Source: Gammaproteobacteria bacterium
GTDB lineage: Bacteria > Pseudomonadota > Gammaproteobacteria > DRLM01
Direction of reading: 5' to 3'
Length of the DNA: 64,000 bases
Assembly: GCA_023266095.1 (NCBI GenBank)
Contig: JAHFRV010000009.1
Location: 471 to 64,470, forward strand
Shown here: positions 1 through 64,000 of the stretch, in pieces
Position numbering within the stretch: position 1 is the stretch's first letter
How the letters are laid out: each line of letters begins with the position of its first letter
Notes under the pieces: model-generated
What the model was told of the DNA's origin: nothing
The model's input: the letters and a program-made list of their open reading frames with translations, nothing else
Databases searched by the model: none
Position numbers and translations under genes: made by a program

Positions 1-629
1 CTCAAACCCACGGTGCTGATTTCGTCCATGCGCTGAGGATCGAAATTGCCGGGCTTGACCATATTGGCCACGCTGAACAGCGGCGACGCGTGCGGGTCTT
101 GTTGGGCGTAATAGTGGTAGATGGACCAGGCGCCCCACTCCAGTCCGGCGCGCGCCATGGCCGCGGCGATGGCCGGGCCGGCGAAACGTTGTCCCTCGGC
201 GGCGATGACATTCAAGGTCACGACGTGTTCGGCCACGTCGGCCAGCCGCGGCGGACTGCGCACGGGCGCGGGCGGCGGCACGGCGGGCGTTACTACGCGC
301 GGCGCGGAGGCCGGTTGCGGTCGCGGCGGCGGCGTGGTGACGTGCACGCGCGGCGCGGGCGGCGGTGTTTCCATCACGGGCTCGTCGATAACCTTGGTGG
401 TGACGGCGCCCCACTTGTCCAACTCGCGTTGCTCGGCCTCGGCGTTGTCGATGGCGAACAGGGGGTCGTACTCGGGCGGCTCAGCGCGGAACCCATCGCT
501 GTGTGAAGGGACGCGCTGGTAAGGCTCGGACGGTAATTCGTTACGACGCCGCAAGCGCAGCCGCGACACCAACACCACGGCGATGATCACCAAACCGATC
601 ACGATCAAAACTAAGCTGACTTTTTCCAT
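1..629 (-). CDS. zipA: Cell division protein ZipA, N-terminal ~209 aa; the gene runs off the window start
   Basis: Own translation from ATG (rc at 627-629): MEKVSLVLIVIGLVIIAVVL TM anchor, basic stretch, Pro-rich linker (PPPAPRVHVTTPPPRPQP...), then LNVIAAEGQRFAGPAI...LFSVANMVKPGNFD typical of the ZipA FtsZ-binding domain. It sits downstream of smc as in many gammaproteobacteria. It is absent from the ORF track because there is no stop in the window. Confidence 0.8.
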   Translation of the reverse strand, partial: MEKVSLVLIVIGLVIIAVVLVSRLRLRRRNELPSEPYQRVPSHSDGFRAEPPEYDPLFAIDNAEAEQRELDKWGAVTTKVIDEPVMETPPPAPRVHVTTPPPRPQPASAPRVVTPAVPPPAPVRSPPRLADVAEHVVTLNVIAAEGQRFAGPAIAAAMARAGLEWGAWSIYHYYAQQDPHASPLFSVANMVKPGNFDPQRMDEISTVGL

Positions 630-649
630 GATAGTTGTCCGCGGGGGCC

Positions 650-3600
650 TTAAGAGGCGGCCGCCATTTCCATGGCTTCATCCACATCCACCGACACCAG
701 GCGCGATACGCCCGGCTCGTGCATGGTGACGCCGATCAATTGCTGGGCGATTTCCATGGTGCCCTTGTTATGGGTGATGTAGATGAACTGCACGCGCTCC
801 GACATCTCCTGCACCATCTTCGAGAAGCGGCCGACGTTGGCGTCGTCGAGCGGCGCGTCCACCTCGTCGAGCATGCAGAACGGCGCGGGATTGAGTTCGA
901 AGATCGAGAACACCAGTGCCACCGCGGTCATCGCCTTCTCGCCGCCCGACAGCAGATGAATGGTGCTATTGCGTTTGCCGGGCGGCCGCGCCATGACGGT
1001 TACGCCGGTTTCGAGAATATTGTCGCCGGTCAATTCCAAATAAGCGTGACCGCCGCCGAACAAGCGAGGGAACATCGCCTGCAAGCCGGCGTTGACCTTA
1101 TCAAAGGTTTCTTGAAAACGTTCCTTGGTTTCTTTGTCGATCTTGTGGATGGCGTTTTCCAGCGTCGCCAGAGCCTCGCTGAGATCGGCGTGTTGGGCGT
1201 CGAGGTAGGTCTTGCGTTCCGATTGTTCGGCGAACTCGTCGATGGCGGCGAGGTTGATGGCGCCCAGCCGTTGAATCTGGCCGGCGATGCGCTCCACTTC
1301 GTCATGCCACACGGTTTCGTTGGCGTCCTGCGGCATTTCGGCCAGCAATTGCTGCAAGTTGTAATCACCCTCGGCCAGTTGTTCTTCCAAGGTCTGACGG
1401 CGCACGCGGATTTCTTGATGGGCCATGCGCAGGCTTTCGAGTTGGGCGCGCACCTCCTGCGATTTGCGTTCGGCCTGGGCGCGCTGCTCCGCCAATTCGC
1501 GTAACAGGTGATCGACCTCGGCCAAGCGCTGGCGCGCGGCGCTGAGCTGCTCGTCCACTTCCATGCGTTTTTGCAGCAGGGCTTCGAGTTCCAGGGCCAT
1601 CTGTTCGATGGGTTCGCCGCCGGCCGCCAGCGCGGAGTTGAGTTCCTCGCGGCGCGCCGAGAGGTGATGCAACTGACCCTGCATTTTTTCCAAGCTATCG
1701 CGGGTCGATTTCAACTGGGTGCGGGCGGTCTCGACCCGCACCGCCACCGCGTGACGGGCCTCGCGGTCGACGCGGGCGCGCTGGCGGATTTCTTCCAAGG
1801 TGCGGCGTTTGTCATCACGTTGCAACACCAATTGTTCGCGTTGCGCGGCGTGGCCTTCAGTCGCCATCAAGGCTTCCTCGAGACGTTCGCGGGCGCCGGC
1901 CATTTCCTCTTCGTCGCCGGCGAGATCGCCGCGCAGAGTCTCGATCTCGCCGCGCAGGCGTTCGCCGCGCGCGCGCATTTGATTGAGCCGCTCCTGTCGC
2001 GCGCTGAACTGGGCCTGCACCTCGGCGCGCTGATTACTCGACTCGCGTACCTGGCTTTGAGTGAGTTCACGGGTTTGTTCGGTCTCGCGCAAAGCGGCCT
2101 GGCTCTGCTCGACTTGGGCCTGGATCCCGGCGATACGCGCCTGGTGCTGCGCAATCTGGCGCTGCAAGGCCTGTAAGGCCTGTTCGCGCACAAGCACACT
2201 GGATTGATCGTCGGGGTTGCGTACCACGCGTAGCCAGCCGTTGCCCAGCCACACGCCGTCACGGGTGATGACCGATTCGCGGCCGCTCAAACGCGGGCGC
2301 AACGTCAATGCCTCGTCCAGATTGGCGGCGAGATAAACACCGCCCAGCAGACCGTCCAAACACCAGGGCGCTTGCACTTTATCCAACAGGCAGGGGGCCT
2401 TCACGCCGCGTGCCGCCGCGGTGACTTCGGCGCGGGTATCGAATAAGGTCACTTCGCCTTGCGAGAGATCGGCCAGCGCGGCGCCGATGTCGGCCAGGCC
2501 GTCGACGCAGACCGCCTCCAAGCCGTAACCCAGCACCGTCTCCACTGCCCGCTCCCAGCCGGATTCGACGGTGATCTTCTGCGCCAGCCGCGCCGCGTCA
2601 TTCAAGCCGCGCGCCGTGAGCCAGGCGTTGACCGCGCCGCCTTCACTCTTGCCGAGCGCCTCTTCCTGCAAGGCTTCGAGCGAGGCGTAACGGCCTTGGG
2701 CGCTTTGCAATTCGGTGCGGACGGTGTTGAGTTCGTTCGAGAGCTGCTGATGGCGCTGGCGTTCCGCCGTGATGCGTTCGACGTGCGACTCGATGCTCTC
2801 CTGCAACTGCTCCAGCACCGCGTCCAACTGTTGCTTGCGTTCGGCGATGCCGTTCAATTCCGCTTCCACGGCCTCGGGGGCTAGGGTGGTCAGCTCCTGT
2901 TCGAGGCGGGTCAGCCGGTCCTGCAATTGGCGGATGTGTTGTTCGAGATGATTGAGGCGGGCCCGCTCGACTTCCGCGGCCTGCAACTGCGCGGCGGCGC
3001 GGGCGTTGAATTCGTCCCAGACCTGCTGCCAGGTGTGCATGGCCTCTTCCGCCTCGTCCAAAGCCAGCGAGGAACGCTCTTCGAGGGCCTGGGTTTCCAG
3101 TAGGCCGTGTTCGTATTCCTGCACCGAGGTGGTGAGTTGTTCGATGAGGGCACCGTCCGCCTGCAAGTGGGCCTGCACTTCGCCCCAGGCCTTTTCCACC
3201 TCGCGCAGTTCGCGGTGCTGTTGTTCGCGGGTGTCCTTGGCGTGCTGGATGGCCTGTTCCAGACGGGCGATCTCGGCGCCGGTCTCGTAGGCCTTGCCCT
3301 GCACCTTGTTGAAGGCATCGCTTTCTTCGATGTGCTGCTCGCGCTGGCGCTCGATATTGGCCTCGACGTTGCGCAGCACCGCCACCTCGGCTTCGAGCTG
3401 GGTCTCGAGGCTGAGTATCTGCCGCTCGCGCTGGGCCGCGTCATTGTTGAGGGTAGACCAGCGCAGGGCCTGCAACTGGCCCTTCAATATCCGCTCTTGT
3501 TGCTTAAGTTCCTTGTAACGTTCGGCGATCTTGGCCTGGCGGCCCAGGGTTTGAATGCGTTTCTCAAGTTCGTCGCGTAGGTCGTTAATGCGGTTGAGGT

Positions 3601-4189
3601 TATCATGGGTGTGGCGCATGCGGGTCTCGGTCTCGCGGCGCCGCTCTTTGTATTTGGAAATGCCCGCGGCCTCTTCGAGGAAGATACGCAGTTCGTCGGG
3701 CTTGGCCTCGATCAGCCGGGAAATGGTGCCCTGCTCGATAATGGCGTAGCTGCGCGGGCCGAGGCCCGTGCCGAGAAAAATATCCGTGATGTCCTTGCGC
3801 CGGCAGCGGGTGCCGTTAAGGAAATAAATCGACTGACCGTCGCGGGAGACCTGGCGCTTGACGGCGATTTCCGCGTAGGACGCGTATTGGCCGCCGAGGC
3901 CGCCGTCGCTGTTGTCGAACACCAGCTCGACGAAGGCGTGGCCCACCGGTTTGCGGCCGGTGGAGCCGTTGAAAATGACGTCGGCCATGGAGTCGCCGCG
4001 CAGGTTTTTGGCCGAGCTTTCGCCCATCACCCAGCGCACGGCGTCGATCACATTCGACTTGCCGCAACCGTTGGGCCCGACGATGCCCACCAGGTTGCTG
4101 GGCAGGGGCACGGTGGTGGGATCGACAAAGGATTTAAATCCGGACAATTTAATTTTTTTCAGCCGCATAGCGTCTCTACGTAATGTCAA
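650..4189 (-). CDS. smc: Chromosome partition protein Smc
   Basis: 1179 aa. N-terminal Walker A ([20 protein letters not shown]...[20 protein letters not shown]), long coiled-coil arms, and C-terminal signature/Walker B ([40 protein letters not shown]). Confidence 0.95.
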
Positions 4190-4261
4190 AATTCAGAAAT
4201 GGGTCTTCATGGCCGGGCGCGGATACGGTATCTTATCCGCCCCTTTGATCGAGTGAAAACC

Positions 4262-4651
4262 ATGCCATCCCAAGCAAGCAAGGAACTGGAAACGTTCGCC
4301 AACCCCAACCCCGGACGGGACTATACTATACGCATCCGGGTGCCCGAGTTCACCTGTTTATGCCCCAAGACCGGCCAGCCGGATTTCGCCACGTTGTACC
4401 TCGATTACGTGCCCGACCGGCAGTGCGTCGAGCTGAAATCCCTCAAGCTTTACGTGTGGTCGTTCCGCAACGAAGGCGCCTTCCACGAGGCGGTCACCAA
4501 CCGGATCCTCGATGACCTGGTGCGGGCCACCGCGCCGCGTTTCATGCGCCTCACCGCCGAATTCGGCGTGCGTGGCGGCATTTACACCAACATCATCGCC
4601 GAGCACCGCGACCCGACCTGGGCCCCGCCGGTGCCTGTCCAGCTGCCTTGA
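4262..4651 (+). CDS. queF: NADPH-dependent 7-cyano-7-deazaguanine (preQ0) reductase QueF, short YkvM type
   Basis: [12 protein letters not shown]...[23 protein letters not shown]...[16 protein letters not shown] matches the QueF catalytic Cys/E(S/L)K(S/A)hK(L/Y)(Y/F/W) motif region. The start was chosen at the internal ATG of ORF 4199..4651. Confidence 0.85.
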
Positions 4652-4976
4652 GGAAAGTCGAACCTTCCGGTGATACTGCAAACGGCGACTGAATTCGGCA
4701 CGGCGCAACTCGCTCGGGCGCAATCCTTAAACCCTAGTGAGGGGTTAGCCGGCACGCGACGCGCACGGCTGCGAGACAATGGATAAATGAGTGTCTTGCG
4801 ATGGCCGGGGCATCGCGCTTACAGGCGGCGAATCTCTCAAGGATAAACCGACCTGTATTTGCATACGTAGAGCACACGACACATCAGCAATGTGTAAAAT
4901 CCTCCGGCGGTATGATAAACATATCGGGCCCTGCCCCTTCGCTGTATGTTTGATTAACAACTCCCGAGGAAAATCC

Positions 4977-5414
4977 ATGAAAAAAAATCACAGTGTCATC
5001 GTCCTCTGCGCATACTTGGCATTCGCCAACTCCGGCTACGCGGCCTCGGTCGCCCCCGAAGCCGCCAAAGCCTACATCATTTCTCCCACCAACGGCGCAA
5101 CGGTCACCAGCCCCGTGACCGTGTTGTTTGGTTTGAGCAATATGGGCGTGGCACCGGCCGGCGTGGAGCAGGCCAATACCGGCCACCATCATTTATTGAT
5201 CGACGTGGATGAACTGCCGCCACTGGATCAAGCTTTGCCTAAAGACAACCAACACCGTCATTTCGGCGGCGGCCAGACCGAGACTCGCCTCGAACTCTCG
5301 CCGGGCACACACACCCTGCAACTGATCTTGGGCGACCATCAGCATCTGCCGCACACGCCGCCGGTCCTCTCGGAAAAAATCACCATCACCGTCGCACCGG
5401 GTGAGAAAAAATAA
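4977..5414 (+). CDS. Secreted His-rich small protein (DUF4399-like)
   Basis: Signal peptide MKKNHSVIVLCAYLAFANSGYA; motifs TGHHHLLIDVDELPP and LGDHQHLPHTPP resemble the DUF4399 periplasmic family. The start was chosen at the internal ATG of ORF 4791..5414. Confidence 0.5.
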   Translation: MKKNHSVIVLCAYLAFANSGYAASVAPEAAKAYIISPTNGATVTSPVTVLFGLSNMGVAPAGVEQANTGHHHLLIDVDELPPLDQALPKDNQHRHFGGGQTETRLELSPGTHTLQLILGDHQHLPHTPPVLSEKITITVAPGEKK

Positions 5415-5500
5415 TCCCATCCCGCCATATCGAGCGACGCGCCTCGCACCTGGACGCGCGTCACGAATGATGGAGCGATCCACACGTCCATGAGACATCG

Positions 5501-6940
5501 GTGAACCGGCACAGCCACGGCAGGGGTCTTTATCTCGCTATCGATCAAGGCGGTCACGCCAGCCGTGCCATCCTGTTCGATCAAAGCGGCAAGAACGTGG
5601 CTCACGCCGTCGTACCGGTAGCCACGCATCATCCCGCGCCACGACGCGTGGAACATGACGCCGAAGAAATGGCGGCCTCGGTGCGGGAAGTTATCGCCGC
5701 GGCGGTCGGGCAAGTTGATGACAGCATTCCCATCATCGCGGCGGGATTGGCCACCCAGCGTTCCAGCGTCGTGTGTTGGGACAGACGTGACGGCCGCGCC
5801 CTGTCGCCTGTCCTCAGCTGGCAAGACCGCCGCATGGCCGATTGGCTGACCGGCTTTTCCCACGCCGAGTCCGTGATTCAACAACGCACAGGTTTGATTC
5901 TTTCCCCCCACTATGGGGCCAGCAAACTGCGATGGTGTCTGGATCAGCTGCCCGCGGTGCAGACGGCGTTGAGGGAAGAGCGATTGGCCGCCGGCCCCTT
6001 GGCCAGTTTTCTGGTGGCGCGTTTGACGGTAGAAGGCCACATCCTTGCCGATCCCGCCAACGCCTCGCGTACCTTGTTATTCAATCTGGCGACCGCGGAC
6101 TGGGATCCCGAACTACTGGGTTTATTCGGCATCCCCGCCGCCGCCTTACCCACCTGCGTAGCCAGCCGGCACCCGTTCGGCCACCTCGTGGTAGGCCAGC
6201 ACCGTATCCCACTCATCATCGTGACCGGCGATCAATCCGCGGCCCTCTTCGGTTTTGGTCCTCTAGCGTCCGACACCGTGCTTATCAACCTCGGCACCGG
6301 CGCCTTCATCCAACGGCCCATCGCGATTCGCCCCGCGCCTTCGCGCCTACTCAACAGTCTCGTTTACGCCGACGCGGATACGCGCACCTATGTTTTAGAG
6401 GGCACGGTCAACGGCGCCGGCAGCGCCCTGACTTGGGCCGCTGATCAACTGCACATCAGCGATGCTGAAATCACCGCCGGCTTACCCGCTTGGTTGGCGC
6501 AAGCGTCATCACCACCGCTGTTCATCAACGCTGTCGCCGGCCTGGGCAGCCCCTATTGGCGGCCGGAACTCGTTTCTTATTTTGTAGGCGAAGGCGGCAG
6601 CGCGGCCAAGCTGGTAGCGGTGATCGAGAGCATAGTATTTTTGCTACAGGTCAACTTGCAACTGATGGCCGAGATCACCACAAAACCGGCCGCAACCCTC
6701 ATCGTGAGCGGCGGCCTTGCCCGGCTGGACGGCCTCTGCCAGCGTCTCGCCGATCTCAACGGCATCACGGTCATGCGTCCGGAACACGTCGAAGCCACCG
6801 CACGGGGTTTGGCCCTGCTGATGGCCGGCCCATCTTCGTTATTCAATGCACCCAGTAAAGCAAAGTCTTTCATGCCGGTGGCGAATAAAGCGCTACAACT
6901 ACGGTATCAATACTGGCGAAAAGAATTAGAGCGGGCATAG
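5501..6940 (+). CDS. FGGY-family carbohydrate kinase (glycerol kinase / xylulokinase-like)
   Basis: 479 aa. N-terminal LAIDQGGHASRAILFD sugar-kinase phosphate-1 motif, ...VCWDRRDG...LSWQDRR... and C-terminal GGLARL motif typical of FGGY kinases. Confidence 0.7.
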   Translation: MNRHSHGRGLYLAIDQGGHASRAILFDQSGKNVAHAVVPVATHHPAPRRVEHDAEEMAASVREVIAAAVGQVDDSIPIIAAGLATQRSSVVCWDRRDGRALSPVLSWQDRRMADWLTGFSHAESVIQQRTGLILSPHYGASKLRWCLDQLPAVQTALREERLAAGPLASFLVARLTVEGHILADPANASRTLLFNLATADWDPELLGLFGIPAAALPTCVASRHPFGHLVVGQHRIPLIIVTGDQSAALFGFGPLASDTVLINLGTGAFIQRPIAIRPAPSRLLNSLVYADADTRTYVLEGTVNGAGSALTWAADQLHISDAEITAGLPAWLAQASSPPLFINAVAGLGSPYWRPELVSYFVGEGGSAAKLVAVIESIVFLLQVNLQLMAEITTKPAATLIVSGGLARLDGLCQRLADLNGITVMRPEHVEATARGLALLMAGPSSLFNAPSKAKSFMPVANKALQLRYQYWRKELERA

Positions 6941-7136
6941 CCGTGTGGTGGCTAGCCAACGTTTCATTCGATGAAGTGAGATCAGCGTGACCTTCCAACC
7001 AACTATTTTTATCCTCCTCCTCTCGCGACAGTTGCACCCCTTCTAAAGCGAATGCCGCTGTACGAATTAATACATTGCCAACCCGGCTATATAAGGTTAC
7101 ATTTTTTGGCGAGTATCACAGAAGAAAGGACTCGGC

Positions 7137-7895
7137 ATGGAGATACCACAGCTTGTCGCCCACCGCGGTTATCCGCGCCGCTACCCGGAGAACACGCTGG
7201 AGAGCATCAGCGCGGCCATCGCCGCGGGCGCCTGCTATGTTGAATTCGACGTGCAGATGACCGCCGACGGCGTACCGGTACTGCTCCACGACGAAAGCCT
7301 GATGCGCACCACCGGCACCCGCGGCCGCATCGTCAACACCAAACTGGAAAAACTGGCGGAGCTCTCCGCCAATGAACCGAAACGCTTCGGCACCCGCTAC
7401 CGCGGCCTCACCATCCCCACCTTGGCGGCGGCGGTGGAGCTGTTCCGCCAGCATCCCCGCGTCACACCCTTCGTGGAAATCAAGGAAGAAAGCCTGGAAG
7501 CCCATGGCCGCGAGAAAGTCGTCAAAACCATCCTCGCTATTCTTGCACCGCTCAAATCGCGCTTCGTAATCATCTCCTATGACACTCTGTCACTGCGCAC
7601 CGCCCGCGCCATGGGTGCCAAACGCATCGGCTGGGTGCTGCGGGCTTGGAATGAAGAATCGCGTGCCAAGGCCACCGAGCTGGTGCCGGATTACCTCATC
7701 TGCAATTACACCAAACTCCCCAAGAATGAGGCCGAGCCTTTATGGTTCGGTCCTTGGAAATGGATGTTCTACGAAGTCACCCATGTCCGCCTGGCCTTGC
7801 AATTGGCGCAACGGGGCGCAGCCTTGATCGAAACCATGGCCATCGGTGAAATGCTCAAAAACCCGCAACTCCGCAGCGGCGCATGTCTTGACTGA
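7137..7895 (+). CDS. Glycerophosphodiester phosphodiesterase (GDPD) family protein
   Basis: VAHRGYPRRYPENTLESISAAIAAGACYVEFDVQMTADGVPVLLHDESL is the canonical GDPD HR(G)...E-D...HD active-site region. Confidence 0.8.
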   Translation: MEIPQLVAHRGYPRRYPENTLESISAAIAAGACYVEFDVQMTADGVPVLLHDESLMRTTGTRGRIVNTKLEKLAELSANEPKRFGTRYRGLTIPTLAAAVELFRQHPRVTPFVEIKEESLEAHGREKVVKTILAILAPLKSRFVIISYDTLSLRTARAMGAKRIGWVLRAWNEESRAKATELVPDYLICNYTKLPKNEAEPLWFGPWKWMFYEVTHVRLALQLAQRGAALIETMAIGEMLKNPQLRSGACLD

Positions 7896-9063
7896 GCGTT
7901 ACGATCTGGCGGTCATCGGCGGCGGGATTCACGGCGCAGGGGTTGCACAGGCCGCCGCCGCTCATGGTTATTCGGTGTTGGTACTCGAACAAACCGCGTT
8001 GGCGGCGGGCACTTCCAGCCGTTCCAGCAAATTGATACATGGCGGCCTGCGTTATCTGGAGAGCGGCCATTTCAAGCTAGTCCGCGAATGCCTGCAAGAG
8101 CGAGCGCTGTTGCTGACGCTGGCCCCCGACCTGGTACGGATGCGGTCGTTTTATTTACCCCTGTACCGTCACACCCGCCGCAGTCCCTGGCAAATCCGTA
8201 TTGGCTTAAGCCTCTACACGCTCCTCGCCGGCTTGGCTAAGGACACGTTATTCCGCTCCGTGCCGCGACGGGAATGGGAGGGTCTCGATGGTTTGAATAC
8301 CGATGACTTGCGCGCCGTGTATTGTTACCCCGATGCCCAAACTGATGACGCCGCCCTCACCCACGCGGTGATGCGGTCGGCGTTGAGTTTAGGCGCGCGG
8401 CTCGAGGCCCCCGCCCGCATCCAACAGGCCGAATGCGGCGACGATGGCGTCACGCTGCATTATCACGACAGCCAGCCGCGGCAATGCCAGGTCCGGGTGC
8501 TGGTGAATGCCGCGGGTCCTTGGGCCAATGATGTACTGAGGCGAGTGCGTCCCTCGCCGCCTCATTGCACTGTGGATCTGGTACAAGGCACCCATATCCT
8601 GGTGCCCGGCCAGCTCCGGCGCGGCATTTATTACCTGGAAGCACCGCGCGACCGCCGCGCGGTGTTCGTGATGCCTTGGCGCGATGCCACGTTAGTCGGC
8701 ACCACTGAGACCGTGTATCGCGGCGACCCCGCGCAAGTGCGACCCCTGCCCGCCGAGATCGATTATCTCTGGGAGACTCTGGCCCATTACTTCCCGCAGC
8801 ACCGGCAAGATGAACGACAGCTGCTGGACAGCTTCGCCGGACTGCGGGTGTTGCCCGCCCGTCCCGGCGCGCCCTTCAGCCGTTCACGGGAAACCATCTT
8901 GCTGCCCGACCGGGAACACCGGCCGCGGGTACTGACGATTTACGGCGGCAAACTCACCGCCTATCGCGCCACCGCCGCCGCGGTGATGACGCGATTGCTA
9001 CCCTCACTACCGGACAGAACACCGATCGCCGACACCCGCAGCTTGCCCCTGCACCCTGCCTAA
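7888..9063 (+). CDS. FAD-dependent glycerol-3-phosphate dehydrogenase/oxidase-like oxidoreductase
   Basis: YDLAVIGGGIHGAGVAQAAAAHGYSVLVLEQ (GxGxxG FAD fold), then SSRSSKLIHGGLRYLE as in GlpD/GlpO. The start is uncertain (TTG at 7888 or upstream in ORF 7846..9063) and it overlaps the GDPD gene end. Confidence 0.65.
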   Translation: MTERYDLAVIGGGIHGAGVAQAAAAHGYSVLVLEQTALAAGTSSRSSKLIHGGLRYLESGHFKLVRECLQERALLLTLAPDLVRMRSFYLPLYRHTRRSPWQIRIGLSLYTLLAGLAKDTLFRSVPRREWEGLDGLNTDDLRAVYCYPDAQTDDAALTHAVMRSALSLGARLEAPARIQQAECGDDGVTLHYHDSQPRQCQVRVLVNAAGPWANDVLRRVRPSPPHCTVDLVQGTHILVPGQLRRGIYYLEAPRDRRAVFVMPWRDATLVGTTETVYRGDPAQVRPLPAEIDYLWETLAHYFPQHRQDERQLLDSFAGLRVLPARPGAPFSRSRETILLPDREHRPRVLTIYGGKLTAYRATAAAVMTRLLPSLPDRTPIADTRSLPLHPA

Positions 9064-9284
9064 TCGCCGTCCGCGCCCGGTTGGTTTAGCGGGCTCAAGC
9101 CGCTACTCAGGCATCACAGAGTAGACGAAACGCCTTACTTTGCGACTTCTGAGTAAACACGGTGATTTACCTGCCCCACCCTGTCCCGCTCGCTGCACAG
9201 GGAGCGGAAACGTAGCGGAAAGTGTAGCCCTATTTACTGACTTATGAGTAACATGGGCGGCTTCAGTCCCTACCAGAGAATGCC

Positions 9285-11258
9285 ATGAAAAGCCTGTGGA
9301 ACGATCACGACGCCGCGCAATTCACCGATGAACTGGGCCTGCGCGTCTACACCTCCCGCCTGCTGGGTCGCGACCCCTCGCTGGTGCTGCACGGCGGCGG
9401 CAACACTTCGGTGAAAATCACGCGGAAAAATATTCTGGGTGAGGAAGAAGAAATACTTTACGTCAAAGGCAGCGGCTGGGATCTCGAGACCATCGATCGC
9501 GCCGGCTTCGCGCCCGTGCGCATGAAGCATCTGCTGGCGCTCGCGCAACTCGAACGGCTGTCCGATCCCGAAATGGTCAACGAATTGCGCACCAACACCA
9601 TCGACGCCGCCGCGCCCACGCCTTCGGTGGAAGCGATACTGCACGCCGTGCTGCCGCACAAATACGTGGACCATACCCATTCCGATACCCTGGTTACTGT
9701 CACCAACACCGAACGCGGCCTGGAACGCATCAAAGAGATTTACGGCGATAGTGTGGTCATCATCCCTTACGTTATGCCCGGCTTCGACCTCGCGCGTGAC
9801 TGCGCGCTGCGTTTCGCCCGCGATACCGGCGCCAATACCATCGGCATGGTACTGCTCAATCACGGTATCTTCTCCTTCGGCGCCACGGCGCGCGAGTCGT
9901 ACGAACGCATGATCGCGCTGGTCGATCGCGCTGAACGTTACCTCCAAAATCAAAATGCCTGGACGTTTTCATTGCCGCCCGCAAAACCGGCGCCGCAATC
10001 ATTACACCGCGAGCTCGCGGCCCTGCGCGCGCAACTCTCCAAACAGGCCGGTACACCACTGATCGTGAGCTGGCAGGACGATGAAAAAAGCCGGGCCTTC
10101 GCCGCCCATCCCGAGGTCGCACGCCTCGCCCAGCAGGGACCGGCGACGCCCGATCACGTCATCCGCACCAAACGCCTGCCGCTGATCGGCCGCGACATCG
10201 ACGGCTACGTGAGCGCCTATCGCGATTATTTCAACACGCATGCACCGGCGGCGCGCGAACCCAAGACCCTACTCGATCCCACGCCACGGGTGATCCTCGA
10301 CCAGGAATGGGGCATGGCCGCCGTCGGCCACACCGCCAGGGACGCCGCCATCGTCCGTGACATCTACGACCACACCATCGACGTGATCCTGCGCGCCGAG
10401 GCGCTCGGCGGTTACCGCGCCCTCTCCGCCCGCGATTTGTTCGACATGGAATACTGGGATCTCGAACAAGCCAAACTGCGCAAGGGCGGCAAGCCGCCCA
10501 TGTTCACCGGCGAAGTCGCGCTGGTCACCGGCGCGGCTTCGGGCATCGGCAAAGCCTGCGTCGAATCGTTGCTCGCGCGCGGCGCGGCGGTAGTGGGCAT
10601 CGACATCGATCCCGCCATCACGGGCTTACACAACAAACCGACGTTTCGCGGCCTGATAGGCGACGTCACCGACGACACGCAACTCGCCGCCGCACTGGAA
10701 ACGACGGTACACGCTTACGGCGGACTCGACATGCTGATCCTCAATGCCGGGGTGTTCCCGCCCGGCCGCCGTATCGAGGCGCTCACCCTAGAGGAATGGC
10801 AGCGGGTGCTACGCATCAATCTCGACGCCAATCTGGTGCTGCTGCGCGAAGCCCATCCTTTATTGAAACAGGCGCCGCGCGGCGGCCGGGTGGTGGTGAT
10901 CGGTTCGAAGAACGTGCCGGCACCGGGGCCGGGCGCGGCGGCCTATTCGGCTTCCAAGGCCGCGCTCAATCAACTCGCGCGGGTCGCGGCCCTGGAATGG
11001 GGCGGCGACGGCATCCGCATCAACAGCCTGCACCCCAACGCGGTATTCGATACTGGCCTGTGGACCGACGAGGTATTGCGCGCGCGCGCCGCCCATTACG
11101 GGATGAGCGTCGAACACTACAAAACCAACAACGTGCTGAAAGTAGAAGTGCGCAGCCGCGACGTCGCCGAACTCGCGGCAGAAATGTGCGGCTCGCTGTT
11201 TGCCAAGACCACCGGCGCGCAGCTACCGGTAGACGGCGGTAATGACAGGGTGATTTGA
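9285..11258 (+). CDS. Bifunctional class II aldolase (rhamnulose-1-phosphate aldolase-like) / short-chain dehydrogenase
   Basis: 657 aa. The N-terminal half is a class II aldolase/adducin domain (LHGGGNTSVK...HTHSDTLVTV). The C-terminal half is an SDR (TGAASGIGKA Rossmann motif, NAGV, YSASKAAL catalytic YxxxK). Confidence 0.8.
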   Translation: MKSLWNDHDAAQFTDELGLRVYTSRLLGRDPSLVLHGGGNTSVKITRKNILGEEEEILYVKGSGWDLETIDRAGFAPVRMKHLLALAQLERLSDPEMVNELRTNTIDAAAPTPSVEAILHAVLPHKYVDHTHSDTLVTVTNTERGLERIKEIYGDSVVIIPYVMPGFDLARDCALRFARDTGANTIGMVLLNHGIFSFGATARESYERMIALVDRAERYLQNQNAWTFSLPPAKPAPQSLHRELAALRAQLSKQAGTPLIVSWQDDEKSRAFAAHPEVARLAQQGPATPDHVIRTKRLPLIGRDIDGYVSAYRDYFNTHAPAAREPKTLLDPTPRVILDQEWGMAAVGHTARDAAIVRDIYDHTIDVILRAEALGGYRALSARDLFDMEYWDLEQAKLRKGGKPPMFTGEVALVTGAASGIGKACVESLLARGAAVVGIDIDPAITGLHNKPTFRGLIGDVTDDTQLAAALETTVHAYGGLDMLILNAGVFPPGRRIEALTLEEWQRVLRINLDANLVLLREAHPLLKQAPRGGRVVVIGSKNVPAPGPGAAAYSASKAALNQLARVAALEWGGDGIRINSLHPNAVFDTGLWTDEVLRARAAHYGMSVEHYKTNNVLKVEVRSRDVAELAAEMCGSLFAKTTGAQLPVDGGNDRVI

Positions 11259-11283
11259 CCTGGCTTGACGTTGCCGAACGCTC

Positions 11284-11320
11284 AAAAAAATGGGGTACCC
11301 ATGAAGGTACCCCTTAATCA
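11284..11320. terminator. Rho-independent terminator hairpin, bidirectional; stronger for minus-strand transcripts
   Basis: Perfect 8-bp stem ggggtacc/ggtacccc (11292-11299 and 11306-11313) with a 6-nt loop. Flanked 5' by aaaaaaa, which is a U7 tail on the minus strand, and 3' by ttaat. Confidence 0.6.
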
Positions 11321-11534
11321 GGGAGAGGGACTAACGTGGCTCAACCAGACGGGGGTCGGGGTTAAACCACGTACATTATTTAGCACAGGACATGCCACAC
11401 TTTACTGTCTTTTAGAAAACAATAAGTTAAATTTTCATGTTGCGCATGCTACGTCGGAAAATGGCCGCCATCGCTCAAGAGTGACAAAACACCGCCACTA
11501 AATGGGGCACACTGGGAACACCCTGCGGAAAAAG

Positions 11535-12086
11535 TTACAAATCCAACCCTAATTGCCGATCGGAACCGTGATCGTAAATCAGACCATCGCCCACTCGACG
11601 CACAACCGCACTGATGTGATGGGGAACGCTGGTATTCACGTCCAGCACATGGGTGACGTGAACAGCCTGATGGGCAAGATAATCAGCGAGCAGCGAACGA
11701 TGGCAGTTTTGCGGCCATTTTTCCGCGCACATCATCGCGGTGGGCATCCGACCTGCGCGCTCCAGCAAGTCCTCCACCCCGGCGCGAAACGAGTTCGAGG
11801 TCATATGGTCGGCATAAGCGCGCATGCCCTGCGAGTGCAGCGCCACATGCGGTGAAATCACCTCCGCGTCGCTTTTACGCATGCCACCCAGGCTCGGACC
11901 GAGCCAAAGGTAATCAATGCCCATGCCCCCTAGTAAAGGGACTAGGGCGGTGCGGGAAAAGTGGGGATAGCGGCGGGACACGGGCTGGGCGCGCACATCG
12001 ACCAAGCAACGGATGCCGAAGGTATCGAGCATCGCCAAAAATTCCGCGGCGGTGCGGTCGCTGTGCCCTACCGAGTAGAGTTGCAT
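11535..12086 (-). CDS. DUF488 family protein
   Basis: MQLYSVGHSDRTAAEFLAMLDTFGIRCLVDVRAQPVSRRYPHF matches the DUF488 N-terminal signature (YTIGHS...LVDVR..P.SR). The start was chosen at the internal ATG of ORF 11535..12137. Confidence 0.7.
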   Translation of the reverse strand: MQLYSVGHSDRTAAEFLAMLDTFGIRCLVDVRAQPVSRRYPHFSRTALVPLLGGMGIDYLWLGPSLGGMRKSDAEVISPHVALHSQGMRAYADHMTSNSFRAGVEDLLERAGRMPTAMMCAEKWPQNCHRSLLADYLAHQAVHVTHVLDVNTSVPHHISAVVRRVGDGLIYDHGSDRQLGLDL

Positions 12087-12732
12087 GGTAGCGTCGCCGA
12101 TCATCGAGCGTTTCGTCTCGCCTAGACAGATGGCCATCCTAGTTGCATCTCAACACAGGAGGATGCCGAAAGCAATTTCATTGGGGATACGACGACTCTC
12201 GGCGCCATTGTTGGCCATAACCCCGACGGCTTCGTTCAGCCATCCACATCGTCACCGAGTCGGCGGGCAAGGACTCGCTGAACAGAAATCCCTGTGCCCA
12301 TCGCAACCATGCGCGTACAACACCGTCAGGCTTGGCCGTCTCCACCGAGATCGAGGGTCGTGTTTTTAGGAAAGCGATCCGGCGCTGTGTCCGCCCAGTG
12401 TATCGATATAGTCGCGCAGCAGGCGGCTGCGATGTGTCTTCCAACCATCCCAAATCACCAGCAGGGCTGTTTGAGCTGCGCCTGCAGCGCTTTGGGGAAT
12501 TCGATGACTTCTTTCTTCTTAATGCTAGCCTCGTGCAGCCTGAACAAACAGTAGCTGCGGGTGCGCCCGGCAATCACCGAAGCAAGGGTAAGGCACTTTG
12601 CCGGCCGACGCGCTGCCGGCACTTTCCCAGCCGGTCAGGAGGTTCTATACTCTCGCCCTGCCCGACGCGCGACACGGCAACGGGCGATAATTCGATAAAT
12701 TAATCCACCTTCATCACTTAAGTCAGTGAGCC

Positions 12733-14400
<1,668 letters not shown>

Positions 14401-14541
14401 TAACAGAGCATGTTCACTCAAACGGCGCCTTCGGCGGAGGCGCCGTCGTTGAGTCGATACCGGCAGCGTTTCATCGTCTATCTCAACATCACCGCCGCGT
14501 CCGAGTATCGAGGCGATGCAGGCATTATCAAGCGCGGAGAT

Positions 14542-15237
14542 TCACTTCGCGGACAGCGTCGATACACTTGACTCCGCCATTTTTCCCCAGCGCCCGGTAA
14601 ACGGCACAAAGACCACGGGAAGGATGTCGCGGCTGGCGACGGTTCCGTCCGCCGCTTTGGTAATCAGTTTAAGTGATTGGTTGGCGTGAGGCGGTCCCAC
14701 CGGTATCACCAGCTGGCCGCCCGGCCGGAGCTGTGTCAGCAGCGGTTCCGGCACATGGCCGGCGGCGGCGGTGACGATGATGCCGTCGTAAGGAGCATGT
14801 TCCGCCCAGCCGTCGTAACCGTCGGCGGCGCGCACCGTCACATTGAGATACCCCAGCTCGCGCAGGCGCCGCGCGGCGCTCTCGGCCAGTTCGGGAATGA
14901 TCTCCAGCGAATACACCTGTTTCACCAAACGCGACAACACAGCCGCCTGGTAACCCGAACCGGTGCCGATCTCGAGGACGCTGGCACCCGGCCGGGGTTC
15001 CAGCAGGTCGGTCATTAGCGCGACAATATAAGGTTGCGATACGGTTTGTCCGTAACCGATGTCCAGCGGACCATTGTGATAGGCCGCGATGAGATACTCC
15101 TCCGGGACAAAGCGATGGCGCGGCACCGAGCCGATGGCCGCCATCACCCGCGGATCGAGCCGCTGCTTGCCGGTCCACGCCCGCGTCGCGGCCACCTCGT
15201 CCTCGATGTCGCACAGCATCCGCCTTTTGCCATCCAT
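14542..15237 (-). CDS. pcm: Protein-L-isoaspartate O-methyltransferase
   Basis: ...PRHRFVPEEYLIAAYHNGPLDIGYGQTVSQPYIVALMTDLL...VLEIGTGSGYQAAVLSRL... are the canonical PCMT motifs. The start was taken at MDGKRR; an upstream in-frame ATG at 15306 is possible. Confidence 0.88.
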   Translation of the reverse strand: MDGKRRMLCDIEDEVAATRAWTGKQRLDPRVMAAIGSVPRHRFVPEEYLIAAYHNGPLDIGYGQTVSQPYIVALMTDLLEPRPGASVLEIGTGSGYQAAVLSRLVKQVYSLEIIPELAESAARRLRELGYLNVTVRAADGYDGWAEHAPYDGIIVTAAAGHVPEPLLTQLRPGGQLVIPVGPPHANQSLKLITKAADGTVASRDILPVVFVPFTGRWGKMAESSVSTLSAK

Positions 15238-15369
15238 AATCTTCCTCCCCTCCTCAACGGTGGTAGCGGCGCTCGCCGTGAGGGCCGGCCTTTGTATGAT
15301 TATCATAACCCTACTTTCGAACGGCAGGTTTCCCTACCCGGTTTATCTCATGCCGATTCTGCGATTCAT

Positions 15370-15576
15370 GAGCTGATCCACGGGCAGTTGCACGGTGCTG
15401 TAGACGTAACGGGCGGCGTGGAATTCGCACACCACGACAATGCCCTGGCAGAGCCAATCAATGGCTTGTATAAGACTGAATTGTTCCACCGGCGGGCTCC
15501 CTGGAAAATGCGGGAGGCCCGCATGCCACTTAACCCGCTCGTTTTTCAAGAGCCTGGTTTATGGAAGTCTCAATAA
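15370..15576 (+). pseudogene. Degenerate remnant of an IS3-family transposase (OrfB C-terminus)
   Basis: The + frame reads ...GGVEFAHHDNALAEPINGLYKTELFHRRAPWKMREAR.... This resembles the conserved IS3 integrase-core tail DNAxxESFFxxLKxE(L/R)xxRRxFxTREEAR. It has no N-terminal DDE region and no plausible start; it lies in the pcm-ABC intergenic gap. Confidence 0.3.
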
Positions 15577-15680
15577 CCAGATTACAGTCAAGGTCGTCAG
15601 ATTTTAGTGGCTCAGCACCGTATTAACAGACACAAACGCACAAATCATTTACACCTAGCTAAAATTGGTCGACTGCACAG

Positions 15681-17711
15681 TTATTCAACTCGCCCCTCAT
15701 TCCCATATAAGAAGCAATGTACCGTCTGTGTCTCACCGAGCTGCGTAGATTCGGGATATCGCTCCCGACACGGCGCCATCGCATGCGGACACCGCGGATG
15801 AAAATGACACCCTTGCGGCGGATTCACCGGCGAAGGCAGATCACCCTGCAAACGGATGACCTCGCGTTGCGCATCTTCATCAATCGTCGGCACCGCCGAC
15901 AACAGCGCCTGGGTATACGGATGTTTGGGCGTCTTGAGCACTTCTTCCATGGTGCCCTGCTCGACGATGCGGCCGAGGTACATCACCGCCACGCGGTGGG
16001 CGAGGTATTCGACTACCGACATATTGTGGGTGATGAAGAGATAGGCAAGGCCCAGTTCGTCTTGAAGACCTTTCAGCAGATTCAACACTTGCGCCTGTAC
16101 CGACACGTCGAGCGCGCTGGTGGGTTCGTCGCAGACGATGAGCTTGGGATTGACCGCCAGCGCGCGCGCGATGCAGATGCGCTGACGTTGGCCGCCGGAG
16201 AATTCATGCGGATAACGCTGTTTGGCCTCGGCGGGCAGACCCACTTGCGCAAGCAGCTCATCGACGCGCCGGCGGCGTGCGGCGGCGTCGCCGCCGATGT
16301 GTTGCGCCAGCATGCCTTCGGCGATAATGTCGCCGACCCGCATGCGCGGATTCATCGAAGAGTAAGCGTCCTGGAAAATGATTTGCAGTTCGCGGCGGTG
16401 CGGTCGCAGTTGGTGCGTGGACAGCGCGGTGAGTTCCAGGCCGTGGTAACGCACGCTGCCGCCGCTGGGGCGGATCAATTGCAGAATGGCTTTGCCGGCG
16501 GTGGTCTTACCGCAGCCCGATTCACCCACCAGCGCCACGGTGCGGCCACGCTGTAATTCCAGCGAGATGCCGTCCACCGCGCGCGCATGACCGGTCAGCC
16601 GTTTGAGCAGGCCGTGGTGGATGGGAAAATGTACCTTCAAATCGTCCACCTGCAGCAAGGTCTGGTTCGATTCCGCCGCCGGTGGCGCTTGCACGGCTCC
16701 TTCCGCGATTTTCAACGGCGCCGTCGCCGGCTTCGCCACCTCCGGATCATGTAGGTGACAACGCGCCCAGTGTCCCGCTGTTACTTCCAGCCAACGTGGC
16801 GCCAGTACATGACAAGTCGGCCACGCATATTGGCAGCGATCGGCGAAACGGCAGGCATGGAATTCCTGCGCGAGCGACGGCACGCTGCCTTCGATCACCG
16901 CGAGTTTATGGCCGCGTTTGCCGAGGCCGGGCATGGAGGCGAACAGCTTTTGCGAATAAGGATGCAGCGGTCGTGCAAAAAAATCCGCACGCGTCGCCTG
17001 CTCGACGATGTGACCCGCGTACATCACTGCCACTTGATCGGCCATGCCCGCCACCACACCGAGATCGTGGGTGATGAGCAGGATGGCCATGCCCAGGTCT
17101 TTTTGCAGTTGTTGCAGCAGTTCGAGGATCTGCGCCTGGATGGTGACGTCGAGCGCGGTGGTGGGTTCATCGGCGATCAGCAACTCCGGTCCGCCGGCCA
17201 GGGCGATGGCGATCATCACCCGTTGTTTCATGCCGCCCGAGAGTTGATGCGGATATTCGCCGTAGCGCCGTTCGCGGTCGGGGATGCCGACCGCATCGAG
17301 CAGCTCCAGCACCCGCAGGCGCGCCGCGGCGCCGTTCAATTTTTTATGGTGGCGCAAGACTTCGCCGATCTGCTCGCCCACGGTGAACACCGGATTGAGC
17401 GAAGTCATCGGTTCTTGGAAAATCATCGCCAGGTGATTGCCGCGCACCTCGCGCATGTCGTCTTCCGACAGGGCTAGCAGATCGCGGCCGTTAAGCCACA
17501 CTTCACCGCCGAGTTTGCCCGCCGCTTGGGGCGGCAGCAAACGTATCAGCGACAAAGCAGTCATGGATTTGCCGCAGCCGGATTCGCCGAGCAAGGCGAA
17601 GGTTTCGCCGCGCCTCACCTCGAAACTCACGCCGTCCACCGGACGCAAGATGCCGCGCGGTGTCACGAGACGGGTGGTGAGTTGTTTGACGGATAGTAGG
17701 GGTGGCTGCAT
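15681..17711 (-). CDS. ABC transporter ATP-binding protein with two fused nucleotide-binding domains (GsiA/YejF-like; peptide/nickel ABC family)
   Basis: 676 aa. Two full cassettes ([11 protein letters not shown]...[15 protein letters not shown]...ADEPTTALD and [11 protein letters not shown]...[15 protein letters not shown]...CDEPTSALD), each followed by a Cys-containing oligopeptide-ABC C-terminal extension. Confidence 0.85.
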
Positions 17712-17777
17712 CGTTATGTCGCTAGTAGTTTATGCCCTGCCGGTGCGAGTAAGAGTTAATGAAAATTCGTTGCTTTA

Positions 17778-17839
17778 ATCACCCTCGCCCCTGATCCTCT
17801 CCCATTGAGAAGGGGGATGGGAGGCAATGCCGGGGTGAT
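17778..17839. repeat. Nested inverted-repeat (REP/MITE-like) element between the two ABC ATPase genes
   Basis: atcaccc(tcgcccctgatcc)tctcccattgagaagggggatgggag(gcaatgcc)ggggtgat: the inner 7-bp stem is ctcccat/atgggag and the outer 7-bp stem is atcaccc/gggtgat. It lies in a 218-bp gap inside an otherwise tightly packed operon. Confidence 0.35.
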
Positions 17840-17929
17840 GAATAAATCGTAGTGTGGACCGTGGGCCCGACCGAGCGTAGTTACCCGCGCACAGCCCACG
17901 TTACTTCTGTTGCCATATAACACATTCAC

Positions 17930-19621
17930 TTAAAACTTCACCCGCGGTACGGCGGCGAGTAGCTTCTGGGTATAGGCATGTTGCGGGCGGCAGCTGACTT
18001 GTTCGGTCGGACCGCGTTCGACGATTTTGCCGTCGTGCATCACCGCCATTTCGTCGGCGAGGTATTCCACCACGCCGATGTTATGGGTGATGAACAATAG
18101 GGTCAGTGAGCGCTCGCGGCATAAATCCAGGAGGATTTGCAGAATCTCGGCCTGCACCGACACGTCGAGCGCACTGGTGATTTCGTCGCAGACGATGAAG
18201 CGTGGATTCAATACCAGCGCGCGGGCGATGCCGATGCGTTGGCGCTGGCCGCCGGAAAATTCGTGGGGATACCGCCAGAGGTGTTCGGGATCGAGCTGTA
18301 CCCGCAGCAGAATTTGGCGGGCGATCTCCAGACGTTCGTCCTTCGATTCGCCGATGCCGTGCACCGCCATGGGTTCGATCAGCGTATTGGCGACAGTAAG
18401 GCGAGGATTCAGCGACGACACCGGATCTTGAAAGATGATCTGCATGTGGCGACGATAAGGCCGCATCTCTTTGCGGCCTAGGCCGGTGATGTTGTCGCCG
18501 GCGAAACGGACCTCGCCGCCGGTGGCGCCGATCAAACCGAGGATAGCACGGCCCAGCGTGGTTTTGCCGCAGCCCGATTCACCGACCAGCGCGAGGATTT
18601 GCCCTTGCGGTATGCGCATATCGACGTGATCCACCGCTTTGACGTGGCCGATCGTATGTTTGAACACACCCTTCTTGATCGGGAAATAGACCTGTAAGCC
18701 GCGCAGCTCCACCAGGGCTTGCTCGCCATTGAGTTTCGCCGGTGTTTCCGTCGTCTCGGACACGGCGCTGAACAGGGGCGATCGTCGCGCCGGTGGGCGA
18801 GTGCGCGCAAGATTCTCCGGCAAGGCCGCCAGCAATTGCCGCGTGTAGTCGTGTTGCGGCGCGTTGAGCACCTCGCGCAATTTACCGCTCTCGACGATTT
18901 TGCCCTGACGCATCACCGCCAGACGATCGGCCATTTCCGACACCACACCGAAGTCATGAGTGATGAAAAGAATACTGGTGCCTTTGCGCTGTTGCAGGTC
19001 TTTCATCAGTCGCAGTATCTCGGCCTGCACGGTCACATCCAGTGCGGTGGTGGGTTCGTCGGCGATCAGCAGATCGGGTTCGCAGACCATCGCCATGGCG
19101 ATCATCACCCGCTGCCGTTGGCCGCCGGACAAACGATGCGGATATTCCTCGAAGCGTTCCGTCGCGTTGGGTATCTGCACCTGTTCCAGTGCCGCGACGG
19201 CGCGCGCGCGCGCTTCAGCGTAACTTATCGCCGGGTGATGGAGTTGCAAGACCTCCATGATCTGTTCACCGATGGTGAATACCGGATTGAGCGAGGTCAT
19301 CGGTTCCTGAAAGATCATGCCGATCCGCGCGCCACGGATCGCGCGTTTACCCTCTTCCGGCAGGCTCAGCATATCCACGCGCTCGAGACTAGCATCGGCG
19401 CGGCGATGGTCGAACCATATCTTGCCGTCCGGATGGATGGCGATGTCGCGCGGCAACAACTGAATGATGGACAACGCCGAAATGGATTTGCCGCTGCCCG
19501 ACTCGCCCACCAGACAAAAAGTCTCGCCGCGTTCGAGTGTGAAACTCACGCCGTCCACCGCCTTGACGATACGGTCGCCGGCGCGCAAATACGTCTTGAG
19601 GTTTTCTACTTGCAGCAGCAT
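17930..19621 (-). CDS. yejF: Peptide ABC transporter ATP-binding protein, two fused NBDs (YejF-like)
   Basis: 563 aa. LVGESGSGKSISALS...LSGGQRQRVMIAMAM...ADEPTTALD and [13 protein letters not shown]...[15 protein letters not shown]...CDEITSALD. It ends 10 nt downstream of the permease gene. Confidence 0.8.
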   Translation of the reverse strand: MLLQVENLKTYLRAGDRIVKAVDGVSFTLERGETFCLVGESGSGKSISALSIIQLLPRDIAIHPDGKIWFDHRRADASLERVDMLSLPEEGKRAIRGARIGMIFQEPMTSLNPVFTIGEQIMEVLQLHHPAISYAEARARAVAALEQVQIPNATERFEEYPHRLSGGQRQRVMIAMAMVCEPDLLIADEPTTALDVTVQAEILRLMKDLQQRKGTSILFITHDFGVVSEMADRLAVMRQGKIVESGKLREVLNAPQHDYTRQLLAALPENLARTRPPARRSPLFSAVSETTETPAKLNGEQALVELRGLQVYFPIKKGVFKHTIGHVKAVDHVDMRIPQGQILALVGESGCGKTTLGRAILGLIGATGGEVRFAGDNITGLGRKEMRPYRRHMQIIFQDPVSSLNPRLTVANTLIEPMAVHGIGESKDERLEIARQILLRVQLDPEHLWRYPHEFSGGQRQRIGIARALVLNPRFIVCDEITSALDVSVQAEILQILLDLCRERSLTLLFITHNIGVVEYLADEMAVMHDGKIVERGPTEQVSCRPQHAYTQKLLAAVPRVKF

Positions 19622-19631
19622 GGCGTCGCGT

Positions 19632-20837
19632 TCACGCGGTTTTTTTGAGATAGGGATCGATGGCGTCGCGCATCGCTTCGCCGATCAAGTTATAGGCGAA
19701 CACCGTGAGAAAAATCGCGCCGCCGGGAAAGGCCGCCATCCACCAGTTGAAGGTCGCTGCCTGCACCGCTTGATTGAGCATTTGGCCCCACGATGGATCG
19801 TCGACCAAGCCTAAGCCGAGAAAACTCAAGGTCGCCTCGGCAAGAATGGCGGAGGCCACGCCGAAACTCGCACCCACCAATATCGGTGCAAGGCCGTTAG
19901 GCAGCATGTGGCGGAACAGAATGGAACGCAGCGGCAGACCGCAGGCGACGGCGGCCTGCACGAATTCCTGCTGCCGCAATTTCAGAAATTCCGCGCGCAC
20001 GAAACGGGTGTAGCCGGTCCAGCCGGTGAGGCCGATGATCACCATCATCATGTAGAGGTTGGCGCCGAAAAAGGCAACGAAGGTCAGCAGCAAAAACAAG
20101 GTCGGCACCGCCTCGAAGGTCTCTACCAACCGCATACCGATCATATCGACCACGCCGGAGAAATAACCCATCAGTCCGCCGATGAAGACGCCGATCACCA
20201 GGGCGATGCCGGTTGCGACGAAACCGATGCCCAGCGCGATGCGCGACGCGTGTATCATCCGGCTCAACACGTCGGCGCCGTTTTCGTCGGTGCCCAGCAG
20301 ATGCGGCCGCGCCGGATCGCTGAGCGGCGCTTGCAGGCCGGTTTCGCCGGCGTCACGCTGATAATCCTTGGGTGAATAGGCGATCGGGGTGCGGACTATC
20401 CAATCGTAACGCCCCGCCGCTTCCGCTTCACGATACTGTTCGTAGATGGTCAACTGGGGCGGCGAAACCACCCAATAACTCACCAGACTGGCGGTCAGCG
20501 CGAGCAAGGTGAAGATCAGCACCTTGTAACGGAACGCGACGCGCACGAAAGCCAGTACCAGCGCGGCGGCGAAGATCACCAGCAGACTCACGTCGCCGGG
20601 GGTCAAGGCCCGCAACAACGGACTGTGGAGATTCCCGCCTTCACTCACCAACAACGGATGACTGTTGGCGAGCAAGGGCGCGAATACCGCGACCAAGACC
20701 AGCAGGCCTATCCACGCCAGGCCGATACGGGCGCCGAGTTTGAGATACACCTCCCGCAGCATCTGTGCGCTGTAACTGCGGCGTACCGGTCCCGCCGCCG
20801 TTGCATCCGTGTTCGCCGCCGCGAGTGTCTCACTCAT
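19632..20837 (-). CDS. yejE: Peptide ABC transporter permease (YejE/DppC-like) with N-terminal extension
   Basis: 401 aa, multiple TM helices. The C-terminal half carries the binding-protein-dependent permease EAA-like loop (FVQAAVACGLPLRSILFRHMLPN). It overlaps the upstream permease by 8 nt. Confidence 0.8.
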   Translation of the reverse strand: MSETLAAANTDATAAGPVRRSYSAQMLREVYLKLGARIGLAWIGLLVLVAVFAPLLANSHPLLVSEGGNLHSPLLRALTPGDVSLLVIFAAALVLAFVRVAFRYKVLIFTLLALTASLVSYWVVSPPQLTIYEQYREAEAAGRYDWIVRTPIAYSPKDYQRDAGETGLQAPLSDPARPHLLGTDENGADVLSRMIHASRIALGIGFVATGIALVIGVFIGGLMGYFSGVVDMIGMRLVETFEAVPTLFLLLTFVAFFGANLYMMMVIIGLTGWTGYTRFVRAEFLKLRQQEFVQAAVACGLPLRSILFRHMLPNGLAPILVGASFGVASAILAEATLSFLGLGLVDDPSWGQMLNQAVQAATFNWWMAAFPGGAIFLTVFAYNLIGEAMRDAIDPYLKKTA

Positions 20838-22212
20838 AACTCACCCGCGGATCGGCGATGGCGTAACAGATGTCGGCGATGAGATAGCCGGCCAAGGTCA
20901 ACAGGCCGCTGATCAAGGTCAAGGACAGCAGCAACTCGCGGTCGCGGGCCTGCACCGCTTCCACCGCCAACTTGCCCATGCCGTCGATGCTGAACAGGCT
21001 TTCGACGATCACCGAACCGCCCAGCAGGCCCGGCAGCAAACCCGCCGACACGGTGATCAGCGGCAATAAACTATTGCGAAACACATGCCGCCACAACACA
21101 TGTTGTTCCGAGGCGCCCTTGGCGTGGGCGGTGCGGACGTAGTCCGCCAGCAGATTTTCCAACACCGCGCCGCGGGTGAGTTTGGCGAGAAAAGCGAAAC
21201 CGCCGTAGGAAAGACACAGCACCGGCAGGGCCAGATGCCAGATACGGTCCAGCAAAAAGCCGCGCACGAATTCACCTTGCGCCAGATTGGCGGCGATGGC
21301 CACGCCGAGGATGAGGCCGGCCGCGGCCATGAAGGCGACGCGCAATCCGCGAAAATCCATGTAGCCGATGGCGCCCAAAGTCACCGCGATCAGCACCGCC
21401 AGCAAGCCTTGAATAAACCACGTCGCCTCGCCAGGCAGGGCATGGGCCATGGCGATGCCCAGTGCCGCGCCGATGGCGCTCATCACCGTCGTGCGCAGCC
21501 GCACGCCGCCGCGCAGCGCCAAGGCGGTCAACAACAGCGTGCCGGCGATCAGGCAGCCGAATAACAGCACCACGTCGCTCACAGAACTCCAATGCGGCAG
21601 GAACGGCATGTCCAGCGCTTCACGCTGACTGAGGCCGGCGGTGGGGAACCAGTGCCAGTATTGATTGCTGGCGAAAAAGCCGATCAGCAACACGCCGGCG
21701 AGCATGGTGGGGATCGACCACAAGGTCAGCATGCTCACGCCCGACACTACGTCGAAGGGTTTGCCGCGCTCGGTGGCCGAGTGCACGCCGACGGCGATGG
21801 CGATGAGATAGATGATGGGAACCGACAGCAGATTGAGCAGTAAGGTCACCGGCACGCGTTCGGTCATGAGATCGGTGACCGGCCGGCCGTAGCGGAAACT
21901 GATACCGAGGTCGGAACCCTTCATGAAGGAAAAGCCGCTGATCTCGTTATTCTCATCGAGGGTGAAGCCGATCGGCGAGGCATTGTTCAACCAACGCAGG
22001 TATTGCACCGGCGCCGGATCGTCGAGACCGTAGATGCGGTTGTAATAATCCTCCATCGCCTTCTTGGCCTGCGGATCGAGATTCTGGCCTTCGATCAAAC
22101 TCTGTGCGCTGATACCGCCCGGCGAGGCCGCCATCACCACGAATACCACCAGGGTGATCCCCAACAGAGTGGGGATCATCAACAATAGTCGTCGGATGAT
22201 ATAGGTGTGCAT
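20830..22212 (-). CDS. yejB: Peptide ABC transporter permease (YejB/DppB-like)
   Basis: 460 aa. N-terminus MHTYIIRRLLLMIPTLLGITLVVF is typical of DppB/OppB/YejB permeases; YVRTAHAKGASEQHVLWRHVFRNSLLP is the EAA loop. Confidence 0.8.
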   Translation of the reverse strand: MHTYIIRRLLLMIPTLLGITLVVFVVMAASPGGISAQSLIEGQNLDPQAKKAMEDYYNRIYGLDDPAPVQYLRWLNNASPIGFTLDENNEISGFSFMKGSDLGISFRYGRPVTDLMTERVPVTLLLNLLSVPIIYLIAIAVGVHSATERGKPFDVVSGVSMLTLWSIPTMLAGVLLIGFFASNQYWHWFPTAGLSQREALDMPFLPHWSSVSDVVLLFGCLIAGTLLLTALALRGGVRLRTTVMSAIGAALGIAMAHALPGEATWFIQGLLAVLIAVTLGAIGYMDFRGLRVAFMAAAGLILGVAIAANLAQGEFVRGFLLDRIWHLALPVLCLSYGGFAFLAKLTRGAVLENLLADYVRTAHAKGASEQHVLWRHVFRNSLLPLITVSAGLLPGLLGGSVIVESLFSIDGMGKLAVEAVQARDRELLLSLTLISGLLTLAGYLIADICYAIADPRVSYE

Positions 22213-22229
22213 GACCGAAGCGGCGAACC

Positions 22230-24101
22230 TTACTGCCGGTACTTTTGTTCGTTGGCCGGCACGAACACCTCCAGCGGCACCCGGCCCAGATTCAGGCCGA
22301 CTTTGGTGATTTGCAGATTACGTATCCGTTTATCGATGAAAACCAGGCTCTGGCGCCGCATCAGGAAAGTGTAAGGCTGATCCTCATGCAGTATCCGCTC
22401 GGCCTGCTGCCACAGCGGCATGCGGGTCTTTTCGTCGACGCTGGCACGGGCCTTTTCGATCAACTGGTCGAGCTTGGTGTTTTTATACGAAATGAAATTA
22501 TCACCGCCGTCGGCAATCTGGCTGCTATGAAAGATTTGATAGATGTCGGTCTCGAGGCTGCTGGTCCAGCCGAGGGTGATGGCGTCGAAATCGCGCTGCT
22601 TTAGCAAATCGATCATCACCGACCACTCGGTGGGCTTGGGCACCAGTTTGACGCCGGCCCGCGCGTAGAGGTCTTTGAGGAACAGCACCACGCGGCGGGT
22701 GTCTTCGTTGTCCTGGAAGAACACCAGTTCGAAGTCGAAGGGCCGGCCCTGGGCATCGTCCAAAATGCCATCGCCGTTGCGGTCGATGTAACCGGCCTCG
22801 CGCAACAATTGCTTGGCCTTGGTGAGATCGTAGGGATGTGGCGTGAGACTTTTATCGTGTTGCGTGCTGCGCGGGCTGAAAGGACTCACCGCGACTTCGC
22901 CATAACCCAGCATGATTTCCTCGATGACGCGCTGGCGGTCGGTGATATAAGTCATGGCCTGTCGCACCCGTTTGTCAGCGAAGCGGGTAGGCTTGCCGTC
23001 GCGCTGTTGATTCCAGGCGATATAGTTGTAGCCGGCGGTGGGACTCATGTATTCGAAATGCTGGGTGCGTTTGATGAAGTCGGGATCATCAAGCAAGGTT
23101 TGGTATTCACGCGGCCGCGCGCCATAGGTGTCGATCTCACCGTTGCGGAACGTGGTGAGGCGCGCCGCGTCGTTGGCGATGACCTTCCACAACAGCCGAT
23201 TGAAAGGCGGCTGCACTGCGCCCCAGTAACGCGGATTGCGTTCCAATTCCACCATGCCGATATCCGGCGTCCAGCCTTTGGGATCCTTGAGCCGATAAGG
23301 CCCCGAGCCCAGCAACAGACCTTTGGACGTATTGAAGCTGTCCGGCTTCTTCAAATAGGGTTCGTAAAAATGCCGCGGCATGATCGCCATGCCGCCGGCC
23401 AGGGCCAGGCTCTCGAAATACGGTTCTTTGAATTTGAACACCACTTGATAAGGATCGACGACCGTGACCGAGGCGATTTTTTCGTAATAGGCGCGTTCCC
23501 GCGGCGCATTGATGGCCGGGTTCATCATGAAAGTGAAGGTGAAGGCGACATCGTCGGCGGTGAGTTCCTTGCCGTCGGAAAATTTCACGCCTTTGCGCAA
23601 TTGAAAGGTGAAGGTCAGGCCATCCTCGCTCACCTGCCATGACTCGGCGATCAAGCCCAGCCATTCGAGCGTTTCGGGATCGCGGGTCAGCAAGGATTCC
23701 TGAATGTAACTTTGCACGTCGGCGGCATAAGCATCGGAAGACACCAAGGGGGTAATGGTCTTCAAGCCCACGGAAAAGGCTTCCACCAACCAATCACCGT
23801 TTTGATAACCCGGCATTTGACTGGCCGCGTAGGCACGGCGGAAGGCGGCCGGCACCGGACCGTTATCGCCGCCGCCCACCGCGCCCAGCGCGACGGCGCC
23901 GCTGCGCAGACTTTTTTCGAGGGTGTTGATCGCACCGCGCAAACCGCGGATATCGGCGGCCTGCTCTTCCATGGTCTGCTGCATCTGCGCCAGCTTACTC
24001 CATTGCCGGTCGACCATGTACATCGCCAGCACCACCACGATCAGTAGGACGGCAAGAAAGCTGAAGAGAAAAAAATCTTTGAAGGTGAAGCGCCGTTCCA
24101 T
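22230..24101 (-). CDS. yejA: Family-5 extracellular solute-binding protein (YejA-like), with membrane-anchored N-terminus and coiled-coil linker
   Basis: 623 aa. The N-terminus has one TM helix (FFLFSFLAVLLIVVVLAMYMV) then a charged helical ~90 aa stretch instead of a cleavable signal peptide. The remainder matches the SBP_bac_5 fold (DPETLEWLGLIAESWQVSEDGLTFTFQLRKGVKFSDGK...). Confidence 0.75.
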   Translation of the reverse strand: MERRFTFKDFFLFSFLAVLLIVVVLAMYMVDRQWSKLAQMQQTMEEQAADIRGLRGAINTLEKSLRSGAVALGAVGGGDNGPVPAAFRRAYAASQMPGYQNGDWLVEAFSVGLKTITPLVSSDAYAADVQSYIQESLLTRDPETLEWLGLIAESWQVSEDGLTFTFQLRKGVKFSDGKELTADDVAFTFTFMMNPAINAPRERAYYEKIASVTVVDPYQVVFKFKEPYFESLALAGGMAIMPRHFYEPYLKKPDSFNTSKGLLLGSGPYRLKDPKGWTPDIGMVELERNPRYWGAVQPPFNRLLWKVIANDAARLTTFRNGEIDTYGARPREYQTLLDDPDFIKRTQHFEYMSPTAGYNYIAWNQQRDGKPTRFADKRVRQAMTYITDRQRVIEEIMLGYGEVAVSPFSPRSTQHDKSLTPHPYDLTKAKQLLREAGYIDRNGDGILDDAQGRPFDFELVFFQDNEDTRRVVLFLKDLYARAGVKLVPKPTEWSVMIDLLKQRDFDAITLGWTSSLETDIYQIFHSSQIADGGDNFISYKNTKLDQLIEKARASVDEKTRMPLWQQAERILHEDQPYTFLMRRQSLVFIDKRIRNLQITKVGLNLGRVPLEVFVPANEQKYRQ

Positions 24102-24463
24102 TATTTATGTCCAAATAAAGTCGATGGGCCTAGCGTACCTTGTCTCGCTGCGCGCGCCGCGCCGCAATAATAGACGTGACTCGTACCATCCTCATGGCAT
24201 GATCGCGCCCGCAACCGCGGATGCCCCTCCCTCACGCAGCGCGTTTCATTCTAGCAATAAGCCTTTGTTTTATCTACCGGCGTAAAGTGCGAGGAAATCC
24301 CTCTTGCATGTCGCTGCTATGCTCGCACCGGATGCTGCTATCCATAATGGTTTCTGTCGCCTATTTAAGACTCCGCCGTCACAGGCTCATGACTTCATGC
24401 CTTGCGGGGCTTATGGTAATCTGCTGGCCACGACTACATCGAATAAGACCAAAGGATGGACGT

Positions 24464-25246
24464 ATGGGATTTCTACAAGGCAAACGCGCGCTGATCGTCG
24501 GCGTCGCCAGCAACCGCTCCATCGCCTGGGGCATCGCCCAGGCCATGCACCGCGAAGGCGCCGAGCTGGCCTTCACCTATCAAAACGAAAAGCTGCTGTC
24601 ACGGGTGGAAAACGCCGCGGCGGAATGCGATTCTCAAATCGTCCTGCCCTGCGACGTGGCCGAGGACAGCCAGATCGACGCGATGTTTGAAAAGCTCGAC
24701 GACTATTGGGACCATCTCGACATCATCGTCCATTCGGTGGCCTACGCGCCGCGCAACGAGCTGGAAGGCGATTATGTCGACAGCACCACCCGCCAAGGTT
24801 TCATCACCGCTCACGAGATCAGTTCCTACAGTTTCACCGCCCTGGCCAAGGCCGGGCGCAAGATGATGGCCGGCCGCAACGGCGCCCTGCTCACCTTGAG
24901 TTATCTCGGCGCCGAACGCGCCGTGCCCAACTACAATGTGATGGGCCTGGCCAAGGCCAGCCTCGAAGCCAACGTGCGCTACATGGCGCAAAGCCTCGGA
25001 CCCGAGGGTATCCGGGTCAATGCCGTCTCGGCGGGGCCGATCAAAACTCTCGCCGCCGCGGGTATCAGCGATTTCCGCAAAATGCTCGAGCATGTCGCCC
25101 ATCAATCGCCGATACGGCGCAACGTCACTATCGAGGAAGTCGGCAACGCCGGTGCCTTCCTCTGTTCCGACCTGGCCTCGGGTATCAACGGTGAAATTCT
25201 CTACGTGGACGGCGGCTACAACACCGTCGGCATGAGTATCTCTTAA
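24464..25246 (+). CDS. fabI: Enoyl-[acyl-carrier-protein] reductase (NADH) FabI
   Basis: [44 protein letters not shown]...SIAFAPR-like...Y-x6-K ([20 protein letters not shown]) is highly characteristic of FabI. RBS aaagga lies upstream of the ATG at 24464, which is internal to ORF 24221..25246. Confidence 0.93.
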
Positions 25247-25308
25247 GCTCCAGCTTAAATCCCGCGTGGTGCAGGCGGCCGCGCGTTCCTTCATCGCAAA
25301 GGGCCGCT

Positions 25309-26523
25309 ATGCCGCACCAGCACGCCGCCATCTTGCTAGGCCTGATCGTCATCGGCGTGATCGGCGGCGGTTTATGCGGCTGGTACTTCGGCCCGGCCAT
25401 GAGCAGCATCGCCTGGCTCGGCAGCTTGTTTCTCAATGCCCTTAAAATGCTCATCGTGCCGCTGATCCTGTCCTCGGTGATCAGCGGCGTCGCGTCCTTG
25501 GGCGATGTGCGTAGACTCGGCCGCATCGGCGGCGTCACCTTGATTTATTTCGTTGTCTCCACCGGCACCGCCGTGCTGATCGGATTGATCCTGGTGAATC
25601 TCATGCAACCCGGCACCGGTATGGCCTTGCAAGGCGGCGTGATCCCCGAGCGGGTGCAAGGCAAGGAGGACGTCGGGATCAGCGATATTCTGTTGTCGAT
25701 GGTGTCACCCAACATCGTCGCCGCCGCCGCCAACATGGACGTATTGCCACTCATCCTATTCGCCATTTTATTTTCAGCGGCGCTGACCATGAGCGGCGAA
25801 CCAGGACAACGGGTCATAGGCTTTTTCGACGGCATCAACGAAGCCTTGATGAAGGTCGTGATCTGGGTGATGTATCTCGCGCCGGTCGGCATCTTCGCGC
25901 TGGTAGCGACACGCCTCGGCCAAGCGGGCGGCGGCGAAGCTTTTTTCGAGCAGCTGCGCGGCGTAGGCATGTACGTGGTCACGGTGTTGAGCGGACTCAC
26001 CATTCATTTCATATTACTGGTGGCGGCCTTGGTGTTCATCGGTCGGCGCGGCATCGATTTCTTCATCACCATGCTGCGTGCCTTGTTCACCGCCTTCGGC
26101 ACCGCGAGTTCATCGGCGACGCTACCGCTCACCATGGAATGCCTGCGCGAAAACAAAGTGGACGAACGCGCCACGCGTTTCGTGGTACCGCTCGGTACCA
26201 CGGTCAATATGAACGGTACGGCGCTATACGAAGCGGTGGCGGCGATGTTCATCGCGCAGGCCTACGGCATCGATCTCAGCCTAGGTCAACAGGTCATCGT
26301 CTTCATCACCGCCACGCTGGCGGCGGTCGGCGCGGCGGGCATCCCCGAGGCCGGGCTGGTTACCATGGTGATCGTGCTGAACGCGGTAGGCCTGCCGCTG
26401 GAAGGGATGGGCCTGCTGTTGGCGGTGGATTGGTTTCTCGACCGCTTCCGCACCACGATCAACGTCTGGGGCGACGCGGTGGGCGCGGCGGTGGTACAGC
26501 GCTTCCTCCCGGCGATCATTTGA
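25309..26523 (+). CDS. Dicarboxylate/amino acid:cation symporter (DAACS family, GltP/DctA-like)
   Basis: 404 aa polytopic protein. LKMLIVPLILSSVISGVASLGD and ...GTASSSATLPLTM... / ...PLGTTVNMNGTALYEAVAA... are the conserved DAACS hairpin motifs. Confidence 0.8.
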   Translation: MPHQHAAILLGLIVIGVIGGGLCGWYFGPAMSSIAWLGSLFLNALKMLIVPLILSSVISGVASLGDVRRLGRIGGVTLIYFVVSTGTAVLIGLILVNLMQPGTGMALQGGVIPERVQGKEDVGISDILLSMVSPNIVAAAANMDVLPLILFAILFSAALTMSGEPGQRVIGFFDGINEALMKVVIWVMYLAPVGIFALVATRLGQAGGGEAFFEQLRGVGMYVVTVLSGLTIHFILLVAALVFIGRRGIDFFITMLRALFTAFGTASSSATLPLTMECLRENKVDERATRFVVPLGTTVNMNGTALYEAVAAMFIAQAYGIDLSLGQQVIVFITATLAAVGAAGIPEAGLVTMVIVLNAVGLPLEGMGLLLAVDWFLDRFRTTINVWGDAVGAAVVQRFLPAII

Positions 26524-26699
26524 AGCGTTGGTGATCCAAGCGGCACACCGGATTATTCCCGAACAATAGAGACATGGATAACAGGCCGTTAATCGGTCGG
26601 GTCAGCGCAAGCTCGTCTATTGGATTTGGCGCCCTCCCCTCTTCCGTTCAGTGAGAGCGGGATTAGAGATGGGGCATCAGCACACAGGCCGCCACGTCA

Positions 26700-28610
26700 T
26701 TACAGCTTATCGGGATAACGCTTGATATCGGCCTTGGCCTTGAGCGATTTCACATAAGCCTGAAACTCACTTTCAGCCCTGCCGCGCACCAGGGTTTCCC
26801 TCGTGCTCTGCTTGGATGCCCCGTCCACACCGGCGGGATCGCCGTCCTTCACCTCATAAACCGCCAGCACCACGAAATCGCCCGTCGGCAGCGATTTGCC
26901 ACCGAACAACGGCTTGCCGGGCAAAGGCCGCTGCAAACGAAAGGCCTCGTCGATGATCTCCGGATTGACTTCCGCCGCCCTCCGTCCCACCAGGCCAGGA
27001 CGGACCCAACTGAGTTTCAACTGGGTGGCTGCTTCGAGCATGTCCTCGGCTTTATCAAGGCGGCTCAATAAGGCGCGACCCACTTCTTCGGTCTTTTTCC
27101 TGGCCAGCTCAGTACTTAATATCTGGCGTATCTCTTCACGCACTTGTTCCAGCGGCCGCACCGCCTCGGCTTGGTGTTCCTTGATCCGCAACACCACCTC
27201 GTGGTCGGAAGCCAACTCGATGGCCTCGCTGTTATTGCCACGCAGCAACACGTCATCGCCAAAAGCGGCGGCACGTACTTTGGGATGGCTGGCGATACCC
27301 GAACCCTGCTCCCGGGTAAACAAACCCGTGCTGCGTATCGGCAGATGCAAGGCCTCCGCTGCCACGGTGAGATTATCCGGATTTTCAAAGGTCAGATTAT
27401 AAAGTTGTTCGGCCTGCGCGAAATAGCGTTCTTCGGCGCGCTGACGTTGGAGATCTTGCTCCAATTGCGCACGCACTTCTTCGAAAGGTTTGGACTGACC
27501 GCCGCGCACGGCTTCGAGCTTGATGATGTGAAAACCGAAAGCGCTACGCACCGGCTCGCTCACTTGTCCCTCGGTCAAGGCAAAGCTGGCCTCTTCGAAG
27601 GCTTTATCCATCGCGCCACGACTGAAAAAGCCCAAGTCACCGCCGTTTTGCGCAGAGCCGGGATCTTCAGAATATTGACGGGCCAAATCGGCGAAGGACT
27701 CGCCTTTGCGCACCCGCGCCAAAATCTCTTGTATCTTGGTGCGCGCGGCGTCGATTTGCGCTTGCGGCGCATCGCTGCCCACCGAAATCAGGATATGCCG
27801 CGCCTGACGTTCCTCGGGGACCGAGAATTCGCTCTTGTGCTCTTCGTAACGCTGGCGCAAGGCCTCTTCGCTAATCGGTTCGCCGCCGGCGAGATTGGCC
27901 ACCGTCAATTCGATATAATCGACGCTCACTTGTTCGGGGGTGTGAAACTTTTCACGGTTATCCTCGTAATAGCGTTTTATCGCTTGCTCATCAACCCGCG
28001 CTTCCGCGCGATATTGAGCGACCGGTACAATCAGATATCCCAAATCGCGACGCTGCTCGCGCAAACGGATCAAGGCATCGACCTCGGGCTGGGTGACGAA
28101 GGTGCTATCCATCACGCCCTGCCGCAGCTGCTGGAGCAAGATGTCACCTCGAATCGCCTGCTCGAAACCTTTGACCGTCAAACCTTGCGAACGCAGCAGA
28201 TTATTGTAGAGATCTTTGTCGAATTGCCCGGCGTTTTGCAGTTCCGGAATGGAGCGAATATAAGTCGCGACGCGGGTATCGCCGACCTGCATGCCGCTCT
28301 GCGCCGCGTTGAGCACCAGCACCTCACGATCGATCATGCCTTCAAGCACGTCATTCTTCATGCTCTTTTCGTCGAACATCGCCGGATTGAAATTAGCGCC
28401 CAACATGGCCTGCAGACGTGCGCGCTGCTGCTGGTAGGTTTGCTGGAATTGCGTTTCGGGAATCTCTTTGCCGTCCACCACCGCGACATTGACCGAAGCA
28501 TCGGGACTGAGATATTCCTGTATGCCCCATAGCGCAAAAGTCGCGATCAGAAAAATAACTATGACCCAGGCCACCCAGCCTTGAGCACGTTCGCGGATGA
28601 ATTCAAGCAT
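26700..28610 (-). CDS. ppiD: Periplasmic chaperone / peptidyl-prolyl cis-trans isomerase PpiD
   Basis: MLEFIRERAQGWVAWVIVIFLIATFALWGIQ N-terminal anchor, a SurA-like domain and a parvulin domain (ARHILI...GGDLGFF...GFHIIK). Conserved position after hupB as in the enterobacterial tig-clpPX-lon-hupB-ppiD region. The start is internal to ORF 26700..28715. Confidence 0.85.
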   Translation of the reverse strand: MLEFIRERAQGWVAWVIVIFLIATFALWGIQEYLSPDASVNVAVVDGKEIPETQFQQTYQQQRARLQAMLGANFNPAMFDEKSMKNDVLEGMIDREVLVLNAAQSGMQVGDTRVATYIRSIPELQNAGQFDKDLYNNLLRSQGLTVKGFEQAIRGDILLQQLRQGVMDSTFVTQPEVDALIRLREQRRDLGYLIVPVAQYRAEARVDEQAIKRYYEDNREKFHTPEQVSVDYIELTVANLAGGEPISEEALRQRYEEHKSEFSVPEERQARHILISVGSDAPQAQIDAARTKIQEILARVRKGESFADLARQYSEDPGSAQNGGDLGFFSRGAMDKAFEEASFALTEGQVSEPVRSAFGFHIIKLEAVRGGQSKPFEEVRAQLEQDLQRQRAEERYFAQAEQLYNLTFENPDNLTVAAEALHLPIRSTGLFTREQGSGIASHPKVRAAAFGDDVLLRGNNSEAIELASDHEVVLRIKEHQAEAVRPLEQVREEIRQILSTELARKKTEEVGRALLSRLDKAEDMLEAATQLKLSWVRPGLVGRRAAEVNPEIIDEAFRLQRPLPGKPLFGGKSLPTGDFVVLAVYEVKDGDPAGVDGASKQSTRETLVRGRAESEFQAYVKSLKAKADIKRYPDKL

Positions 28611-28746
28611 GATCGAGAGGCTCTCCCTCGTCGTTGTGAGTCCGGTGCGCGCCAGGGCGCCACTCCAAAGACGGGTATTGTATACACAGCGCGTTATAAA
28701 TGAAAAAGGGCACACCGTTTGAGTGTGCCCTGTTCAGTTTTGCAAT

Positions 28747-28823
28747 ATGGCGGAGTGGACGGGACTTGAACCCGCGACCCCCGGCGTGACAGGCCGGTAT
28801 TCTAACCAGCTGAACTACCACTC
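28747..28823 (-). tRNA. tRNA-Asp (GTC)
   Basis: rc: GGAGTGGTAGTTCAGCTGGTTAGAATACCGGCCTGTCACGCCGGGGGTCGCGGGTTCAAGTCCCGTCCACTCCGCCA. Cloverleaf with anticodon loop CTGTCAC. Confidence 0.9.
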
Positions 28824-28840
28824 CTAAATCGTAAAACTTT

Positions 28841-28916
28841 TTGGTGGGTGCTGAGGGGATCGAACCCCCGACATTCGCCGTGTAAAGGCGACGCTCTACC
28901 AGCTGAGCTAAGCACC
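28841..28916 (-). tRNA. tRNA-Val (TAC)
   Basis: rc: GGGTGCTTAGCTCAGCTGGTAGAGCGTCGCCTTTACACGGCGAATGTCGGGGGTTCGATCCCCTCAGCACCCACCA. Anticodon loop TTTACAC. Confidence 0.9.
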
Positions 28917-28947
28917 CCAGCTGCCACCCACCCCTAAGGGCGGGCCG

Positions 28948-29220
28948 CTATTGTACGGCGTCCTTGAGTCCTTTACCAGCCTTGAATCCAGGAATCTTGG
29001 CCGCCTTGATATTGATGGTTTCACCAGTCTGGGGATTGCGTCCGGTGCGGGCTTCACGCTGACGTACACTGAATGTACCAAAGCCTACCAAGGTGACTTG
29101 ATCGTTGCTCTGCAATGCCTTGGTGATAGAGTCAACCAGTGCGTCCACCGCGCGGCCAGCAGCCGCTTTTGAAATGTCTGCCGACTCCGCAACCGCGTCG
29201 ATCAATTCGGATTTATTCAC
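28948..29220 (-). CDS. hupB: DNA-binding protein HU-beta
   Basis: [36 protein letters not shown]...[44 protein letters not shown], 90 aa HU fold. Confidence 0.93.
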
Positions 29221-29465
29221 CCTTCACTCTCCTCGTTAGCTCTATCTACGCTGATGCCTTATCACACAGCACGCGTCGTAATCAAAAAGGCACCGCTGCG
29301 CTTGAGGCGCAATTTATACATCCCGCCTTCAAGCCTGTCAAGCCGATGGCGTATTTTGTCAGGAAAAATTTTTGTTAAATTAACTACAAACAAATTACAA
29401 ACACAACGCAGGCATTGCATAGCGCACCGTATATATGCTTGCGTTATTTATTAATAGAGTGATCG

Positions 29466-29495
29466 ATAAAAAACAAATGGGCGCCTAAGGCGCCC
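29466..29495 (-). terminator. Rho-independent terminator downstream of lon
   Basis: Minus strand: stem gggcgcc / ggcgccc (29479-85, 29489-95) with loop tta, followed by AUUUGUUUUUUAUC (rc of 29466-29478). Confidence 0.7.
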
Positions 29496-29515
29496 AGTCG
29501 CTTAGCTCACTCCCA

Positions 29516-31960
29516 TTAATGCGCTCGAATATCGCTGCCTTTTTTTCCTTTCGCCGATTTCTTCTCTTCTGCCGCCGGAACTGGCGCCTTGGTGGCTACG
29601 GCAACGAGCGGTTGCGGCATATTTAGCAGTGCGATTTGCAAGACTTCATCAATCCATTTGACCGGCTTGATCTCCAAATCTTGCTTGATGTTGTTGGGAA
29701 TCTCGGTGAGTTCGCGTTGATTCTCCACCGGGATCAACACCGTGCGGATACCGCCGCGATGTGCAGCCAGCAATTTTTCCTTCAAACCGCCGATGGGCAA
29801 CACTTCACCGCGCAGCGTGATCTCACCGGTCATCGCCACATCGGCCCGTACCGGGATACCGCACAGAGCCGACACCAGGGCCGTGCACATGCCGATACCC
29901 GCGCTGGGACCGTCCTTGGGGATCGCGCCTTCCGGCACATGGATATGCACGTCGTTCTTTTGGTAAAACTCCGGATCGATACCGAGCACCGTCGAACGGC
30001 TGCGCACCACGGTCATCGCCGCCTGCACCGACTCTTGCATGACCTCACCCAGTTGCCCAGTGGTAGTGAACTTGCCCTTGCCGGGCACCACCGCCGCTTC
30101 GATGGTGAGCAAATCACCGCCCACTTCGGTCCAGGCCAAGCCGGTGACTTGTCCAATGGCGTCGCGTTCCTCGGCGCGGCCGTAGCGGAAACGTTTCACA
30201 CCCAGGTATTTCTCCAGATCCTTGCCCTTGACGGTGATCTTCTTGGCCACCGGCTTGAGCAGTATTTCCTTCACCACCTTGCGACAGATCTTAGCGCATT
30301 CACGCTCGAGGTTACGCACGCCCGCCTCGCGGGTGTAATAACGCACGATATCGCGCATGGCGCTTTCGGTAAGAGTGATTTCACTCTCCTTCAAACCGTT
30401 GGCCTTGACCTGCTTCGGCACCAGATAACGCATGGCGATATTGACCTTCTCATCCTCGGTGTAACCGGAGATGCGGATGACTTCCATGCGATCCAACAAC
30501 GGCGCCGGAATGTTGAGGCTGTTGGCGGTACACACGAACATCACATCGGAAAGATCGTAATCGACTTCCAGGTAATGATCGTTGAAGGTGCTGTTCTGTT
30601 CGGGATCCAACACCTCCAACAACGCCGACGCCGGGTCGCCGCGGAAGTCCTGCGACATCTTGTCCACCTCGTCGAGCAGGAACAGCGGATTGCGCGTACC
30701 CACCTTGGAGAGGTTTTGAATGATCTTGCCGGGCAAGGCGCCGATGTAGGTGCGACGATGACCGCGGATCTCGGCCTCGTCACGCACGCCGCCGAGGGCC
30801 ATGCGTACGAACTTGCGATTGGTGGCGCGGGCGATGGACCGACCCAGCGAGGTTTTACCCACGCCCGGCGGCCCCACCAGACACAATATCGGGCCCTTGA
30901 GTTTATCGACCCGGCTCTGCACCGCGAGGTATTCCAGTATCCGCTCTTTGACCTTCTCCAGGCCGTAGTGGTCTTCTTCGAGCACGGTCTCGGCGCCCGC
31001 CAGCTCGTGACGAATCTTGGTGCGCTTCTTCCAGGGCACGCTCACCATCCAGTCGATGTAATTGCGCACCACGGTGGCTTCGGCCGACATCGGCGACATC
31101 ATCTTGAGTTTGTTCAACTCGGCCTTGGCCTTGGTCTTGGCTTCTTTGGGCATGCCGGCTTTGTCGATGCGCCGCGCCAAATCCTCCACTTCATTGGGCA
31201 CGTCGTCCATCTCACCCAATTCTTTTTGGATGGCCTTCATCTGTTCGTTGAGATAATACTCGCGCTGGCTCTTTTCCATCTGGCGCTTGACGCGGCCGCG
31301 GATGCGTTTTTCGACCTGCAACAAGTCGATCTCCGATTCGAGGATGGCCATAAGTTTCTCGAGGCGCGCACGCACACTCTCGATCTCGAGGATGCCTTGT
31401 TTCTCCTCGATCTTGAGCAATAAATGAGCGGCGATGGTATCGGCCAAGCGGCCCGGATCATCGATGCCAGCCAGCGAAGACAATATCTCCGGCGGGACTT
31501 TGTTGTTCAGTTTCACGTATTGATCGAACTGGCCGAGGATGGCGCGCATCAGCACTTCCGATTCACGGTTTTCGGTGGGCAACATACTGATCGGACTGAT
31601 CTCGGCGTAAAAAAATTGGTCGGTCTCGTGTAATCCGGTAATGCGGGCGCGATCAGTCCCTTCAACCAGCACCTTGATGGTGCCGTCCGGCAGCTTCAAC
31701 AATTGCAATATGCTGGAAACTGTGCCGACGTCATAGATGTCCTCGGCCTGCGGATCGTCCACCGCGGCACTGCGTTGCGCCACCAACAGTATCCGTTTAT
31801 CCCCTTCCATGGCCGATTCCAAGGCCCGTATCGATTTCTCCCGGCCCACGAAAAGGGGAATGACCATATGGGGATACACCACCACATCACGCAGCGGCAG
31901 GACGGGAATCGTTGCCGAAGATCCTGGGGGTACAACCGTATTTTCGCTTTGATTCTCCAT
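29516..31960 (-). CDS. lon: ATP-dependent Lon protease
   Basis: MENQSENTV...[27 protein letters not shown] (LON N-domain), AAA+ Walker [12 protein letters not shown], and the proteolytic Ser-Lys dyad region ([17 protein letters not shown]). The start is internal to ORF 29516..32023. Confidence 0.95.
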
Positions 31961-32204
31961 TATGGAGTACCTCTCTTTGAATGACGCCCGCACCGACCTC
32001 GACTCATCATAGAGCGAGGCCACGAATCCATAAAGAAATGATAGTCACAATACCGCCCCTTGTCTGTCCCTAATTGACGCGTCTCCATTACTATGACTAT
32101 CGACCGGGCTCCACGAAGTCTTGATGTCGAAAAGGCAACGTTCATATAGATGTGGCCGCATTCGAGTAAGTTCAAGCTGGCTACTGCGGTACTTTTAATC
32201 AGGC

Positions 32205-32232
32205 ATAAAAAAGCCGCCCTTATGGGGGCGGC
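32205..32232 (-). terminator. Rho-independent terminator downstream of clpX
   Basis: Minus strand: stem gccgccc / gggcggc (32213-19, 32226-32) followed by UUUUUUAUGCC (rc of ataaaaaa at 32205-12). Confidence 0.7.
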
Positions 32233-32278
32233 GGTATCTGGTGAAATAACGTCGGGAACCCAGGCTTCAGCCCGGCAT

Positions 32279-33565
32279 TCAGTCGGTTTGCCGGGCAAGC
32301 CGCGGGGTTTCGGTATTCTCGTATATCATGAGCGGTTCGGAATCACCTTGTATGACATTCTCGTCCACGATCACTTTACACACCCCTTCCAGCGAAGGCA
32401 GTTCATACATGATATCCAACAAGACATGCTCCATGATGGAACGCAGACCGCGCGCGCCGGTTTTGCGCACCATGGCCTTGGTCGCTATCGCACGCAAGGC
32501 CTCGTCACGGAATTCCAACTCGACTCCTTCCATTTCGAACAGTTTCGCGTATTGCTTGCTCAAAGCATTCTTCGGCTCGGTGAGAATTTGCACCAAGGCA
32601 GCTTCATCCAGCTCATCCAAAGTGGCCATGATCGGCAAGCGGCCGACGAATTCGGGTATCAAACCAAACTTGATCAAGTCTTCGGGTTCGACACTGTGCA
32701 GAACTTCGTTGACATCCTTGCGGTCTAGACCGCTTTTGATTTCGGCGGAGAAGCCAATACCGCTTTTTTCGGAACGCGACCGGATTATCTTGTCCAGCCC
32801 GGCAAACGCGCCGCCGCAAATGAACAGGATATTGGAGGTATCCACCTGCAGGAACTCCTGCTGAGGATGTTTGCGTCCGCCTTGCGGGGGTACGGAAGCG
32901 ATGGTGCCTTCGATTAATTTCAATAGCGCTTGTTGCACACCTTCGCCCGATACATCGCGGGTTATCGAAGGATTTTCCGACTTGCGGGATATCTTATCGA
33001 TTTCGTCGATGTAGACGATACCGGTCTGAGCCTTCTCCACATCGTAGTCGCACTTCTGCAGCAACTTCTGAATGATGTTTTCGACGTCCTCACCGACGTA
33101 ACCGGCTTCTGTGAGGGTGGTGGCATCGGCGATGGTGAAAGGCACGTTGAGCAGGCGGGCCAAGGTTTCCGCCAGCAAGGTCTTGCCACTACCCGTGGGA
33201 CCGATTAAAAGGATATTGCTCTTGGAGACTTCGATTTCGTCCTTGGCCGGATCGCACTCGAGCCGCTTGTAGTGGTTGTAGACCGCGACGGACAAGATCT
33301 TCTTGGCCTTGGCCTGGCCGATGACATACTCGTCCAGAATCGCGTTGATCTCACGCGGTGTCGGCAGTTTGCTGCCCTTGCCGGCCACGGTCTTGTCCTG
33401 CATCTCCTCGCGGATGATATCGTTGCAAAGCTCTACACACTCATCACACACAAACACCGAGGGACCGGCAATAAGCTTTCTTACTTCGTGCTGGCTTTTA
33501 CCGCAGAAGGAACAATAGAGCAATTTTTTACCGTCTTCGCCTGAACCGTGTTTGCTGTCGCTCAT
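32279..33565 (-). CDS. clpX: ATP-dependent Clp protease ATP-binding subunit ClpX
   Basis: [33 protein letters not shown] (zinc-binding domain), then Walker [23 protein letters not shown]. Confidence 0.95.
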
Positions 33566-33709
33566 AAAACTAACCTCGTACGTACTACCGGTTCCTTTGC
33601 CCTCAGAATGCAGCTTTCAGGGCCAAGCTGCAAGTTTTTTCCTAATTCTTTCATCGGCGGCGCGCCGTTAATCTTCAACTTTGCTAGCGTGGAAACGGGC
33701 GCCGGGCAA

Positions 33710-34342
33710 TTACTCTTTCAACTCCTTGCGGGATTCCAACACGCCATCAATGATGCCGTATTCTTTGGCTTCTTTAGAACCCATGAAGTTGTCCCGGTCG
33801 GTATCCAAACGGATCTTCTCAAGCGGTTGCCCGGTATGTTTGGCCAAAATATTATTTAAACGTTCACGAATCAATAATATCTCGCGGGCGTGGATATCGA
33901 TGTCCGAGGCCTGACCTTGGAATCCGCCCAAAGGCTGATGAATCATCACCCGCGAGTGAGGCAGGCAGTAGCGCTTGCCCGCGGCACCGCCAGACAGAAG
34001 CAACGCGCCCATGCTGGCGGCCTGGCCGACACACAAGGTGCTGACGGCGGGTTTGATAAATTGCATGGTGTCGTAGATCGCCATACCCGCGGTTACCGAG
34101 CCTCCCGGTGAATTGATGTACAGATGGATGTCTTTGTCAGGGTTCTCGGATTCCAGAAATAACAGCTGCGCCACTATCAGGTTGGCCATGTAATCTTCCA
34201 CCGGTCCCACCAGGAATATCACCCGCTCTTTGAGCAAGCGTGAGTAAATATCGTAAGCTCGCTCGCCACGGGCGGATTGCTCAACCACCATGGGTACCAG
34301 ATTCAGCGCTCTGGTGGGCATTTTTTCACCGTTGTACATCAT
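33710..34342 (-). CDS. clpP: ATP-dependent Clp protease proteolytic subunit ClpP
   Basis: ...[57 protein letters not shown]..., catalytic Ser in [11 protein letters not shown]. Confidence 0.95.
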
Positions 34343-34494
34343 ATCGGCTTATTTCCCTGTTTAATAATCAAAGAGGTGAATCTCACCCAGTTATCCTTAA
34401 ATAACAATTACTTTTATTTTCAAATCCTTAATATGCTTTCTTCAAGCTAAAAATGTTATCCGCGAACGCATCGCCCCCAGCTCACCGTTTACTG

Positions 34495-35751
34495 TTATTT
34501 GCCCACCAGTTCCGCAAACGGCGTCACTTGTTCAGTCACCTTACCCTGTTGAACCATCCATTCCACGGCTTGATCCTCCAGCAACAAGGCCTCTACATTG
34601 CTCAGACGCTCCCGACGCGCGTAATACCACTGTACAACTTCCTCGGGGCGCTCATAAGTGGCGGCCTGGGACTCGACCACCGCCCTCACCTTGGCGGGAT
34701 CGGCCTTGAACTGATTCTTCTTGATGATCTCGGCGATAATCAAGCCCAGGGCAACCCGGCGGCGCGCAAATGTTTCCATACCGTCACCCGCTTGCTTGCC
34801 GCCTTGTTCTCTCATGCGGGCGATTTCCTCATCAATCAAGGCCTTTGGCAGATCGAAAGTATTCGCCGCCAGCAAGGCATCCAACACTTGCCCTTTGACC
34901 CGGTCTTTAATCGCTTGGTCGAGTTCGCGTTCCATGGTGCCCTTGACCTCGGCGCGGAACGCATCGATCCCGCCATCTTGAATCCCGAAGTTCTTGATGA
35001 AATCGTCATTAAGTTCCGGTAGTTGGGCTGCATTCACCGACAACAGCTTAGTATCAAAATGGGCGGGCTTGCCCGCCAAATCGGTTACTCGGTAATCCGC
35101 GGGAAATCGAATATCAAAACCTACCTGGTCTCCCGCCTTGGCACCTATCAGACTGTCTTCGAATCCCGCGATTAAACTGCCTGACCCCAACACCACCGGG
35201 AAGGCGCTGGCCTTATTGCCCTCGAATTCCCCGCCCTCGACCCGGCCTTCGAAATCGATCACCACCCGATCGCCTTTTTGGGCGGCCCGCTCCACAGCCA
35301 CCCACGTCGCGCGCTGGTTACGCAGTTTCTCTACCATGACGTCAATGTCGGACTCGGTGATAGTCGTGACGGGCTTGGTCACTTGCATATTGTCCGGTAT
35401 TTTGACCTCGAACTCGGGGTACACCTCAAAGATCGCGGTATATTCCAGTCCGGCACCGGGGATATGGGTGCTTAGTTCAAACTGAGGCGTGCCGGCCGGA
35501 CGTAGCTTTTCCTGACTCAGGGCTAGGCTAAAGCTGGATTTAATCAAATCGTTGTGAACTTCCTGACGAACGGAGTATCCCCACTTACGTTCAGCCACTT
35601 TGAATGGAACCTTACCAGCGCGGAAACCATCCACTTTAGCACGACGGCTCAATGACTTAAGCCGGTTTTCGATTTCTTTATTAACCTGTTCGAGCGGCAA
35701 TGCCACGGTAAGCCGCCGCTCCAATCCATTCGCTTGCACCTGAACCTGCAT
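34495..35751 (-). CDS. tig: Trigger factor
   Basis: MQVQVQANGLERRLTVALPLEQVNKEIENRLKSLSRRAKVDGFRAGKVP matches the trigger-factor ribosome-binding domain (GFRxGxxP). A central FKBP domain is present. The start is internal to ORF 34495..35760. Confidence 0.92.
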   Translation of the reverse strand: MQVQVQANGLERRLTVALPLEQVNKEIENRLKSLSRRAKVDGFRAGKVPFKVAERKWGYSVRQEVHNDLIKSSFSLALSQEKLRPAGTPQFELSTHIPGAGLEYTAIFEVYPEFEVKIPDNMQVTKPVTTITESDIDVMVEKLRNQRATWVAVERAAQKGDRVVIDFEGRVEGGEFEGNKASAFPVVLGSGSLIAGFEDSLIGAKAGDQVGFDIRFPADYRVTDLAGKPAHFDTKLLSVNAAQLPELNDDFIKNFGIQDGGIDAFRAEVKGTMERELDQAIKDRVKGQVLDALLAANTFDLPKALIDEEIARMREQGGKQAGDGMETFARRRVALGLIIAEIIKKNQFKADPAKVRAVVESQAATYERPEEVVQWYYARRERLSNVEALLLEDQAVEWMVQQGKVTEQVTPFAELVGK

Positions 35752-35838
35752 GATCCTCAACCCTCATCTCTAAATTAATATATTCAGCTAGTTGCGACGA
35801 GCTTCGATGAGTCGGCATTAACTAGTATTCACTGCGAC

Positions 35839-35923
<85 letters not shown>

Positions 35924-36026
35924 TCAAAACCATTTATCACTCCGGCAGCCGGCGATTATACAAAATATTGACCTTTAAGGCGCTCATCACCCGTAAGGTC
36001 CGGAAAATTTTTCATGGTGACGGTAT

Positions 36027-37145
36027 TCATCCAGTTTCATCGCGCAAGTGAGCGCGATTTCGCCCCGCTTGTTTGGCGATGTAAAGAGCTTCGTCGACGC
36101 CCCGTAACCAATCCTCCGGCGCATCATCCTGCTTGATAGCGGCCACACCCACTGAAATCGTGAAGTGCAATTCGTTTGCGTCAGGCATGGGAATACGCGC
36201 GGCTCGAACCGCTTTCAAAAGGCGGTCGGCCAACATTTTACCCTCGGCGGCGGACGTGTCCTGCAGAATGACGATGAACTCATCGCCGGCATAACGCGCC
36301 ACAAAATCGGTCTTGCGGGGGAAGGTTCTCAACAGCACCCGGGCCATTTCCCCGATGACCGCGTCACCGGCCTGGTGGCCATGGTTATCATTGATGCCTT
36401 TGAAGTCATCCACGTCGACCATGATGAGGACAGCCGCCTGGCCGGACAGCAGACTGATCTCCACGGTTTTGGATAACATTTCGTCGAACGAACTGCGGTT
36501 GTAGAGGCGGGTCATCGGATCGAGCGCCATGGCCTGCTGCGCGGACACCAATTCGCCACGCAGTGACTTCAGCTGTTCACCGAGCAGTTCCATCTGGGCG
36601 GTCTGGCGCTTCCGCCGCTCTTCCAGGGTGCGGCCGATCAGTACCAGACTACCAACCACCTCCCGCCGCAAGGCGTCGATGGAGTTGGTTTCCAAGGCCT
36701 GCTTGAGGTGATCGAGCTGCGCGTTCACCGCCTTATCGGCGGTCTGGTCATCGACAAAGGTGGCGCGCAGACCATGGATGAATACCCACAACATATCGCG
36801 GAAATCACCGATGCGGGTGTTAACGAATTCCTGTTCGCCGCGCCGCACGTCGCTAAAAAAACGCCGCACCCCTTCCCAGTCACGTTTTTCGATGGACATT
36901 GCCACGGCCTTCGCATCAGTCCCCGGTGCGGCTGATCCGATCAGGATATGCCGGGCCCATTGCTCGCATAGCTCGTTAAGCTCGCCCGCGGTCATTTTTT
37001 CAGTGGCGATTGCATAACGGCCGAAAGTGCGCAACAAGGTCGCCGCTAAATCCAGCGCAGGGTGATCGGCCGGTATCGCGGTGGACGCAGTGGAAGAAGA
37101 CACGGCTGGTTTTTTTGTATGCTCGTCGGGCATGGTAAACACCAT
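36027..37145 (-). CDS. Diguanylate cyclase (GGDEF domain) with uncharacterised N-terminal sensory domain
   Basis: The C-terminal GGDEF domain (RYAGDEFIVIL active-site motif, DxLT-like LDPMTRLYNRSSFDE) is preceded by ~200 aa with no recognised domain. Confidence 0.8.
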   Translation of the reverse strand: MVFTMPDEHTKKPAVSSSTASTAIPADHPALDLAATLLRTFGRYAIATEKMTAGELNELCEQWARHILIGSAAPGTDAKAVAMSIEKRDWEGVRRFFSDVRRGEQEFVNTRIGDFRDMLWVFIHGLRATFVDDQTADKAVNAQLDHLKQALETNSIDALRREVVGSLVLIGRTLEERRKRQTAQMELLGEQLKSLRGELVSAQQAMALDPMTRLYNRSSFDEMLSKTVEISLLSGQAAVLIMVDVDDFKGINDNHGHQAGDAVIGEMARVLLRTFPRKTDFVARYAGDEFIVILQDTSAAEGKMLADRLLKAVRAARIPMPDANELHFTISVGVAAIKQDDAPEDWLRGVDEALYIAKQAGRNRAHLRDETG

Positions 37146-37222
37146 AGGCCAATTATCGGACGATTAGCATGCCTTTATTATCATCAGTCGCGCAAGGAGA
37201 TTGAGATAGGCGACTAACTATT

Positions 37223-37298
37223 TGGTGGGCCATGTAGGACTTGAACCTACAACCAACGGATTAAGAGTCCGCTGCTCTACCAATTGAGCTAATGGCCC
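37223..37298 (-). tRNA. tRNA-Lys (CTT)
   Basis: rc: GGGCCATTAGCTCAATTGGTAGAGCAGCGGACTCTTAATCCGTTGGTTGTAGGTTCAAGTCCTACATGGCCCACCA. Confidence 0.88.
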
Positions 37299-37315
37299 GC
37301 AACACAACTTGAAAG

Positions 37316-37392
37316 TGGGGTGGACGACGGGACTCGAACCCGCGACAACCGGAATCACAATCCGGGGCTCTACCAACTGAGCTACGCCCACC
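37316..37392 (-). tRNA. tRNA-His (GTG)
   Basis: rc: GGTGGGCGTAGCTCAGTTGGTAGAGCCCCGGATTGTGATTCCGGTTGTCGCGGGTTCGAGTCCCGTCGTCCACCCCA. Has the G-1 extra 5' nucleotide and ends CCACCCCA, typical of tRNA-His. Confidence 0.9.
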
Positions 37393-37438
37393 ATTAAACC
37401 CGTTCGCGAACAGCGCGCGCGCATCATATCACGAAGAT

Positions 37439-37515
37439 TGGCGCGCCCGGCAGGACTCGAACCTGCTACCCTCGGCTTAGAAGGCCGATGCTCTGTCCGG
37501 ATGAGCTACGGGCGC
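37439..37515 (-). tRNA. tRNA-Arg (TCT)
   Basis: rc: GCGCCCGTAGCTCATCCGGACAGAGCATCGGCCTTCTAAGCCGAGGGTAGCAGGTTCGAGTCCTGCCGGGCGCGCCA. Confidence 0.88.
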
Positions 37516-37679
37516 AGACATTGTGAACAGCCGCTTGCCCTTCCCTGCTGCTGCTTCACCGCTTGAACTCGAACTCCAATCACAATTTTGGCTGATCGGC
37601 GCCGCGTTCACACGTCAAATCCTTACACGACACCAGCGGCCTAGCATTGCGTGGTGGCCTTACGGGTACACCCATTAAG

Positions 37680-37756
37680 TGGTCGGGGTAGAGGGATTCG
37701 AACCCACGACTTCCTGCTCCCAAAGCAGGCGCGCTACCAGACTGCGCTATACCCCG
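37680..37756 (-). tRNA. tRNA-Pro (TGG)
   Basis: rc: CGGGGTATAGCGCAGTCTGGTAGCGCGCCTGCTTTGGGAGCAGGAAGTCGTGGGTTCGAATCCCTCTACCCCGACCA. Confidence 0.88.
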
Positions 37757-37870
37757 CTCATCCCTTCACAAGGTGGTCTTGAAGCCCTCGCGAGACTCAG
37801 GTCCGTGCGAAGTCGGCGATGATACGCATCCCCCGCCACCACGTCAATTTCTCGCGGATCACGGACGGCG

Positions 37871-39031
37871 TCAGGGTGACACCCGTAAGGTGCGCCACGC
37901 CAGCAACCACGCCAAACCGCTGATTAGCGCCGCGGTGACGTAACTGACAGTAGATCCTGCTGCGTCCCAGGTGAAGCCGCTATACAAGGCACCCAAAGCC
38001 CCGCCCGCGCCAAAACTCAGGCTACTATATAAAGCCTGGCCGCGTCCTTGATGACGTCCTTGAAAATAACGGTGTATCAATTGAATCGCTGCGCCGTGAA
38101 ACACCCCGAAGGTTGCGGCATGTAAGAGCTGCGCACCCACCAACACCGGCAAATTGTCCACAAACCAAGCGATCAGCAACCAGCGCAGCCCCGCCAACGC
38201 TACACTGGCCAGCAACAGCTTACGCAAACCGAAACGCGGCACGAGTCGGTGCATTATCAGGAATATTCCCACCTCGGCGATCACTCCCAACGCCCATAAT
38301 TGGCCGATCAGACTGCGGGAATAGCCGTGGCCTTCGAGATAAATCGTATAAAACGTGTAGTAAGGTCCGTGACTGGCCTGCATCAAAAAACACACACCCA
38401 GCAGCGCCACCACCTGCGGCTGCCGCAACACCTTCCCCAGCGGCTCGGCGCTAGCCGTCAGCACTGGCGCGACTCGCTCCGACACCCACAAAGTGCTCAG
38501 CCATATGCCTGCGAACAGCAACAACAAGGCCATGGGCAACAAACCGGTGCCGTAACGGTCGAGCAACATACCCAAACCCGCCACGGCGGCGATGAAGCCG
38601 ATCGACCCCCACAGACGGATACTGGTGTAGCGATGGGGCTGAGCGCCGAGATGATTGAGGGTGATGACTTCAAATTGCGGCAGCGCCGCGTTCCAGAAAA
38701 AACTGAAAGCGATCATGACCAGCGCCAACCACCAGAATTCATCGCCCAGCAATACCCCGGCGAAGCTCAGCATGGCGACGAAGGACCCCAGGCGTACGAT
38801 ACGCAGGCGTCGGCCGGTATGGTCGGCGATCCAGCCCCAGACATTGGGCGAGACGATCTTGGTCATCATCATCAGCGCCATCAACTGGCCGATGGCTGCC
38901 GCAGAATAGCCGAGGTTCTCCAAATAGAGCGACCAATACGGCAACAGCGCGCCGAGGGAGGCGAAATAAAACAGATAAAAACCCGAGAGCCGCCAATAAG
39001 GCGCCGGCGTGGGTGACTCGCTGGAATTCAA
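37871..39031 (-). CDS. MFS transporter (MFS_1-like / phenylpropionate-permease-like)
   Basis: 386 aa with 12 predicted TM helices. The D(H)TGRRL motif (ADHTGRRLRIVR) sits between TM2 and TM3. Confidence 0.75.
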   Translation of the reverse strand: MNSSESPTPAPYWRLSGFYLFYFASLGALLPYWSLYLENLGYSAAAIGQLMALMMMTKIVSPNVWGWIADHTGRRLRIVRLGSFVAMLSFAGVLLGDEFWWLALVMIAFSFFWNAALPQFEVITLNHLGAQPHRYTSIRLWGSIGFIAAVAGLGMLLDRYGTGLLPMALLLLFAGIWLSTLWVSERVAPVLTASAEPLGKVLRQPQVVALLGVCFLMQASHGPYYTFYTIYLEGHGYSRSLIGQLWALGVIAEVGIFLIMHRLVPRFGLRKLLLASVALAGLRWLLIAWFVDNLPVLVGAQLLHAATFGVFHGAAIQLIHRYFQGRHQGRGQALYSSLSFGAGGALGALYSGFTWDAAGSTVSYVTAALISGLAWLLAWRTLRVSP

Positions 39032-39066
39032 TTGCGGGAAGGGCGCGGCACGGCCGAGGCCGCCCG

Positions 39067-40182
39067 CTATTCCGCGCCCGGCGCGCGAGCGGGGATCACC
39101 GGCGTGCCCGAACGCACGTCCAGATTCTGCGCGCGGTGGCGCAGACAGTGATCCATCAAGACCAGCGCCAGCATGGCCTCGGCGATGGGTGTGGCGCGGA
39201 TACCGACGCAGGGATCATGACGGCCGGTGGTGATGACGTCGACCGGTTCACCGTGGATGTCGACGCTGCGGCCCGGCAGACGCAGGCTCGAGGTCGGCTT
39301 CAGCGCAAGACTGGCGAGGATGTCCTGCCCCGTCGAAATGCCGCCCAGTATCCCGCCCGCGTTATTGCTCAAAAAACCTTGCGGCGTGATCTCGTCGCGA
39401 TGTTGCGTGCCCTTCTGTCCGACACATGCGAAACCGGCACCGACCTCGACACCCTTCACGGCGTTGATGCACATCAACGCCTTGGCGATGTCGGCGTCGA
39501 GGCGATCGAACACCGGTTCGCCCCAGCCCGGCGGCACACCGGTGGCCACCACGTTGATGCGCGCGCCGATGGAATCGCCTTCCTTGCGCAAAGCATCCAT
39601 GTAGGCTTCAAGCTCCGTTATTTTGTTCGCATCAGGGCAAAAGAAGAAATTGTTGTTGACCTCTTCCCAATCGAAAGTCTGGTCATCGGTACGGATCGGT
39701 CCGAGCTGGGCCAGGTAACCGCGAATCTCCACCCCGTAGCGTTCACGCAGGTATTTTTTGGCGATGGCCCCCGCGGCCACCCGCAGCGCGGTCTCGCGCG
39801 CCGAGGAACGGCCGCCGCCCCGATAATCGCGGAAGCCGTATTTCTGTTGATAGGTATAGTCGGCATGGCCGGGACGAAATTGCTCGGCGATCTTGGAATA
39901 ATCCTTGGAACGCTGATCTTCGTTGTGAATCAGCAGACCGATGGGCGTGCCGGTAGTCTTGCCCTCGAACACCCCGGAGAGTATCTGCACCGCGTCGGGT
40001 TCGCGGCGCTGGGTGGTGTGGCGCGAGGTGCCGGGCTTGCGGCGGTCCAGATCATGCTGAATATCGGCGGCGGATAACACCATCCCCGGCGGACAACCAT
40101 CCACGATGGCGCCCAGCGCCGGGCCGTGGCTTTCGCCGAAAGTAGTGACAGTGAACAGGGTTCCGAAGGTGTTTCCAGACAT
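39067..40182 (-). CDS. aroC: Chorismate synthase
   Basis: [34 protein letters not shown]...[17 protein letters not shown] is the canonical AroC N-terminus. 371 aa. Confidence 0.95.
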
Positions 40183-40470
40183 GGGGGGCTATTGTAGCGG
40201 GGAATAACGGGAACGTCTCGCCCCCATGACAAAAAAGTGGAGCAGGCCTCATGCCTAAGCACCAGACGAATTGAAGAAGTTAGCTCTGATGAATTCTTAT
40301 ACGTTCATCCCGGCGAAAGCGGAAATAACTGGACTTCCAGTGTAACTTGCCCTGCACCTGGAGTGACGAGTTAACCAGAGCTGACACAACAAAAACGCTT
40401 AGCCAGGTGAACAGCTGCAATCGACGATCACCAGCGTCCCAACCCGGCCGAGCATCGTATTCCAGCTGAA

Positions 40471-41475
40471 TTAATTCCCCCCACCACTCGGCGGCGGGAA
40501 GGGCATGGTCGGCATGACGCCGAACATATTGTCCCAAGAATACGGACGGCCTGGAGCGTCTTCCTTGTTCCAGGTGCGGGTACCGGGTACCGTGTCATTC
40601 AAATTATCGTAGGACTGGTAGCCCATGCTGGTCTGGCCTTCCGCACCGGTATAGTACTGACCGAACCACGTCACTTGAGCATCACCACCCGCGGTAAATG
40701 CAGGGATAGTCGACGTACTGCCACTACCACCGGTCACGCCGCCACCCAGCCTGCCGGGATTGAGATCCCCGGCGCGACGCCGTCGATCGAAGCGCATAAC
40801 ATCGTTAGGCATATTCTCGACCGCCTTGAGGGGATCGTAAAACCGCAGATTGATACCCAATTGGCCGATGTCCCAGGCTACGCCGGTTTGATTGCCGGCG
40901 GCGTTTACATTCTGGGCAAACCAGAAGTCATTAGCCCATTGGACGCCCGGCAGATTGCTGTCATTGTGCTGTTTGATCTCCACCGTCCGGTTGGTGCTAT
41001 CGTCGGCCCAGCCGGTGTGTATCAGCGTCGTGAGATTGAACGGACCTTGGTTGACCAACGCCGCCCCATCAGTAATGGTTTGTTTAAGGGCTATGCCACT
41101 GACACTTCCCGCACTGGTTATTAAATTACTCTCTCCAGGAACAGTCGGTGTGCCGTTCACTGAATCGGCGCTGGTCCATCCCTGCCTGACAAAGCTTTCA
41201 CTGGAAAAAGACAAGGTGCTGGCGGTGCCTGTCGCGTTAGCATTGGTGATGACGCTTTGAATAAATTTCCCGTCGCTGGCGTTGATCTCCCGCTGCAGCA
41301 TACCGGGCGCTTGCAAGGGTGATGTACTACACGTCACGCCTGTCGTACATTGGGCTGTAATGGTGCCATTATTTACCGACCATTGATCAAATGGCATGGG
41401 CGCTGCGGTGAACACCGTCATCGGTGCGGCCGCAGTCATCGTGCCGAGCAATGTTACTACGAGACGTTTAGCCAT
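40471..41475 (-). CDS. Secreted protein of unrecognised family, paralog A
   Basis: Signal peptide MAKRLVVTLLGTMTAAAPMTVFTAA. Mature ~310 aa, Gly/Ser/Thr/Asn-rich, Cys pair (TAQCTTGVTC). It ends ...PFPPPSGGGN. Clearly paralogous to the adjacent gene (PFD(Q/G)WS(V/A)N(N/S)GTI, TGWA(D/A)D, QS(Y/L)DNLND(T/N)). The start was chosen within ORF 40471..41538. Confidence 0.6.
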   Translation of the reverse strand: MAKRLVVTLLGTMTAAAPMTVFTAAPMPFDQWSVNNGTITAQCTTGVTCSTSPLQAPGMLQREINASDGKFIQSVITNANATGTASTLSFSSESFVRQGWTSADSVNGTPTVPGESNLITSAGSVSGIALKQTITDGAALVNQGPFNLTTLIHTGWADDSTNRTVEIKQHNDSNLPGVQWANDFWFAQNVNAAGNQTGVAWDIGQLGINLRFYDPLKAVENMPNDVMRFDRRRRAGDLNPGRLGGGVTGGSGSTSTIPAFTAGGDAQVTWFGQYYTGAEGQTSMGYQSYDNLNDTVPGTRTWNKEDAPGRPYSWDNMFGVMPTMPFPPPSGGGN

Positions 41476-41546
41476 TGTCTGTCTCCCCAAGCTTGTTATC
41501 GCGCCGCGTGCTCGCAGCCACATTTTATTGATTAACACTAATCTTA

Positions 41547-41574
41547 TCTTAAGATTTAACTCTTAAGATTTAAC
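41547..41574. promoter_or_regulatory. Tandem 14-bp direct repeat (tcttaagatttaac x2) in the paralog B-A intergenic region
   Basis: Exact tandem duplication at 41547-60 and 41561-74. AT-rich, overlaps the stop codon of paralog B, and lies ~75 nt upstream of the paralog A start. Candidate operator/processing site. Confidence 0.3.
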
Positions 41575-42637
41575 CGCCACCACTGGTGTTTCCAGTGGGA
41601 ATAGCCGGCATGACCGGCGCTGGCCCAAAGGGATTTACCCACCAGGTAAAGGGACCGGGGGCATTAAATTCGAAATAGCGGCTAATGGGGGTGTTGTCGT
41701 TCAAGTTATCCAGCGATTGGAAACCTTGCGCAAGCCTACAACGCCCACGGGGGCGGTTTTCAATTTTACACTCACCGTCATTGCGCATCAGCTGGCCGCC
41801 CCACATGGTCGATACGGTGTCTCCCGCAGCCCACGTGATGGACTGGCCGTTTTTGAGGGCCGCGCTACCAGCGGCGGGAAGCATATTACCGCCCACTCGC
41901 CGAATGGCGACCGCCTGGCCGTCACGAAAAGTAGTACTCGTACCACCACCGCCTTCACCGCCACTCTCATCCGCCCCCACCGGCTGGACAAACAGCGTAT
42001 CGTAGTTCATGCGGTTGCCGATCTGGAGTCCGTTACTGTCATTATTACTCTGGATCGTCGTTTTGGCATCGTAGGTTTTACCCGTATTAGAGACCTCGCG
42101 TATCGTTTGCGTGATATCAACATTGGGCTGACCCGCGTCGGCCGCCCAGCCGGTTCTGATGACCGCAATATAATCGAAATTCTGAGTGGCATTGGACGTG
42201 ACATTTTGAAGTTTGATCGCTTGTTTACCGGCGATACCAAAGGCGGAAGCCGAATTCTGCTGCGAGCCCGGCGGCGGCGCCGAGGAACCCGTACCAGTCA
42301 CGCCAGCCGCCCTCACAAAACCTTCATCGTTAAATGTCAGACCGGAGAGGGGTGTACCGGTAGCCGTGGAGCCCGCAACGATGGTTTGAACATAGGTAAG
42401 CGCCCCAGGCGTGTTACCGGTGATAGACCGCTGTAAGAAACCCGGGGAAGAACCGACTATCTCACATCTGAAACCACTCGCACAGGTTGCGGCTATCGTG
42501 CCGCTGTTCGCCGACCAACCGTCGAAAGGAACGGGTGGCCCAGCGAATACGGAGAGGGGTGTCAGCGCTAATAAATACGCCACATTGTTCAGTATCCAAG
42601 CCGGAAGCTTATTATTTTCGCAGTTCATATTTGCCAC
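41570..42637 (-). CDS. Secreted protein of unrecognised family, paralog B
   Basis: N-terminal signal peptide (…AWILNNVAYLLALTPLSVFAGP), Cys pair (AATCASGFRC), Gly-rich stretches (ESGGEGGGGTS). It ends ...PTGNTSGGG. Same length (355 aa) and shared motifs with paralog A. Confidence 0.6.
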   Translation of the reverse strand: MANMNCENNKLPAWILNNVAYLLALTPLSVFAGPPVPFDGWSANSGTIAATCASGFRCEIVGSSPGFLQRSITGNTPGALTYVQTIVAGSTATGTPLSGLTFNDEGFVRAAGVTGTGSSAPPPGSQQNSASAFGIAGKQAIKLQNVTSNATQNFDYIAVIRTGWAADAGQPNVDITQTIREVSNTGKTYDAKTTIQSNNDSNGLQIGNRMNYDTLFVQPVGADESGGEGGGGTSTTFRDGQAVAIRRVGGNMLPAAGSAALKNGQSITWAAGDTVSTMWGGQLMRNDGECKIENRPRGRCRLAQGFQSLDNLNDNTPISRYFEFNAPGPFTWWVNPFGPAPVMPAIPTGNTSGGG

Positions 42638-42858
42638 CCGATTTATTTATCGTTAGGGTTCTTGACCACGTGCGCAGCTGCGGCTGCAAACCAGTTCAGT
42701 GACCACCCTTATACCCCACCTTCTCCACCCAACCTTCGCCCTTCCCTGGTATTGGCTGAAATGTCCCCCCGCCTTATAAATTTGTTTAGCGCAGCTAGGG
42801 CTAAGCCTCTTTCCTATTCAACACATTCCGGGCGAAGGAACGCAAGGCCTACGCAGCC

Positions 42859-44925
42859 TTAACTTACCACTTTGACGCGTTGCTTACGCAACCTTGCACC
42901 TATTGCCAGCATACCCAGCAGCATAGCCCAAGGCTCCAAGGCGCCACCACCGCCACCCGAGGTACTCGTCGATTCTTTCACATCGGGGGAATCGACAGCT
43001 TGGCCTGCTTCGACTACAGCAGGCTTAATAACCTCCTCACTCATTGGATCTAGGCCGGGGTTAACAAGGCTACCCCCGGTGTCACCACCGATACCCAGCC
43101 CCGGGCTGGCGACTCCCGTGCTGACAAAGACACGTTGTGCCGAACAATCAACGGCATCTGTAGCAAAGGGACTCATGTTGTTCAGTTTGTTCGGTGTGGC
43201 GGGAGCAGCAACGGAACCTAGATACTCCACCGCGCCGATGTCGCGCACCTCAAGGGCTACCGCGTTATCGAGTTGATCCTTACTATTAGCCGGGCTGGCG
43301 CAGACATGTCCACCCATCCATTTAGAACTCAATTTGACGCTCTGGTCATTATTGCCGGCGTTGATGGCCGGGCTGTTCGAGTTCAAGACAAGATGGGCAC
43401 GTCCCGGCGCGCTAAAATCCGCGACGTAACTACCCACACCCGGATCTCCCGTCAAGTCGGTGAAGCTATCCGTTTCGAGGGTGACCAGCAAAGGTTCACC
43501 ACCATGGGGAACCTCACTAAGCTGGGAACCCTCGGGCAATTCCGTTGGTATCTTCTCGCAAAGCGTCGTATCACCGATGATGTTGTTACCCGCCGAGACG
43601 ATGTAGACAGGGTTGACATGAAAGTAGGGGTAACCGGCGCAGTCCTGGGGCATGCCGGGAGGCGCAGTATTGCCGGCAAGAATACTGTTCTTGAGCAGGA
43701 TAGTGCCTTTTTGAGTCAGGATGCCGCCGCCGCCATAAGTGCTTATCCCCTCTTTTCCAATACCATCGTCACCCGCATGATTACCGATGATAGTGCTATT
43801 AATTATGATAATGACACCCTCACCCCACAGCTCGTTACCCTTATCCTGGTTCTTACCGAACGGCAGGGCGTCTCTCTCAGGGGACGGGCTGTTTTCCGCG
43901 TAAGACCCAATAGCGCCGGCCCATTTGGTTGCTGTGTTCTTATAAAAAGTACTGTTGATGATAGTGAGCTTGCCGCGATTGTTCTCGACGGCACCGCCGC
44001 TGACCGATTTATTTTCGGTGAAGGTACTATTGGTGATAATCGCTTCGCCAGCTAGGTTCTCCACGGCGCCACCATCGCCATCTTGCGTTACACAGGCGGG
44101 GCGAAGGCAGGTGGTATTGCCTTTGAAGGTGCTGCGGTCAATGATCATGCGGCCAGCCACGTTAATGATGGCACCGCCCAAGGCGCCCCCTTTTTCGTCA
44201 TTTTGGGTTAGCGTGTTACCTTCGAAGGTACTGTTGTAAACTTCCAGCTCCGCCAAGAACACATTATTGGCGTCGGGATCGTTCGTGCTGTTCATGATGG
44301 CGCCGCCTTCATCACCCCCGGCATTGTCTTTAAAGGCGCTGTCTCGAATGATGGTTATACCCTCATTAAGGATGGCACCCCCTCTATTACCGTGTTTGAA
44401 GCCCCACCTAGCGTAGCCGTTCTTCAGAGTGAGCCCCTCAAGCTGTAACTTGCCGCTGGGCAGCACGTGGAAAAAACGAAAATGGTTGGAAGTCTTATCG
44501 CCTCTCGGACCGTCACGGTTGATCTCAACCTTACCGGCTTCTCCCTTGATGGTAATATCGGAAGTTATGAGGGGGAGGCCATTGGGGCCATAGGGATATT
44601 CTTTCCAGCGCCTTATCGATCCATCAGGATCCGTAACTGTAATTATATCGTAGTATTCTGATTTAACCTTGGTCAGCGAGTAGACGCCCGCTTCGAGATT
44701 GATGATATCCGGCTCGGCAGTGGCATTGGCGTCCTTGATCGCTTGAATCAACGCCTCTGTATTGCCAGCCTTGACCGTATACTCCGCTGCCGATGCAGTT
44801 TGCTGTGGCGCGAAGATCAAGCCGGCTACACCAAGGAAGGGTAGAAAAACAAGCAACAGACGAGATAAATCACTGTGCTTGGAACTCATATCTCTTTTAA
44901 TTTTCATTGTTATGGTGCCACTCAT
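42859..44925 (-). CDS. Large secreted right-handed beta-helix protein with Pmp-type (GGA[ILV] / FxxN) repeats and a C-terminal PEP-CTERM/GlyGly-CTERM-like sorting tail
   Basis: Signal peptide (LSRLLLVFLPFLGVAGLIFAPQQTASA). Repeated GGAILNEG, GGAIMNST, GGALGGAIIN, GGAVENLAG plus NSTFEGN, STFKGN, NSTFTEN, NSTFYKN, NSTIIGN motifs, as in polymorphic-outer-membrane-protein beta-helix repeats. The extreme C-terminus is STSTSGGGGGALEPWAMLLGMLAIGARLRKQRVKVVS (Gly run, L-E-P, hydrophobic helix, basic cluster). Confidence 0.7.
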   Translation of the reverse strand: MSGTITMKIKRDMSSKHSDLSRLLLVFLPFLGVAGLIFAPQQTASAAEYTVKAGNTEALIQAIKDANATAEPDIINLEAGVYSLTKVKSEYYDIITVTDPDGSIRRWKEYPYGPNGLPLITSDITIKGEAGKVEINRDGPRGDKTSNHFRFFHVLPSGKLQLEGLTLKNGYARWGFKHGNRGGAILNEGITIIRDSAFKDNAGGDEGGAIMNSTNDPDANNVFLAELEVYNSTFEGNTLTQNDEKGGALGGAIINVAGRMIIDRSTFKGNTTCLRPACVTQDGDGGAVENLAGEAIITNSTFTENKSVSGGAVENNRGKLTIINSTFYKNTATKWAGAIGSYAENSPSPERDALPFGKNQDKGNELWGEGVIIIINSTIIGNHAGDDGIGKEGISTYGGGGILTQKGTILLKNSILAGNTAPPGMPQDCAGYPYFHVNPVYIVSAGNNIIGDTTLCEKIPTELPEGSQLSEVPHGGEPLLVTLETDSFTDLTGDPGVGSYVADFSAPGRAHLVLNSNSPAINAGNNDQSVKLSSKWMGGHVCASPANSKDQLDNAVALEVRDIGAVEYLGSVAAPATPNKLNNMSPFATDAVDCSAQRVFVSTGVASPGLGIGGDTGGSLVNPGLDPMSEEVIKPAVVEAGQAVDSPDVKESTSTSGGGGGALEPWAMLLGMLAIGARLRKQRVKVVS

Positions 44926-45804
44926 GGTGCCTCCACGGATCGTTCGTCATTATAAAAACGTTTTGATCACCTTTACTTATCGCATTTTCTAATCTTAAAA
45001 GCTAACTGGAGGAAGAACAGTACCGAGCAAGCCTCGCGGATGCGTAAAGCGGGATGCGTAAAAAAGATGATGCCATGCGAAAAATCATTATTGGCAGACA
45101 GGGACTGATCCCGATGTTCCGCCGCAGTGAAGCCGGATTTATGGCCTTTAACCGTGATTCCATGGCAAAAAGAGCGGGGATAGCCGCAACAGCCGCACAA
45201 GCCGAAGCCAATGGGATAAACGCCACGGACGCTGACATTAACTGCATCATTTTTCCCCCAACTCTTATAATTATCATTCATTGCGCTTGAGGCTGAGACG
45301 CGCATATAACCTGCATTAAACTGATTTGGAGTGCGCCTGTCAAGCTGTAGTGCTATCCCGGTAGCCCAACCCCGCTCCATCCGATTGATTACTTAAGCAC
45401 ACTCTGATCAGTTGCGCAGTTATGCGATACTGGCTGCGATCATTGTGACTGCACAAGCTATCTGGCGAAGAACTTTCAGCAACACTTAGTGAAATACACC
45501 ACACCGATCCACGCCAGGTCAATACGCCTTTGGCGGCACGGGGTTAAGGCCCTCGCGGGACACGAGTGTGACTCACCGTGATCATCGCGGAACTTGCACT
45601 GGCGATATCCTGCTGGTCCAGCGGCGATCTTGCAGTTGGCGCAAGTCTGCAAGGGTGGAAAGGCCGCGAGGCTGATGACATGAAGTGGGTAAATAGGCAG
45701 TAATCTAGACTGTAATTGATCAACTTCGCAATATCCTCCCGGATTTCAGGCCTATTTGCATCCAGGCGACATAGGGCGCGCGTAGATCAGAGGTTCCTTA
45801 ATAC

Positions 45805-48800
45805 ATGGCTTTACACGATTTTCACCCCGCCGTCGCCGCCTGGTTCACCCGGCACTTCGCGCAGCCCACCGAGGCTCAGGCCCAGGCTTGGCCCGCGATA
45901 CGCCGTCACCAACACACCTTGATTGCGGCGCCGACCGGATCTGGCAAGACACTGGCGGCCTTTCTCGCCGCGATCGACGAACTGGTGCGCGAAGGCCTTG
46001 TCACGTCCTTGCCCGATGAAACGCGTGTGTTGTACATTTCGCCGCTCAAAGCCCTCTCCAACGACATTCAGAAAAATCTCGCGCAGCCGCTGGCTGGCAT
46101 CCGCGACGAGCTGTTGATGCACCACGGCGCGGATGTCGACATCCGCGCCGTGGTGCGCACCGGCGATACACCGGCGGGCGATCGGGTGCGTATGCGCCGC
46201 CTAGCGCCGCACATCCTGGTAACCACGCCGGAGTCGCTATTCATTCTGCTGAGCTCGGACTCGGGCCGGCACATGCTGAAAACCGCGCGCAGTGTGATCG
46301 TCGATGAAATCCACGCGCTGGCCGGCAACAAACGCGGCGCGCATCTGAGCCTGTCGTTGGAACGCCTCGCCGCACTGTGTCAGGAACATCGAGGCCACCG
46401 GCCGACCCGCATCGGCCTGTCGGCGACACAAAAACCGATCAAAGACATGGCGCGGTTTCTGGTCGGTGCGGCCGGCGGCGAATGCACCATCATCGACACC
46501 GGCCACGTGCGTGCCCGCGATCTCGCCATCGAAGTGCCCGGCTCGCCGCTGCAAGCGGTGATGGGGACCGAAGTATGGGATGAAATCTACGACCGCCTCG
46601 AACAACTGGTCGCCGAACACCGCACGACCTTGATCTTCGTCAATACCCGCCGCCTCGCCGAACGCGTCGCGCGTCATCTCGCCGAACGCATCGGTGAGCA
46701 ATCGGTCACGGCCCACCACGGCAGCCTGTCTCGCGAACACCGCCTCGACGCCGAACAGCGTCTCAAGGGCGGCCGCCTGCGCGCGCTGGTCGCCACCGCC
46801 TCACTGGAATTGGGCATCGACATCGGCGAGGTCGATCTGGTCTGTCAACTCGGTTCGCCGCGGGCGATCTCGATCTTCCTGCAACGCGTCGGCCGCGCCG
46901 GTCACGCCGTGCATGCCACACCCAAAGGCCGTTTGTTTCCGCTGTCGCACGACGAACTGGTCGAGTGCACGGCGCTGCTCGACGCGGTGCGACGCGGCGA
47001 ACTCGATCGCATCCACATTCCCGACCATCCGCTCGATGTACTCGCGCAGCAGATCGTCGCCGAGGTGGCCAGTCGGGAATGGGACGAGCAAGCGCTGTTT
47101 GAGATTTTCCGCCGCGCCTGGCCTTACCGCGAACTCGCGCGCGATGATTACATCGCGGTGGTGCGCATGCTCGCCGACGGCTACACCACGCGCCGCGGTC
47201 GGCGCGGTGCTTATCTGCACCGCGACGCGGTCAACGGCCGCTTGCGCGCGCGGCGCGGCGCACGCCTGACCGTAATCACCAACGGCGGCGCCATTCCCGA
47301 TTTGTTCGATTACGACGTGATTCTGCAACCCGAGGGCTTATTCATCGGCAGCCTCAATGAAGACTTCGCTTTCGAGAGTCTGCCCGGCGACATCTTTCAA
47401 CTCGGCAACAATTCTTACCGCGTACTCAAAGTCGAGCAAGGTAAAGTTTACGCCGCCGACGCCCACGGTCAGCCGCCGACCATGCCGTTCTGGCTCGGCG
47501 AAGCGCCGGGTCGCAGCGACGAATTATCGCTGGCGGTGTCACGGCTGCGCGAACTCATCGCCGCCCGTTTGCAGGAAGGTACGGAGGCGGCGCTCGTCTG
47601 GTTGCGCGATATCCTGCACCTGCCACCCGCCGCCGCGCAGCAAATCGTCGATTATCTCGCCGCCGCGCAGGCGGCGCTCGGTGTGCTGCCTACGCAACAC
47701 ACCGTGGTGTTCGAGCGTTTCTTCGACGAGACCGGCGACATGCACTTCGTCATCCACGCGCCGTTTGGTTCGCGCATCAACCGCGCCTGGGGTCTCGCGC
47801 TGCGCAAACGTTTCTGCCGCAAGTTCAACTTTGAATTGCAGGCCGCGGCGATGGAAGACAGTATCGTATTATCGCTCGGGCCGACGCACAGCTTTCCGCT
47901 CGCGGAGGTGGCCAGTTATCTGAAATCGTCGAACGTGCGCGAGGTGTTGATCCAGGCTCTGCTCGACGCGCCGCTGTTCGAGACCCGCTGGCGCTGGAAC
48001 AGCAATATATCGCTGGCGGTGCCGCGCAATCGCAACGGCAAACGCATCCCCGCGCAGTGGCAACGTTCGGGCGCGCAGGATCTGGTCGCGGTGATTTTCC
48101 CTGATCAGCTCGCCTGTCTCGAAAATATCGCGGGTGATCGCGAGGTGCCCGACCACCCTCTCGTCAAACAAACCATTCACGATTGTTTGTACGAGGCGAT
48201 GGACATCGAAGGCCTCGAACACCTGTTGCGGCAGATCGAAGCGGGTGAAATCCATATCGCGCCACGCGACCTCGCCGCGCCGTCGCCGTTATCGCAGGCC
48301 ATCCTCAGCGCGCGACCCTACGCTTTTCTCGACGACGCGCCCGCCGAAGAACGGCGCACCCTCGCCGTGCAGCAACGCCGCTATCTCGACCCGCAGAGCG
48401 CGGCGGAACTGGGCCGTTTGAATCCCGAAGCCATCGCCCAAGTGCGCAGCGAGGCCTGGCCCGAGGCGCGCGACGCCGATGAATTACACGACGCGCTCAA
48501 CTTGTTCGGCTTTATCACCGAGACCGAAGGCCGGCGCGACAACCCCTATTGGCCGTCGTTATTGCAGCAACTCATCGAGCGGCGCCGCGCCACACTACTC
48601 CGCACACCGCACGGTGAAAATATCTGGGTGGCGACGGAACGGCTCGCCGAGCTGCTCCGCTTATTTCCCGCTGCGCCGCTCACGCCGCCGATTGCCCCGG
48701 TGATCGAACCCGCCGATAAAACCTGGACCGAAGCAGCTGCCTTGCGTGAAATCATGCGCAGCCGTCTCGAAGGCTTGGGGCCGGCAACAGCGACCCAGCT

Positions 48801-50136
48801 CGCCGCGCCACTGGGACTAGCGCTTGCGCAGATTCATTTCGCCGTCGCCGCGCTCGAACAGGAAGGCTACGTATTGCAAGGCAGTTTCACCGGCACCACT
48901 CAAGAAATCGAATGGTGCGAACGCGGACTGCTGGCGCGCATCCATCGCTACACCGTGCAGCAATTGCGCCGCGAGGTCGAGCCGGTGAGCCCCGCCGACT
49001 TCCTGCGTTTTCTGCTGCGCTGGCAACACCTCGGCGAGGCGCGCGGCGAAGGCAACGAGGCGCTGGCGGCGGTGCTGCTGCAATTGGAGGGTTACCCCAT
49101 CCCCGCCGCCGCCTGGGAAGCGGAAATCCTGCCCGCGCGCATCGAGATGTATCTCACCTATATGCTCGACGCTTTGTGCGGCGCGGGACGTTTTACCTGG
49201 CTGCGTTTGCAGCCGCCCAAAGACAAAGGCGTCGACACCCGCAAGGCCGCACCGGTGCGCATGACGCCCATCGCCTTATTGCCGCGTCAACACATCAGCT
49301 ATTGGCGTGACGTGGAAACCGATGCGGAACCGGCCGCGCTCTCGGCCACCGCGCAAAAAGTCGCCGACAGCTTGCAACAACACGGCGCTTCGTTTTTTAT
49401 CGATCTGGTACAGCACACCGGCTTGTTGCGCACCCAAGTGGAAGAGGCCCTCGGCGAACTGGCGGCCCGCGGCCGGGTCAGCGCCGACAGCTTCGCCGGG
49501 CTGCGTGCTTTAATCACTCCCGCGCAACGGCGCGCCGGCTTCGGCCGTCATGGCCGCCGCCGCGGCGCGGTCAGCGTCGATGAAGCCGGCCGCTGGGAAT
49601 TAGTGCGCCGCCCCGCGTCCGCGCCGGACAGCTCGCCGCGGCAACAAGCAGACCAACGCGTGGCGCACATCGCCCGCAGCTTGCTGCGCCGCTACGGCGT
49701 GGTGTTCCGCAAACTGCTGGAACGCGAGAGCAAACTGCCGAGCTGGCGCGAGTTGTTATACGTCTACCGCCGCATGGAGGCACGCGGTGAACTGCGCGGC
49801 GGCCGCTTCGTGCAAGGTTTTTCCGGCGAACAATTCGCCTTGCCCGAGGCGGTGGGCAGCCTGCGCGAGATCCGCAAACAGGCCGCGCGCGGCGAACTCA
49901 TCGCCATCAGCGCCGCCGACCCGCTCAACCTGGTGGGCATCCTCACCCCGGGCCGGCGCGTCCCCGCCCTCGCCGGCAATCGCATCCTGTTCCGCGACGG
50001 CGTACCGGTGGCGGCGCTCATCGCGGGTGAATTCGAGGCGTTGCAAGCATCGAGCGGCGAAGAGCTCGGACAGATGCGCGCACGTTTACTCGGCAAATCT
50101 TCCAACACAAAATCGGCGGCAAGAATCGCGCTGTGA
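45805..50136 (+). CDS. lhr: Lhr-like ATP-dependent DEAD/DEAH-box helicase (large helicase-related protein)
   Basis: 1443 aa. N-terminal helicase core ([24 protein letters not shown] box [25 protein letters not shown], motif [10 protein letters not shown]) followed by the long Lhr-specific C-terminal extension. Confidence 0.88.
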
Positions 50137-50589
50137 TGCCGGACAAAGCGCTCGCCGTTTGACTGTATAAAGGATTGCGATGGTTATGCGGTAGACCATC
50201 ATTCCACTAAGCGAAAAGCCGTTGTGTACGTACAGTGCGGTAGCGCGGAAACCTAACGGGCGTTCCGCCGCATGGCTTTTAGTGAGCAAGCCGAAAAAAA
50301 TTTTGACGAAGTGAGCGAGCGGCCCCCCTTAGAAACCAAGGGATAGCCTCCGGTACTCCACAAGATTGGATCGTCATGCGCTGCTCTATATCGTGAACAG
50401 GGCAGGCCAGTGACAAGTGCAGATGCTATTTGGCGATAGCGATATACAAATGACACGGCATTATGTTGTCTTCGGCGAACGGTTTACGGCAGCTTTGAAC
50501 TGAGATTGTGAGAAACACGACCCCACACAAAATTTCCGCTACGGCCTGTGCTACTTTTGTGTTACCGGCTTACACAATGTCTTTAGATA

Positions 50590-50667
<78 letters not shown>

Positions 50668-50775
50668 ATTTTGTAAAGATAAACTTTTTGAAATCCCGCG
50701 TAGACCGACGACGCGAGCGCGATATCATACTCGAGACAGGTGCGGGTTGAAAGAAAAATAAGCCGGTTATTTACC

Positions 50776-51132
50776 TTAGCTTTTTAGAATGACAAGTAAG
50801 TCTTCCAACTCGCTGCGCAACTGGCGGATCACCTCTTTGCCTTGACCGACGGGGGTCTTGAGCTTGGTGCCCGCCATGCGCTGCCGGGCACCGCCGATAG
50901 TGAAGCCTTGTTCATAAAGTAGGCTGCGGATTTCACGCACCATCACTACGTCGTGATGTTGATAATAACGCCGGTTACCTCGCCGCTTGACCGGCTTGAG
51001 TTGCGGAAACTCCTGCTCCCAATAACGCAAGACATGCGGTTTCACCGCACACAAGTCACTTACTTCGCCGATGGTGAAGTAGCGTTTGCCCGGTATCGGG
51101 GGCAGTACGTTATTATTCGCTGCTTCCAGCAT
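50776..51132 (-). CDS. MerR-family transcriptional regulator (ihfA-linked type)
   Basis: N-terminal [28 protein letters not shown] (MerR signature). 118 aa. Overlaps the ihfA 3' end by 20 nt; the same pheT-ihfA-merR-like arrangement is seen in other gammaproteobacteria such as pseudomonads. Confidence 0.8.
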
Positions 51133-51412
51133 AGGCCTCTACCCGTGCTTTTAATTTTTGGCCGGGATGAAACGTCACTACCCGCCGCGCCGTAATGGGA
51201 ATTTCTTCACCCGTCTTGGGATTGCGCCCTGGACGTTGCTTTTTATCCCGGAGATTGAAATTGCCGAAACCAGAAAGTTTGACCTGGTCTCCCGCCTCTA
51301 AAGCATGACGGATTTCTTCGAAGAAGGCTTCGACAAAATCTTTTGCCTCACGTTTATTTAACCCCAACTCTTCAAATAACTTCTCTGCCATGTCGGCCTT
51401 GGTCAGCGCCAT
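51113..51412 (-). CDS. ihfA: Integration host factor subunit alpha
   Basis: [88 protein letters not shown]. Confidence 0.95.
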
Positions 51413-51415
51413 AGC

Positions 51416-53800
51416 TTACTCTCTCAAAGTGGCCCCAAACTGTTCACCCAAACGGGTCAACACCCTCTTCACCACGAAGTCTACGTCCTCGTCCGTTAGA
51501 GTGCGTGAAGAATGTTGCAACGTCAAGCCCACGGCTAAGCTTTTTTTCTCCGAATCAATGCCTTTGCCACGATAGACATCAAACAACTGCAACTCCTGCA
51601 GCAAGCCCCCCGCCGCCGCCATGATACAGGCCTTCACCGCCCCGCTGCTGATGGCTTCATTTACCACCACCGCCAAATCCCGGCGTATCGCGGGAAACTT
51701 GGAGGTTTCCCGGAAGCGGGGGATCACCGCCTCGCCTAGAGGCGCGAATTCCAGCTCGAACAGCACTGGCGCGGCACTGATGTCTAAGGCCTGGGTCACC
51801 GCGGGATGCATGAGCCCGAGTAGTCCCACTCGCCGCCCCGCGGTATCCTGAATGACGGCGGATTGGCCCGGGTGCAAGGCGGGATGATTGCCTTGCTCAT
51901 AACTGAAGGCATCGTCTCCCTTACCGGTCAATCCTAACAACGCGGTCACATCGGCCTTGACGTCGAAAAAATCCACCCGGCGTTTCGTCACGGCCCATTG
52001 CTCGGGCTCGACGGTCCCGGCGGCGAGACCAGCCACCACCATATCTTCACGCCACTGGCTGCCCTCGCGCCGGTAACGGGTACCCACCTCGAATAAACGC
52101 ACCCTCGCTTGCTGGCGGTTTTGATTATAGATCAGCGCCTGCACCAAGCCAGGCCACAAGGAGGTGCGCATCACCGCCAGCTCGGCGGAGATCGGATTGG
52201 CGAGACTCAGCACGGCTTGTTCCGGGTCGAGTATCTGTTGCATACGCGGATCGACGAAACTATACGTGACCGCCTCCTGATAACCGCGGTCGATCAGCAG
52301 TTGCCGCATGCGCTCCACCGCCACCCGGCCTTCGGCTTGCGGTTGAATCGCCAGCCGCGCGGCGGGCCGGTGACTCGGCACCTTACTGTAACCGTAGATG
52401 CGCGCGACCTCTTCGATGACATCCGCCTCGATGCGGATATCGAAACGAAAACTGGGCGGCACGATTTCCCATCCCGTTGGCGTAGCCATCACCGTCATGC
52501 CGAGACGGCCGAGGATGTCAGTCACCTCCTGCGCCGCCACCTCGATGCCGAGTAAACGGCGCAGACGTTCCGCGCGCAGAGTGACCGGCTGACTGGCGGG
52601 CAAATCGGCGGGACTGTCGCACTCGATGATCGGTCCAGCGGCACCGCCAGCGATCATAAGCAATAACGCTGTCGCCCGTTCCATGGCCCGCCGCGGCAAT
52701 TGCGGATCCACGCCGCGCTCGAAGCGATGAGAGGAATCGGTGTGCAGACCATAGCGACGCGCGCGCCCGACGATGGCCGCCGGTGCGAAATGCGCACTTT
52801 CCAAAAACAGGTCCACGGTTTCAGCCGCCACCGCCGTGCTTTCGCCCCCCATGATGCCGGCCATGGCGACGGGGCCGCTCTCGTCGGCGATTATCAAGGT
52901 GTCATCAGCCAATTCCACTTGCTGGCCATCCAGCAAACGCAGCTTTTCACCCGACTTGGCCATCCGCACAATGACCCGCTGATTGAGCCGACCCAGGTCG
53001 AAGGCGTGCATGGGTTGACCCAGTTCCAGCAGCACATAATTGGTGACATCCACCAGCGCGCTGATGCTGCGCACACCGCTGCGGCGCAAGCGTTCCTGCA
53101 TCCAAAACGGTGTCGTTGCGCGAGGATTGACGCCTTTGATTACCCGTCCCAAGTAACGGGGGCAGGCTGCGGCCATCTCAACATGCACGGGGAATTCCGC
53201 GGCAATGCCAGACGCCACGGGGACGATCTCCGGTCCGCGCAACGCGGCCTTGTTGATCACCGCCGCTTCCCGCGCGACGCCCGCCACGCTCAAGCAATCG
53301 CCGCGATTGGGCGTCAAACCCAGTTCGATGCTGACATCATCCAATCCCAGCGCTACGCGCAGATCGGTGCCTGGTGTCAACTCAGCGGGCAGTATCAGCA
53401 AACCGTCGGCATTCTCCGCCAAGCCTAATTCCTTGGCCGAACACAACATGCCTTCCGACACCACGCCGCGCAGTTTGGATTTTTCAATACGCATTCCGCC
53501 GGGCAACTGCGCGCCCACCGTCGCCACCGGCACCTTCAAATCCGCCGCCACATTGGTGGCGCCGCAGACGATCTCCAGCGGCCGATCGCCGCCGGCATTC
53601 ACGCGGCAAAATCGCAAACGCTCGGCGTTGGGATGCGGTTCCACACTGAGCACTTCGCCCACCACCACACCGCTAAAGGGTGGCGCCACCGCCGCCACGG
53701 CGTCCACTTCCAAACCCGCCATGGTCAATTGGTGCGACAGCTCCGCCGTCGTCACGGCGGGGTTCACCCATTCACGCAGCCATTGTTCACTGAATTTCAT
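51416..53800 (-). CDS. pheT: Phenylalanine--tRNA ligase beta subunit
   Basis: MKFSEQWLREWVNPAVTTAELSHQLTMAGLEVD is the canonical PheT N-terminus. ~795 aa with B3/4, B5 and FDX-ACB domains. The start is internal to ORF 51416..53863. Confidence 0.95.
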   Translation of the reverse strand: MKFSEQWLREWVNPAVTTAELSHQLTMAGLEVDAVAAVAPPFSGVVVGEVLSVEPHPNAERLRFCRVNAGGDRPLEIVCGATNVAADLKVPVATVGAQLPGGMRIEKSKLRGVVSEGMLCSAKELGLAENADGLLILPAELTPGTDLRVALGLDDVSIELGLTPNRGDCLSVAGVAREAAVINKAALRGPEIVPVASGIAAEFPVHVEMAAACPRYLGRVIKGVNPRATTPFWMQERLRRSGVRSISALVDVTNYVLLELGQPMHAFDLGRLNQRVIVRMAKSGEKLRLLDGQQVELADDTLIIADESGPVAMAGIMGGESTAVAAETVDLFLESAHFAPAAIVGRARRYGLHTDSSHRFERGVDPQLPRRAMERATALLLMIAGGAAGPIIECDSPADLPASQPVTLRAERLRRLLGIEVAAQEVTDILGRLGMTVMATPTGWEIVPPSFRFDIRIEADVIEEVARIYGYSKVPSHRPAARLAIQPQAEGRVAVERMRQLLIDRGYQEAVTYSFVDPRMQQILDPEQAVLSLANPISAELAVMRTSLWPGLVQALIYNQNRQQARVRLFEVGTRYRREGSQWREDMVVAGLAAGTVEPEQWAVTKRRVDFFDVKADVTALLGLTGKGDDAFSYEQGNHPALHPGQSAVIQDTAGRRVGLLGLMHPAVTQALDISAAPVLFELEFAPLGEAVIPRFRETSKFPAIRRDLAVVVNEAISSGAVKACIMAAAGGLLQELQLFDVYRGKGIDSEKKSLAVGLTLQHSSRTLTDEDVDFVVKRVLTRLGEQFGATLRE

Positions 53801-53812
53801 CAACCAAGCCCT

Positions 53813-53885
53813 GAGTAGCAAGTGACAAGTAGCAAGAAGTATAAAGAAGAACAGCGTGAGCAAAATTGCTTGCTACTTGCTACTC
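53813..53885 (-). promoter_or_regulatory. Long imperfect stem-loop in the pheS-pheT spacer
   Basis: Left arm gagtagcaagtgacaagtagcaag (53813-36) and right arm gcttgctacttgctactc (53868-85) are reverse complements built from an agtagcaag repeat. The element sits between the pheS stop (53903) and pheT start (53800). Confidence 0.4.
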
Positions 53886-53902
53886 GAATCTTGCTACTTT
53901 TG

Positions 53903-54988
<1,086 letters not shown>

Positions 54989-55041
54989 CTATCGACGCGA
55001 CCGCTGTGGCGGCCGCGCATCAACGGCGCGACAACCTGCCG

Positions 55042-55401
55042 TCAGGCGGAAAGACCGGCCTTGGCTTTTTCCGCCAAGGCGCCGAATGCCGCCCGGTCGA
55101 ACACCGCCAGATCGGCCAACACCTTGCGATCAACCTCAATGGCGGCCTTCTTCAAACCGTTCATCAACCGGCTATAGGACAGACCGAAACCCCGGGCCGC
55201 GGCATTGATACGCACGATCCACAGACTACGGAACTCACGCTTACGCACCCGACGGTCGCGATAGGCGTACTGACCGGCCTTGGTCACCGCCTGGGTGGCG
55301 ACCCGGAATACATTTTTACGACGACCGTAATAACCCTTGGCTTGGGCCATTACTTTCTTGTGACGGGCGCGTGCCGTTACACCACGTTTTACTCTTGCCA
55401 T
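55042..55401 (-). CDS. rplT: 50S ribosomal protein L20
   Basis: [51 protein letters not shown]... Confidence 0.96.
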
Positions 55402-55419
55402 GGTTACACTCCTCTTTGT

Positions 55420-55617
55420 TTAAGCATACGGCAACATGCGCCGCACGCCGGCTACATCCGAAGAATGCACCATGGCGTTGGGACGTAATTGACGCTTACG
55501 TTTTGTGCTCTTCTTGGTCAAGATGTGATTCTTGTACCCTTGAGCGCGCTTGAACTTGCCAGAACCGGTTTTCGAAAACCGTTTGGCGGCACCCCTGTTG
55601 GTCTTTAATTTAGCCAT
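55420..55617 (-). CDS. rpmI: 50S ribosomal protein L35
   Basis: [45 protein letters not shown]. Confidence 0.95.
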
Positions 55618-55657
55618 TGATCCTCACTCCACTTCACACTTGCCGTCAGAAATGCAA

Positions 55658-56215
55658 TTACGCTTCGACGCCCTTACCCGGTATGGGCAAAACTTTTTTC
55701 GGTCCCAACACCATTACCATTAAACGACCTTCCATCTTCGGAAACTGTTCCACCACGCTGACCTCGGCCAAATCGGCCTCGACGCGCTTCAACAGTTTCA
55801 TTCCCAAATCCTGGTGCATCATCTCGCGGCCGCGAAACCGTAGAGTGATCTTGGCCTTGTCACCCTCCGCGAGAAACTCGATCAGTTTGCGCAGCTTCAC
55901 CTGGTAATCCGCCTCTTCCGTGGTGGGGCGGAACTTCAGTTCTTTAACTTGAATCTGCTTCTGTTTCTTCTTGGCGGCCTGGCGCTTCTTACTCTCTTCA
56001 AAGAGATATTTGCCGTAGTCCATGATCCGGCACACCGGCGGCGCCGCCTGCGGGGCCACTTCCACTAAATCGAGCTCCATCTCTTCCGCGAGTTTCAGCG
56101 CCTCTCGGGTGGGCAATACGCCCATCATTTCGCCTTTGGCGCCGATCAAGCGCACCTGCGGTACGTTGATCTCCTCGTTAATACGGGCTTCTTTCTTGTC
56201 TGCGGTGATAGTCAT
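55658..56215 (-). CDS. infC: Translation initiation factor IF-3
   Basis: ...[42 protein letters not shown]...[43 protein letters not shown]. The start codon overlaps the thrS stop (ATGA). Confidence 0.93.
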
Positions 56216-58137
56216 TCCTCCAAAACAATACGGCCGCGGTTCGCGATACCGGCGGCAAGTTTATCCTGAAATACGGAAATAGCCATACTGCCCAGGTCTT
56301 TACCGCTACGCGTGCGCACGGCCACGGTCTCTTCGCTCATCTCCCGGTCGCCTACCACCAGGAGGTACGGCACACGCTGTAACGCGTGCTCGCGGATTTT
56401 AAAGCTAATCTTCTCGTTTCTCAAGTCCGATTTCACCCGGAAACCCTTTTCTTTCATGATCTTCTCAATCCGCAGGGCATAATCGGCCTGTCTGTCGGTG
56501 ATGGTGAGCACCATCGCCTGGGTCGGCGCCAGCCAGGGCGGGAAAAATCCGGCGTAGTGTTCAATAAGGATACCGAGGAACCGTTCCATGGAACCGAGGA
56601 TGGCCCGGTGCAACATCACCGGTACCTTTTTGGTATTGTCCTCAGCGACATACTCCGCGCCGAGTCGGTTCGGGGTATTGAAATCGACCTGGATGGTGCC
56701 GCACTGCCACACCCGTCCCAGACAATCTTTCAGAGAGAATTCGATTTTGGGACCGTAAAACGCGCCCTCCCCCGGCTGCAGATCCCAAGCCAGGCCTTTG
56801 GCATTGAGGGCGGTTTCCAGCGCATGCTCTGATTTATCCCAAATCTCGTCGGAACCCACCCGCTTCTCGGGCCGGGTGGAGAGCTTGATCACCACCTCGT
56901 CGAAACCGAAATCGGCATAGACCTGATAGAGCAGGTCGATGAAGGCCGCCACTTCGCTTTGGATTTGGTCCTCGGTGCAAAAAATATGGGCGTCGTCCTG
57001 AGTGAAACCGCGCACCCGCATTAAGCCATGCAGGGCGCCGCTGGGCTCGTTGCGATGACAGGAGCCGAACTCCGCCATGCGCAGCGGCAGGTCACGGTAA
57101 CTCTTCAAACCCTGATTGAATATCTGCACATGGCAGGGACAATTCATGGGTTTAATCGCGTAGTCGCGGTTCTCCGACTGGGTGGTGAACATCTCGTCGC
57201 CGAATTTTTCCCAGTGACCGGATTTCTCCCACAACACCCGGCCGACCACCTGCGGGGTGCGCACCTCTTCATAATCGTGGGCCTTGAGCGCGCCCCGGAC
57301 GTATTGCTCGACCTGCTGATAAATCGTCCAGCCCTTGTCGTGCCAGAACACCATGCCCGGCGCCTCTTCCTGGGTGTGAAATAGGTCGAGCTGTTTGGCG
57401 ATCTTGCGGTGGTCACGTTTCTCGGCTTCTTCCAGCCGGTGCAGGTAGACGTCCAGCGCCTTTTTATCGGTCCAGGCGGTGCCGTAAATCCGTTGCAGCA
57501 TCTCATTGCGGGAATCGCCGCGCCAATAGGCGCCGGCCACCTTCATCAATTTAAAGGCCTTGAGCTTGCCGGTGGACGGCACGTGCGGGCCGCGGCACAA
57601 ATCGATGAACTCGCCCTGCCGATACAGGGAAAGCGCCTCGTGGGCCGGGATGTCCTCGATGATGCGCGCCTTGTATTCCTCGCCCATCTCGCGAAAAAAA
57701 ATAATAGCGGCTTCGCGCGACATCAGCGTACGGGTGACCTGCAAATCGGCCGCCGCCAGCTCGTGCATCTTATTTTCGATGGCGGCCAGGTCTTCCGGCG
57801 TGAAGGGGCGTTTGAAGGCGAAGTCGTAATAAAAGCCGTCCTCGATCACCGGACCGATGGTCACCTGCGCCTCGGGGAACAGTTGCTTCACCGCCTGTGC
57901 CAGCAAATGGGCGCAGGAATGGCGGATCACTTCCAGCCCCTCGGCATCGCGCTCGGTGACGATGGCCAGGGCCGCGTCCTGTTCGATCAAATGCGAGGTA
58001 TCCACCAACTTGCCGTCCAGCTTGCCCGCCAAGGCGGCCTTGGCTAGGCCGGGGCCGATGGCGGCGGCGACCTCGTGGACGGTGACGGGGCGATCGAAAG
58101 GGCGTCGGCTTCCGTCGGGCAGGGTGATGGTCGGCAT
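56212..58137 (-). CDS. thrS: Threonine--tRNA ligase
   Basis: [46 protein letters not shown] (TGS domain), class II catalytic core, C-terminal anticodon-binding domain. The start is internal to ORF 56212..58191. Confidence 0.95.
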
Positions 58138-58237
58138 GGTCTGTTCCGTGTGTCGCGGCTCAAGTGGGCGATCAGGCTGGCCATAATACAAAAGAGCACT
58201 GCGCGATAAGCGCGGTGCCCTGGATTCATCTAAAAAT

Positions 58238-58314
58238 TGGTAGGCGCGAGAAGACTCGAACTTCCGACCCCCACCATGTCAAGGTGGTGCTCTAACCAAC
58301 TGAGCTACGCGCCT
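58238..58314 (-). tRNA. tRNA-Val (GAC)
   Basis: rc: AGGCGCGTAGCTCAGTTGGTTAGAGCACCACCTTGACATGGTGGGGGTCGGAAGTTCGAGTCTTCTCGCGCCTACCA. Confidence 0.88.
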
Positions 58315-58446
58315 GCGAAGAGGGCGGAAAGATAGCACAAAGCGCCGCCGCGAAACAAGATTGCTTGATCGATTTTGCGGCCGGTTGCTTTGCTTCTCCC
58401 TTCGCTATCCATCAAATACGGCAGTGTAAGCCCATCCAGCGGTTAC

Positions 58447-58941
58447 TTAATGCTGGTGCCCACCGTCACCATGGGCATGGCCATGGGCAATCTCTTCAGC
58501 GGTGGCGTTACGCACATCGATTACTTCAATCTCGAAACTCAGCGTCCTACCCGCCAGAGGGTGGTTGGTATCCACGTCTATGTTCTTGAGGCCGGCCTTG
58601 ACTACCGTCACATCGCGCGGTCCCTGATTGGTATTGACCTGTACCGTCATGCCCGGCTTGTAGTTGATTTTTCTATTGGAGGGATTGGCCACGTGTTTGA
58701 TCGACACTCTTTGCACCGCATCCTCACGCCGCAAACCATAAGCTTTATCAGGCGGTAAAGTGACCGTGAACTTGTCGCCGGCCTGCTTGCCCGTCATGGC
58801 CTCGGTCAGCCCCACCAGCATGCCGTGCTGACCATGCAAATACACCAGCGGCTGACTCTCATACGAATCCTCAATAACAGCCTGACCCGGTTCGCTCAAA
58901 CGATAATGGAAGGTGACGACTTTATTCAATTCTACCAACAT
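58447..58941 (-). CDS. slyD: FKBP-type peptidyl-prolyl cis-trans isomerase SlyD
   Basis: MLVELNKVVTFHYRLSEPGQAVIEDSY...PLVYLHGQHGMLVGLTEAMTGKQAGDKFTVTLPPDKAYG, and a C-terminal His-rich metal-binding tail (AHGHAHGDGGHQH). Confidence 0.88.
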   Translation of the reverse strand: MLVELNKVVTFHYRLSEPGQAVIEDSYESQPLVYLHGQHGMLVGLTEAMTGKQAGDKFTVTLPPDKAYGLRREDAVQRVSIKHVANPSNRKINYKPGMTVQVNTNQGPRDVTVVKAGLKNIDVDTNHPLAGRTLSFEIEVIDVRNATAEEIAHGHAHGDGGHQH

Positions 58942-59115
58942 GATTCTCTCCGGTTATTATCAGGTCGCGCGCATCGCCATATTATTGATGTTTTCAGGAA
59001 TTGTGAACATCTAGACCAAGATGCGGCCCGCCGCATCATCGTTCGCCCGGTCGGCCCACCATGCAGATGTGGCGTCAGCGCTTGGTAGAAAAGCGCCCAT
59101 CCTTCACCTCGGCAT

Positions 59116-59595
59116 TCAATCCTGGCTCAGGCTCATCAAACGGGCACTCAATAAACGCGCCATGCCTTCCGCACCTTGGCGCATCACGTGATCATGGTTC
59201 CATTTGAACAGGGGCCGCGCGAAGGGCGCGATGATATTCATCCAACGACGATTGGTCCGTACCTGCCACTCATAGCGTACTACGGTGGCCGCTCCCTCAG
59301 CGGCGAAACGCCAGCGCCCCATTCCTTCCACTTCCCCGCTAGCCAGACCCTCGACCACCGTGAGTGGTATGACGTGGGTAACGCGCATATCGAAAGTGAG
59401 TCGATAAGGCAGCCGCCCTCGCCAGGTAAATCGGCGCACACTGCCCACGCCATTTTGGTCACCCGGCTCGAATTCCTCGACTTTTTCCACGCCTTGCCAC
59501 CACAGCGGCCAATCCCGGCAATGAGAGATGGCATCACACACCGCTTGTATCGGTGCCTCTATCCGCCACTCGGTGACAAACTGAAATTGCGCCAT
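59116..59595 (-). CDS. SRPBCC-family protein (polyketide cyclase/dehydrase-like fold)
   Basis: 159 aa; MAQFQFVTEWRIEAPIQAVCDAISHCRDWPLWWQGVEKVE is typical of SRPBCC/activator-of-Hsp90-ATPase-like small proteins. Confidence 0.55.
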   Translation of the reverse strand: MAQFQFVTEWRIEAPIQAVCDAISHCRDWPLWWQGVEKVEEFEPGDQNGVGSVRRFTWRGRLPYRLTFDMRVTHVIPLTVVEGLASGEVEGMGRWRFAAEGAATVVRYEWQVRTNRRWMNIIAPFARPLFKWNHDHVMRQGAEGMARLLSARLMSLSQD

Positions 59596-59601
59596 GACCG
59601 C

Positions 59602-60267
59602 CTACTGACTGAAAAAATCCTTGGGAAATCCAGGATGGATTTGCAGGCCGTCCATGTCAACGGTCTCAACCAGCCTGCCGCTCCTACCGAAGCTCAGCAC
59701 CTTTAGAGGAAAGCCAGTCGTTCGATCCAGCCATAACTGGTAACGGGAAACGGCGTCGATCGAGACATCGTCACCGACACTGACTCGCACATGCAGCGCT
59801 TGCTGCCCGCCTACCACCTCCACGCCCATCAGCTCGGTTTTGCCTCGCGTCCGCAGCTTTTGCACATTCTGAAATAAAGCTCCCACATCCGAGCGGTCCA
59901 CCCGCTGGCCGGTGGGGCTTTGAATCAACTTGTTTTCGGGGCTCAGGTTCAAGGCTGGAAAACTGCGGTGACCAAATGGCCAAAGCGTCACTCGCCGGGT
60001 CAGCGGATCGTATACCAGCACGGCGCCTTTATACGACGTCTCAAATTCCATGCGTACATAACCGGGCTTTTTGAAATAATAACGAATGATCTCGCTTTTA
60101 CCCGTGCTCAGCGATGTCAATCTCACGCCATAACTCTCGACTGTCTGATAAAAATCGATGGCGGCCCTAAGCGGATCGGCGGTATCGGCGGTATCGGCGG
60201 TATCGGCGGTATCGGCGGTATCGGCGGTATCGGCGGTATCGGCGGTATCGGCGCCAAGATGAATCAT
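59602..60267 (-). CDS. LolA-like/lipoprotein-carrier-fold protein with N-terminal (Ala-Asp-Thr)x9 repeat
   Basis: MIHLG(ADT)9ADPL... then ~180 aa beta-rich domain (YYFKKPGYVRMEFE...VLVYDPLTRRVTLWPFG...). No signal peptide is seen. The repeat is encoded by (GATACCGCC)n. In-frame stops lie immediately upstream of the ATG. Confidence 0.5.
   Translation of the reverse strand: MIHLGADTADTADTADTADTADTADTADTADPLRAAIDFYQTVESYGVRLTSLSTGKSEIIRYYFKKPGYVRMEFETSYKGAVLVYDPLTRRVTLWPFGHRSFPALNLSPENKLIQSPTGQRVDRSDVGALFQNVQKLRTRGKTELMGVEVVGGQQALHVRVSVGDDVSIDAVSRYQLWLDRTTGFPLKVLSFGRSGRLVETVDMDGLQIHPGFPKDFFSQ
60160..60252. repeat. Perfect 9-bp tandem repeat (ggcggtatc)x9 plus partial units, in-frame within a coding region
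   Basis: Nine exact head-to-tail copies at 60168-60248 with partial copies at each end. The unit length is a multiple of 3, so it encodes (ADT)n on the minus strand. Confidence 0.9.
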
Positions 60268-60389
60268 AGTGCTGGGCTCCGCTCATGATTAGCCGGACAT
60301 GCTCACGACGGCGCGCGCAAAAGGCAACGCGCTGTAGTCTATAGTCTTACCTCGTCAGCCGCTCTCCACCGTCTCAAGGTGCTCGTTGT

Positions 60390-60821
60390 TTATTTCGAAA
60401 GCCCAAACCAGGATTTGAATAGTTTGATGCGTTCGATCTTCTTTATGTCAGGTAATACGGTATAAAACGGCGAAAAACGGATAGAGACGGTTTTTCCATC
60501 ACCCCACGGCCACCAAGAGCAATAGATCAAATCATGGTGACTGGGATCGGAAGTGAAAAGCACCTGCCCCGCCCTCAGACCGCCGAAATGTTTATGGATA
60601 AATTGCACAATCTCAGGCGCGCCGCTGATATTGGCGACATCCCACCTACTGGCAAGATGGCGTTGAATCACCGCACGCACCTTGTCCTGCTCAGTCGTTC
60701 TAAACTCGCTCAACAGACATGCGAAACGATCGTCCCATTTCCATATCCCACCTTTCAGCGTGCCTACCAATTCTCTGCAAAAATTCTCTTCCGAATCAAG
60801 AAGCGGCCCCATCATCGTCAC
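60390..60821 (-). CDS. Hypothetical protein (no recognised domain)
   Basis: 143-aa ORF in a locally lower-GC stretch (60.3-61.05 kb) with W-rich motifs (CSWWPWGDGK). No similarity recognised. Confidence 0.4.
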   Translation of the reverse strand: MTMMGPLLDSEENFCRELVGTLKGGIWKWDDRFACLLSEFRTTEQDKVRAVIQRHLASRWDVANISGAPEIVQFIHKHFGGLRAGQVLFTSDPSHHDLIYCSWWPWGDGKTVSIRFSPFYTVLPDIKKIERIKLFKSWFGLSK

Positions 60822-60907
60822 CTAATTATTCCGGGTTAAACCCGGTGTAATTCCACAGCAAAGGAAGCTCTGAATAATTCCATCCTGGAATTCTCAAAGC
60901 AAGCAAA

Positions 60908-61030
60908 GCGAAAAATGCGATTTTCGCTTTGCTTCATTTTCAATGGCCGGCCGCCATTGAAAATGGCGACAAGACCCTGTGCTTCGCTCTTCCCTGTGCC
61001 GCAGGAACCGCTGAATAAATCAGAGGCTCC
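60908..61030. repeat. Structured intergenic repeat, copy 1 (two palindromic hairpins plus conserved ~40-nt core)
   Basis: Hairpins gcgaaaa-atgcgat-tttcgc (60908-27) and cattttcaatggc-cggccg-ccattgaaaatg (13-bp stem, 60935-65). The core is ccctgtgccgcaggaaccgctgaataaatcagaggctcc (60992-61030). It lies immediately 3' of the minus-strand DUF2132 gene. Confidence 0.6.
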
Positions 61031-61053
61031 CAATATCAATCGGGCCTGATTCT

Positions 61054-61362
61054 TTAATCAATCCGGTCAGTCGGCGGCGGCGAACGGGTATTTATATATA
61101 AACGTTCGACCTTCTCTCGCGCCCAGGGTGTGCTTCTCAAAAACTTCAGGCTGGATTTGATGCTCGGTTGGTGTGTGAAACACTTGATGGGAATGAGGCT
61201 TGCCAATTTTTCCCAACCATATTGTTCCGCCAGCCGGGTAACCGCCGTTTCCAGCGTAACCCCGTGCAGCGGATCCTTGGACGGCGGTTCATTCATATCG
61301 TGGCCTGATTCACTCATGGTTCGGATAGACGCGACGCTTAGCGATTGCCGCTCGTCACTCAT
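61054..61362 (-). CDS. DUF2132 (VF530-family) small DNA-binding-like protein
   Basis: ...HGVTLETAVTRLAEQYGWEKLASLIPIKCFTHQPSIKSSLKFLRSTPWAREKVERLY resembles the VF530/DUF2132 signature. Overlaps the upstream RRM gene by 8 nt, so likely an operon. Confidence 0.5.
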   Translation of the reverse strand: MSDERQSLSVASIRTMSESGHDMNEPPSKDPLHGVTLETAVTRLAEQYGWEKLASLIPIKCFTHQPSIKSSLKFLRSTPWAREKVERLYINTRSPPPTDRID

Positions 61363-61612
61363 CCTGGTCCTTGCCCGGCTCCGCTTTCTTCACGCGGATT
61401 TTATTGCCGCCCACATCCCGGCCATTGAGTTGTTTGATCGCCGCTTTGGCTTCACCGGCCCGGGGCATTTCGGCGAAACCGAATCCTTTGGATTTTCCTG
61501 TCTCGCGATCCACCACCAACTTGCAATACTGCACCGCGCCATAGGCCTGCAACATCTCCAGCACTTCACTCTCGGTGGTTTCCCGAGCCAGATTGCGCAC
61601 CAATATTTTCAT
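61355..61612 (-). CDS. RNA-binding protein with RRM domain
   Basis: MKILVRNLARETTESEVLEMLQAYGAVQYCKLVVDRETGKSKGFGFAEMPRAGEAKAAIKQLNGRDVGGNKIRV contains RNP-2 (ILVRNL) and RNP-1 (KGFGFAEM) motifs. Confidence 0.85.
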   Translation of the reverse strand: MKILVRNLARETTESEVLEMLQAYGAVQYCKLVVDRETGKSKGFGFAEMPRAGEAKAAIKQLNGRDVGGNKIRVKKAEPGKDQDE

Positions 61613-61803
61613 ACTTACACCTATTGTTCCGACTGCACCTGGACCGCCGCGACTTGCAGCGGAAATTTAAGATCCACTAGCCAGCCATCGGCGAAGGAAC
61701 AGTTACGCTTACTTTTCCAAACCAGACACGCCGCCGCCCCAACCGTACCGCGCTAAGGCCAGCTTCCGCAACAAGGCAGTCATTGTGACAAGAAGCCGGC
61801 TAT

Positions 61804-61822
61804 TAAGGAACCTCTGATTTAG
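61804..61822. repeat. Partial third copy of the intergenic repeat core
   Basis: ggaacctctga(tttag) matches 11 contiguous nt of the core ggaacctctgaataaatcag. It lies 3' of the minus-strand Mo-enzyme gene (stop 61895). Confidence 0.35.
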
Positions 61823-61894
61823 CGGCAGCGCCCGCGCGCCAGCGGTATAGAGCCTGCCCAAACGAGGAAAGTAAGCAAGCTTAACTATAGGCCA

Positions 61895-62656
61895 TCAAAG
61901 TCCGGCAAACCAATTATAGCCTTTGTCTTCCCAGTAGCCGCCCGGATACCTATTGGTGACGTAAATCGCCATGATGTGCTTGGGATTCTTGAAACCCAGC
62001 TTGGTCGGTATACGCAGTTTCATCGGAAAACCATACGAACGCGGCAGTATCTGGTCATCATAGCGCAGCGTCATTTGGGTCTGGGGATGCAACGCGGTGG
62101 CCATGTCGATACTGGTGTAGTAATCGTCCGCGCATTTAAAGCCGACATATTTTGCGCTCAAATCGGCGCCGACCCGTTCGAGAAAGGTCCGGAATGTGAC
62201 GCCGCTCCATTTGCCGATGGCACTCCAGCCTTCGACGCAAACGTGACGGGTGACTTGCGTGGTCTGCGGCAAAGCATTCAGCTCCCGCAGCGACCACGGC
62301 CGGCGGTCGCGAATCAAACCGCTGAGTTCGAGGCGGTAGGGTTCGGCCTCAACTACCGGCGCCTCGTCTTCATCGTAAAAAGCATTAAACGGAAACGGCC
62401 GGGTAATCGCGCTATCCGGATAGGTGGGCGCCAGTCGGTTCGGATCGAACAAAGCCGCCTGAACCCGATCGTTCCAGCGCGACATGCTCCACAGCGTCTT
62501 GCGCACCGTTTCTTGATTGGTGATATTGCAACCGGTAAGCAGACCGAGCGCGCCCACGCTCAGCGCTCCCTTCAGCAGTAGACGGCGTTCGAGAAATTGG
62601 CGCTCAGCCTTGCTGCACTCCACGGGGGCGGATTCGATGCCAGGCCGGCGTTTCAT
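61895..62656 (-). CDS. Sulfite-oxidase-family molybdopterin-binding oxidoreductase, Tat-secreted (YedY/MsrP-like small Mo enzyme)
   Basis: Twin-arginine signal ERRLLLKGALSVGALGLLTG. Moco-binding region HVCVEGWSAIGKWSGV typical of the sulfite oxidase fold. ~250 aa. The start is internal to ORF 61895..62725. Confidence 0.7.
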   Translation of the reverse strand: MKRRPGIESAPVECSKAERQFLERRLLLKGALSVGALGLLTGCNITNQETVRKTLWSMSRWNDRVQAALFDPNRLAPTYPDSAITRPFPFNAFYDEDEAPVVEAEPYRLELSGLIRDRRPWSLRELNALPQTTQVTRHVCVEGWSAIGKWSGVTFRTFLERVGADLSAKYVGFKCADDYYTSIDMATALHPQTQMTLRYDDQILPRSYGFPMKLRIPTKLGFKNPKHIMAIYVTNRYPGGYWEDKGYNWFAGL

Positions 62657-62658
62657 GA

Positions 62659-63366
62659 TCAGCTCCTCTTGCCGGGTTGCCGGACGCGGCCGGTCCACAT
62701 CGGAATAAATGTCCGCGGCACCCACATCACCATCACCACATGAATCACCACGAACGACACGATGCCCGTCATGGTAAAGAAATGCACCAGCCGCGCCCCT
62801 TCATAACCGCCCAGCAAGACACCCAGACTCTGTAATTGAACCGGCTTCCACATCACCAAACCCGACAGCACCACGAGGATGATCATCACGATGACGCTGA
62901 GATACGCCGTGCGTTGTACTGGATTATAGGTGCCGACCGCGTGACTCAACCGGCCAGAGGTAGTATTGGCGATTTCCCGCAACAGAGACTTCACGGTGAT
63001 GGGCAACAAATGCTGGCGGTAATGACCCGAAAAAATGCCATGCGCCAAATAAACCAGGCCATTGACGGCCAGCAGCCACATCGCGGCGAAATGCCACTGC
63101 AAGGCCCCCGCCAACCAGCCGCCCAAGGTCAGGTCATTCGGAAACGTGAAATTGAACAGCGGTGAGGCATTGTAGATCCGCCAGCCGCTGGCCACCATGA
63201 TCAGTATCGCCGCGACATTGACCCAATGGGTGATCCGTACCGTCAACGGATGCACGTTTATCAGTGTTGTATTTTCAGAAGACGGGGGTACAGGTAACGA
63301 ACCTGACATCATCGGTTCCTTCTGGCCTAAGCACGCCGCATTGCGTGTTGTTATGAGGAATGTCAA
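62659..63366 (-). CDS. Membrane b-type cytochrome subunit (cytochrome b561-like), partner of the Mo enzyme
   Basis: Polytopic (4-5 TM) with conserved His in TM helices (VRITHWVNVAAILIM, WHFAAMWLL, HFFTMTGIVSFVVIHVVM). Its stop lies 3 nt upstream of the Mo-enzyme start. The exact start (63366 or internal MMSGS) is uncertain. Confidence 0.6.
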   Translation of the reverse strand: MTFLITTRNAACLGQKEPMMSGSLPVPPSSENTTLINVHPLTVRITHWVNVAAILIMVASGWRIYNASPLFNFTFPNDLTLGGWLAGALQWHFAAMWLLAVNGLVYLAHGIFSGHYRQHLLPITVKSLLREIANTTSGRLSHAVGTYNPVQRTAYLSVIVMIILVVLSGLVMWKPVQLQSLGVLLGGYEGARLVHFFTMTGIVSFVVIHVVMVMWVPRTFIPMWTGRVRQPGKRS

Positions 63367-63533
63367 ACGGCGGGAATTTCGCGCCCTAACCGAACACCCT
63401 ACTATTTATTTCCCGCTAAAATCATGTCGCCATGCGGCCAAAATTTGCTCGCATCACCAACATCGATTAGTCGGTGGCCATGAGTTTACCTTACACCCAC
63501 TTGAACTTTGTTGAGTGCGTGGGCAAGAAAACT

Positions 63534-63593
63534 GATGCGATTCGCTTCACTCGCCCCTGTGCCGCAGGAACCTCTGAATAAATCAGGGGCTCC
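63534..63593. repeat. Structured intergenic repeat, copy 2
   Basis: gatgcgattcgcttcactcg-cccctgtgccgcaggaacctctgaataaatcaggggctcc has 39/41 identity with the copy-1 core. It abuts the dbpA stop codon (63593-95). Confidence 0.6.
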
Positions 63594-64000
63594 TAAAGTT
63601 TTCTCGCCCTGAAATAGCGGCCTTTCATCTTGCCGGCCGAGAGTTGCTGCAGGGCGCGCTCCACCATGGAACGTTCGATCGCCACATAGGCGTGATTATC
63701 GAAGATGTCGATTTTACCGACCTGGCTGCCGGCGATACCCGACTCGCCGGTCAAGGCGCCGAGGATGTCACCGGGACGCAGCTTGGTCTTGCGACCGCCG
63801 TCGATGCACAAGGTGACCATGGGCGGTTTGAGTGGGCGTTGATTGCCCTGCTCCGGCAAGTCGACACTGGAGGACTGCTTGACGGGACTCTTTTGATAAT
63901 CCTCGATGGCAATGACCTTGTGCGACTCGCCAGCGGTGTAGAGGCTTAAAGCAAGCCCCGCTTTGCCCGCGCGTCCGGTGCGGCCGATACGATGGATATG
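63593..64000 (-). CDS. dbpA: ATP-dependent DEAD-box RNA helicase DbpA, C-terminal part; the gene continues past the window end
   Basis: Continuous minus-strand frame from the window edge: HIHRIGRTGRAGKAGLALSLY... (helicase motif VI), then the DbpA-type C-terminal RNA-binding domain (MVTLCIDGGRKTKLRPGDILGALTGESGIAGSQVGKIDIFDNHAYVAIERS). Confidence 0.8.
   Translation of the reverse strand, partial: HIHRIGRTGRAGKAGLALSLYTAGESHKVIAIEDYQKSPVKQSSSVDLPEQGNQRPLKPPMVTLCIDGGRKTKLRPGDILGALTGESGIAGSQVGKIDIFDNHAYVAIERSMVERALQQLSAGKMKGRYFRARKL

Follow-up and report, generated by a model that had tools for sequence, protein, structure and literature searches.

The importers YejABEF of E. coli and NppA1A2BCD of Pseudomonas aeruginosa take up microcin C and peptidyl-nucleosides. 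They are PepT importers with a binding protein (SBP) of about 600 amino acids (aa), longer permeases and a single fused ATPase that is free of Fe-S domains, and the Pseudomonas npp genes presumably occupy the same fabI-mltD neighbourhood as the locus analysed here. The sugar and Amadori-product importers served by MsmX/FrlP-type ATPases form part of the CUT1-type family. The [4Fe-4S] clusters of E. coli DppBCDF are required for assembly of the complex, which falls apart on oxidation (PMC12136057), and the Fe-S-cluster domain of M. tuberculosis OppD is needed for function according to the account of Yang et al. 2024 given in that paper. In B. subtilis, MsmX is a multitask NBD that serves permeases encoded elsewhere (PMC7658222), and two different ATPases, FrlP and MsmX, energise one importer, FrlONM (PMC12632257). 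An SBP can also be held at the membrane of a diderm, as is the lipidated MetQ of Neisseria meningitidis (PMC8416018).

The locus described here lies in a 64-kb window (the whole stretch of gammaproteobacterial DNA that was analysed) and encodes a complete, uncharacterised importer of the peptide/nickel (Opp/Dpp/Nik, PepT) family, which we call type A. Translation confirmed the five minus-strand open reading frames listed in an earlier, sequence-only reading, and their Pfam domains fit the proposed layout: the SBP (22230..24101, 623 aa; SBP_bac_5, E 1e-85), permease B (20830..22212, 460 aa; BPD_transp_1_N and BPD_transp_1), permease C (19632..20837, 401 aa; BPD_transp_1 and OppC_N), the fused two-NBD ATPase ATP1 (17930..19621, 563 aa; two ABC_tran and a truncated oligo_HPY) and, beyond a 218-bp spacer (17712..17929), a second fused two-NBD ATPase, ATP2 (15681..17711, 676 aa; two ABC_tran and two full oligo_HPY). 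That two such ATPases stand behind one SBP/permease set was borne out as well, the Walker A, Q-loop, signature, Walker B and H-loop motifs being complete in all four NBDs. A consensus search of the minus strand from 15300 to 24500 returned one promoter-like site, a candidate sigma-70-type operon promoter (24248..24276, minus strand; TAGATA-17-TAGAAT with an extended -10 TG) that is a consensus match only and lies between the divergent fabI and SBP genes, some 147 bp before the SBP gene begins. The fabI-like enoyl-ACP reductase gene on the left flank (24221..25246, plus strand; adh_short_C2, 5e-90) is over-extended at its 5' end as listed, since the domain match begins at residue 94. It marks an importer slot that is conserved by synteny, ppiD-(SDF)-fabI-[importer]-mltD.

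Assignment of this operon to the YejABEF/microcin-C family, as first proposed, holds at the level of the PepT superfamily (Opp/Dpp/Nik) but not below it, where the YejF, YejB, YejE and GsiA equivalog cut-offs were all missed. ATP1 has the architecture of YejF and GsiA and aligns full-length to both, yet it scores 599 bits against a GsiA cut-off of 1077 and 556 bits against a YejF cut-off of 834; it has no Cys4 (Fe-S) domains, the Cys4 columns being absent. Permease B, with nine hydrophobic segments, reaches 182.6 against a cut-off of 445 for the YejB subfamily model. Compared with DppB/OppB, about 145 aa (residues ~178-323) that include three to four additional hydrophobic segments have been inserted into it, and its match to M. 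tuberculosis DppB (8wd9_B) is split between query residues 3-177 and 324-459. Permease C, whose gene shares its first 8 bp with the end of permease B, is OppC/YejE-like with a long N-terminal part, and every NCBIfam match to it falls under its cut-off (YejE-type, 161 against 439). The best NCBIfam match of the SBP is Opp4A (201 bits, cut-off 650), and its nearest solved structure is B. subtilis AppA (1xoc, 3e-68), whereas the match to the YejA-like chain 7z8e is weaker (6e-22).

The SBP begins with a cytoplasmic tip, MERRFTxKD, followed by an uncharged hydrophobic helix of 21 residues (10-30), an MYMVDRQW motif with a helix that ends near residue 66, a variable linker of Gly and Ala (67-86) and the family-5 SBP domain (~100-623). 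Its single hydrophobic segment (residues 12-30, Kyte-Doolittle 2.92) precedes a predicted long helix and low-complexity linker. A search of 1.84 billion representatives placed the N-terminal module in 135 clusters, always at the N-terminus of an SBP of this family. Because the N-terminus is conserved family-wide, these comparisons support the earlier suggestion of a tethered SBP, in which the N-terminus behaves as a retained TM anchor in the inner membrane rather than as a disposable signal peptide. The alternative, that an ordinary Sec signal peptide is cleaved after residue 26 and the SBP becomes a soluble protein of the periplasm that starts with an extra helical stretch, would agree with the -3/-1 rule (all orthologues have V, L or I at residue 24 and A, S or T at residue 26), with the place of this V/L-x-A/S/T site before M, and with the positively charged n-region. 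We nevertheless regard it as unlikely: the hydrophobic run is uncharged and free of indels in all orthologues, with neither a polar c-region nor a helix breaker, 81 of 82 orthologues have MYMVDRQW unchanged, and the tip is as conserved (71% identity) as the mature domain (72%), which is not expected of a discarded peptide. A low-confidence AF2 model (pLDDT 52) likewise predicts one continuous helix at 7-66, with disorder at 67-84. The helical linker, first put at about 90 aa, is present but spans only some 35 aa (31-66), and a poorly conserved Gly/Ala-rich stretch follows it.

ATP2 is about 51% identical to ATP1 and, judged by sequence, belongs to a different ATPase lineage and is not a duplicate of it. 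It is built like a DppD-DppF/OppD fusion, with a complete C-x5-C-x6-C-x17-C motif after each NBD in the spacing of Cys284/290/297/315 of E. coli DppD (PMC12136057), so that two [4Fe-4S] sites are predicted. Its top solved relative is M. tuberculosis OppD Rv1281c (8j5q_D, 2e-155), with E. coli DppF/DppD next. Outside its own A-linked clade, its nearest relatives are the ATPases of another importer of beta- and gammaproteobacteria, which we call type B, at 75-77% identity. Type B has the order fabI-SBP(~735 aa, lipoprotein-like)-perm(325)-perm(~470)-ATP2-mltD and takes the same fabI-mltD slot in sister genomes, ATP2 standing just before mltD in both arrangements. An ATP2-lineage ATPase follows type-B permease C directly in 55 of the 63 metagenomic type-B loci with room downstream, lies further downstream in four more, and accompanies the type-B sets L004, L005, L090, L091, L172 and L173 as well. 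ATP2 is an orthologue of the type-B ATPase. It tracks species relatedness and not A/B context: it shares 80% identity with A-linked L087, 77% with B-linked L004, 75% with B-linked L005 and 58-67% with other A-linked copies, and the pattern is nowhere mosaic along the protein. In an alignment of 18 A-linked and 40 B-linked copies not one column tells the two sets apart, and so there is no sign that ATP2 was re-tooled for type-A permeases.

The two conserved Cys4 domains, and the co-expression (inferred from the gene junctions) of ATP2 with a transporter already equipped with its own motor, could point to a regulatory, non-transport role, as in the 'regulatory paralog' of the sequence-only reading. 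ATP2 might, for instance, be a soluble Fe-S/redox-sensing ABC protein by which the type-A translocator, or some other target, is titrated or gated. We consider such a role very improbable, as the ATP-hydrolysis motifs are all canonical, no sequence feature marks the A-linked copies, and the ATP2 lineage is a bona fide transport motor in type-B importers, where it is the sole ATPase.

An extra ATPase is not peculiar to this genome, as had been supposed; the order SBP-permease-permease-ATP1-ATP2 recurs in 17 of 45 assessable related operons, spread over many gammaproteobacteria. Between the window and A-linked L007, L008 and L087, ATP2 has a dN/dS of 0.10-0.13 at dS 0.4-1.0, like the other operon genes, and the catalytic motifs and all eight Cys are kept in every A-linked copy except that of L017, which is broken and has lost Cys residues. 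The recurrent order and purifying selection (dN/dS about 0.1) together show that ATP2 is functional and was originally operonic. These values also bear on the idea that ATP2 is the stranded last gene of a resident type-B operon, whose SBP and permease genes gave way to a type-A module, and that it is heading for loss. Its slot and position before mltD are indeed those of the type-B operon, ATP2 is absent from 27 of the 45 related type-A loci, the L017 copy has decayed, and in the window the coupling to ATP1 is disrupted by the 218-bp insertion; but selection of this strength within A-linked genomes, and a frame that is full-length and complete in its motifs in 16 of 17 lineages, even where identity has fallen to 58%, leave such a relic only a slim chance.

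ATP2 overlaps ATP1 or starts within 19 bp of it in 13 of the 17 operons: the sister clade L087/L088 has a 4-bp overlap, and in most other lineages the spacing is -1 to +19 bp. Among the relatives, only L007 and L008 (92-95% identical) keep the spacer of the window, and by this comparison it is a lineage-specific palindromic insertion into a formerly overlapping, translationally coupled junction. The nested palindromic element noticed earlier was recovered as inverted repeats that fold into two GC-rich hairpins, one at ~17860-17900 and a nested one at 17775-17842. The spacer as a whole folds no better than shuffled versions (z = -0.75), gave no Rfam match, has no second copy of its element within the 64-kb window, and yielded neither promoter- or terminator-like sites nor traces of type-B genes in our searches. 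The effect of the hairpins is probably limited to tuning mRNA stability or read-through from one ATPase gene into the other. Thus, although ATP2 does group with a different transporter, its independent transcription, which the sequence-only reading had coupled to such grouping, is not supported, because the genes are co-oriented, the gap holds no promoter- or terminator-like site, and the junction is so tight in most related operons.

Wherever type-A permeases have an adjacent ATPase in the related loci, it is of the ATP1 lineage, and ATP1 is their cognate ATPase; none of the 45 type-A operons has ATP2 in its place. Because ATP2 is missing at 27 of those loci, and because in L019 it stays upstream next to mltD while the type-A module is inverted, it is dispensable for type A. 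Since ATP2 groups with the ATPase of another transporter, the earlier idea of an orphan energiser remains the leading reading. Our tentative proposal, to which we give a probability of about 0.45, is that ATP2 is a cis-orphan ATPase that would energise, in trans, a pair of type-B-like permeases whose genes lie elsewhere in the genome, beyond the 64-kb window; ATP1 would drive the type-A translocator. The strict pairing of ATPase lineage with permease type argues for this, as do the relatedness pattern without re-tooling for type A, the constraint on ATP2 with catalytic and both Cys4 motifs retained, its dispensability, and its fixed place by mltD in L019. Trans-acting ATPases must exist in the family, because the type-B SBP/permease sets L167 and L169 have no ATPase within 8 kb and the type-A sets L038, L050, L079 and L082 have none nearby, and other type I importers are known to share NBDs (PMC7658222).

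Several observations count against the in-trans proposal, or favour instead a reading in which ATP1 and ATP2 both act on the type-A permeases, either in turn, as redox state, oxygen or iron dictates, or jointly to optimise flux. The co-orientation and overlapping or near-abutting junctions imply co-expression with type A, which is odd for the motor of another system, and the clade in which purifying selection was measured is wholly A-linked. Neither the window nor the 10 kb around any A+ATP2 locus contains type-B SBP or permease genes, and no B-type SBP (at least 64% identity) shares a contig with such a locus, including the 482-kb contig of the 95%-identical L008. The 3.0-Mb contig of the sister genome L005 carries type B and no type-A SBP among the matches listed, a hint that the modules replace each other and do not coexist. 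The coupling-helix (EAA) regions are alike in type-A and type-B permeases (DYVRTAxAKG..E..VL..HV..N...P and Q.A.A.G......I..RH.LPN), so ATP2 could dock on type-A permeases without special adaptation. The oxidation sensitivity of the DppBCDF [4Fe-4S] clusters would make an Fe-S-free spare motor sensible in organisms that live at redox interfaces, and FrlP and MsmX on FrlONM are a precedent for two NBDs on one importer (PMC12632257). We hold this two-motor arrangement to be possible but doubtful, and favour the in-trans proposal over it: ATP1 is never lost beside ATP2 and ATP2 never stands alone behind type-A permeases, so that ATP2 apparently cannot replace ATP1; most type-A loci do without ATP2; it has no residues specific to the A context; and lineage-to-permease pairing is otherwise strict.

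Compared with known systems, ATP2 most resembles the type-B importer ATPase, with which it shares length, the double Cys4, the place before mltD and 75-77% identity; the type-B SBP and both permeases are missing here, and a complete type-A module stands instead. Type A resembles YejABEF and NppA1A2BCD in general build, yet it misses all the YejABEF cut-offs, its SBP is apparently TM-tethered and nearer AppA, permease B has the 145-aa insertion, and a second ATPase is present. The M. tuberculosis OppD is a fused two-NBD protein like ATP2, which has two Cys4 domains (one per NBD) where OppD has one, and MtbDppD, like ATP1, is fused and has no Fe-S-cluster domain; M. tuberculosis OppABCD and DppABCD have one ATPase gene per transporter where two occur here, and M. 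tuberculosis SBPs are tethered as lipoproteins, as opposed to the putative TM helix of this Gram-negative organism. MetQ too has a lipid anchor, whereas the type-A SBP has a conserved TM helix, cytoplasmic tip and juxtamembrane motif. Both halves of ATP2 align over their whole length with DppD/OppD and DppF/OppF of E. coli and have the Cys spacing of DppD, but DppBCDF and OppBCDF have separate ATPases and soluble SBPs, while ATP2 is one fused chain with no adjoining permeases of its own type. Finally, MsmX and FrlP are single-NBD homodimers of sugar and Amadori-product importers, usually encoded by stand-alone genes, whereas ATP2 is a fused heterodimer-type PepT ATPase inside the operon of another importer.

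The window contains a conserved five-gene operon of the PepT superfamily, in which a predicted helix-tethered substrate-binding protein (SBP) and an enlarged permease are encoded together with two fused ATPases of different architecture. ORF calling and translation recover five long reading frames in tandem on the minus strand, with the very coordinates given by the sequence-only reading of this DNA, and the Pfam domains and the motifs of all four nucleotide-binding domains (NBDs) bear out its description of five genes. The SBP gene (22230-24101) encodes a 623 aa family-5 (cluster C) binding protein (PF00496, 1.2e-85, 288 bits against a cut-off of 32.4). Permease B (20830-22212, 460 aa) is of the OppB type and permease C (19632-20837, 401 aa) of the OppC type by Pfam; both match PF00528 plus PF19300 or PF12911, and both have EAA coupling loops. 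The first fused ATPase, ATP1 (17930-19621, 563 aa), and the second, ATP2 (15681-17711, 676 aa), each have two ABC_tran domains; the C-terminal oligo_HPY region is cut short in ATP1 and present in full two times in ATP2. All four NBDs have canonical Walker A, Q-loop, signature, Walker B and H-loop motifs. The sole sigma-70-like site on the operon strand within 15300-24500 lies ~147 bp upstream of the SBP start. The SBP, the two permeases and ATP1, which we call type A, form a complete importer with its own motor, and ATP2 is a selected, originally co-translated second motor whose lineage drives a different importer, type B, elsewhere.

The two ATPases are ~51% identical over their NBDs and are built differently. 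ATP1 has the architecture of the YejF/GsiA/MtbDppD type, with no Cys-rich domain. ATP2 resembles DppD fused to DppF; among solved structures it is closest to the fused OppD of M. tuberculosis (Rv1281c, 8j5q, 2e-155), and the next are E. coli DppF/DppD and OppF/OppD. The ATP2 protein sequence carries C-x5-C-x6-C-x17-C after each of its NBDs, and the reference motif for Fe-S Opp/Dpp ATPases is C-x5-C-x6-C-x16/17-C in the C-terminal domain (PMC12136057). Cys284, Cys290, Cys297 and Cys315 of E. coli DppD, which have the same spacing as in ATP2, bind a [4Fe-4S] cluster that is needed for assembly of the Dpp complex, and oxidants dissociate that complex (PMC12136057). Both Cys4 motifs are kept in all intact ATP2 orthologues, and the corresponding alignment columns are wholly absent from ATP1. 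ATP2 is thus, by its cysteine spacing, a predicted Fe-S-cluster-bearing Opp/Dpp-type ATPase.

The first reading of the window implied that the extra ATPase was unique, which did not hold up when relatives were compared. A scan of species-level genomes with the type-A SBP returned 80 loci, and from these and additional look-up loci 45 distinct type-A operons had enough downstream sequence to be assessed. ATP2 lies directly behind ATP1, in the same five-gene order, in 17 of the 45 and is absent from 27; in the remaining one (L019) the type-A module is inverted and ATP2 is still beside mltD. There the four genes (L019:7798-16162) have been inverted in place between fabI and ATP2, with the position and orientation of ATP2 by mltD unchanged; the L019 ATP2 reading frame appears interrupted, in a locus that holds 191 masked or gap bases. 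Ectothiorhodospira and Nitrosococcus have the form with ATP1 alone. The two-ATPase architecture is maintained by selection in at least 17 species-level lineages, mostly uncultured sulfur-cycling gammaproteobacteria, with Ca. Tenderia, Chromatiaceae, Ca. Thiodiazotropha and Thiotrichaceae among their record labels.

The junction between the ATPase genes is a 1-bp overlap or a 3-19 bp spacer in 13 of these 17 lineages and a 44-60 bp spacer in 2; a spacer of 173-218 bp is limited to L007 and L008, which together with the window make up a single clade of 92-95% identity. In the window the gap is 218 bp long (17712-17929, within the minus-strand operon) and has two GC-rich hairpins, one of them nested. 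This palindromic spacer is conserved only among the window, L007 and L008, and in the sister clade L087/L088, whose ATP2 is 80% identical, ATP1 and ATP2 overlap by 4 bp. Since L087/L088 overlap and the wider spacer is confined to the window clade, the spacer is a recent insertion into an originally translationally coupled junction. A search allowing up to 3 mismatches found one copy of the gap in the window, the gap as a whole folds no better than shuffled sequence (z = -0.75), and no promoter- or terminator-like site was found in it. A repeated mobile element (REP), a known RNA and a terminator were all rejected as explanations of the gap, which is single-copy in the window, belongs to no Rfam family and has no T-run.

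The nearest relatives of ATP2 outside its own clade of copies from type-A operons (A-linked copies) are the ATPases of two sister-genome loci, L004 and L005 (75-77% identity), where the ATPase is the last gene of a four-gene type-B importer with the order lipoprotein-like SBP (~735 aa), permease (325 aa), permease (~470 aa), ATP2. In a neighbour-joining tree without bootstrap the window protein is nested among ATPases from type-B operons (B-linked copies), and ATP2 is, on sequence grounds, an orthologue of the ATPases behind type-B permeases. The type-B SBP of L004 (L004:5381-7594, 737 aa) has a lipobox-like N-terminus (…LGAC…) and a C-terminal hydrophobic segment (residues 700-718, Kyte-Doolittle 2.31), so that it may be anchored at both ends, unless the C-terminal helix is of another kind. 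Type-B permease C gave 80 loci in a metagenome scan, 63 with room downstream. An ATP2-lineage ATPase stands right behind the permease in 55 of the 63 and slightly further downstream in 4; two loci are ambiguous, with merely ~1-1.5 kb of downstream sequence, and two (L167, L169) have no ATPase within 8 kb. Three of the 55 ATPases (L128, L135 and L141, fused proteins of 543-616 aa) have lost one or both Cys4 domains, which means that the ATP2 lineage does not strictly require its Fe-S domains. The possibility that these three are ATP1-like proteins cross-paired with type-B permeases was rejected by a per-NBD comparison, which places them in the ATP2 lineage.

Type B occupies the conserved slot ppiD-(SDF)-fabI-[importer]-mltD-gloB-methyltransferase-rnhA-dnaQ, and the window matches this order on its left-hand side; mltD-gloB stands at the matching place in most relatives, and the right-hand side of the slot is rearranged in the window genome. 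By Pfam, the neighbourhood (window 26700-35760) runs from lon through tRNA-Val and tRNA-Asp to ppiD, SDF and fabI, and from ORF length and position alone the ORFs beyond lon are taken to be tig, clpP and clpX; a four-tRNA cluster (Lys, His, Arg, Pro) lies at 37223-37756. The fabI-like ORF (24221-25246) is over-extended at its 5' end, its Pfam match starting at residue 94 and its orthologues being ~260 aa long, so the true fabI-SBP intergenic region is ~350 bp, between divergent genes. Downstream of ATP2, window positions 12733-14400 and 14542-15306 account for a protein-L-isoaspartate methyltransferase and an ABC-F type ATPase. The gene order around lon, ppiD and fabI presumably resembles that of Pseudomonas PA1800-PA1816, where we take the fabI-mltD slot to be filled by the npp (YejABEF-like) operon.

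We favor the reading that ATP2 would act in trans, energising a pair of type-B-like permeases whose genes lie beyond the window, and would give it a probability of roughly 45%. The pairing of ATPase lineage with permease type is strict across >100 loci, ATP1 is never replaced by ATP2, and ATP2 shows no re-tooling in the type-A context: no alignment column separates the 18 A-linked from the 40 B-linked copies. Furthermore, permease sets that lack an ATPase are known for both types. SBP and two-permease sets with no ATPase gene within 5-8 kb downstream occur at L038, L050, L079 and L082 (type A) and at L167 and L169 (type B), and because such sets exist, ATPases of this family appear to act in trans in some genomes. 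Downstream of two of these sets are fatty-acid beta-oxidation genes (L169) and dsbC and xerD-like genes (L167). The idea in the sequence-only reading that the extra ATPase is an orphan energiser for other permeases survives, since ATP2 is an orthologue of type-B ATPases. The window holds no type-B SBP or permease: tblastn with the L004 type-B proteins found only the type-A permeases, at 29-38% identity. A low-stringency tblastn of the 218-bp gap for type-B gene remnants gave nothing above noise. When type-B SBPs and permeases were sought in assemblies that have type A with ATP2, the look-ups (P0267, P0284, P0291 and P0182) were all canonical type-B operons of other genomes.

The main rival, which we think unlikely, is that ATP2 serves as an alternative, Fe-S-dependent motor of the same type-A translocator. 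The strict lineage pairing and the lack of re-tooling in ATP2 just described count against it. In its favor are the tight operon coupling of ATP1 and ATP2, the absence of type-B genes near loci with type A and ATP2, hints of mutual exclusion of types A and B on large contigs, the likeness of the coupling loops of type-A and type-B permeases, and a precedent in B. subtilis, where FrlP and MsmX both energise one importer (PMC12632257). A fuller form of this idea, which we likewise hold to be doubtful, is that the tethered-SBP type-A translocator has two interchangeable motors, Fe-S-free ATP1 or double-[4Fe-4S] ATP2, so that uptake could be tuned or switched by redox or iron, in a polymorphic fabI-mltD slot where one SBP/permease module can take the place of another ahead of an unchanging Fe-S ATPase.

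ATP2 is a functional gene and not debris, because its dN/dS is low (0.10-0.13 at dS 0.4-1.0 against L007, L008, L087 and L088; 0.05 to 0.16 for the other four operon genes against the same relatives) and because the catalytic motifs and all eight cysteines are kept in every A-linked copy but the visibly damaged one of L017. A regulatory role for ATP2 is improbable, and a decaying leftover slightly more so, since the catalytic motifs are intact and dN/dS is ~0.1. ATP2 of the window is 80% identical to the A-linked copy of L087, 77% and 75% to the B-linked copies of L004 and L005, and 58-67% to the remaining A-linked copies; FabI (94% and 80%) and PpiD (72% and 54%) likewise put the window organism nearer to L004 and L005. 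The ATP2 phylogeny thus tracks organismal relatedness and not operon context. A mosaic (recombinant) ATP2 was rejected, as 85-aa bins are uniformly closer to the sister-genome copies and the preference never changes from one part of the gene to another. On the ATP1 tree, genomes with two ATPases fall into several clades, which also have single-ATPase genomes nested within them; both trees were built by neighbour-joining, with no bootstrap, and do not fix the number and direction of switches between types A and B. The simplest picture is that ATP2 is the fixed part of the slot, preceded in some genomes by type-A modules (with ATP1) and in others by type-B SBP/permease modules, and that type-A operons have repeatedly lost ATP2. 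An ancestral tandem of the two types followed by differential loss is not favored, since the modules are never side by side in ~45 type-A and ~63 type-B loci.

The N-terminus of the type-A SBP was compared, as mean pairwise identity by region, over 16 orthologues that are 66-87% identical to the window protein. It has no indels, and consists of a tip, MERRFTxKD (residues 1-9, 71% identity), an uncharged hydrophobic stretch (10-30, 57%), a helix (31-56, 63%) and a Gly/Ala-rich linker (57-86, 30%) ahead of the binding domain (101-623, 72%). Residues 10-30 are free of charge in 16/16 sequences and make up a single N-terminal hydrophobic helix of membrane-spanning length, in agreement with the transmembrane helix proposed in the sequence-only reading. 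Right behind it, 81 of 82 full-length orthologues have [MLIV][YF]x[VIL]DRQW (MYMVDRQW in the window). When residues 1-100 were searched against the whole library, the module turned up in 135 clusters, most of them fragments at contig ends, and always at the N-terminus of this SBP family, two low-complexity matches apart. An AF2 model from the 16 sequences, of low confidence (mean pLDDT 52) and used for secondary structure and not for domain conclusions, has a continuous helix from 7 to 66 and then disorder. The N-terminus is probably a signal anchor, and the SBP tethered, because a signal peptide that is discarded should not have a cytoplasmic tip that matches the mature domain in conservation; the conserved MYMVDRQW likewise speaks for retention. 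Cleavage is a formal possibility, since residue 26 is A, S or T throughout and residue 24 V, L or I, which makes a formal signal peptidase I site. Compared with DppB/OppB, permease B has a ~145-residue insertion (~178-323) that adds three to four hydrophobic segments and at which the SBP's transmembrane helix could dock; the permease length (~460 aa) is kept across the type-A family. The insertion and the SBP's N-terminus are what set the type-A module apart. In Gram-positives and mycobacteria SBPs are normally tethered (PMC12136057), and some Gram-negatives have them as lipoproteins, such as MetQ of Neisseria (PMC8416018). Our literature search for SBPs tethered by a transmembrane helix in Gram-negatives yielded lipid-anchored examples only, with no conserved helix tether like this one described, and the type-A family would be a clear-cut case of SBPs tethered by a helix in diderms, with an invariant juxtamembrane motif.

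Comparison with known systems places the importer in the peptide/nickel (Opp/Dpp/Nik, PepT) superfamily, and it is not a YejABEF orthologue. Against the NCBIfam cut-offs (834 bits for the YejF equivalog, 1077 for GsiA, 445 for YejB and 439 for the YejE-type PRK15021), ATP1 and ATP2 score 555.6 and 610.8 bits with the YejF model and 599 and 622 bits with the GsiA model, and the permeases score 182.6 (YejB) and 161.1 (YejE-type); the generic Opp4A/B/C models outscore the Yej models, with Opp4B and Opp4C matching the permeases. The best solved relative of the SBP is B. subtilis AppA (1xoc, 3e-68), and a 610 aa chain that we take to be YejA-like (7z8e) matches just residues 113-390, at 6e-22. The YejABEF-like label of the sequence-only reading must therefore be given up, since the YejF, YejB and YejE-type cut-offs are all missed and the SBP is nearer to AppA than to 7z8e. 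Unlike the YejABEF/microcin C transporter, the window importer has an SBP that is not of the YejA type, and unlike the GsiABCD glutathione importer it has no ATPase that reaches the GsiA equivalog level; nothing in our analysis of the operon supports naming it a microcin or peptide-antibiotic importer. ABC importers are usually described as one translocator with one dedicated NBD pair. If ATP2 serves permeases elsewhere, it would be a shared motor in the peptide/nickel family that is embedded in another importer's operon, and we know of no earlier case of either. If it serves the same permeases, the operon would be a natural experiment on the purpose of the [4Fe-4S] domains in Opp/Dpp ATPases, a question reportedly opened recently by the structures of OppABCD and DppBCDF.

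Follow-up and report, generated by a model that had tools for sequence, protein, structure and literature searches.

The 64,000-nucleotide stretch of DNA analyzed here (the window) carries on its minus strand a gene for a beta-helix repeat protein, followed by two paralogous genes of an orphan family (Table 1). The ATG of the beta-helix gene lies 5 nt downstream of a GGAGG ribosome-binding site, and the encoded protein begins with a signal peptide that, inspected by eye, consists of a basic n-region, the hydrophobic segment LLLVFLPFLGVAGLIF and TASA/AE. By translation, the C-terminus reads STSTS-GGGGG-ALEPWAMLLGMLAIGA-RLRKQRVK-VVS (STSTSGGGGGALEPWAMLLGMLAIGARLRKQRVKVVS in full, followed by the stop codon), and the GGGGG, L-E-P, helix and basic cluster quoted in the original prediction correspond exactly to this ORF. 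No other ORF of the window has a Gly run that leads into a hydrophobic C-terminal stretch and a basic cluster, i.e. the visible 64 kb of the host genome contain one tail-bearing protein.

Table 1. Positions of the beta-helix gene, its C-terminal elements and the neighboring genes within the window
Feature	Position	Strand	Details	Basis
Beta-helix gene	42859..44925	(-)	688 aa; ATG start with GGAGG ahead	ORF listing and translation
Sec-type signal peptide	44788..44925	(-)	residues 1-46, predicted cleavage after A-S-A	inspection by eye
'Choice-of-anchor Q'-like region	43222..43389	(-)	residues 513-568	NF041518, sub-threshold
Linker	42958..43215	(-)	residues 571-656, low-complexity Ser/Thr/Gly/Pro	conservation and AlphaFold
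Poly-Gly signature	42943..42957	(-)	G657-G661, proposed cleavage region	sequence and ortholog alignment
Hydrophobic membrane segment	42895..42942	(-)	ALEPWAMLLGMLAIGA, residues 662-677, containing the non-conserved L-E-P	
Basic cluster	42871..42894	(-)	RLRKQRVK, residues 678-685, expected to be cytoplasmic	sequence
Stop codon of beta-helix ORF	42859..42861	(-)		
First downstream paralog	41570..42637	(-)	orphan secreted-protein family	conserved next to beta-helix gene
Second downstream paralog	40471..41475	(-)	334 aa from ATG at 41475	exact sequence in protein collection

Judged by its sequence and its predicted structure, the passenger of the tail is a secreted right-handed beta-helix protein of the Chlam_PMP-repeat type. 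The Pfam Chlam_PMP repeat (PF02415) is matched with 21.8 bits against a cut-off of 20.6, homologs carry PF13229 and PF02415, one of them being named a right-handed parallel beta-helix repeat protein, and AlphaFold predicts repeated three-strand beta-helix rungs over residues 48-445 in a model with a mean pLDDT of 50.5, of which only the beta-helix core is usable. Most large repeat proteins with such a beta-helix are located at the cell surface. The region that resembles NF041518 scores 16.2 bits, below the 25-bit cut-off, and is a resemblance only; the motif DQ.G....R.DIGA.E is common to the passenger and distant relatives. Some distant beta-helix relatives have other C-terminal anchors, and passengers whose relatives carry other anchors have been described by Haft for GlyGly-CTERM families (PMC3237569). 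In a genome-collection scan the beta-helix family occurred in only three species representatives, and a metagenome scan added one close ortholog (L012) together with distant relatives lacking a comparable C-terminal tail. Assemblies with the gene include GCA_947259075.1, GCA_945787555.1, GCA_945787615.1 and GCA_947259325.1, whereas a relative with a 482-kb contig contributed no beta-helix ortholog to the homolog hits. A relationship to rhombotarget A (TIGR04212), the gene of which adjoins rhombosortase, was rejected (13.8 bits against a cut-off of 295); the PMP-repeat relatives of ~590 aa lack any C-terminal anchor.

The close beta-helix family is always followed by the two orphan paralogs, and this gene order is repeated at three related loci (L002, L005 and L006). 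The second paralog has the invariant motifs of the first, to which it is 34% identical. The first has no match in Pfam or NCBIfam and only 12 homologs among 5.8 billion proteins, and the AlphaFold model for the orphan family is all-beta and, with a pLDDT of 45, unusable. Both paralogs terminate in Gly runs (SGGG, GGGGW) and lack the helix. A promoter and terminator scan of the three-gene module gave nothing above chance.

Conservation and composition of the C-terminal tail

The family tails compared here are that of the window protein and those of seven orthologs (P0002-P0008) at 37-63% identity. Over seven aligned orthologs, mean column identity is 0.66 in the tail core, 0.68 in the folded body and 0.45 in the linker, which is the least conserved region, rich in indels among the orthologs and, in the AlphaFold model, below a pLDDT of 50 and without predicted secondary structure. 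On the basis of this alignment the tail is more than a chance feature, its core being about as conserved as the folded body. The eight family tails share the order S/T, G3-5, [A/S], [L/W/F], [E/G], x, [W/Y], helix and Arg cluster: three Gly residues are invariant across all aligned orthologs, the Gly run is followed by a small residue with a conserved aromatic four residues later, and an Arg-rich cluster occupies the position of RLRKQRVK in every ortholog. The Gly run is encoded by GGT/GGC repeats and varies between three and seven residues in the relatives, with seven in the 92% identical ortholog L012. Cys is absent between linker and helix in the window protein, P0002-P0008 and L012.

In the window tail the helix, a 16-residue stretch, abuts the Gly run directly without a spacer, and AlphaFold places a helix at residues 666-673 within it. 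In all 12 tails compared, 16-19 residues separate the last Gly from the first basic residue, and the pooled helix composition is 26% Leu, 17% Ala, 14% Gly, 6% Ile and 5% Val. The published bias of GlyGly-CTERM helices is 34% Leu, 13% Gly, 10% Ala and 6% Ile, with Val and Ile depleted (PMC3237569).

Apart from the window protein, L-E-P is present only in its two closest orthologs, P0002 (63% identity) and L012. At its position the more distant orthologs have SLGPW, AWGAW, AWGLW, AWGPW or AFGVY, so that the tripeptide is replaced by L-G-P, W-G-A, W-G-L, W-G-P or F-G-V. By sequence comparison, L-E-P is thus a local quirk that relatives lack, which makes the finding a fairly ordinary one.

Sorting-signal models, related tails and the processing enzyme

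Comparison of the tail with TIGR02595 (PEP-CTERM) and TIGR03501 (GlyGly-CTERM), which the original prediction had proposed, left TIGR02595 silent; TIGR03501 was reached by the ortholog P0003 (16.2 bits against the cut-off of 15.5) and not by the window tail, which it failed to match at E<=10. TIGR02595 and the other PEP-type models (PEPxxWA, VPLPA, IPTL and others) had no match in the window or ortholog tails at E<=10. The best NCBIfam scores of the window tail are all below threshold, namely 15.1 bits for MYXO-CTERM (TIGR03901, cut-off 20) and 11.2 bits for the GlyGly-type MprA tail (cut-off 19.7), and the seven-Gly variant matched no curated model. MYXO-CTERM is the best NCBIfam model for several family tails, at 13-21 bits against 20, and most tails of the whole family score higher on it than on GlyGly-CTERM with both scores sub-threshold; only P0003, also without a Cys, exceeds 20 bits (21.2). 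TIGR03501 is passed by just one of the eight family tails; if these are GlyGly-CTERM tails, the curated model misses most of the family, an observation that would be useful for annotation. The 2011 curation of GlyGly-CTERM itself needed species-specific models for the recovery of all members (PMC3237569).

An unbiased HMMER scan in which a profile of the tail was run over 1.84 billion representative proteins recovered, outside the family, just three proteins and P0195, a tandem-repeat protein in which the match is confined to the helix part. Few matches are expected when a profile of only 38 positions is searched in a library of this size. Of the three outside tails, those of P0199 (20.5 bits) and P0197 (17.2 bits) pass TIGR03501, and both fail MYXO-CTERM; when the P0199 tail (GGGGALGPWSLLLVAILASVRRR) is aligned by eye to that of the window protein, 12 of 23 positions match. 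A search of a word-indexed protein database with the tail profile returned short unrelated fragments only, its candidate list being swamped by Gly words. Tails of the same kind are also found on unrelated proteins encoded in the related genomes: a 243-aa protein at L002 (SSGGGGGPLDLF...RRLR) and a 1043-aa DUF7948 protein at L003/L004 (SSSGGGALDVW...GRKH). Within ~20 kb, such a genome thus contains two passenger families, the beta-helix and the 243-aa protein in L002 and the beta-helix and the DUF7948 protein in L003. The original prediction had reckoned with a tail unique to this one protein as the mark of an ordinary anchor; the tail class in fact recurs on orthologs and on unrelated proteins.

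No exosortase or rhombosortase is encoded in the 64-kb window, as the original prediction had stated and as a scan of all sizeable and all multi-pass membrane ORFs bore out; the membrane proteins present are ABC permeases, an SDF symporter, an MFS transporter and a cytochrome b561. Type II secretion genes are also absent from the window, and beyond it, on the left side to the contig end ~1 kb past the SMC gene, no new membrane protease was seen. At five related loci (L002-L006) the surrounding ~20 kb contained no rhombosortase, and the neighborhood of P0199 (L052) contained neither a rhomboid nor a rhombosortase. A 189-aa four-helix ORF at L003/L004 was considered as a rhombosortase and rejected, having no NCBIfam match. 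A missing protease beside the gene is expected, since rhombosortase adjoins its target only in single-target genomes (PMC3237569). In a literature search covering the host lineage, no paper tied Tenderia to rhombosortase, GlyGly-CTERM, exosortase or PEP-CTERM.

Interpretation of the tail

Combining these data, we suggest that the secreted beta-helix surface protein probably ends in a divergent sorting signal of the GlyGly-CTERM type. The window protein has the tripartite tail layout, the Cys-free signature, the spacerless Leu/Gly/Ala-rich and Val/Ile-poor helix and the putative Sec signal peptide of GlyGly-CTERM proteins, and its tail lacks a TIGR03501 score at or above 15.5 bits. GlyGly-CTERM and a PEP-CTERM variant were the two classes between which the original prediction had hesitated: the former is backed by the layout of the tail, its lack of Cys and the composition of the helix, by the TIGR03501 scores of P0003 and the nearest outside tails and by the recurrence on unrelated proteins in related genomes, whereas the latter is undercut by the distribution of L-E-P and the silence of the PEP-type models.

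In the PEP-CTERM reading, L-E-P stands in for P-E-P and the cleaving enzyme is an exosortase, which may represent a dedicated subfamily. The tripartite architecture is identical to that of PEP-CTERM and L-E-P-W immediately precedes the hydrophobic stretch in the window protein, P0002 and L012. Nevertheless, such a variant is extremely unlikely: Glu occurs only in these three proteins, Pro returns in only two of the more distant orthologs (P0003 and P0006), the invariant feature is the Gly run and not Pro-Glu-Pro, the window tail has no match among PEP-type models at E<=10, and exosortase is absent from the window and from every related locus examined. The suggestion that a LEP variant could mark a dedicated exosortase subfamily is therefore unsupported, L-E-P being confined to the closest orthologs and no PEP-type model matching. 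An ordinary, uncleaved C-terminal transmembrane anchor, tethering the beta-helix to the inner membrane with the protein facing the periplasm and the Gly run serving as a flexible hinge, would accord with the lack of a processing enzyme in the 64-kb window, with the failure of the window tail at every curated sorting-signal cut-off and with the fact that Gly/Ser-rich linkers are common. We consider it unlikely, because the GGG abutting the helix, the aromatic at a fixed offset and the Leu/Ala/Gly bias of the helix are kept at 37-63% identity while the linker drifts, the signature recurs on unrelated passengers of related genomes, the nearest tails elsewhere are bona fide GlyGly-CTERM tails, and large beta-helix repeat proteins are in general found at the surface.

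An improbable alternative is a sorting class of its own, restricted to this lineage (poly-Gly, small residue, aromatic, x, x, aromatic) and handled by an enzyme other than a canonical rhombosortase, e.g. a general GlpG-type rhomboid, a CPBP/myxosortase-like protease or another enzyme. It draws on the better scores of most family tails on MYXO-CTERM than on GlyGly-CTERM, although under both cut-offs, on the near absence of profile matches among the 1.84 billion proteins, on the Gly-run endings without a helix (SGGG, GGGGW) of the two conserved neighbors and on the ability of V. cholerae GlpG to cleave VesB, if inefficiently (PMC6219818). However, MYXO-type signals require an invariant Cys that is missing from the window family, the low match count is the expected one for a 38-position profile against such a library, and TIGR03501 is passed by P0003 as well as by two of the three tails from outside, so that the family grades continuously into canonical GlyGly-CTERM. 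It is quite unlikely that the tails form a distinct subclass (S/T, three to seven Gly, a small residue, Leu or an aromatic, an acidic residue or Gly, x, an aromatic and a short helix) recognized by a divergent rhombosortase or by a protease of another kind and maybe tied to the orphan pair; within such a subclass, the orphan proteins might, for instance, associate with the processed C-terminus or mimic it, the three proteins forming a surface module.

If a GlyGly-CTERM-type signal is treated in analogy to VesB of Vibrio cholerae, the N-terminal signal peptide would direct passage through Sec, and the helix ALEPWAMLLGMLAIGA and the cytoplasmic Arg/Lys cluster would retain the protein in the inner membrane. 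A rhombosortase, i.e. an intramembrane protease of the rhomboid family encoded elsewhere in the genome, would then cut at or just after the poly-Gly, against the helix, the new C-terminal Gly would be linked to a lipid that contains glycerophosphoethanolamine, and a type II secretion system would transfer the protein to the cell surface. These steps are taken from Gadwal 2018 (PMC6219818) and Roberts 2026 (PMC13393428), and it is by this analogy that we infer that the tail is cleaved and a lipid attached, that type II secretion is required and that a rhombosortase exists. If this model is correct, it would extend rhombosortase-type sorting to an uncultured, biocathode-associated gammaproteobacterial lineage, and the beta-helix protein and its two orphan neighbors would probably be cell-surface components. 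The tail would be of a known sorting kind and reveals no new sorting mechanism.

Comparison with known sorting systems

The likeness to PEP-CTERM (TIGR02595) lies in the tripartite C-terminal layout and in the E-P just before the helix of the window protein; the family differs in having no P-E-P, an unconserved Glu and an invariant Gly, and in leaving the models silent. With the choice-of-anchor beta-helix surface proteins the passenger shares PMP-type repeats, the DQ.G...R.DIGA.E motif and distant relatives with different anchors, whereas NF041518 is matched by only 16.2 of the 25 bits and the close family is restricted to a handful of uncultured genomes. MYXO-CTERM (TIGR03901, myxosortase) resembles the tail in its Gly-rich signature, similar helix and Arg cluster, and it also depends on type II secretion; in contrast, its invariant signature Cys is absent from all orthologs, the window tail remains sub-threshold at 15.1 bits and the host is outside Myxococcota. 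The Cys-free signature is what separates GlyGly-CTERM from MYXO-CTERM (PMC3237569).

The system closest to the tail is GlyGly-CTERM (TIGR03501, RrtA/RssP, Vibrio cholerae VesB). In both, the signal lies at the extreme C-terminus behind an unstructured linker, a Gly-rich, Cys-free signature abuts a short helix that is rich in Leu, Gly and Ala and leads into an Arg cluster, the passenger is Sec-exported and extracellular (as predicted here), unrelated passengers carry the tail (here in related genomes) and the protease gene is non-adjacent. Co-occurrence with a rhombosortase in the same genome is the defining feature of the GlyGly-CTERM/rhombosortase system, and the host genome is seen here over 64 kb only. 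The differences are that the window run has five Gly (three to seven in the relatives) against the common SGGS/GG, that the family conserves an aromatic four residues past the run, that the window tail is sub-threshold on TIGR03501 and that an acidic residue, E664, stands atypically at the start of its helix. None of the Chromatiales genera looked up is present among the GlyGly-CTERM proteins listed in 2011 (Table S1), and the host of the tail described here differs in belonging to an uncultured gammaproteobacterial lineage that is labelled Chromatiaceae and was recovered from biocathodes.

The beta-helix protein and its C-terminal tail

The tail of the beta-helix protein is a real, conserved sorting tail. 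Translation of the 688-residue ORF, whose ATG is preceded by GGAGG, ends exactly in the tail sequence that the original prediction had described, and in a six-frame screen of the window this is the sole real gene with a Gly run ahead of a C-terminal hydrophobic stretch and a basic cluster. Searches gave eight close relatives (P0002-P0008 from the protein database, 37-63% identity, and the metagenomic ortholog L012, 92%). Among the seven aligned orthologs, the tail core is conserved equally with the folded body (mean column identity 0.66 vs 0.68), and the most variable part is the linker ahead of the tail (0.45, with many indels). GGT/GGC repeats encode the Gly run, which comprises seven residues in L012, five in the window and three to five in the other orthologs, so its length is free to vary.

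At the N-terminus the sequence reads like a Sec signal peptide, with a basic n-region, LLLVFLPFLGVAGLIF and then TASA|AE. In P0002-P0007, as in the window, the start M-S-G-[TA]-I-[TSP] is conserved, and the n-region of ~20 residues ahead of the hydrophobic core is, for a signal peptide, unusually long and unusually conserved in the close orthologs. The body carries Chlamydia-PMP-type beta-helix repeats (PF02415, 21.8 bits vs a cut-off of 20.6), and PF13229 and PF02415 are found on database relatives. An AlphaFold model based on seven orthologs, of low overall confidence (mean pLDDT 50.5), has regular beta-helix rungs at residues 48-445; from residue 451 on it holds no confident structure, with a short helix at 666-673.

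Tails of the beta-helix protein and its close relatives
Protein	Tail
Window	GGGGG-ALEPW-AMLLGMLAIGA-RLRKQR
L012	GGGGGGG-ALEPW..., rest as window except final residue (N for S)
P0002	GGGG-ALEPW-GMLLGILAIGA-RLRRQR
P0003	GGG-SLGPW-ALMIMMGVTAFA-RRRR
P0004	GGGGG-AWGAW-GILLSMLVIGA-RLRRQR
P0005	GGGG-AWGLW-SLLLGMLAIGL-KSRRR
P0006	GGG-AWGPW-GILSLGVATLGV-RLRRRR
P0007	GGGGG-AWGLW-NLLLGTLVIGL-KSRCRHR
P0008	GGGGG-AFGVY-GALLMAAFAGLSGY-RRR

Assignment of the tail to a sorting class

The original prediction left a choice between a PEP-CTERM variant, with L-E-P as a PEP-like signature, and GlyGly-CTERM. Only the three closest sequences (window, L012 and P0002) have the Glu of L-E-P, and the Pro recurs elsewhere only in P0003 and P0006; instead, GGG is the invariant element across the aligned orthologs. 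PEP-CTERM-type models gave no match to the window or ortholog tails even at E<=10. Given that neither Glu nor Pro is kept, that GGG is invariant and that these models are unmatched, the PEP-CTERM/exosortase reading is not supported.

GlyGly-CTERM is a C-terminal tripartite domain with a signature of at least one Gly and never Cys, a helix with an unusual abundance of Leu (34%), Gly (13%) and Ala (10%) and little Val and Ile, and one or more basic residues past the helix; the MYXO-CTERM signature always has Cys (Haft and Varghese, PMC3237569). According to a later myxosortase paper, the signature adjoins the helix without a spacer. All of these GlyGly-CTERM features are found in the tails of the window family: none has Cys in the signature, the segment from the Gly run to the first basic residue spans 16-19 residues, and its pooled composition in 12 tails is L 26, A 17, G 14, W 7, I 6 and V 5%. 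The curated-model scores are borderline. The window tail has no match to TIGR03501 (GlyGly-CTERM), and its best scores are all sub-threshold (MYXO-CTERM, 15.1 vs 20 bits; GlyGly-type MprA tail, 11.2 vs 19.7). P0003 exceeds the cut-offs of both TIGR03501 (16.2 vs 15.5 bits) and MYXO-CTERM (21.2 vs 20 bits), yet lacks Cys.

For a measure of likeness that does not rely on one model, a profile of eight family tails was run against 1.84 billion representative proteins. Just eight reached E<=0.001: four family members (three orthologs plus a fragment of a further one, P0196), the tandem-repeat protein P0195, matched in the helix part only, and P0197, P0198 and P0199. Among the last three, P0199, an FG-GAP protein ending SGGGGALGPWSLLLVAILASVRRRRRVGV, and P0197 have tails that score above the TIGR03501 cut-off (20.5 and 17.2 bits) and below that of MYXO-CTERM, so the family grades into canonical GlyGly-CTERM. 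The GlyGly-CTERM alternative is supported by the sequence features and by P0003, P0197 and P0199, though not by a TIGR03501 match of the window tail itself, which is most likely a divergent GlyGly-CTERM and not a PEP-CTERM variant.

Nor is the tail unique to one protein: the class also occurs on unrelated proteins in the related MAG loci L002 (a protein of 243 residues, encoded 6.4 kb upstream of the beta-helix gene and ending SSGGGGGPLDLF...RRLR) and L003/L004 (a DUF7948 protein, ending SSSGGGALDVW...GRKH). The A-L-[DE]-x-W motif recurs in the DUF7948 protein tail.

Coordinates of the features (window positions unless a locus is named)
Feature	Position	Strand	Remark
Beta-helix ORF	42859..44925	-	ends STSTSGGGGGALEPWAMLLGMLAIGARLRKQRVKVVS
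Start and n-region of the signal peptide	44863..44925		
Gly run	42943..42957		
First orphan paralog	41570..42637	-	C-terminus 41570..41590, TSGGG*
Second orphan paralog	40471..41475	-	C-terminus 40471..40495, SGGGN*
Direct repeat, 14 bp	41547..41574		TCTTAAGATTTAAC, two perfect copies
Three-gene module	40001..46000		52-56% G+C
MucB/RseB-like ORF	59602..60267	-	longest reading
Tandem repeat, 9 bp	60171..60253		9.3 copies, 98% matches
L012 ortholog	L012 1..1632		
243-residue protein	L002 2825..3556	-	ends SSGGGGGPLDLFTLCALLLAWPLAFARRLR
DUF7948 protein, 1043 residues	L003/L004 3267..6398	+	ends SSSGGGALDVWLLILSGLFFAVCGRKH
Orphan-family protein	L002 12244..14396		
Orphan-family protein	L002 7099..9150	-	
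Orphan-family protein	L003 12107..14146		

The orphan neighbors

Two paralogs of an orphan secreted family (~320-355 residues) always come after the beta-helix gene. The family is unmatched in Pfam and NCBIfam, and a set of 5.8 billion proteins contains only 12 homologs. Its invariant motifs are P..F..W near the N-terminus, TGWA, QS.DN..D and FG..P.MP; its AlphaFold model is all-beta and too poor for use (pLDDT 45). Beside aroC, the gene order is kept in L002 and L005, and L006 has it without aroC; in L003, P0008 is followed by a fused two-domain version, and such fused versions exist in related genomes. The window paralogs end in Gly runs and distant homologs in GGGGW*, GGGRGW* or GGGGWGGR* (alignment A3 columns 395-411), resembling the signature part of the sorting tail, yet without a helix or basic cluster after it. 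The module is lower in G+C than both flanks (60-65%, aroC and lhr sides) and might have been acquired together, though it lies beside aroC in two related MAGs too.

The 14-bp repeat starts over the first paralog's stop codon and extends into the spacer before the second. Elsewhere in the window, the 9-bp repeat encodes (Ala-Asp-Thr)n at the N-terminus of the MucB/RseB-like ORF in its longest reading, though the true start may lie downstream of the repeat.

Processing and comparison with known systems

Strict co-occurrence with rhombosortase is part of how GlyGly-CTERM is defined (PMC3237569). The original prediction saw no sortase in the window, and we agree: every large ORF is assigned (SMC, QueF, a glycerol-metabolism cluster, an oligopeptide-type ABC system, a FabI-like reductase, an SDF symporter, PpiD, Lon, ClpX, ClpP, trigger factor, a GGDEF protein, an MFS transporter, AroC, Lhr helicase, PheT, PheS, IF3, ThrRS and a molybdopterin oxidoreductase with cytochrome b561), and the multi-pass membrane proteins are only transporters and the cytochrome. 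In a genome-collection scan, three uncultured species carried the family ('Gammaproteobacteria bacterium Biocath_Gamma_008', 'Chromatiaceae bacterium FCS_M_Gamma_041' and 'Chromatiaceae bacterium FCS_M_Gamma_042'). In each related locus, the ~20 kb surrounding the beta-helix gene has no rhomboid, exosortase or CPBP protease, and likewise at the P0199 locus. Because the protease gene adjoins its target only in single-target genomes (PMC3237569), this is as expected where a genome has several targets.

What is described here is the substrate-side anatomy only; for the mechanism we draw on VesB of V. cholerae (PMC6219818; PMC13393428). By this analogy, the beta-helix protein would be (i) exported via Sec and (ii) held in the inner membrane by its C-terminal helix, (iii) rhombosortase would cleave it at the Gly run or directly behind it, (iv) its new terminal Gly would be joined to a glycerophosphoethanolamine-containing moiety, and (v) type II secretion would take it to the surface. 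The tail would add another member to GlyGly-CTERM, a known sorting class. Distant beta-helix relatives have quite different C-terminal anchors, or none, which is the "choice of anchor" behavior described for GlyGly-CTERM passenger families and fits the weak resemblance to choice-of-anchor Q shown by residues 513-568.

Follow-up and report, generated by a model that had tools for sequence, protein, structure and literature searches.

The proliferation of short repeats is a described source of low-complexity regions in prokaryotic proteins (PMC10120016 and PMC6821194, in the parts available), and a coding repeat with phase-variable copy number is on record for M. tuberculosis (PMC12817950, likewise in part). 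According to the available portion of PMC2715451, repeats in 5' regions modulate expression in other bacteria. As far as the same portions of PMC10120016, PMC6821194 and PMC12817950 go, the phenomenon to which the present locus belongs is well known, and the instance itself is new but ordinary. The array described here lies in a 64-kb stretch of DNA, the whole of which was analysed and is called the window. We put at about 0.78 the probability that a coding tandem repeat (a coding VNTR) has here expanded recently, in frame and within one lineage, probably with near-neutral effect.

An exact period-9 tandem array occupies 60175..60253 on the minus strand, where it runs for 79 nt (8.8 units) with zero substitutions and spans codons 6-31 of its gene. 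On the coding strand it consists of eight copies of GCCGATACC followed by GCCGAT, plus the C that opens the flanking CCG codon, and its product is (Ala-Asp-Thr)8-Ala-Asp. Read in the register GATACCGCC (minus strand) or GGCGGTATC (plus strand), eight full copies are found at 60178..60249; TRF reports 60171..60253 with period 9, 9.3 copies, 98% matches and a score of 159, its additional copy being a degenerate 8-nt unit, GCGG-ATCG. The array is the sole strong tandem repeat of the window (runner-up TRF score 56). With three mismatches tolerated, seven pairs of adjacent units were observed against 0.08 in shuffles, which excludes a chance origin of the array. The preliminary description was right to report a perfect 9-nt tandem array at this place, coding and in frame, in which a change of length alters a tail rather than acting as an on/off switch. 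Several of its details have to be corrected: the nine exact repeats are eight full units and a partial one, so that the peptide reads (ADT)8 then AD-P and not (ADT)9; the array begins at codon 6, after M-I-H-L-G, and is near the start codon rather than immediately after it; and the GC content given as about 65 percent is 58.4% as measured over the window. We also considered and dropped a reading of the 9-mer as a DnaA box or iteron, as the array lies within a conserved CDS and is absent from all relatives, and this reading is further disfavoured by the presence of the unit at only four other places in the window.

The array lies in a CDS (59602..60267, minus strand) whose 221-aa product has a LolA/RseB fold and no signal peptide, a description that draws on the ORF, Pfam, homologs, AlphaFold2 and Foldseek; the N-terminus reads MIHLG(ADT)8ADPLRAAIDFYQ.... 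Apart from the ATG at 60265..60267, no canonical in-frame start occurs from the upstream stop to conserved helix 1, and 9 nt 5' of this ATG stands a GGAG Shine-Dalgarno sequence (60277..60280, minus strand); both are invariant in four orthologous loci. An in-frame TGA lies six codons 5' of the ATG (60283..60285, minus strand) and excludes a longer N-terminus or signal peptide. The next in-frame start after the array is a GTG at codon 48, within strand 1, and initiation there would lose helix 32-42 together with the conserved P32, A36, Y40 and Y46, of which P32, A36 and Y40 are invariant or near-invariant and all lie in that helix. The array must be translated, since ATG and GGAG are conserved, the TGA stands upstream and a start at GTG-48 would entail the loss of helix 32-42. 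A gene that really starts downstream, with the array serving as 5' leader or promoter DNA that modulates expression by its length, would resemble the 5' repeats of other bacteria mentioned above. This is very improbable here, as its sole candidate start is that GTG, the invariant ATG and GGAG lie upstream of the array, and no promoter-like site was found within 59000-61700.

We found no evidence in either the expanded or the ancestral allele that mRNA folding sequesters the start and so affects initiation; compared with shuffles, both the leader with its repeat (z +2.15) and the ancestral allele (z +1.53) have less structure. Around the start (60262-60292, minus strand), AAUCAU 5' of the Shine-Dalgarno sequence is complementary to AUGAUU, in which the start codon lies, and their pairing would give a small hairpin with GGAG as part of its loop; in the orthologous locus L002 the two still pair, through a single G.U wobble (AUGGUU), and L003 is without the upstream arm. 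Two overlapping reading frames were set aside. The plus-strand ORF at 59920-60288 (GIGGIGG..., 122 aa) was rejected because the minus-strand frame has 279 homologs. The ORF MSGAQHYDSSW(RRY)8RRSA* (60165-60289, minus strand, +1 frame), which opens upstream, reads the array as Arg-Arg-Tyr and ends just past it, is probably no gene, its ATG being ATA in L002.

The three nearest proteins (92, 78 and 65% identity) begin with MILLGADTADP, MVLLGADTADP and MVLLCADTADP, giving a consensus of M[IV]LL[GC]ADTADP, and the syntenic loci L001, L002 and L003 hold GCCGATACC-GCCGAT-CCG (ADTADP) at the array site, one of them with GAC for GAT (the motif is GCCGATACCGCCGATCCG in L001 and L003 and GCCGACACCGCCGATCC in L002). 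When the window is aligned with these loci at the DNA level, exactly 63 nt (7 x 9) are extra inside the motif and the flanks align on both sides, with GGAG, ATG and flanks common to all four. The insertion removes no residue and sits inside the existing ADTAD motif. The unit count is 8.67 here, from one assembly, versus 1.67 in L001, L002, L003 and L004. As L001, whose lineage is represented in ERZ27235094, is 95.8% identical to the window in DNA over 57350-60190 and still has 1.67 units, the expansion dates from after a divergence of roughly species level. ADTADT is absent from the best 120 of the 279 homologs, which were retrieved from a search of 5.8 billion proteins, and no expansion was found at the 29 orthologous loci from a scan of GTDB species representatives that covers Nitrosospira, Gallionella, Nitrosomonadales, Paraburkholderia and Aromatoleum, the best of these loci being 78% identical. 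The preliminary description had named, as a result that would overturn it, homologs uniformly lacking the region or a true start elsewhere; the homologs are indeed uniformly without the expansion, but the start is fixed by the ATG, GGAG and TGA.

These comparisons are best explained by the following course of events. The ancestral gene would have held a 15-nt proto-repeat, GCCGATACC-GCCGAT (Ala-Asp-Thr-Ala-Asp), just past the start codon, and slippage in replication between its two GCCGAT copies, 9 nt apart, would have added 9-nt units. Growth to 8.7 units would amount to 63 nt and 21 residues, each step staying in frame because the unit equals three codons, and the outcome would be an unchanged LolA-fold protein with a longer, more acidic and disordered N-terminal tail. 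We infer the slippage mechanism, as well as the recency and near-neutrality of the expansion.

As single-stranded DNA, the plus strand of the array is predicted to form a long hairpin that includes G.T pairs (-27.8 kcal/mol, z -3.76, with 0 of 200 shuffles as stable), whereas the coding strand forms no such hairpin (-6.7 kcal/mol, z +3.26). A hairpin-forming repeat strand is thought to stabilise slipped intermediates. The plus strand has a negative GC skew over most of the window, which suggests that it is the lagging-strand sequence; speculatively, a hairpin in the nascent lagging strand would favour expansion. Small expansions of the unit also seem to arise readily in GC-rich genomes in general. 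A scan of JGI metagenomes for 2.67 units of GCCGATACC returned 77 loci (L033-L109), none of them homologous to the LolA-fold gene by tblastn. They lie in unrelated genes with all reading frames used (ADT, VSA, GIG, PIP or RRY), their arrays of GCCGATACC are perfect and range from 2.7 to at least 6.1 units, and the longest exact runs are 55 and 52 nt. A scan of viral contigs for the array gave 0 loci.

The precise unit count, resting as it does on one assembly, could be off. Exact-protein look-ups with the LolA-like protein, the SRPBCC protein, the 143-/141-aa product of the upstream gene, SlyD/FKBP, ThrRS (641 aa) and cytochrome b (216 aa) returned no record, and none of the 12 look-ups made in all yielded another contig that spans the array. 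Exact matches are on record for the RRM and VF530 proteins, on contig L110 (Logan SRR14366785), which is 100% identical to 60984-63105 of the window (2122 nt) and ends at 60984, short of the gene. This identity places the source organism, or a near-identical strain, in the public run SRR14366785. A gene index also lists a second contig of 50-200 kb with identical RRM and VF530 proteins.

It could then be argued that the unit count, or the whole expansion, stems from a mis-resolved 9-nt de Bruijn cycle and that the true allele has 1.67 units or some other number, since the expansion is known from this one assembly, no protein or contig elsewhere carries it and the one independent contig from that strain stops short of the gene. 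We regard such an assembly artefact as quite unlikely. The 79-nt array and its flanks fit inside one 150-nt read, and the insertion amounts to a whole number of units, stays in frame and falls at the exact position of a proto-repeat that relatives share. A cycle in an assembly graph needs a true array of at least about k nt, and assemblers tend to collapse repeats and not to expand them; given this behaviour, a 15-nt allele could not have been inflated to 79 nt.

Beyond the array, the protein is an intact member of its fold family. The N-terminal domain model of MucB_RseB (Pfam PF03888) matches it at E 3.4e-6 with 27.2 bits against a cut-off of 22.3, while LolA_like (PF17131) scores 15.4 bits, below its cut-off of 30; the Pfam LolA family model gives no match to the 221-aa protein, and NCBIfam gives none for it or its two neighbours. 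The best 120 of the 279 homologs are nearly all 197-227 aa long, with one of 242; in almost all of them the match covers about 82-92% of the query and leaves out only the repeat. AlphaFold2, given 65 sequences, yields a model with a mean pLDDT of 87.7 and a pTM of 0.80. In this model pLDDT is as low as 47-53 for residues 1-30 and at least 83 in every 10-residue block between 31 and 220, and the fold opens with helix 32-42, so that residues 1-31 are predicted to form a disordered tail. Against the PDB, Foldseek matches the LolA-like structure 4mxt (E 6e-10) with the highest TM-scores, 0.62 when normalised by the query and 0.71 by the target, and other matches include E. coli RseB (2p4b), LolA (7tpm and 2w7q), LprG and the cytoplasmic enzyme VioE; all have a probability of 1.00, at only 8-19% identity to the solved structures. 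The LolA-like fold proposed in the preliminary description is therefore borne out by the Pfam score above cut-off, the model confidence and the structural matches to LolA, RseB and VioE.

LolA, LolB and RseB are periplasmic proteins. The 221-aa protein lacks a signal peptide, as the preliminary description also held, its N-terminus being MIHLG and then the acidic repeat, with an in-frame stop six codons upstream. From this contrast the preliminary description proposed that the repeat may have pushed aside or taken the place of the original N-terminus; if that had been a signal peptide, a periplasmic LolA-like protein would have been left mislocalised or in decay. Our comparison speaks against it. 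The unexpanded orthologs share the five-residue N-terminus M[IV]LL[GC] along with the ATG and GGAG, so that, on the sequences compared, this N-terminus is already present in the sub-clade of the window before the expansion. No classical signal peptide was found, by inspection, in any homolog examined; because the unexpanded orthologs are also without one, the repeat displaced none. L001 and L004 have the same in-frame stop just upstream as the window, in orthologs an in-frame stop stands no more than a few codons ahead of the start, and their N-termini carry a hydrophobic stretch that is short and free of charges (MLGAVLTVALLF, MLSALMLAAALTG) or none at all (Aromatoleum: MADLLDEA). As the insertion took no residue away, the fold domain is intact, well conserved and confidently modelled, and the structural matches include LolA-fold proteins of the cytoplasm such as VioE, we find displacement of a signal peptide hardly credible.

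The segment into which the expansion fell is itself variable. The window has 31 residues before the conserved Pro against 10 in the nearest relatives, and across those homologs in which the motif was correctly located this segment ranges from 7 to about 37 residues, with a mode of 17. Independent small duplications occur in it in other lineages (GTPPSGTPPDP, TNTNT). Gallionellaceae members (P0082-P0120; L016-L018) have duplications of their own, TGTPPDP versus TGTPPSGTPPDP or TGTPPAGTPPDP, and some have longer linkers rich in Pro, Ser and Ala, of up to about 25 residues. The low pLDDT and the variable length before the conserved Pro indicate that the tail is unconstrained.

The expansion adds to this tail 21 residues and about 7-8 extra negative charges (Asp). 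In view of the predicted disorder and the variability of tail length across the family, it is most likely that the expansion is neutral or nearly so, as far as the model is a guide. As all units are identical, their substitution patterns are silent on selection. A tail with extra negative charges could nevertheless affect solubility, partner binding or turnover, and one may ask whether the array is an adaptive, hypermutable locus of the contingency type, at which copy number tunes the length and charge of the tail and with them localisation, partner binding or stability. A perfect array this long is expected to be highly mutable, one of its strands forms a stable hairpin, the tail varies in length across the family with independent small duplications, and M. 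tuberculosis offers a precedent for phase-variable copy number of a coding repeat (PMC12817950, in the part available). We consider this unlikely all the same. The metagenome scan and the best 120 homologs contain no copy-number variants of this locus, the protein has neither a signal peptide nor the surface features typical of contingency genes, and a repeat that is absent from every relative cannot be one on which a conserved function depends. A near-neutral expansion remains our preferred reading.

The gene is embedded in a conserved neighbourhood. Six nucleotides past its stop lies a conserved neighbour for a 159-aa SRPBCC/polyketide-cyclase-like protein (Polyketide_cyc2; 59116..59595, minus strand), and the conserved neighbour on the upstream side encodes a 141-143-aa protein of no known family (60390..60821, minus strand). 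The order RRM_1, VF530, 141-143-aa protein, LolA-fold protein and SRPBCC protein is the same in the window (58447-61612, minus strand), L001, L002 and L003, and an FKBP/SlyD gene comes next after the SRPBCC gene in the window, L001 and L003. Within the spacer between the VF530 gene and the 143-aa gene, at 60896-60965, are two adjacent inverted repeats, with 19-nt arms that are 89% complementary and 13-nt arms that are 100% complementary. This hairpin block, which has no further copy in the window, may be a lineage-specific insertion or a terminator pair, as the spacer, 232 nt long here, is of similar length in L001 (226 nt) and far shorter in L002 (73 nt) and L003 (44 nt).

Every member of the LolA-fold family that we inspected lacks a classical signal peptide, which is unusual for the fold. 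The missing signal peptide and the SRPBCC gene 6 nt downstream together hint at a cytoplasmic role for the family in the handling of hydrophobic ligands. If the array were hypervariable in the living population, changes in tail length might alter how the LolA-fold protein works with the SRPBCC protein, for example in membrane association or partner binding. We think this decidedly unlikely; were it true, the tail would create population heterogeneity in a cytoplasmic system for hydrophobic-ligand handling.

The array has little import beyond the locus itself. It is a clean and datable case in which a 15-nt proto-repeat in a disordered tail became a perfect minisatellite within roughly species-level divergence, and it could serve as a strain-typing marker for an uncultured Nitrosomonadales-like lineage. 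The gene family may merit more attention than the repeat, being a LolA-fold family without signal peptides in a conserved cluster with an SRPBCC protein.

How, then, does the locus compare with the systems already described? With the LolA/LolB/RseB (MucB) superfamily the protein shares the incomplete beta-barrel with helices and the MucB_RseB score above cut-off, and differs in having no signal peptide and a single domain of about 190 residues. The Sec signal peptide of periplasmic LolA, the lipoprotein carrier, is missing here, and of the two domains of the anti-sigma-E regulator RseB/MucB only the N-domain-like part is matched by the 221 aa. Its neighbours are not lolCDE or rpoE-rseA, the conserved cluster with the SRPBCC protein standing in their place. 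Since it has no signal peptide, a single domain and different neighbours, the protein is no ortholog of LolA or RseB.

As for the repeat, what it has in common with low-complexity regions, as portrayed in the available parts of PMC10120016 and PMC6821194, is a proliferated short repeat that forms an acidic, disordered terminal segment. It departs from them in that the array is still perfectly periodic in the DNA, and hence very young, and is not a conserved region. The phase-variable simple sequence repeats of Neisseria, Haemophilus and Helicobacter (SabA) likewise place a hypermutable tract near the 5' end of a gene. Here, however, the unit of 9 causes no frameshift and no on/off switching, and the tract, lying downstream of the start codon, changes neither the frame nor the spacing of a promoter.

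The closest likeness is to bacterial coding VNTRs, or in-frame minisatellites. Most of those studied lie in surface or secreted proteins and are polymorphic within populations, while the present protein has no export signal. What the array shares with them is its perfect head-to-tail copies, its unit of a multiple of three within an ORF, the unequal copy numbers of close relatives (8.7 vs 1.7) and an origin from a short proto-repeat. The array exceeds chance, its unit keeps the frame of a translated ORF and its copy number differs between genomes, as it does in the coding VNTRs known from other bacteria.

Follow-up and report, generated by a model that had tools for sequence, protein, structure and literature searches.

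Introduction

The target-site duplications of IS5 follow the sequence 5'-YTAR-3' (PMC5009759). Structured MITEs of bacteria include Correia/NEMIS in Neisseria, ERIC/IRU in enterobacteria and BOX/RUP/SPRITE in S. pneumoniae (PMC10969869, PMC2229807). For the RNA-binding sites of CsrA, a SELEX consensus of RUACARGGAUGU has been reported (PMC4347634).

The element described here was found to share with IS5 and the IS5-group MITEs the 4-bp YTAR duplications, ends that begin with GGAAG and a preference of the surviving copies for non-coding DNA. Unlike IS5, it lacks a transposase gene, is only 151 bp in length and has terminal repeats that each fold back on an inner copy of themselves, and no cognate full-length IS was found for it in 576 kb of fetched DNA or among plasmids. 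It resembles Correia/NEMIS, ERIC/IRU and BOX/RUP/SPRITE as 100-200-bp, non-coding, intergenic DNA with inverted ends that is co-transcribed with its neighbours, forms stable RNA hairpins, and clusters and nests. In contrast to them, it was found to have no sequence relationship with any of them, another target (that of Correia is TA), GGA loops, and five separate hairpins instead of one long fold-back. REP sequences are 20-40-nt palindromes with a GTAG head, without terminal inverted repeats (TIRs) or target-site duplications, and owe their movement to RAYT Y1 transposases; like the present element, REP/BIME sequences and REPINs are extragenic palindromes that follow genes, and they can stabilise the upstream mRNA. 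Two hairpins of the element, named C (ACA-NGGA-UGU) and E (AGGAU), were found to contain GGA in the loop as in high-affinity CsrA/RsmE sites, a feature shared with the Csr/Rsm sponges (CsrB, RsmY, RsmZ) and with the CsrA sites of mRNAs.

The core repeat and the full-length copy

A 39-nt core was found on the plus strand at 60992-61030 and again at 63555-63593 of the window (the whole 64,000-nucleotide stretch of DNA that was analysed). The two occurrences were identical at 37/39 positions (2 mismatches), zero matches were found in 100 shuffles, and the repetition reported by the sequence-only reading was thus borne out. The ungapped similarity around the core reached 53 nt at 89% (60981-61033 vs 63544-63596). 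As a repeat unit, the core was correct in its sequence facts and drawn too small, as the true unit extends over 60863-61030 and the core represents the first hairpin of this unit and half of the second. The core is, in all probability, the terminal hairpin of a 151-bp, five-hairpin, non-coding mobile element, a MITE. The element consists almost wholly of its five hairpins and falls within the MITE size range (under ~500 bp); it was found to be without a protein-family match, and a 67-aa ORF that overlaps the first copy had no Pfam match. The earlier description of a repetitive, extragenic, hairpin-forming element was right in outline.

Four pieces were found in the window, namely one full copy, one truncated copy and two solo-end remnants, each of the latter beside TTAA. 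Copy 1 (60863..61030, minus strand) is 168 nt in length vs 151 nt in the family and contains a 17-nt insertion in hairpin C. It was matched by nhmmer over positions 1-151 (E=4e-41) and by covariance model R1 over model positions 1-152 (141 bits, E ~5e-41), and its fold contained five hairpins (-79.8 kcal/mol, z=-8.1). No full copy beyond copy 1 was found in the 64-kb window by blastn-short, nhmmer or the covariance model.

On the minus strand, copy 1 was found to be preceded by the left target-site duplication ATTG (61031..61034), followed by hairpin D (61004..61030), which contains the left TIR GGAGCCTCTGA, a 5-nt loop and the internal inverted copy TCAGCGGTTCC and is what the sequence-only reading had called the core at this copy. 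Hairpin C (60966..61002) has the family form GCGGCACA-NGGA-UGUGCCGC with GGA in the loop and was found to be disrupted in copy 1 by the 17-nt insertion AGAGCGAAGCACAGGGT. Hairpin B (60935..60965) contains a 13-bp stem (CATTTTCAATGGC / GCCATTGAAAATG), followed by hairpin A (60901..60934) with a 14-bp A/U-rich stem and the loop UCGCAU. Hairpin E (60863..60900) contains the loop AGGAU and ends in the right TIR (...GGAATTATTCAGAGCTTCC), followed by the right target-site duplication TTTG (60859..60862). The two strong hairpins noted earlier beside copy 1 are real (60935-60947/60953-60965 and 60901-60934), and they proved to be internal parts of the element, not its neighbours.

Conservation of the family and its ends

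In ~0.43 Mb of fetched DNA of related genomes, 36 distinct full copies and further fragments were found, in agreement with the expectation of many copies. The full copies came from gammaproteobacterial MAGs and metagenomes and occupied unrelated loci in either orientation; the genes next to them, in several MAGs and on many metagenome contigs, were unrelated, and some 8-kb loci contained two or three copies. The TIRs were found to be ~18 bp in length (GGARSCTCTGAWTWATTC), the left consensus GGAgCCTCTGATTAATTC matching the right consensus GGAAGCTCTGAATAATTC at 15/18 positions, and each end forms a hairpin of the terminal repeat with its internal inverted copy.

Both strands of the element were found to fold into five hairpins (z = -12.7 and -10.5). 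Paired cells made up 93% in the alignment vs <=50% when the partners were slid, and compensatory changes were found in 36/56 pairs, including 12/13 pairs of hairpin B (helix 4) and 12/12 pairs of hairpin A (helix 5). The internal stems thus drift by compensatory change, and the loops remain fixed. Helices 1-2 (hairpin D) were almost invariant, a feature partly built in by the fishing of all outside copies with a hairpin D pattern in the first place; the unseeded neighbouring copies were likewise found to retain hairpin D. Such strong covariation and loop conservation speak against the reading as a MITE in so far as they exceed the needs of a purely selfish one.

The reverse complement of the right end (GGAAGCTCTGAATAAT) was found to match the right end of E. 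coli IS5 (GGAAGGTGCGAATAAG) at 12/16 positions, for which the chance is ~3e-5 for a random 16-mer, and the left end matched the IS5 ends at only 8-9/16. In the search for an autonomous partner, no transposase gene bracketed by a pair of these ends was found among the fetched sequences, tblastn with IS5 InsH gave nothing in 576 kb of fetched DNA, and the plasmid search gave no match.

Target sites and empty sites

The flanks of the 36 copies were found to read Y-T-A-R on both sides, with upstream counts of C14/T18, T23, A28 and A24/G12 and the same picture downstream. Perfect 4-bp direct repeats were present in 14/36 copies and 3/4 matches in 17 more, vs 3.1 perfect pairs on average and never more than 11 when flank partners were shuffled (10,000 shuffles). 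Several copies have imperfect flanking repeats, and some lie at targets other than YTAR (TTTG, TGAA, TCAG, CTTG).

Syntenic contigs of a close relative (L069, L070 and L071; MsrP-like protein 95% identical) were found to have none of the three insertions present at 60.8-63.6 kb of the window, and no copy of the element was found anywhere on these contigs. The empty site of copy 1 on the three contigs reads gattgatTTTGagtgtgg, with TTTG vs ATTG[168 nt]TTTG in the window, and therefore one substitution is assigned to the left duplication of copy 1. The site of copy 2 in the sister genomes was found to read gaTTTAGaaaaag with no element, and for the third remnant, L069 contains tttaTTAAtgcacc and the 106-aa gene described below (L069 6788-7108). 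From the TIRs, the target-site duplications and the empty site together, it follows that the element arrives by transposition.

Truncated copy and solo ends

Copy 2 (~63522..63593, minus strand; model-supported part 63544-63593) was found to retain hairpin D (63567-63593) and, of hairpin C, the 5' half; a further fragment resembles the loop of hairpin A, and hairpins B and E are lost together with the right end. It was matched by model R1 over model positions 1-48 (29.4 bits, E ~1e-6) and by nhmmer over positions 1-43 (E=6e-10). Both window copies contain a derived insertion (CACAGGGRMGAGYGAAGC) that is absent from the family consensus, and this makes each the closest relative of the other.

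The third insertion is represented by a remnant (61803..61821) that contains TTAA (61803-61806) followed by the exact element end GGAACCTCTGA (61807-61817). The partial copy placed earlier at 61806-61816 is thus a genuine 11-nt end, and it was found to be the endpoint of a ~560-nt deletion in which a 106-aa gene kept by the sister genomes is gone. The fourth piece, a solo-end remnant (45787..45801), consists of TTAA (45801-45798) and then GGAACCTCTGA (45797-45787), both read on the minus strand, and is intergenic, just upstream of a 1443-aa ORF (45805-50136). By our own arithmetic, ~0.002 exact degenerate 11-mers beside YTAR are expected in the window.

Position at stop codons

The sequence-only reading had placed the copies directly after stop codons. 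This was found to hold: copy 2 abuts the dbpA stop, and copy 1 starts 23 nt past the TAA (61056-61054) of a VF530-family gene. At the dbpA junction (63593..63597, minus strand), the TAG occupies 63595-63593, copy 2 begins with its G, and the flank can be read as TTTA or TTAG. In L008, L019 (on both sides), L052, L058, L023 and L061, as well as at the dbpA junction, the duplicated tetranucleotide was found to double as the stop codon of the neighbouring gene. The copies sit at gene ends because YTAR contains TAA or TAG and the duplication preserves the stop codon. The position at stop codons thus follows from the YTAR target and not from a function tied to gene ends.

That the element is a conserved 3'-UTR or terminator-associated RNA motif, selected at gene ends for termination or mRNA stability, is very unlikely. 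Such a motif would fit a highly structured element whose window copies all come after minus-strand genes, whose facing gene 3' ends outnumber 5' ends (~35 vs 23 in a crude ORF analysis) and whose hairpin A is terminator-like when read antisense. The copies were found, however, in both orientations relative to gene ends and in part away from them: in 15 of the 36 copies the D side meets a co-oriented gene end, in 15 the E side meets a convergent one, and in 15 no gene end lies within 60 nt. The association with terminators also failed, as on the sense strand neither the core hairpin D nor hairpin E is followed by a T-run; the scan of Rfam suggested earlier gave no family matching the element, and the arrival by transposition shown by TIRs, duplications and empty site stands against selection at gene ends. 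An intrinsic terminator was considered and rejected, as the gene strand shows no terminator-like site at either of hairpins D and E; the only such site within the element is hairpin A in the plus-strand reading. Two unrelated terminator-like matches were present in coding sequence at ~62.7 and 63.06 kb.

Hairpins resembling CsrA sites

Hairpin C was found to fit RUACARGGAUGU exactly in L012 and L014 and with <=1 mismatch in 11/36 copies. The exact motif A/UCANGGANGU/A was present on the sense strand of 23/36 copies and on the antisense strand of 0/36 (mean of 0.23 in shuffles), and GGA was found in loop C of 27/36 copies and in loop E of ~28/36. The two copies of the window itself have lost the canonical hairpin C. 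On the strand that carries the GGA motif, G.U pairs were found to outnumber A.C pairs (60 vs 32).

It is conceivable, if rather unlikely, that the MITE interior has been kept as an RNA module with two candidate high-affinity CsrA/RsmA hairpins (C and E); judged from motifs, an mRNA whose 3' or 5' UTR has received the element in sense orientation would then come under CsrA control in a host that uses CsrA, and the transcribed pool may titrate CsrA in the manner of a mobile, dispersed Csr sponge or a device that wires regulons. This reading is supported by the presence of the motif on one strand only, by loops that are fixed while the stems turn over and by the excess of G.U over A.C pairs, and it is weakened because no clear orientation bias was found and because quasi-palindrome-templated mutation can mimic covariation.

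The same features, i.e. the fit of hairpin C to the SELEX consensus, the sense-only motif and the GGA in loops C and E, could be expected of an independent family of Csr/Rsm-type sponge sRNA genes comparable to RsmY, RsmZ or CsrB, which is less probable still. Unlike these sponges, the element contains only two conserved GGA hairpins, has neither a promoter nor a terminator of its own on the sense strand and is mobile and multi-copy, with transposon ends and duplications on dozens of copies. Upstream of the family copies no sequence was found to be conserved, so a promoter or activator box common to the copies is lacking; around the window copies (60700-63700), the scan gave no sigma-70-like site, and Rfam clan CL00106 gave no match at the element (window at gathering score; MAG loci at E<=10).

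Discussion

In all likelihood, the element is selfish DNA of an ordinary kind whose only unusual trait is its hairpins that resemble CsrA binding sites. Its resemblance to a REP, proposed earlier, did not hold up: an element of the REP/BIME type with a RAYT (IS200/IS605-like Y1) transposase as its mobiliser would also be short, extragenic, palindromic and repeated, but it is scarcely credible for a 151-bp unit with 18-bp TIRs, 4-bp YTAR duplications of a kind that REPs do not make and a right end similar to that of IS5, and no RAYT gene came to notice incidentally in the fetched loci. The TIRs, the duplications and the site found cleanly unoccupied in a sister genome point to a cut-and-paste MITE. 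A purely local duplication within the 2.7-kb region, to which the insertion shared by the window copies could be ascribed, has a practically negligible probability and is refuted by the 36 distinct full copies elsewhere and by three independent empty or undisturbed sites in the sister genomes.

For the MITE, the following mechanism is proposed. An IS5-group DDE transposase encoded elsewhere would recognise the ~18-bp TIRs, and insertion takes place at YTAR by a 4-bp staggered cut with the duplication of four bases that is seen in the copies. As YTAR has TAA/TAG and, after the duplication, the gene keeps one intact copy on its own side, insertion at a stop codon would cost the gene nothing; such harmless insertion, together with a probable purging of copies inside genes, would let the survivors pile up at gene 3' ends in either orientation, as seen at several loci. 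Deletion between the terminal repeat and its internal copy would give 'solo' 27-nt hairpins, and adjacent deletions may have produced the truncated copies and lone ends, of which copy 2, the end at 61807 (~560 bp deletion) and the end at 45787 are the observed products. The three further hairpins of the interior drift in their stems by compensatory change with loops fixed, and two loops presenting GGA in a CsrA/RsmA-type context on one strand may, from the motif, bind CsrA if transcribed in that direction.

For annotation, the ~150-nt blocks and their 27-nt and 11-nt wrecks are to be masked as a MITE family, not as terminators, sRNAs or 3'-UTR motifs. The region records recent genome change, with three insertions and a ~560 bp gene-removing deletion within 2.7 kb since the split from the relative with the 95% identical MsrP-like protein. 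The element provides a clean natural example of a YTAR-targeting transposon that lands exactly on stop codons and leaves the genes unharmed, and a caution that a position precisely at a stop codon is not to be taken as evidence of function. If the one-strand, CsrA-consensus hairpins with covarying stems are functional, the family would represent a transposon that spreads sites for a post-transcriptional regulator.

Repeat unit and its copies

The 39-nt core, CCCTGTGCCGCAGGAACC(G/T)CTGAATAAATCAG(A/G)GGCTCC, was found at 60992-61030 and 63555-63593 with two mismatches, as reported in the sequence-only reading, and no match to it was obtained in 100 shuffles; the ungapped similarity around the two cores covered 53 nt (89%). 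A hairpin scan of one genome per species gave matches in uncultured gammaproteobacterial MAGs (loci L003, L006 and L008, L012 and L014, L013, and L010 of an Immundisolibacter MAG). When their surroundings were aligned, a unit of 151 nt with five hairpins in succession emerged, the core being the first of these, hence the repeat length of ~45-60 nt proposed earlier was too small. Read on the window minus strand, the unit was found to contain hairpin D (GGAGCCUCUGA, a 5-nt loop and UCAGAGGUUCC) and hairpin C (GCGGCACA-NGGA-UGUGCCGC), followed by hairpins B and A and by hairpin E (CUCUGAGAAUUCC-AGGAU-GGAAUUAUUCAGAG, then CUUCC). B is the 13-bp hairpin and A the other hairpin formerly described as preceding copy 1; both are real, but they are internal to the element and not its neighbours.

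When metagenomes were scanned without constraining the loop, 54 loci were obtained, and 36 distinct full-length copies, as defined by nhmmer and the covariance model R1, came from the MAG and metagenome loci. Further copies had been anticipated, and a local duplication only is excluded by these full copies. The neighbouring genes were unrelated from locus to locus, and several 8-kb loci contained two or three copies (e.g. 258-409, 944-1094 and 5029-5263 of L003). The idea of one or two copies per genome, as in an RsmY/Z-like gene pair, was dropped; it came from a first pattern that fixed an unconserved loop, and unseeded extra copies were found in the same loci with nhmmer and the covariance model. 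Copies were also seen to nest or abut, with a second end right behind a full copy at 2379-2395 of L014 and four or five fragments inside 1 kb of L042 (1600-2560). Longer variants of 193-279 nt carried insertions in the hairpin loops (L051 746-938, L003 5029-5263, L034 81-359), and the E loop of the L051 copy contained ~40 nt extra with more GGA motifs.

Copies in the window

The genes concerned lie on the minus strand and comprise a DbpA-type helicase gene (stop at 63595-63593, cut by the window end), a cytochrome b561-like/molybdopterin-oxidoreductase pair (YedZ/YedY- or MsrQ/MsrP-like, 63366-61895), an RRM protein gene (61612-61355), a VF530-family protein gene (61362-61054) and a gene for a 143-aa protein with no family assigned (60821-60390). 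Copy 1 was found to be the whole unit (60863-61030), its 168 nt being due to a 17-nt insertion in hairpin C, whereas copy 2 is reduced to hairpin D, one half of C and a small piece of A. Copy 2 abuts the dbpA stop, the G of the TAG serving also as the first base of the element, and copy 1 starts 23 nt past the VF530 stop. A derived stretch, CACAGGGRMGAGYGAAGC, was common to both copies and missing from the family consensus; the two copies therefore share a local subfamily, or sequence has passed between them, and this stretch accounts for the 53-nt similarity noticed at first. No further full copy was found in the window with blastn-short, nhmmer or the covariance model.

A lone, exact MITE end, GGAACCTCTGA, preceded by TTAA, was present at 45787-45801 (minus strand) as a fourth trace in the window; it is intergenic and lies only a few bases ahead of the start codon (ATG) of a 1443-aa ORF (45805-50136, plus strand). 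Nine tRNA genes were found on the minus strand (28751-28917, 35842-35923, 37226-37756, 50594-50667 and 58241-58314), with four clustered at 37226-37756, and no copy was adjacent to any of them. A 9-nt tandem repeat, ATCGGCGGT, of ~9-10 units was located at 60157-60264, near the 5′ end of a MucB/RseB-like ORF (59602-60267, minus strand); the ORF encodes 221 aa in the window against 198 aa in the orthologue of the sister contig L069, a difference which suggests in-frame repeat expansion.

Terminal repeats and target-site duplications

The termini of the element were found to be inverted repeats, GGAgCCTCTGATTAATTC and GGAAGCTCTGAATAATTC, matching at 15/18 positions. The four flanking bases on each side followed Y-T-A-R in the 36 copies, with C14/T18, T23, A28 and A24/G12 upstream and likewise downstream. 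The flank pairs were perfect in 14/36 copies (e.g. CTAG/CTAG, TTAG/TTAG, CTAA/CTAA, TTAA/TTAA and CTTG/CTTG) and matched at three of four bases in 17/36, whereas partner shuffling with the YTAR composition kept (10,000 shuffles) gave on average 3.1 perfect pairs and never more than 11. Solo 27-nt D hairpins between YTAR flanks were present in L016, L024, L033 and L044, that of L033 (520-600) reading TTAA, D, TTAA right behind the end of another copy; such hairpins may have arisen by deletion between an end repeat and its internal copy.

Empty sites in sister contigs

Three syntenic contigs of a close relative (L069, L070 and L071) were reached via homologues of the MsrP-like protein, with 95% identity to that of the window. 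They share with the window the order dbpA, cyt b, msrP, 106-aa gene, RRM, VF530 and 141-aa gene, and contain no MITE copy anywhere. At site 1, the sister contigs read ...gcccgattgatTTTGagtgtggaatt... and the window reads ...gcccgattgatATTG, the 168-nt element and TTTGctgtggaatt...; the element has inserted cleanly here, duplicating 4 bp, and a single base was substituted later. At site 2, the dbpA stop, the sister contigs contain gaTTTAGaaaaag and the window contains cTTTAG/GAGCC..., followed by the element with parts lost. The dbpA-cyt b spacer measures ~226 nt in the window (63290-63592), whereas its counterpart in the sister contigs (L069 4856-5347) is ~492 nt long and aligns only in patches; the DNA downstream of copy 2 has been rearranged or deleted.

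At site 3, the sister contigs carry tttaTTAAtgcacc, with the 106-aa gene upstream (L069 6788-7108, between the MsrP-like and RRM genes), whereas in the window only AAATCAGAGGTTCC/TTAA remains (61821-61803, minus strand). A deletion of ~560 nt (61600-61900 against L069 6762-7570) has removed most of the 106-aa gene, of which the first ~60 nt alone are recognisable, and its endpoint is the MITE end remnant. The supposed partial copy at 61806-61816 is thus a genuine piece of the element, but it is the surviving lone end of a third insertion. The element is a MITE family, probably of IS5 type, recently active in the lineage of the window.

Position at stop codons

The occurrence at stop codons is explained by the target, since TAA or TAG is part of YTAR and the copy that faces the gene stays intact after duplication. 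In L008, L019, L052, L058, L023 and L061, the tetranucleotide beside the element was itself the stop of the gene next to it; in L019, this held on both sides, between convergent genes. The D side adjoined a co-oriented gene end in 15 copies and the E side a convergent gene end in 15, and 15 copies had no gene end within 60 nt. In a cruder neighbour analysis, which mis-called the window and is only indicative, read-ins numbered 20 in sense and 15 in antisense, and the setting was convergent in 10 cases and divergent in 2. The family is without clear polarity relative to genes, so that the link to three minus-strand genes is an impression from a small sample, on top of target preference and survivorship.

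Candidate transposase

IS5 produces 4-bp duplications with the motif 5′-YTAR-3′ (PMC5009759). Against IS5A of E. coli K-12 as the reference, the IS5 right end GGAAGGTGCGAATAAG and the right end of the MITE, GGAAGCTCTGAATAAT, were identical at 12/16 positions (random chance ~3e-5), and the MITE left end matched at only 8-9/16. In the fetched DNA, a transposase-like ORF was not found between any two ends spaced 0.4-4 kb apart whose flanks matched; three candidate pairs contained ordinary-looking ORFs of the wrong size, as judged without Pfam. E. coli InsH gave no tblastn match in all 576 kb of fetched DNA, and distant blastn against 72,556 plasmids gave no match to the MITE. As no autonomous copy was found, an IS5-group enzyme is inferred as the probable mobiliser.

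Other explanations for the element

The earlier view of a REP-like extragenic element or 3′-UTR motif was right in that the element is repetitive, extragenic and structured, but not in mechanism, since the terminal inverted repeats and 4-bp target-site duplications exclude a REP element. No sigma-70-like promoter was found in or around the window copies (60700-63700 scanned) and nothing was conserved upstream of the first base, thus the element is not a stand-alone sRNA gene. No Rfam family was found at the element in the gathering-score scan of the window or the E-value scan of seven MAG loci. A weak RsmV match in L003 (820-1008; 18 bits, E=0.54, gathering score 100), located between two copies and overlapping the start of the second (944-1094), is probably due to chance. 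Read in the direction of the genes, the element is not an intrinsic terminator. An integron attC site, prompted by the gene-end position, was dropped on visual inspection: no GTTRRRY or RYYYAAC cores were seen, the adjacent genes were of housekeeping type, and the data are accounted for by transposon ends and duplications.

Hairpin structure and CsrA-like motifs

The five hairpins were found on both strands (z = -12.7 sense, -10.5 antisense), and the fold of the window copy gave z = -8.1. In the model-guided alignment of the 36 copies, 93% of the cells were paired against 36-50% with slid partners; this alignment is fitted to the structure and hence favours pairing, but the slid controls and a plain MAFFT alignment agree in direction. 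Double changes were present in 36/56 pairs, and the observed values were reached by no shuffle. Covariation was seen only in hairpins C, B and A and, within E, in its inner stem. The transposon ends, formed by hairpin D and the outer E stem, were nearly invariant, as expected of protein-binding ends. The covariation may alternatively arise from subfamily structure among the copies or from quasi-palindrome-templated correction at the DNA level.

The loops were kept while the stems turned over, hairpin C containing NGGA (27/36), hairpin E (A/U)GGAU-like nucleotides (~28/36) and hairpin A UCRCAU. Exact matches to the RsmE/CsrA consensus A/UCANGGANGU/A were present in 23/36 copies on the sense strand, and RUACARGGAUGU was matched there with at most one mismatch in 11/36, whereas the two consensuses were found in 0/36 copies on the antisense strand and in fewer than 0.3 on average in shuffles; PMC4347634 describes the consensus and its setting in a hairpin loop. 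Canonical hairpin C was lost in both window copies. With hairpin D excluded, G.U pairs outnumbered A.C pairs on the sense strand (60 against 32), which is weak evidence as the copies are related to each other. A conserved G.U in hairpin D as a marker of the RNA strand was void; the search pattern had forced the mismatch, and metagenome copies with the arms swapped were found.

No csrA gene was found in the window and the fetched loci, a sample too small to be informative. The literature on MITEs with CsrA yielded an Rfam database paper only, and the string search for the ends yielded primers only. As far as the Rfam and literature searches show, the family is previously undescribed. It is a MITE ordinary in kind, of low to moderate interest overall, and the CsrA-consensus hairpins on one strand, with their covarying stems, merit experiment.
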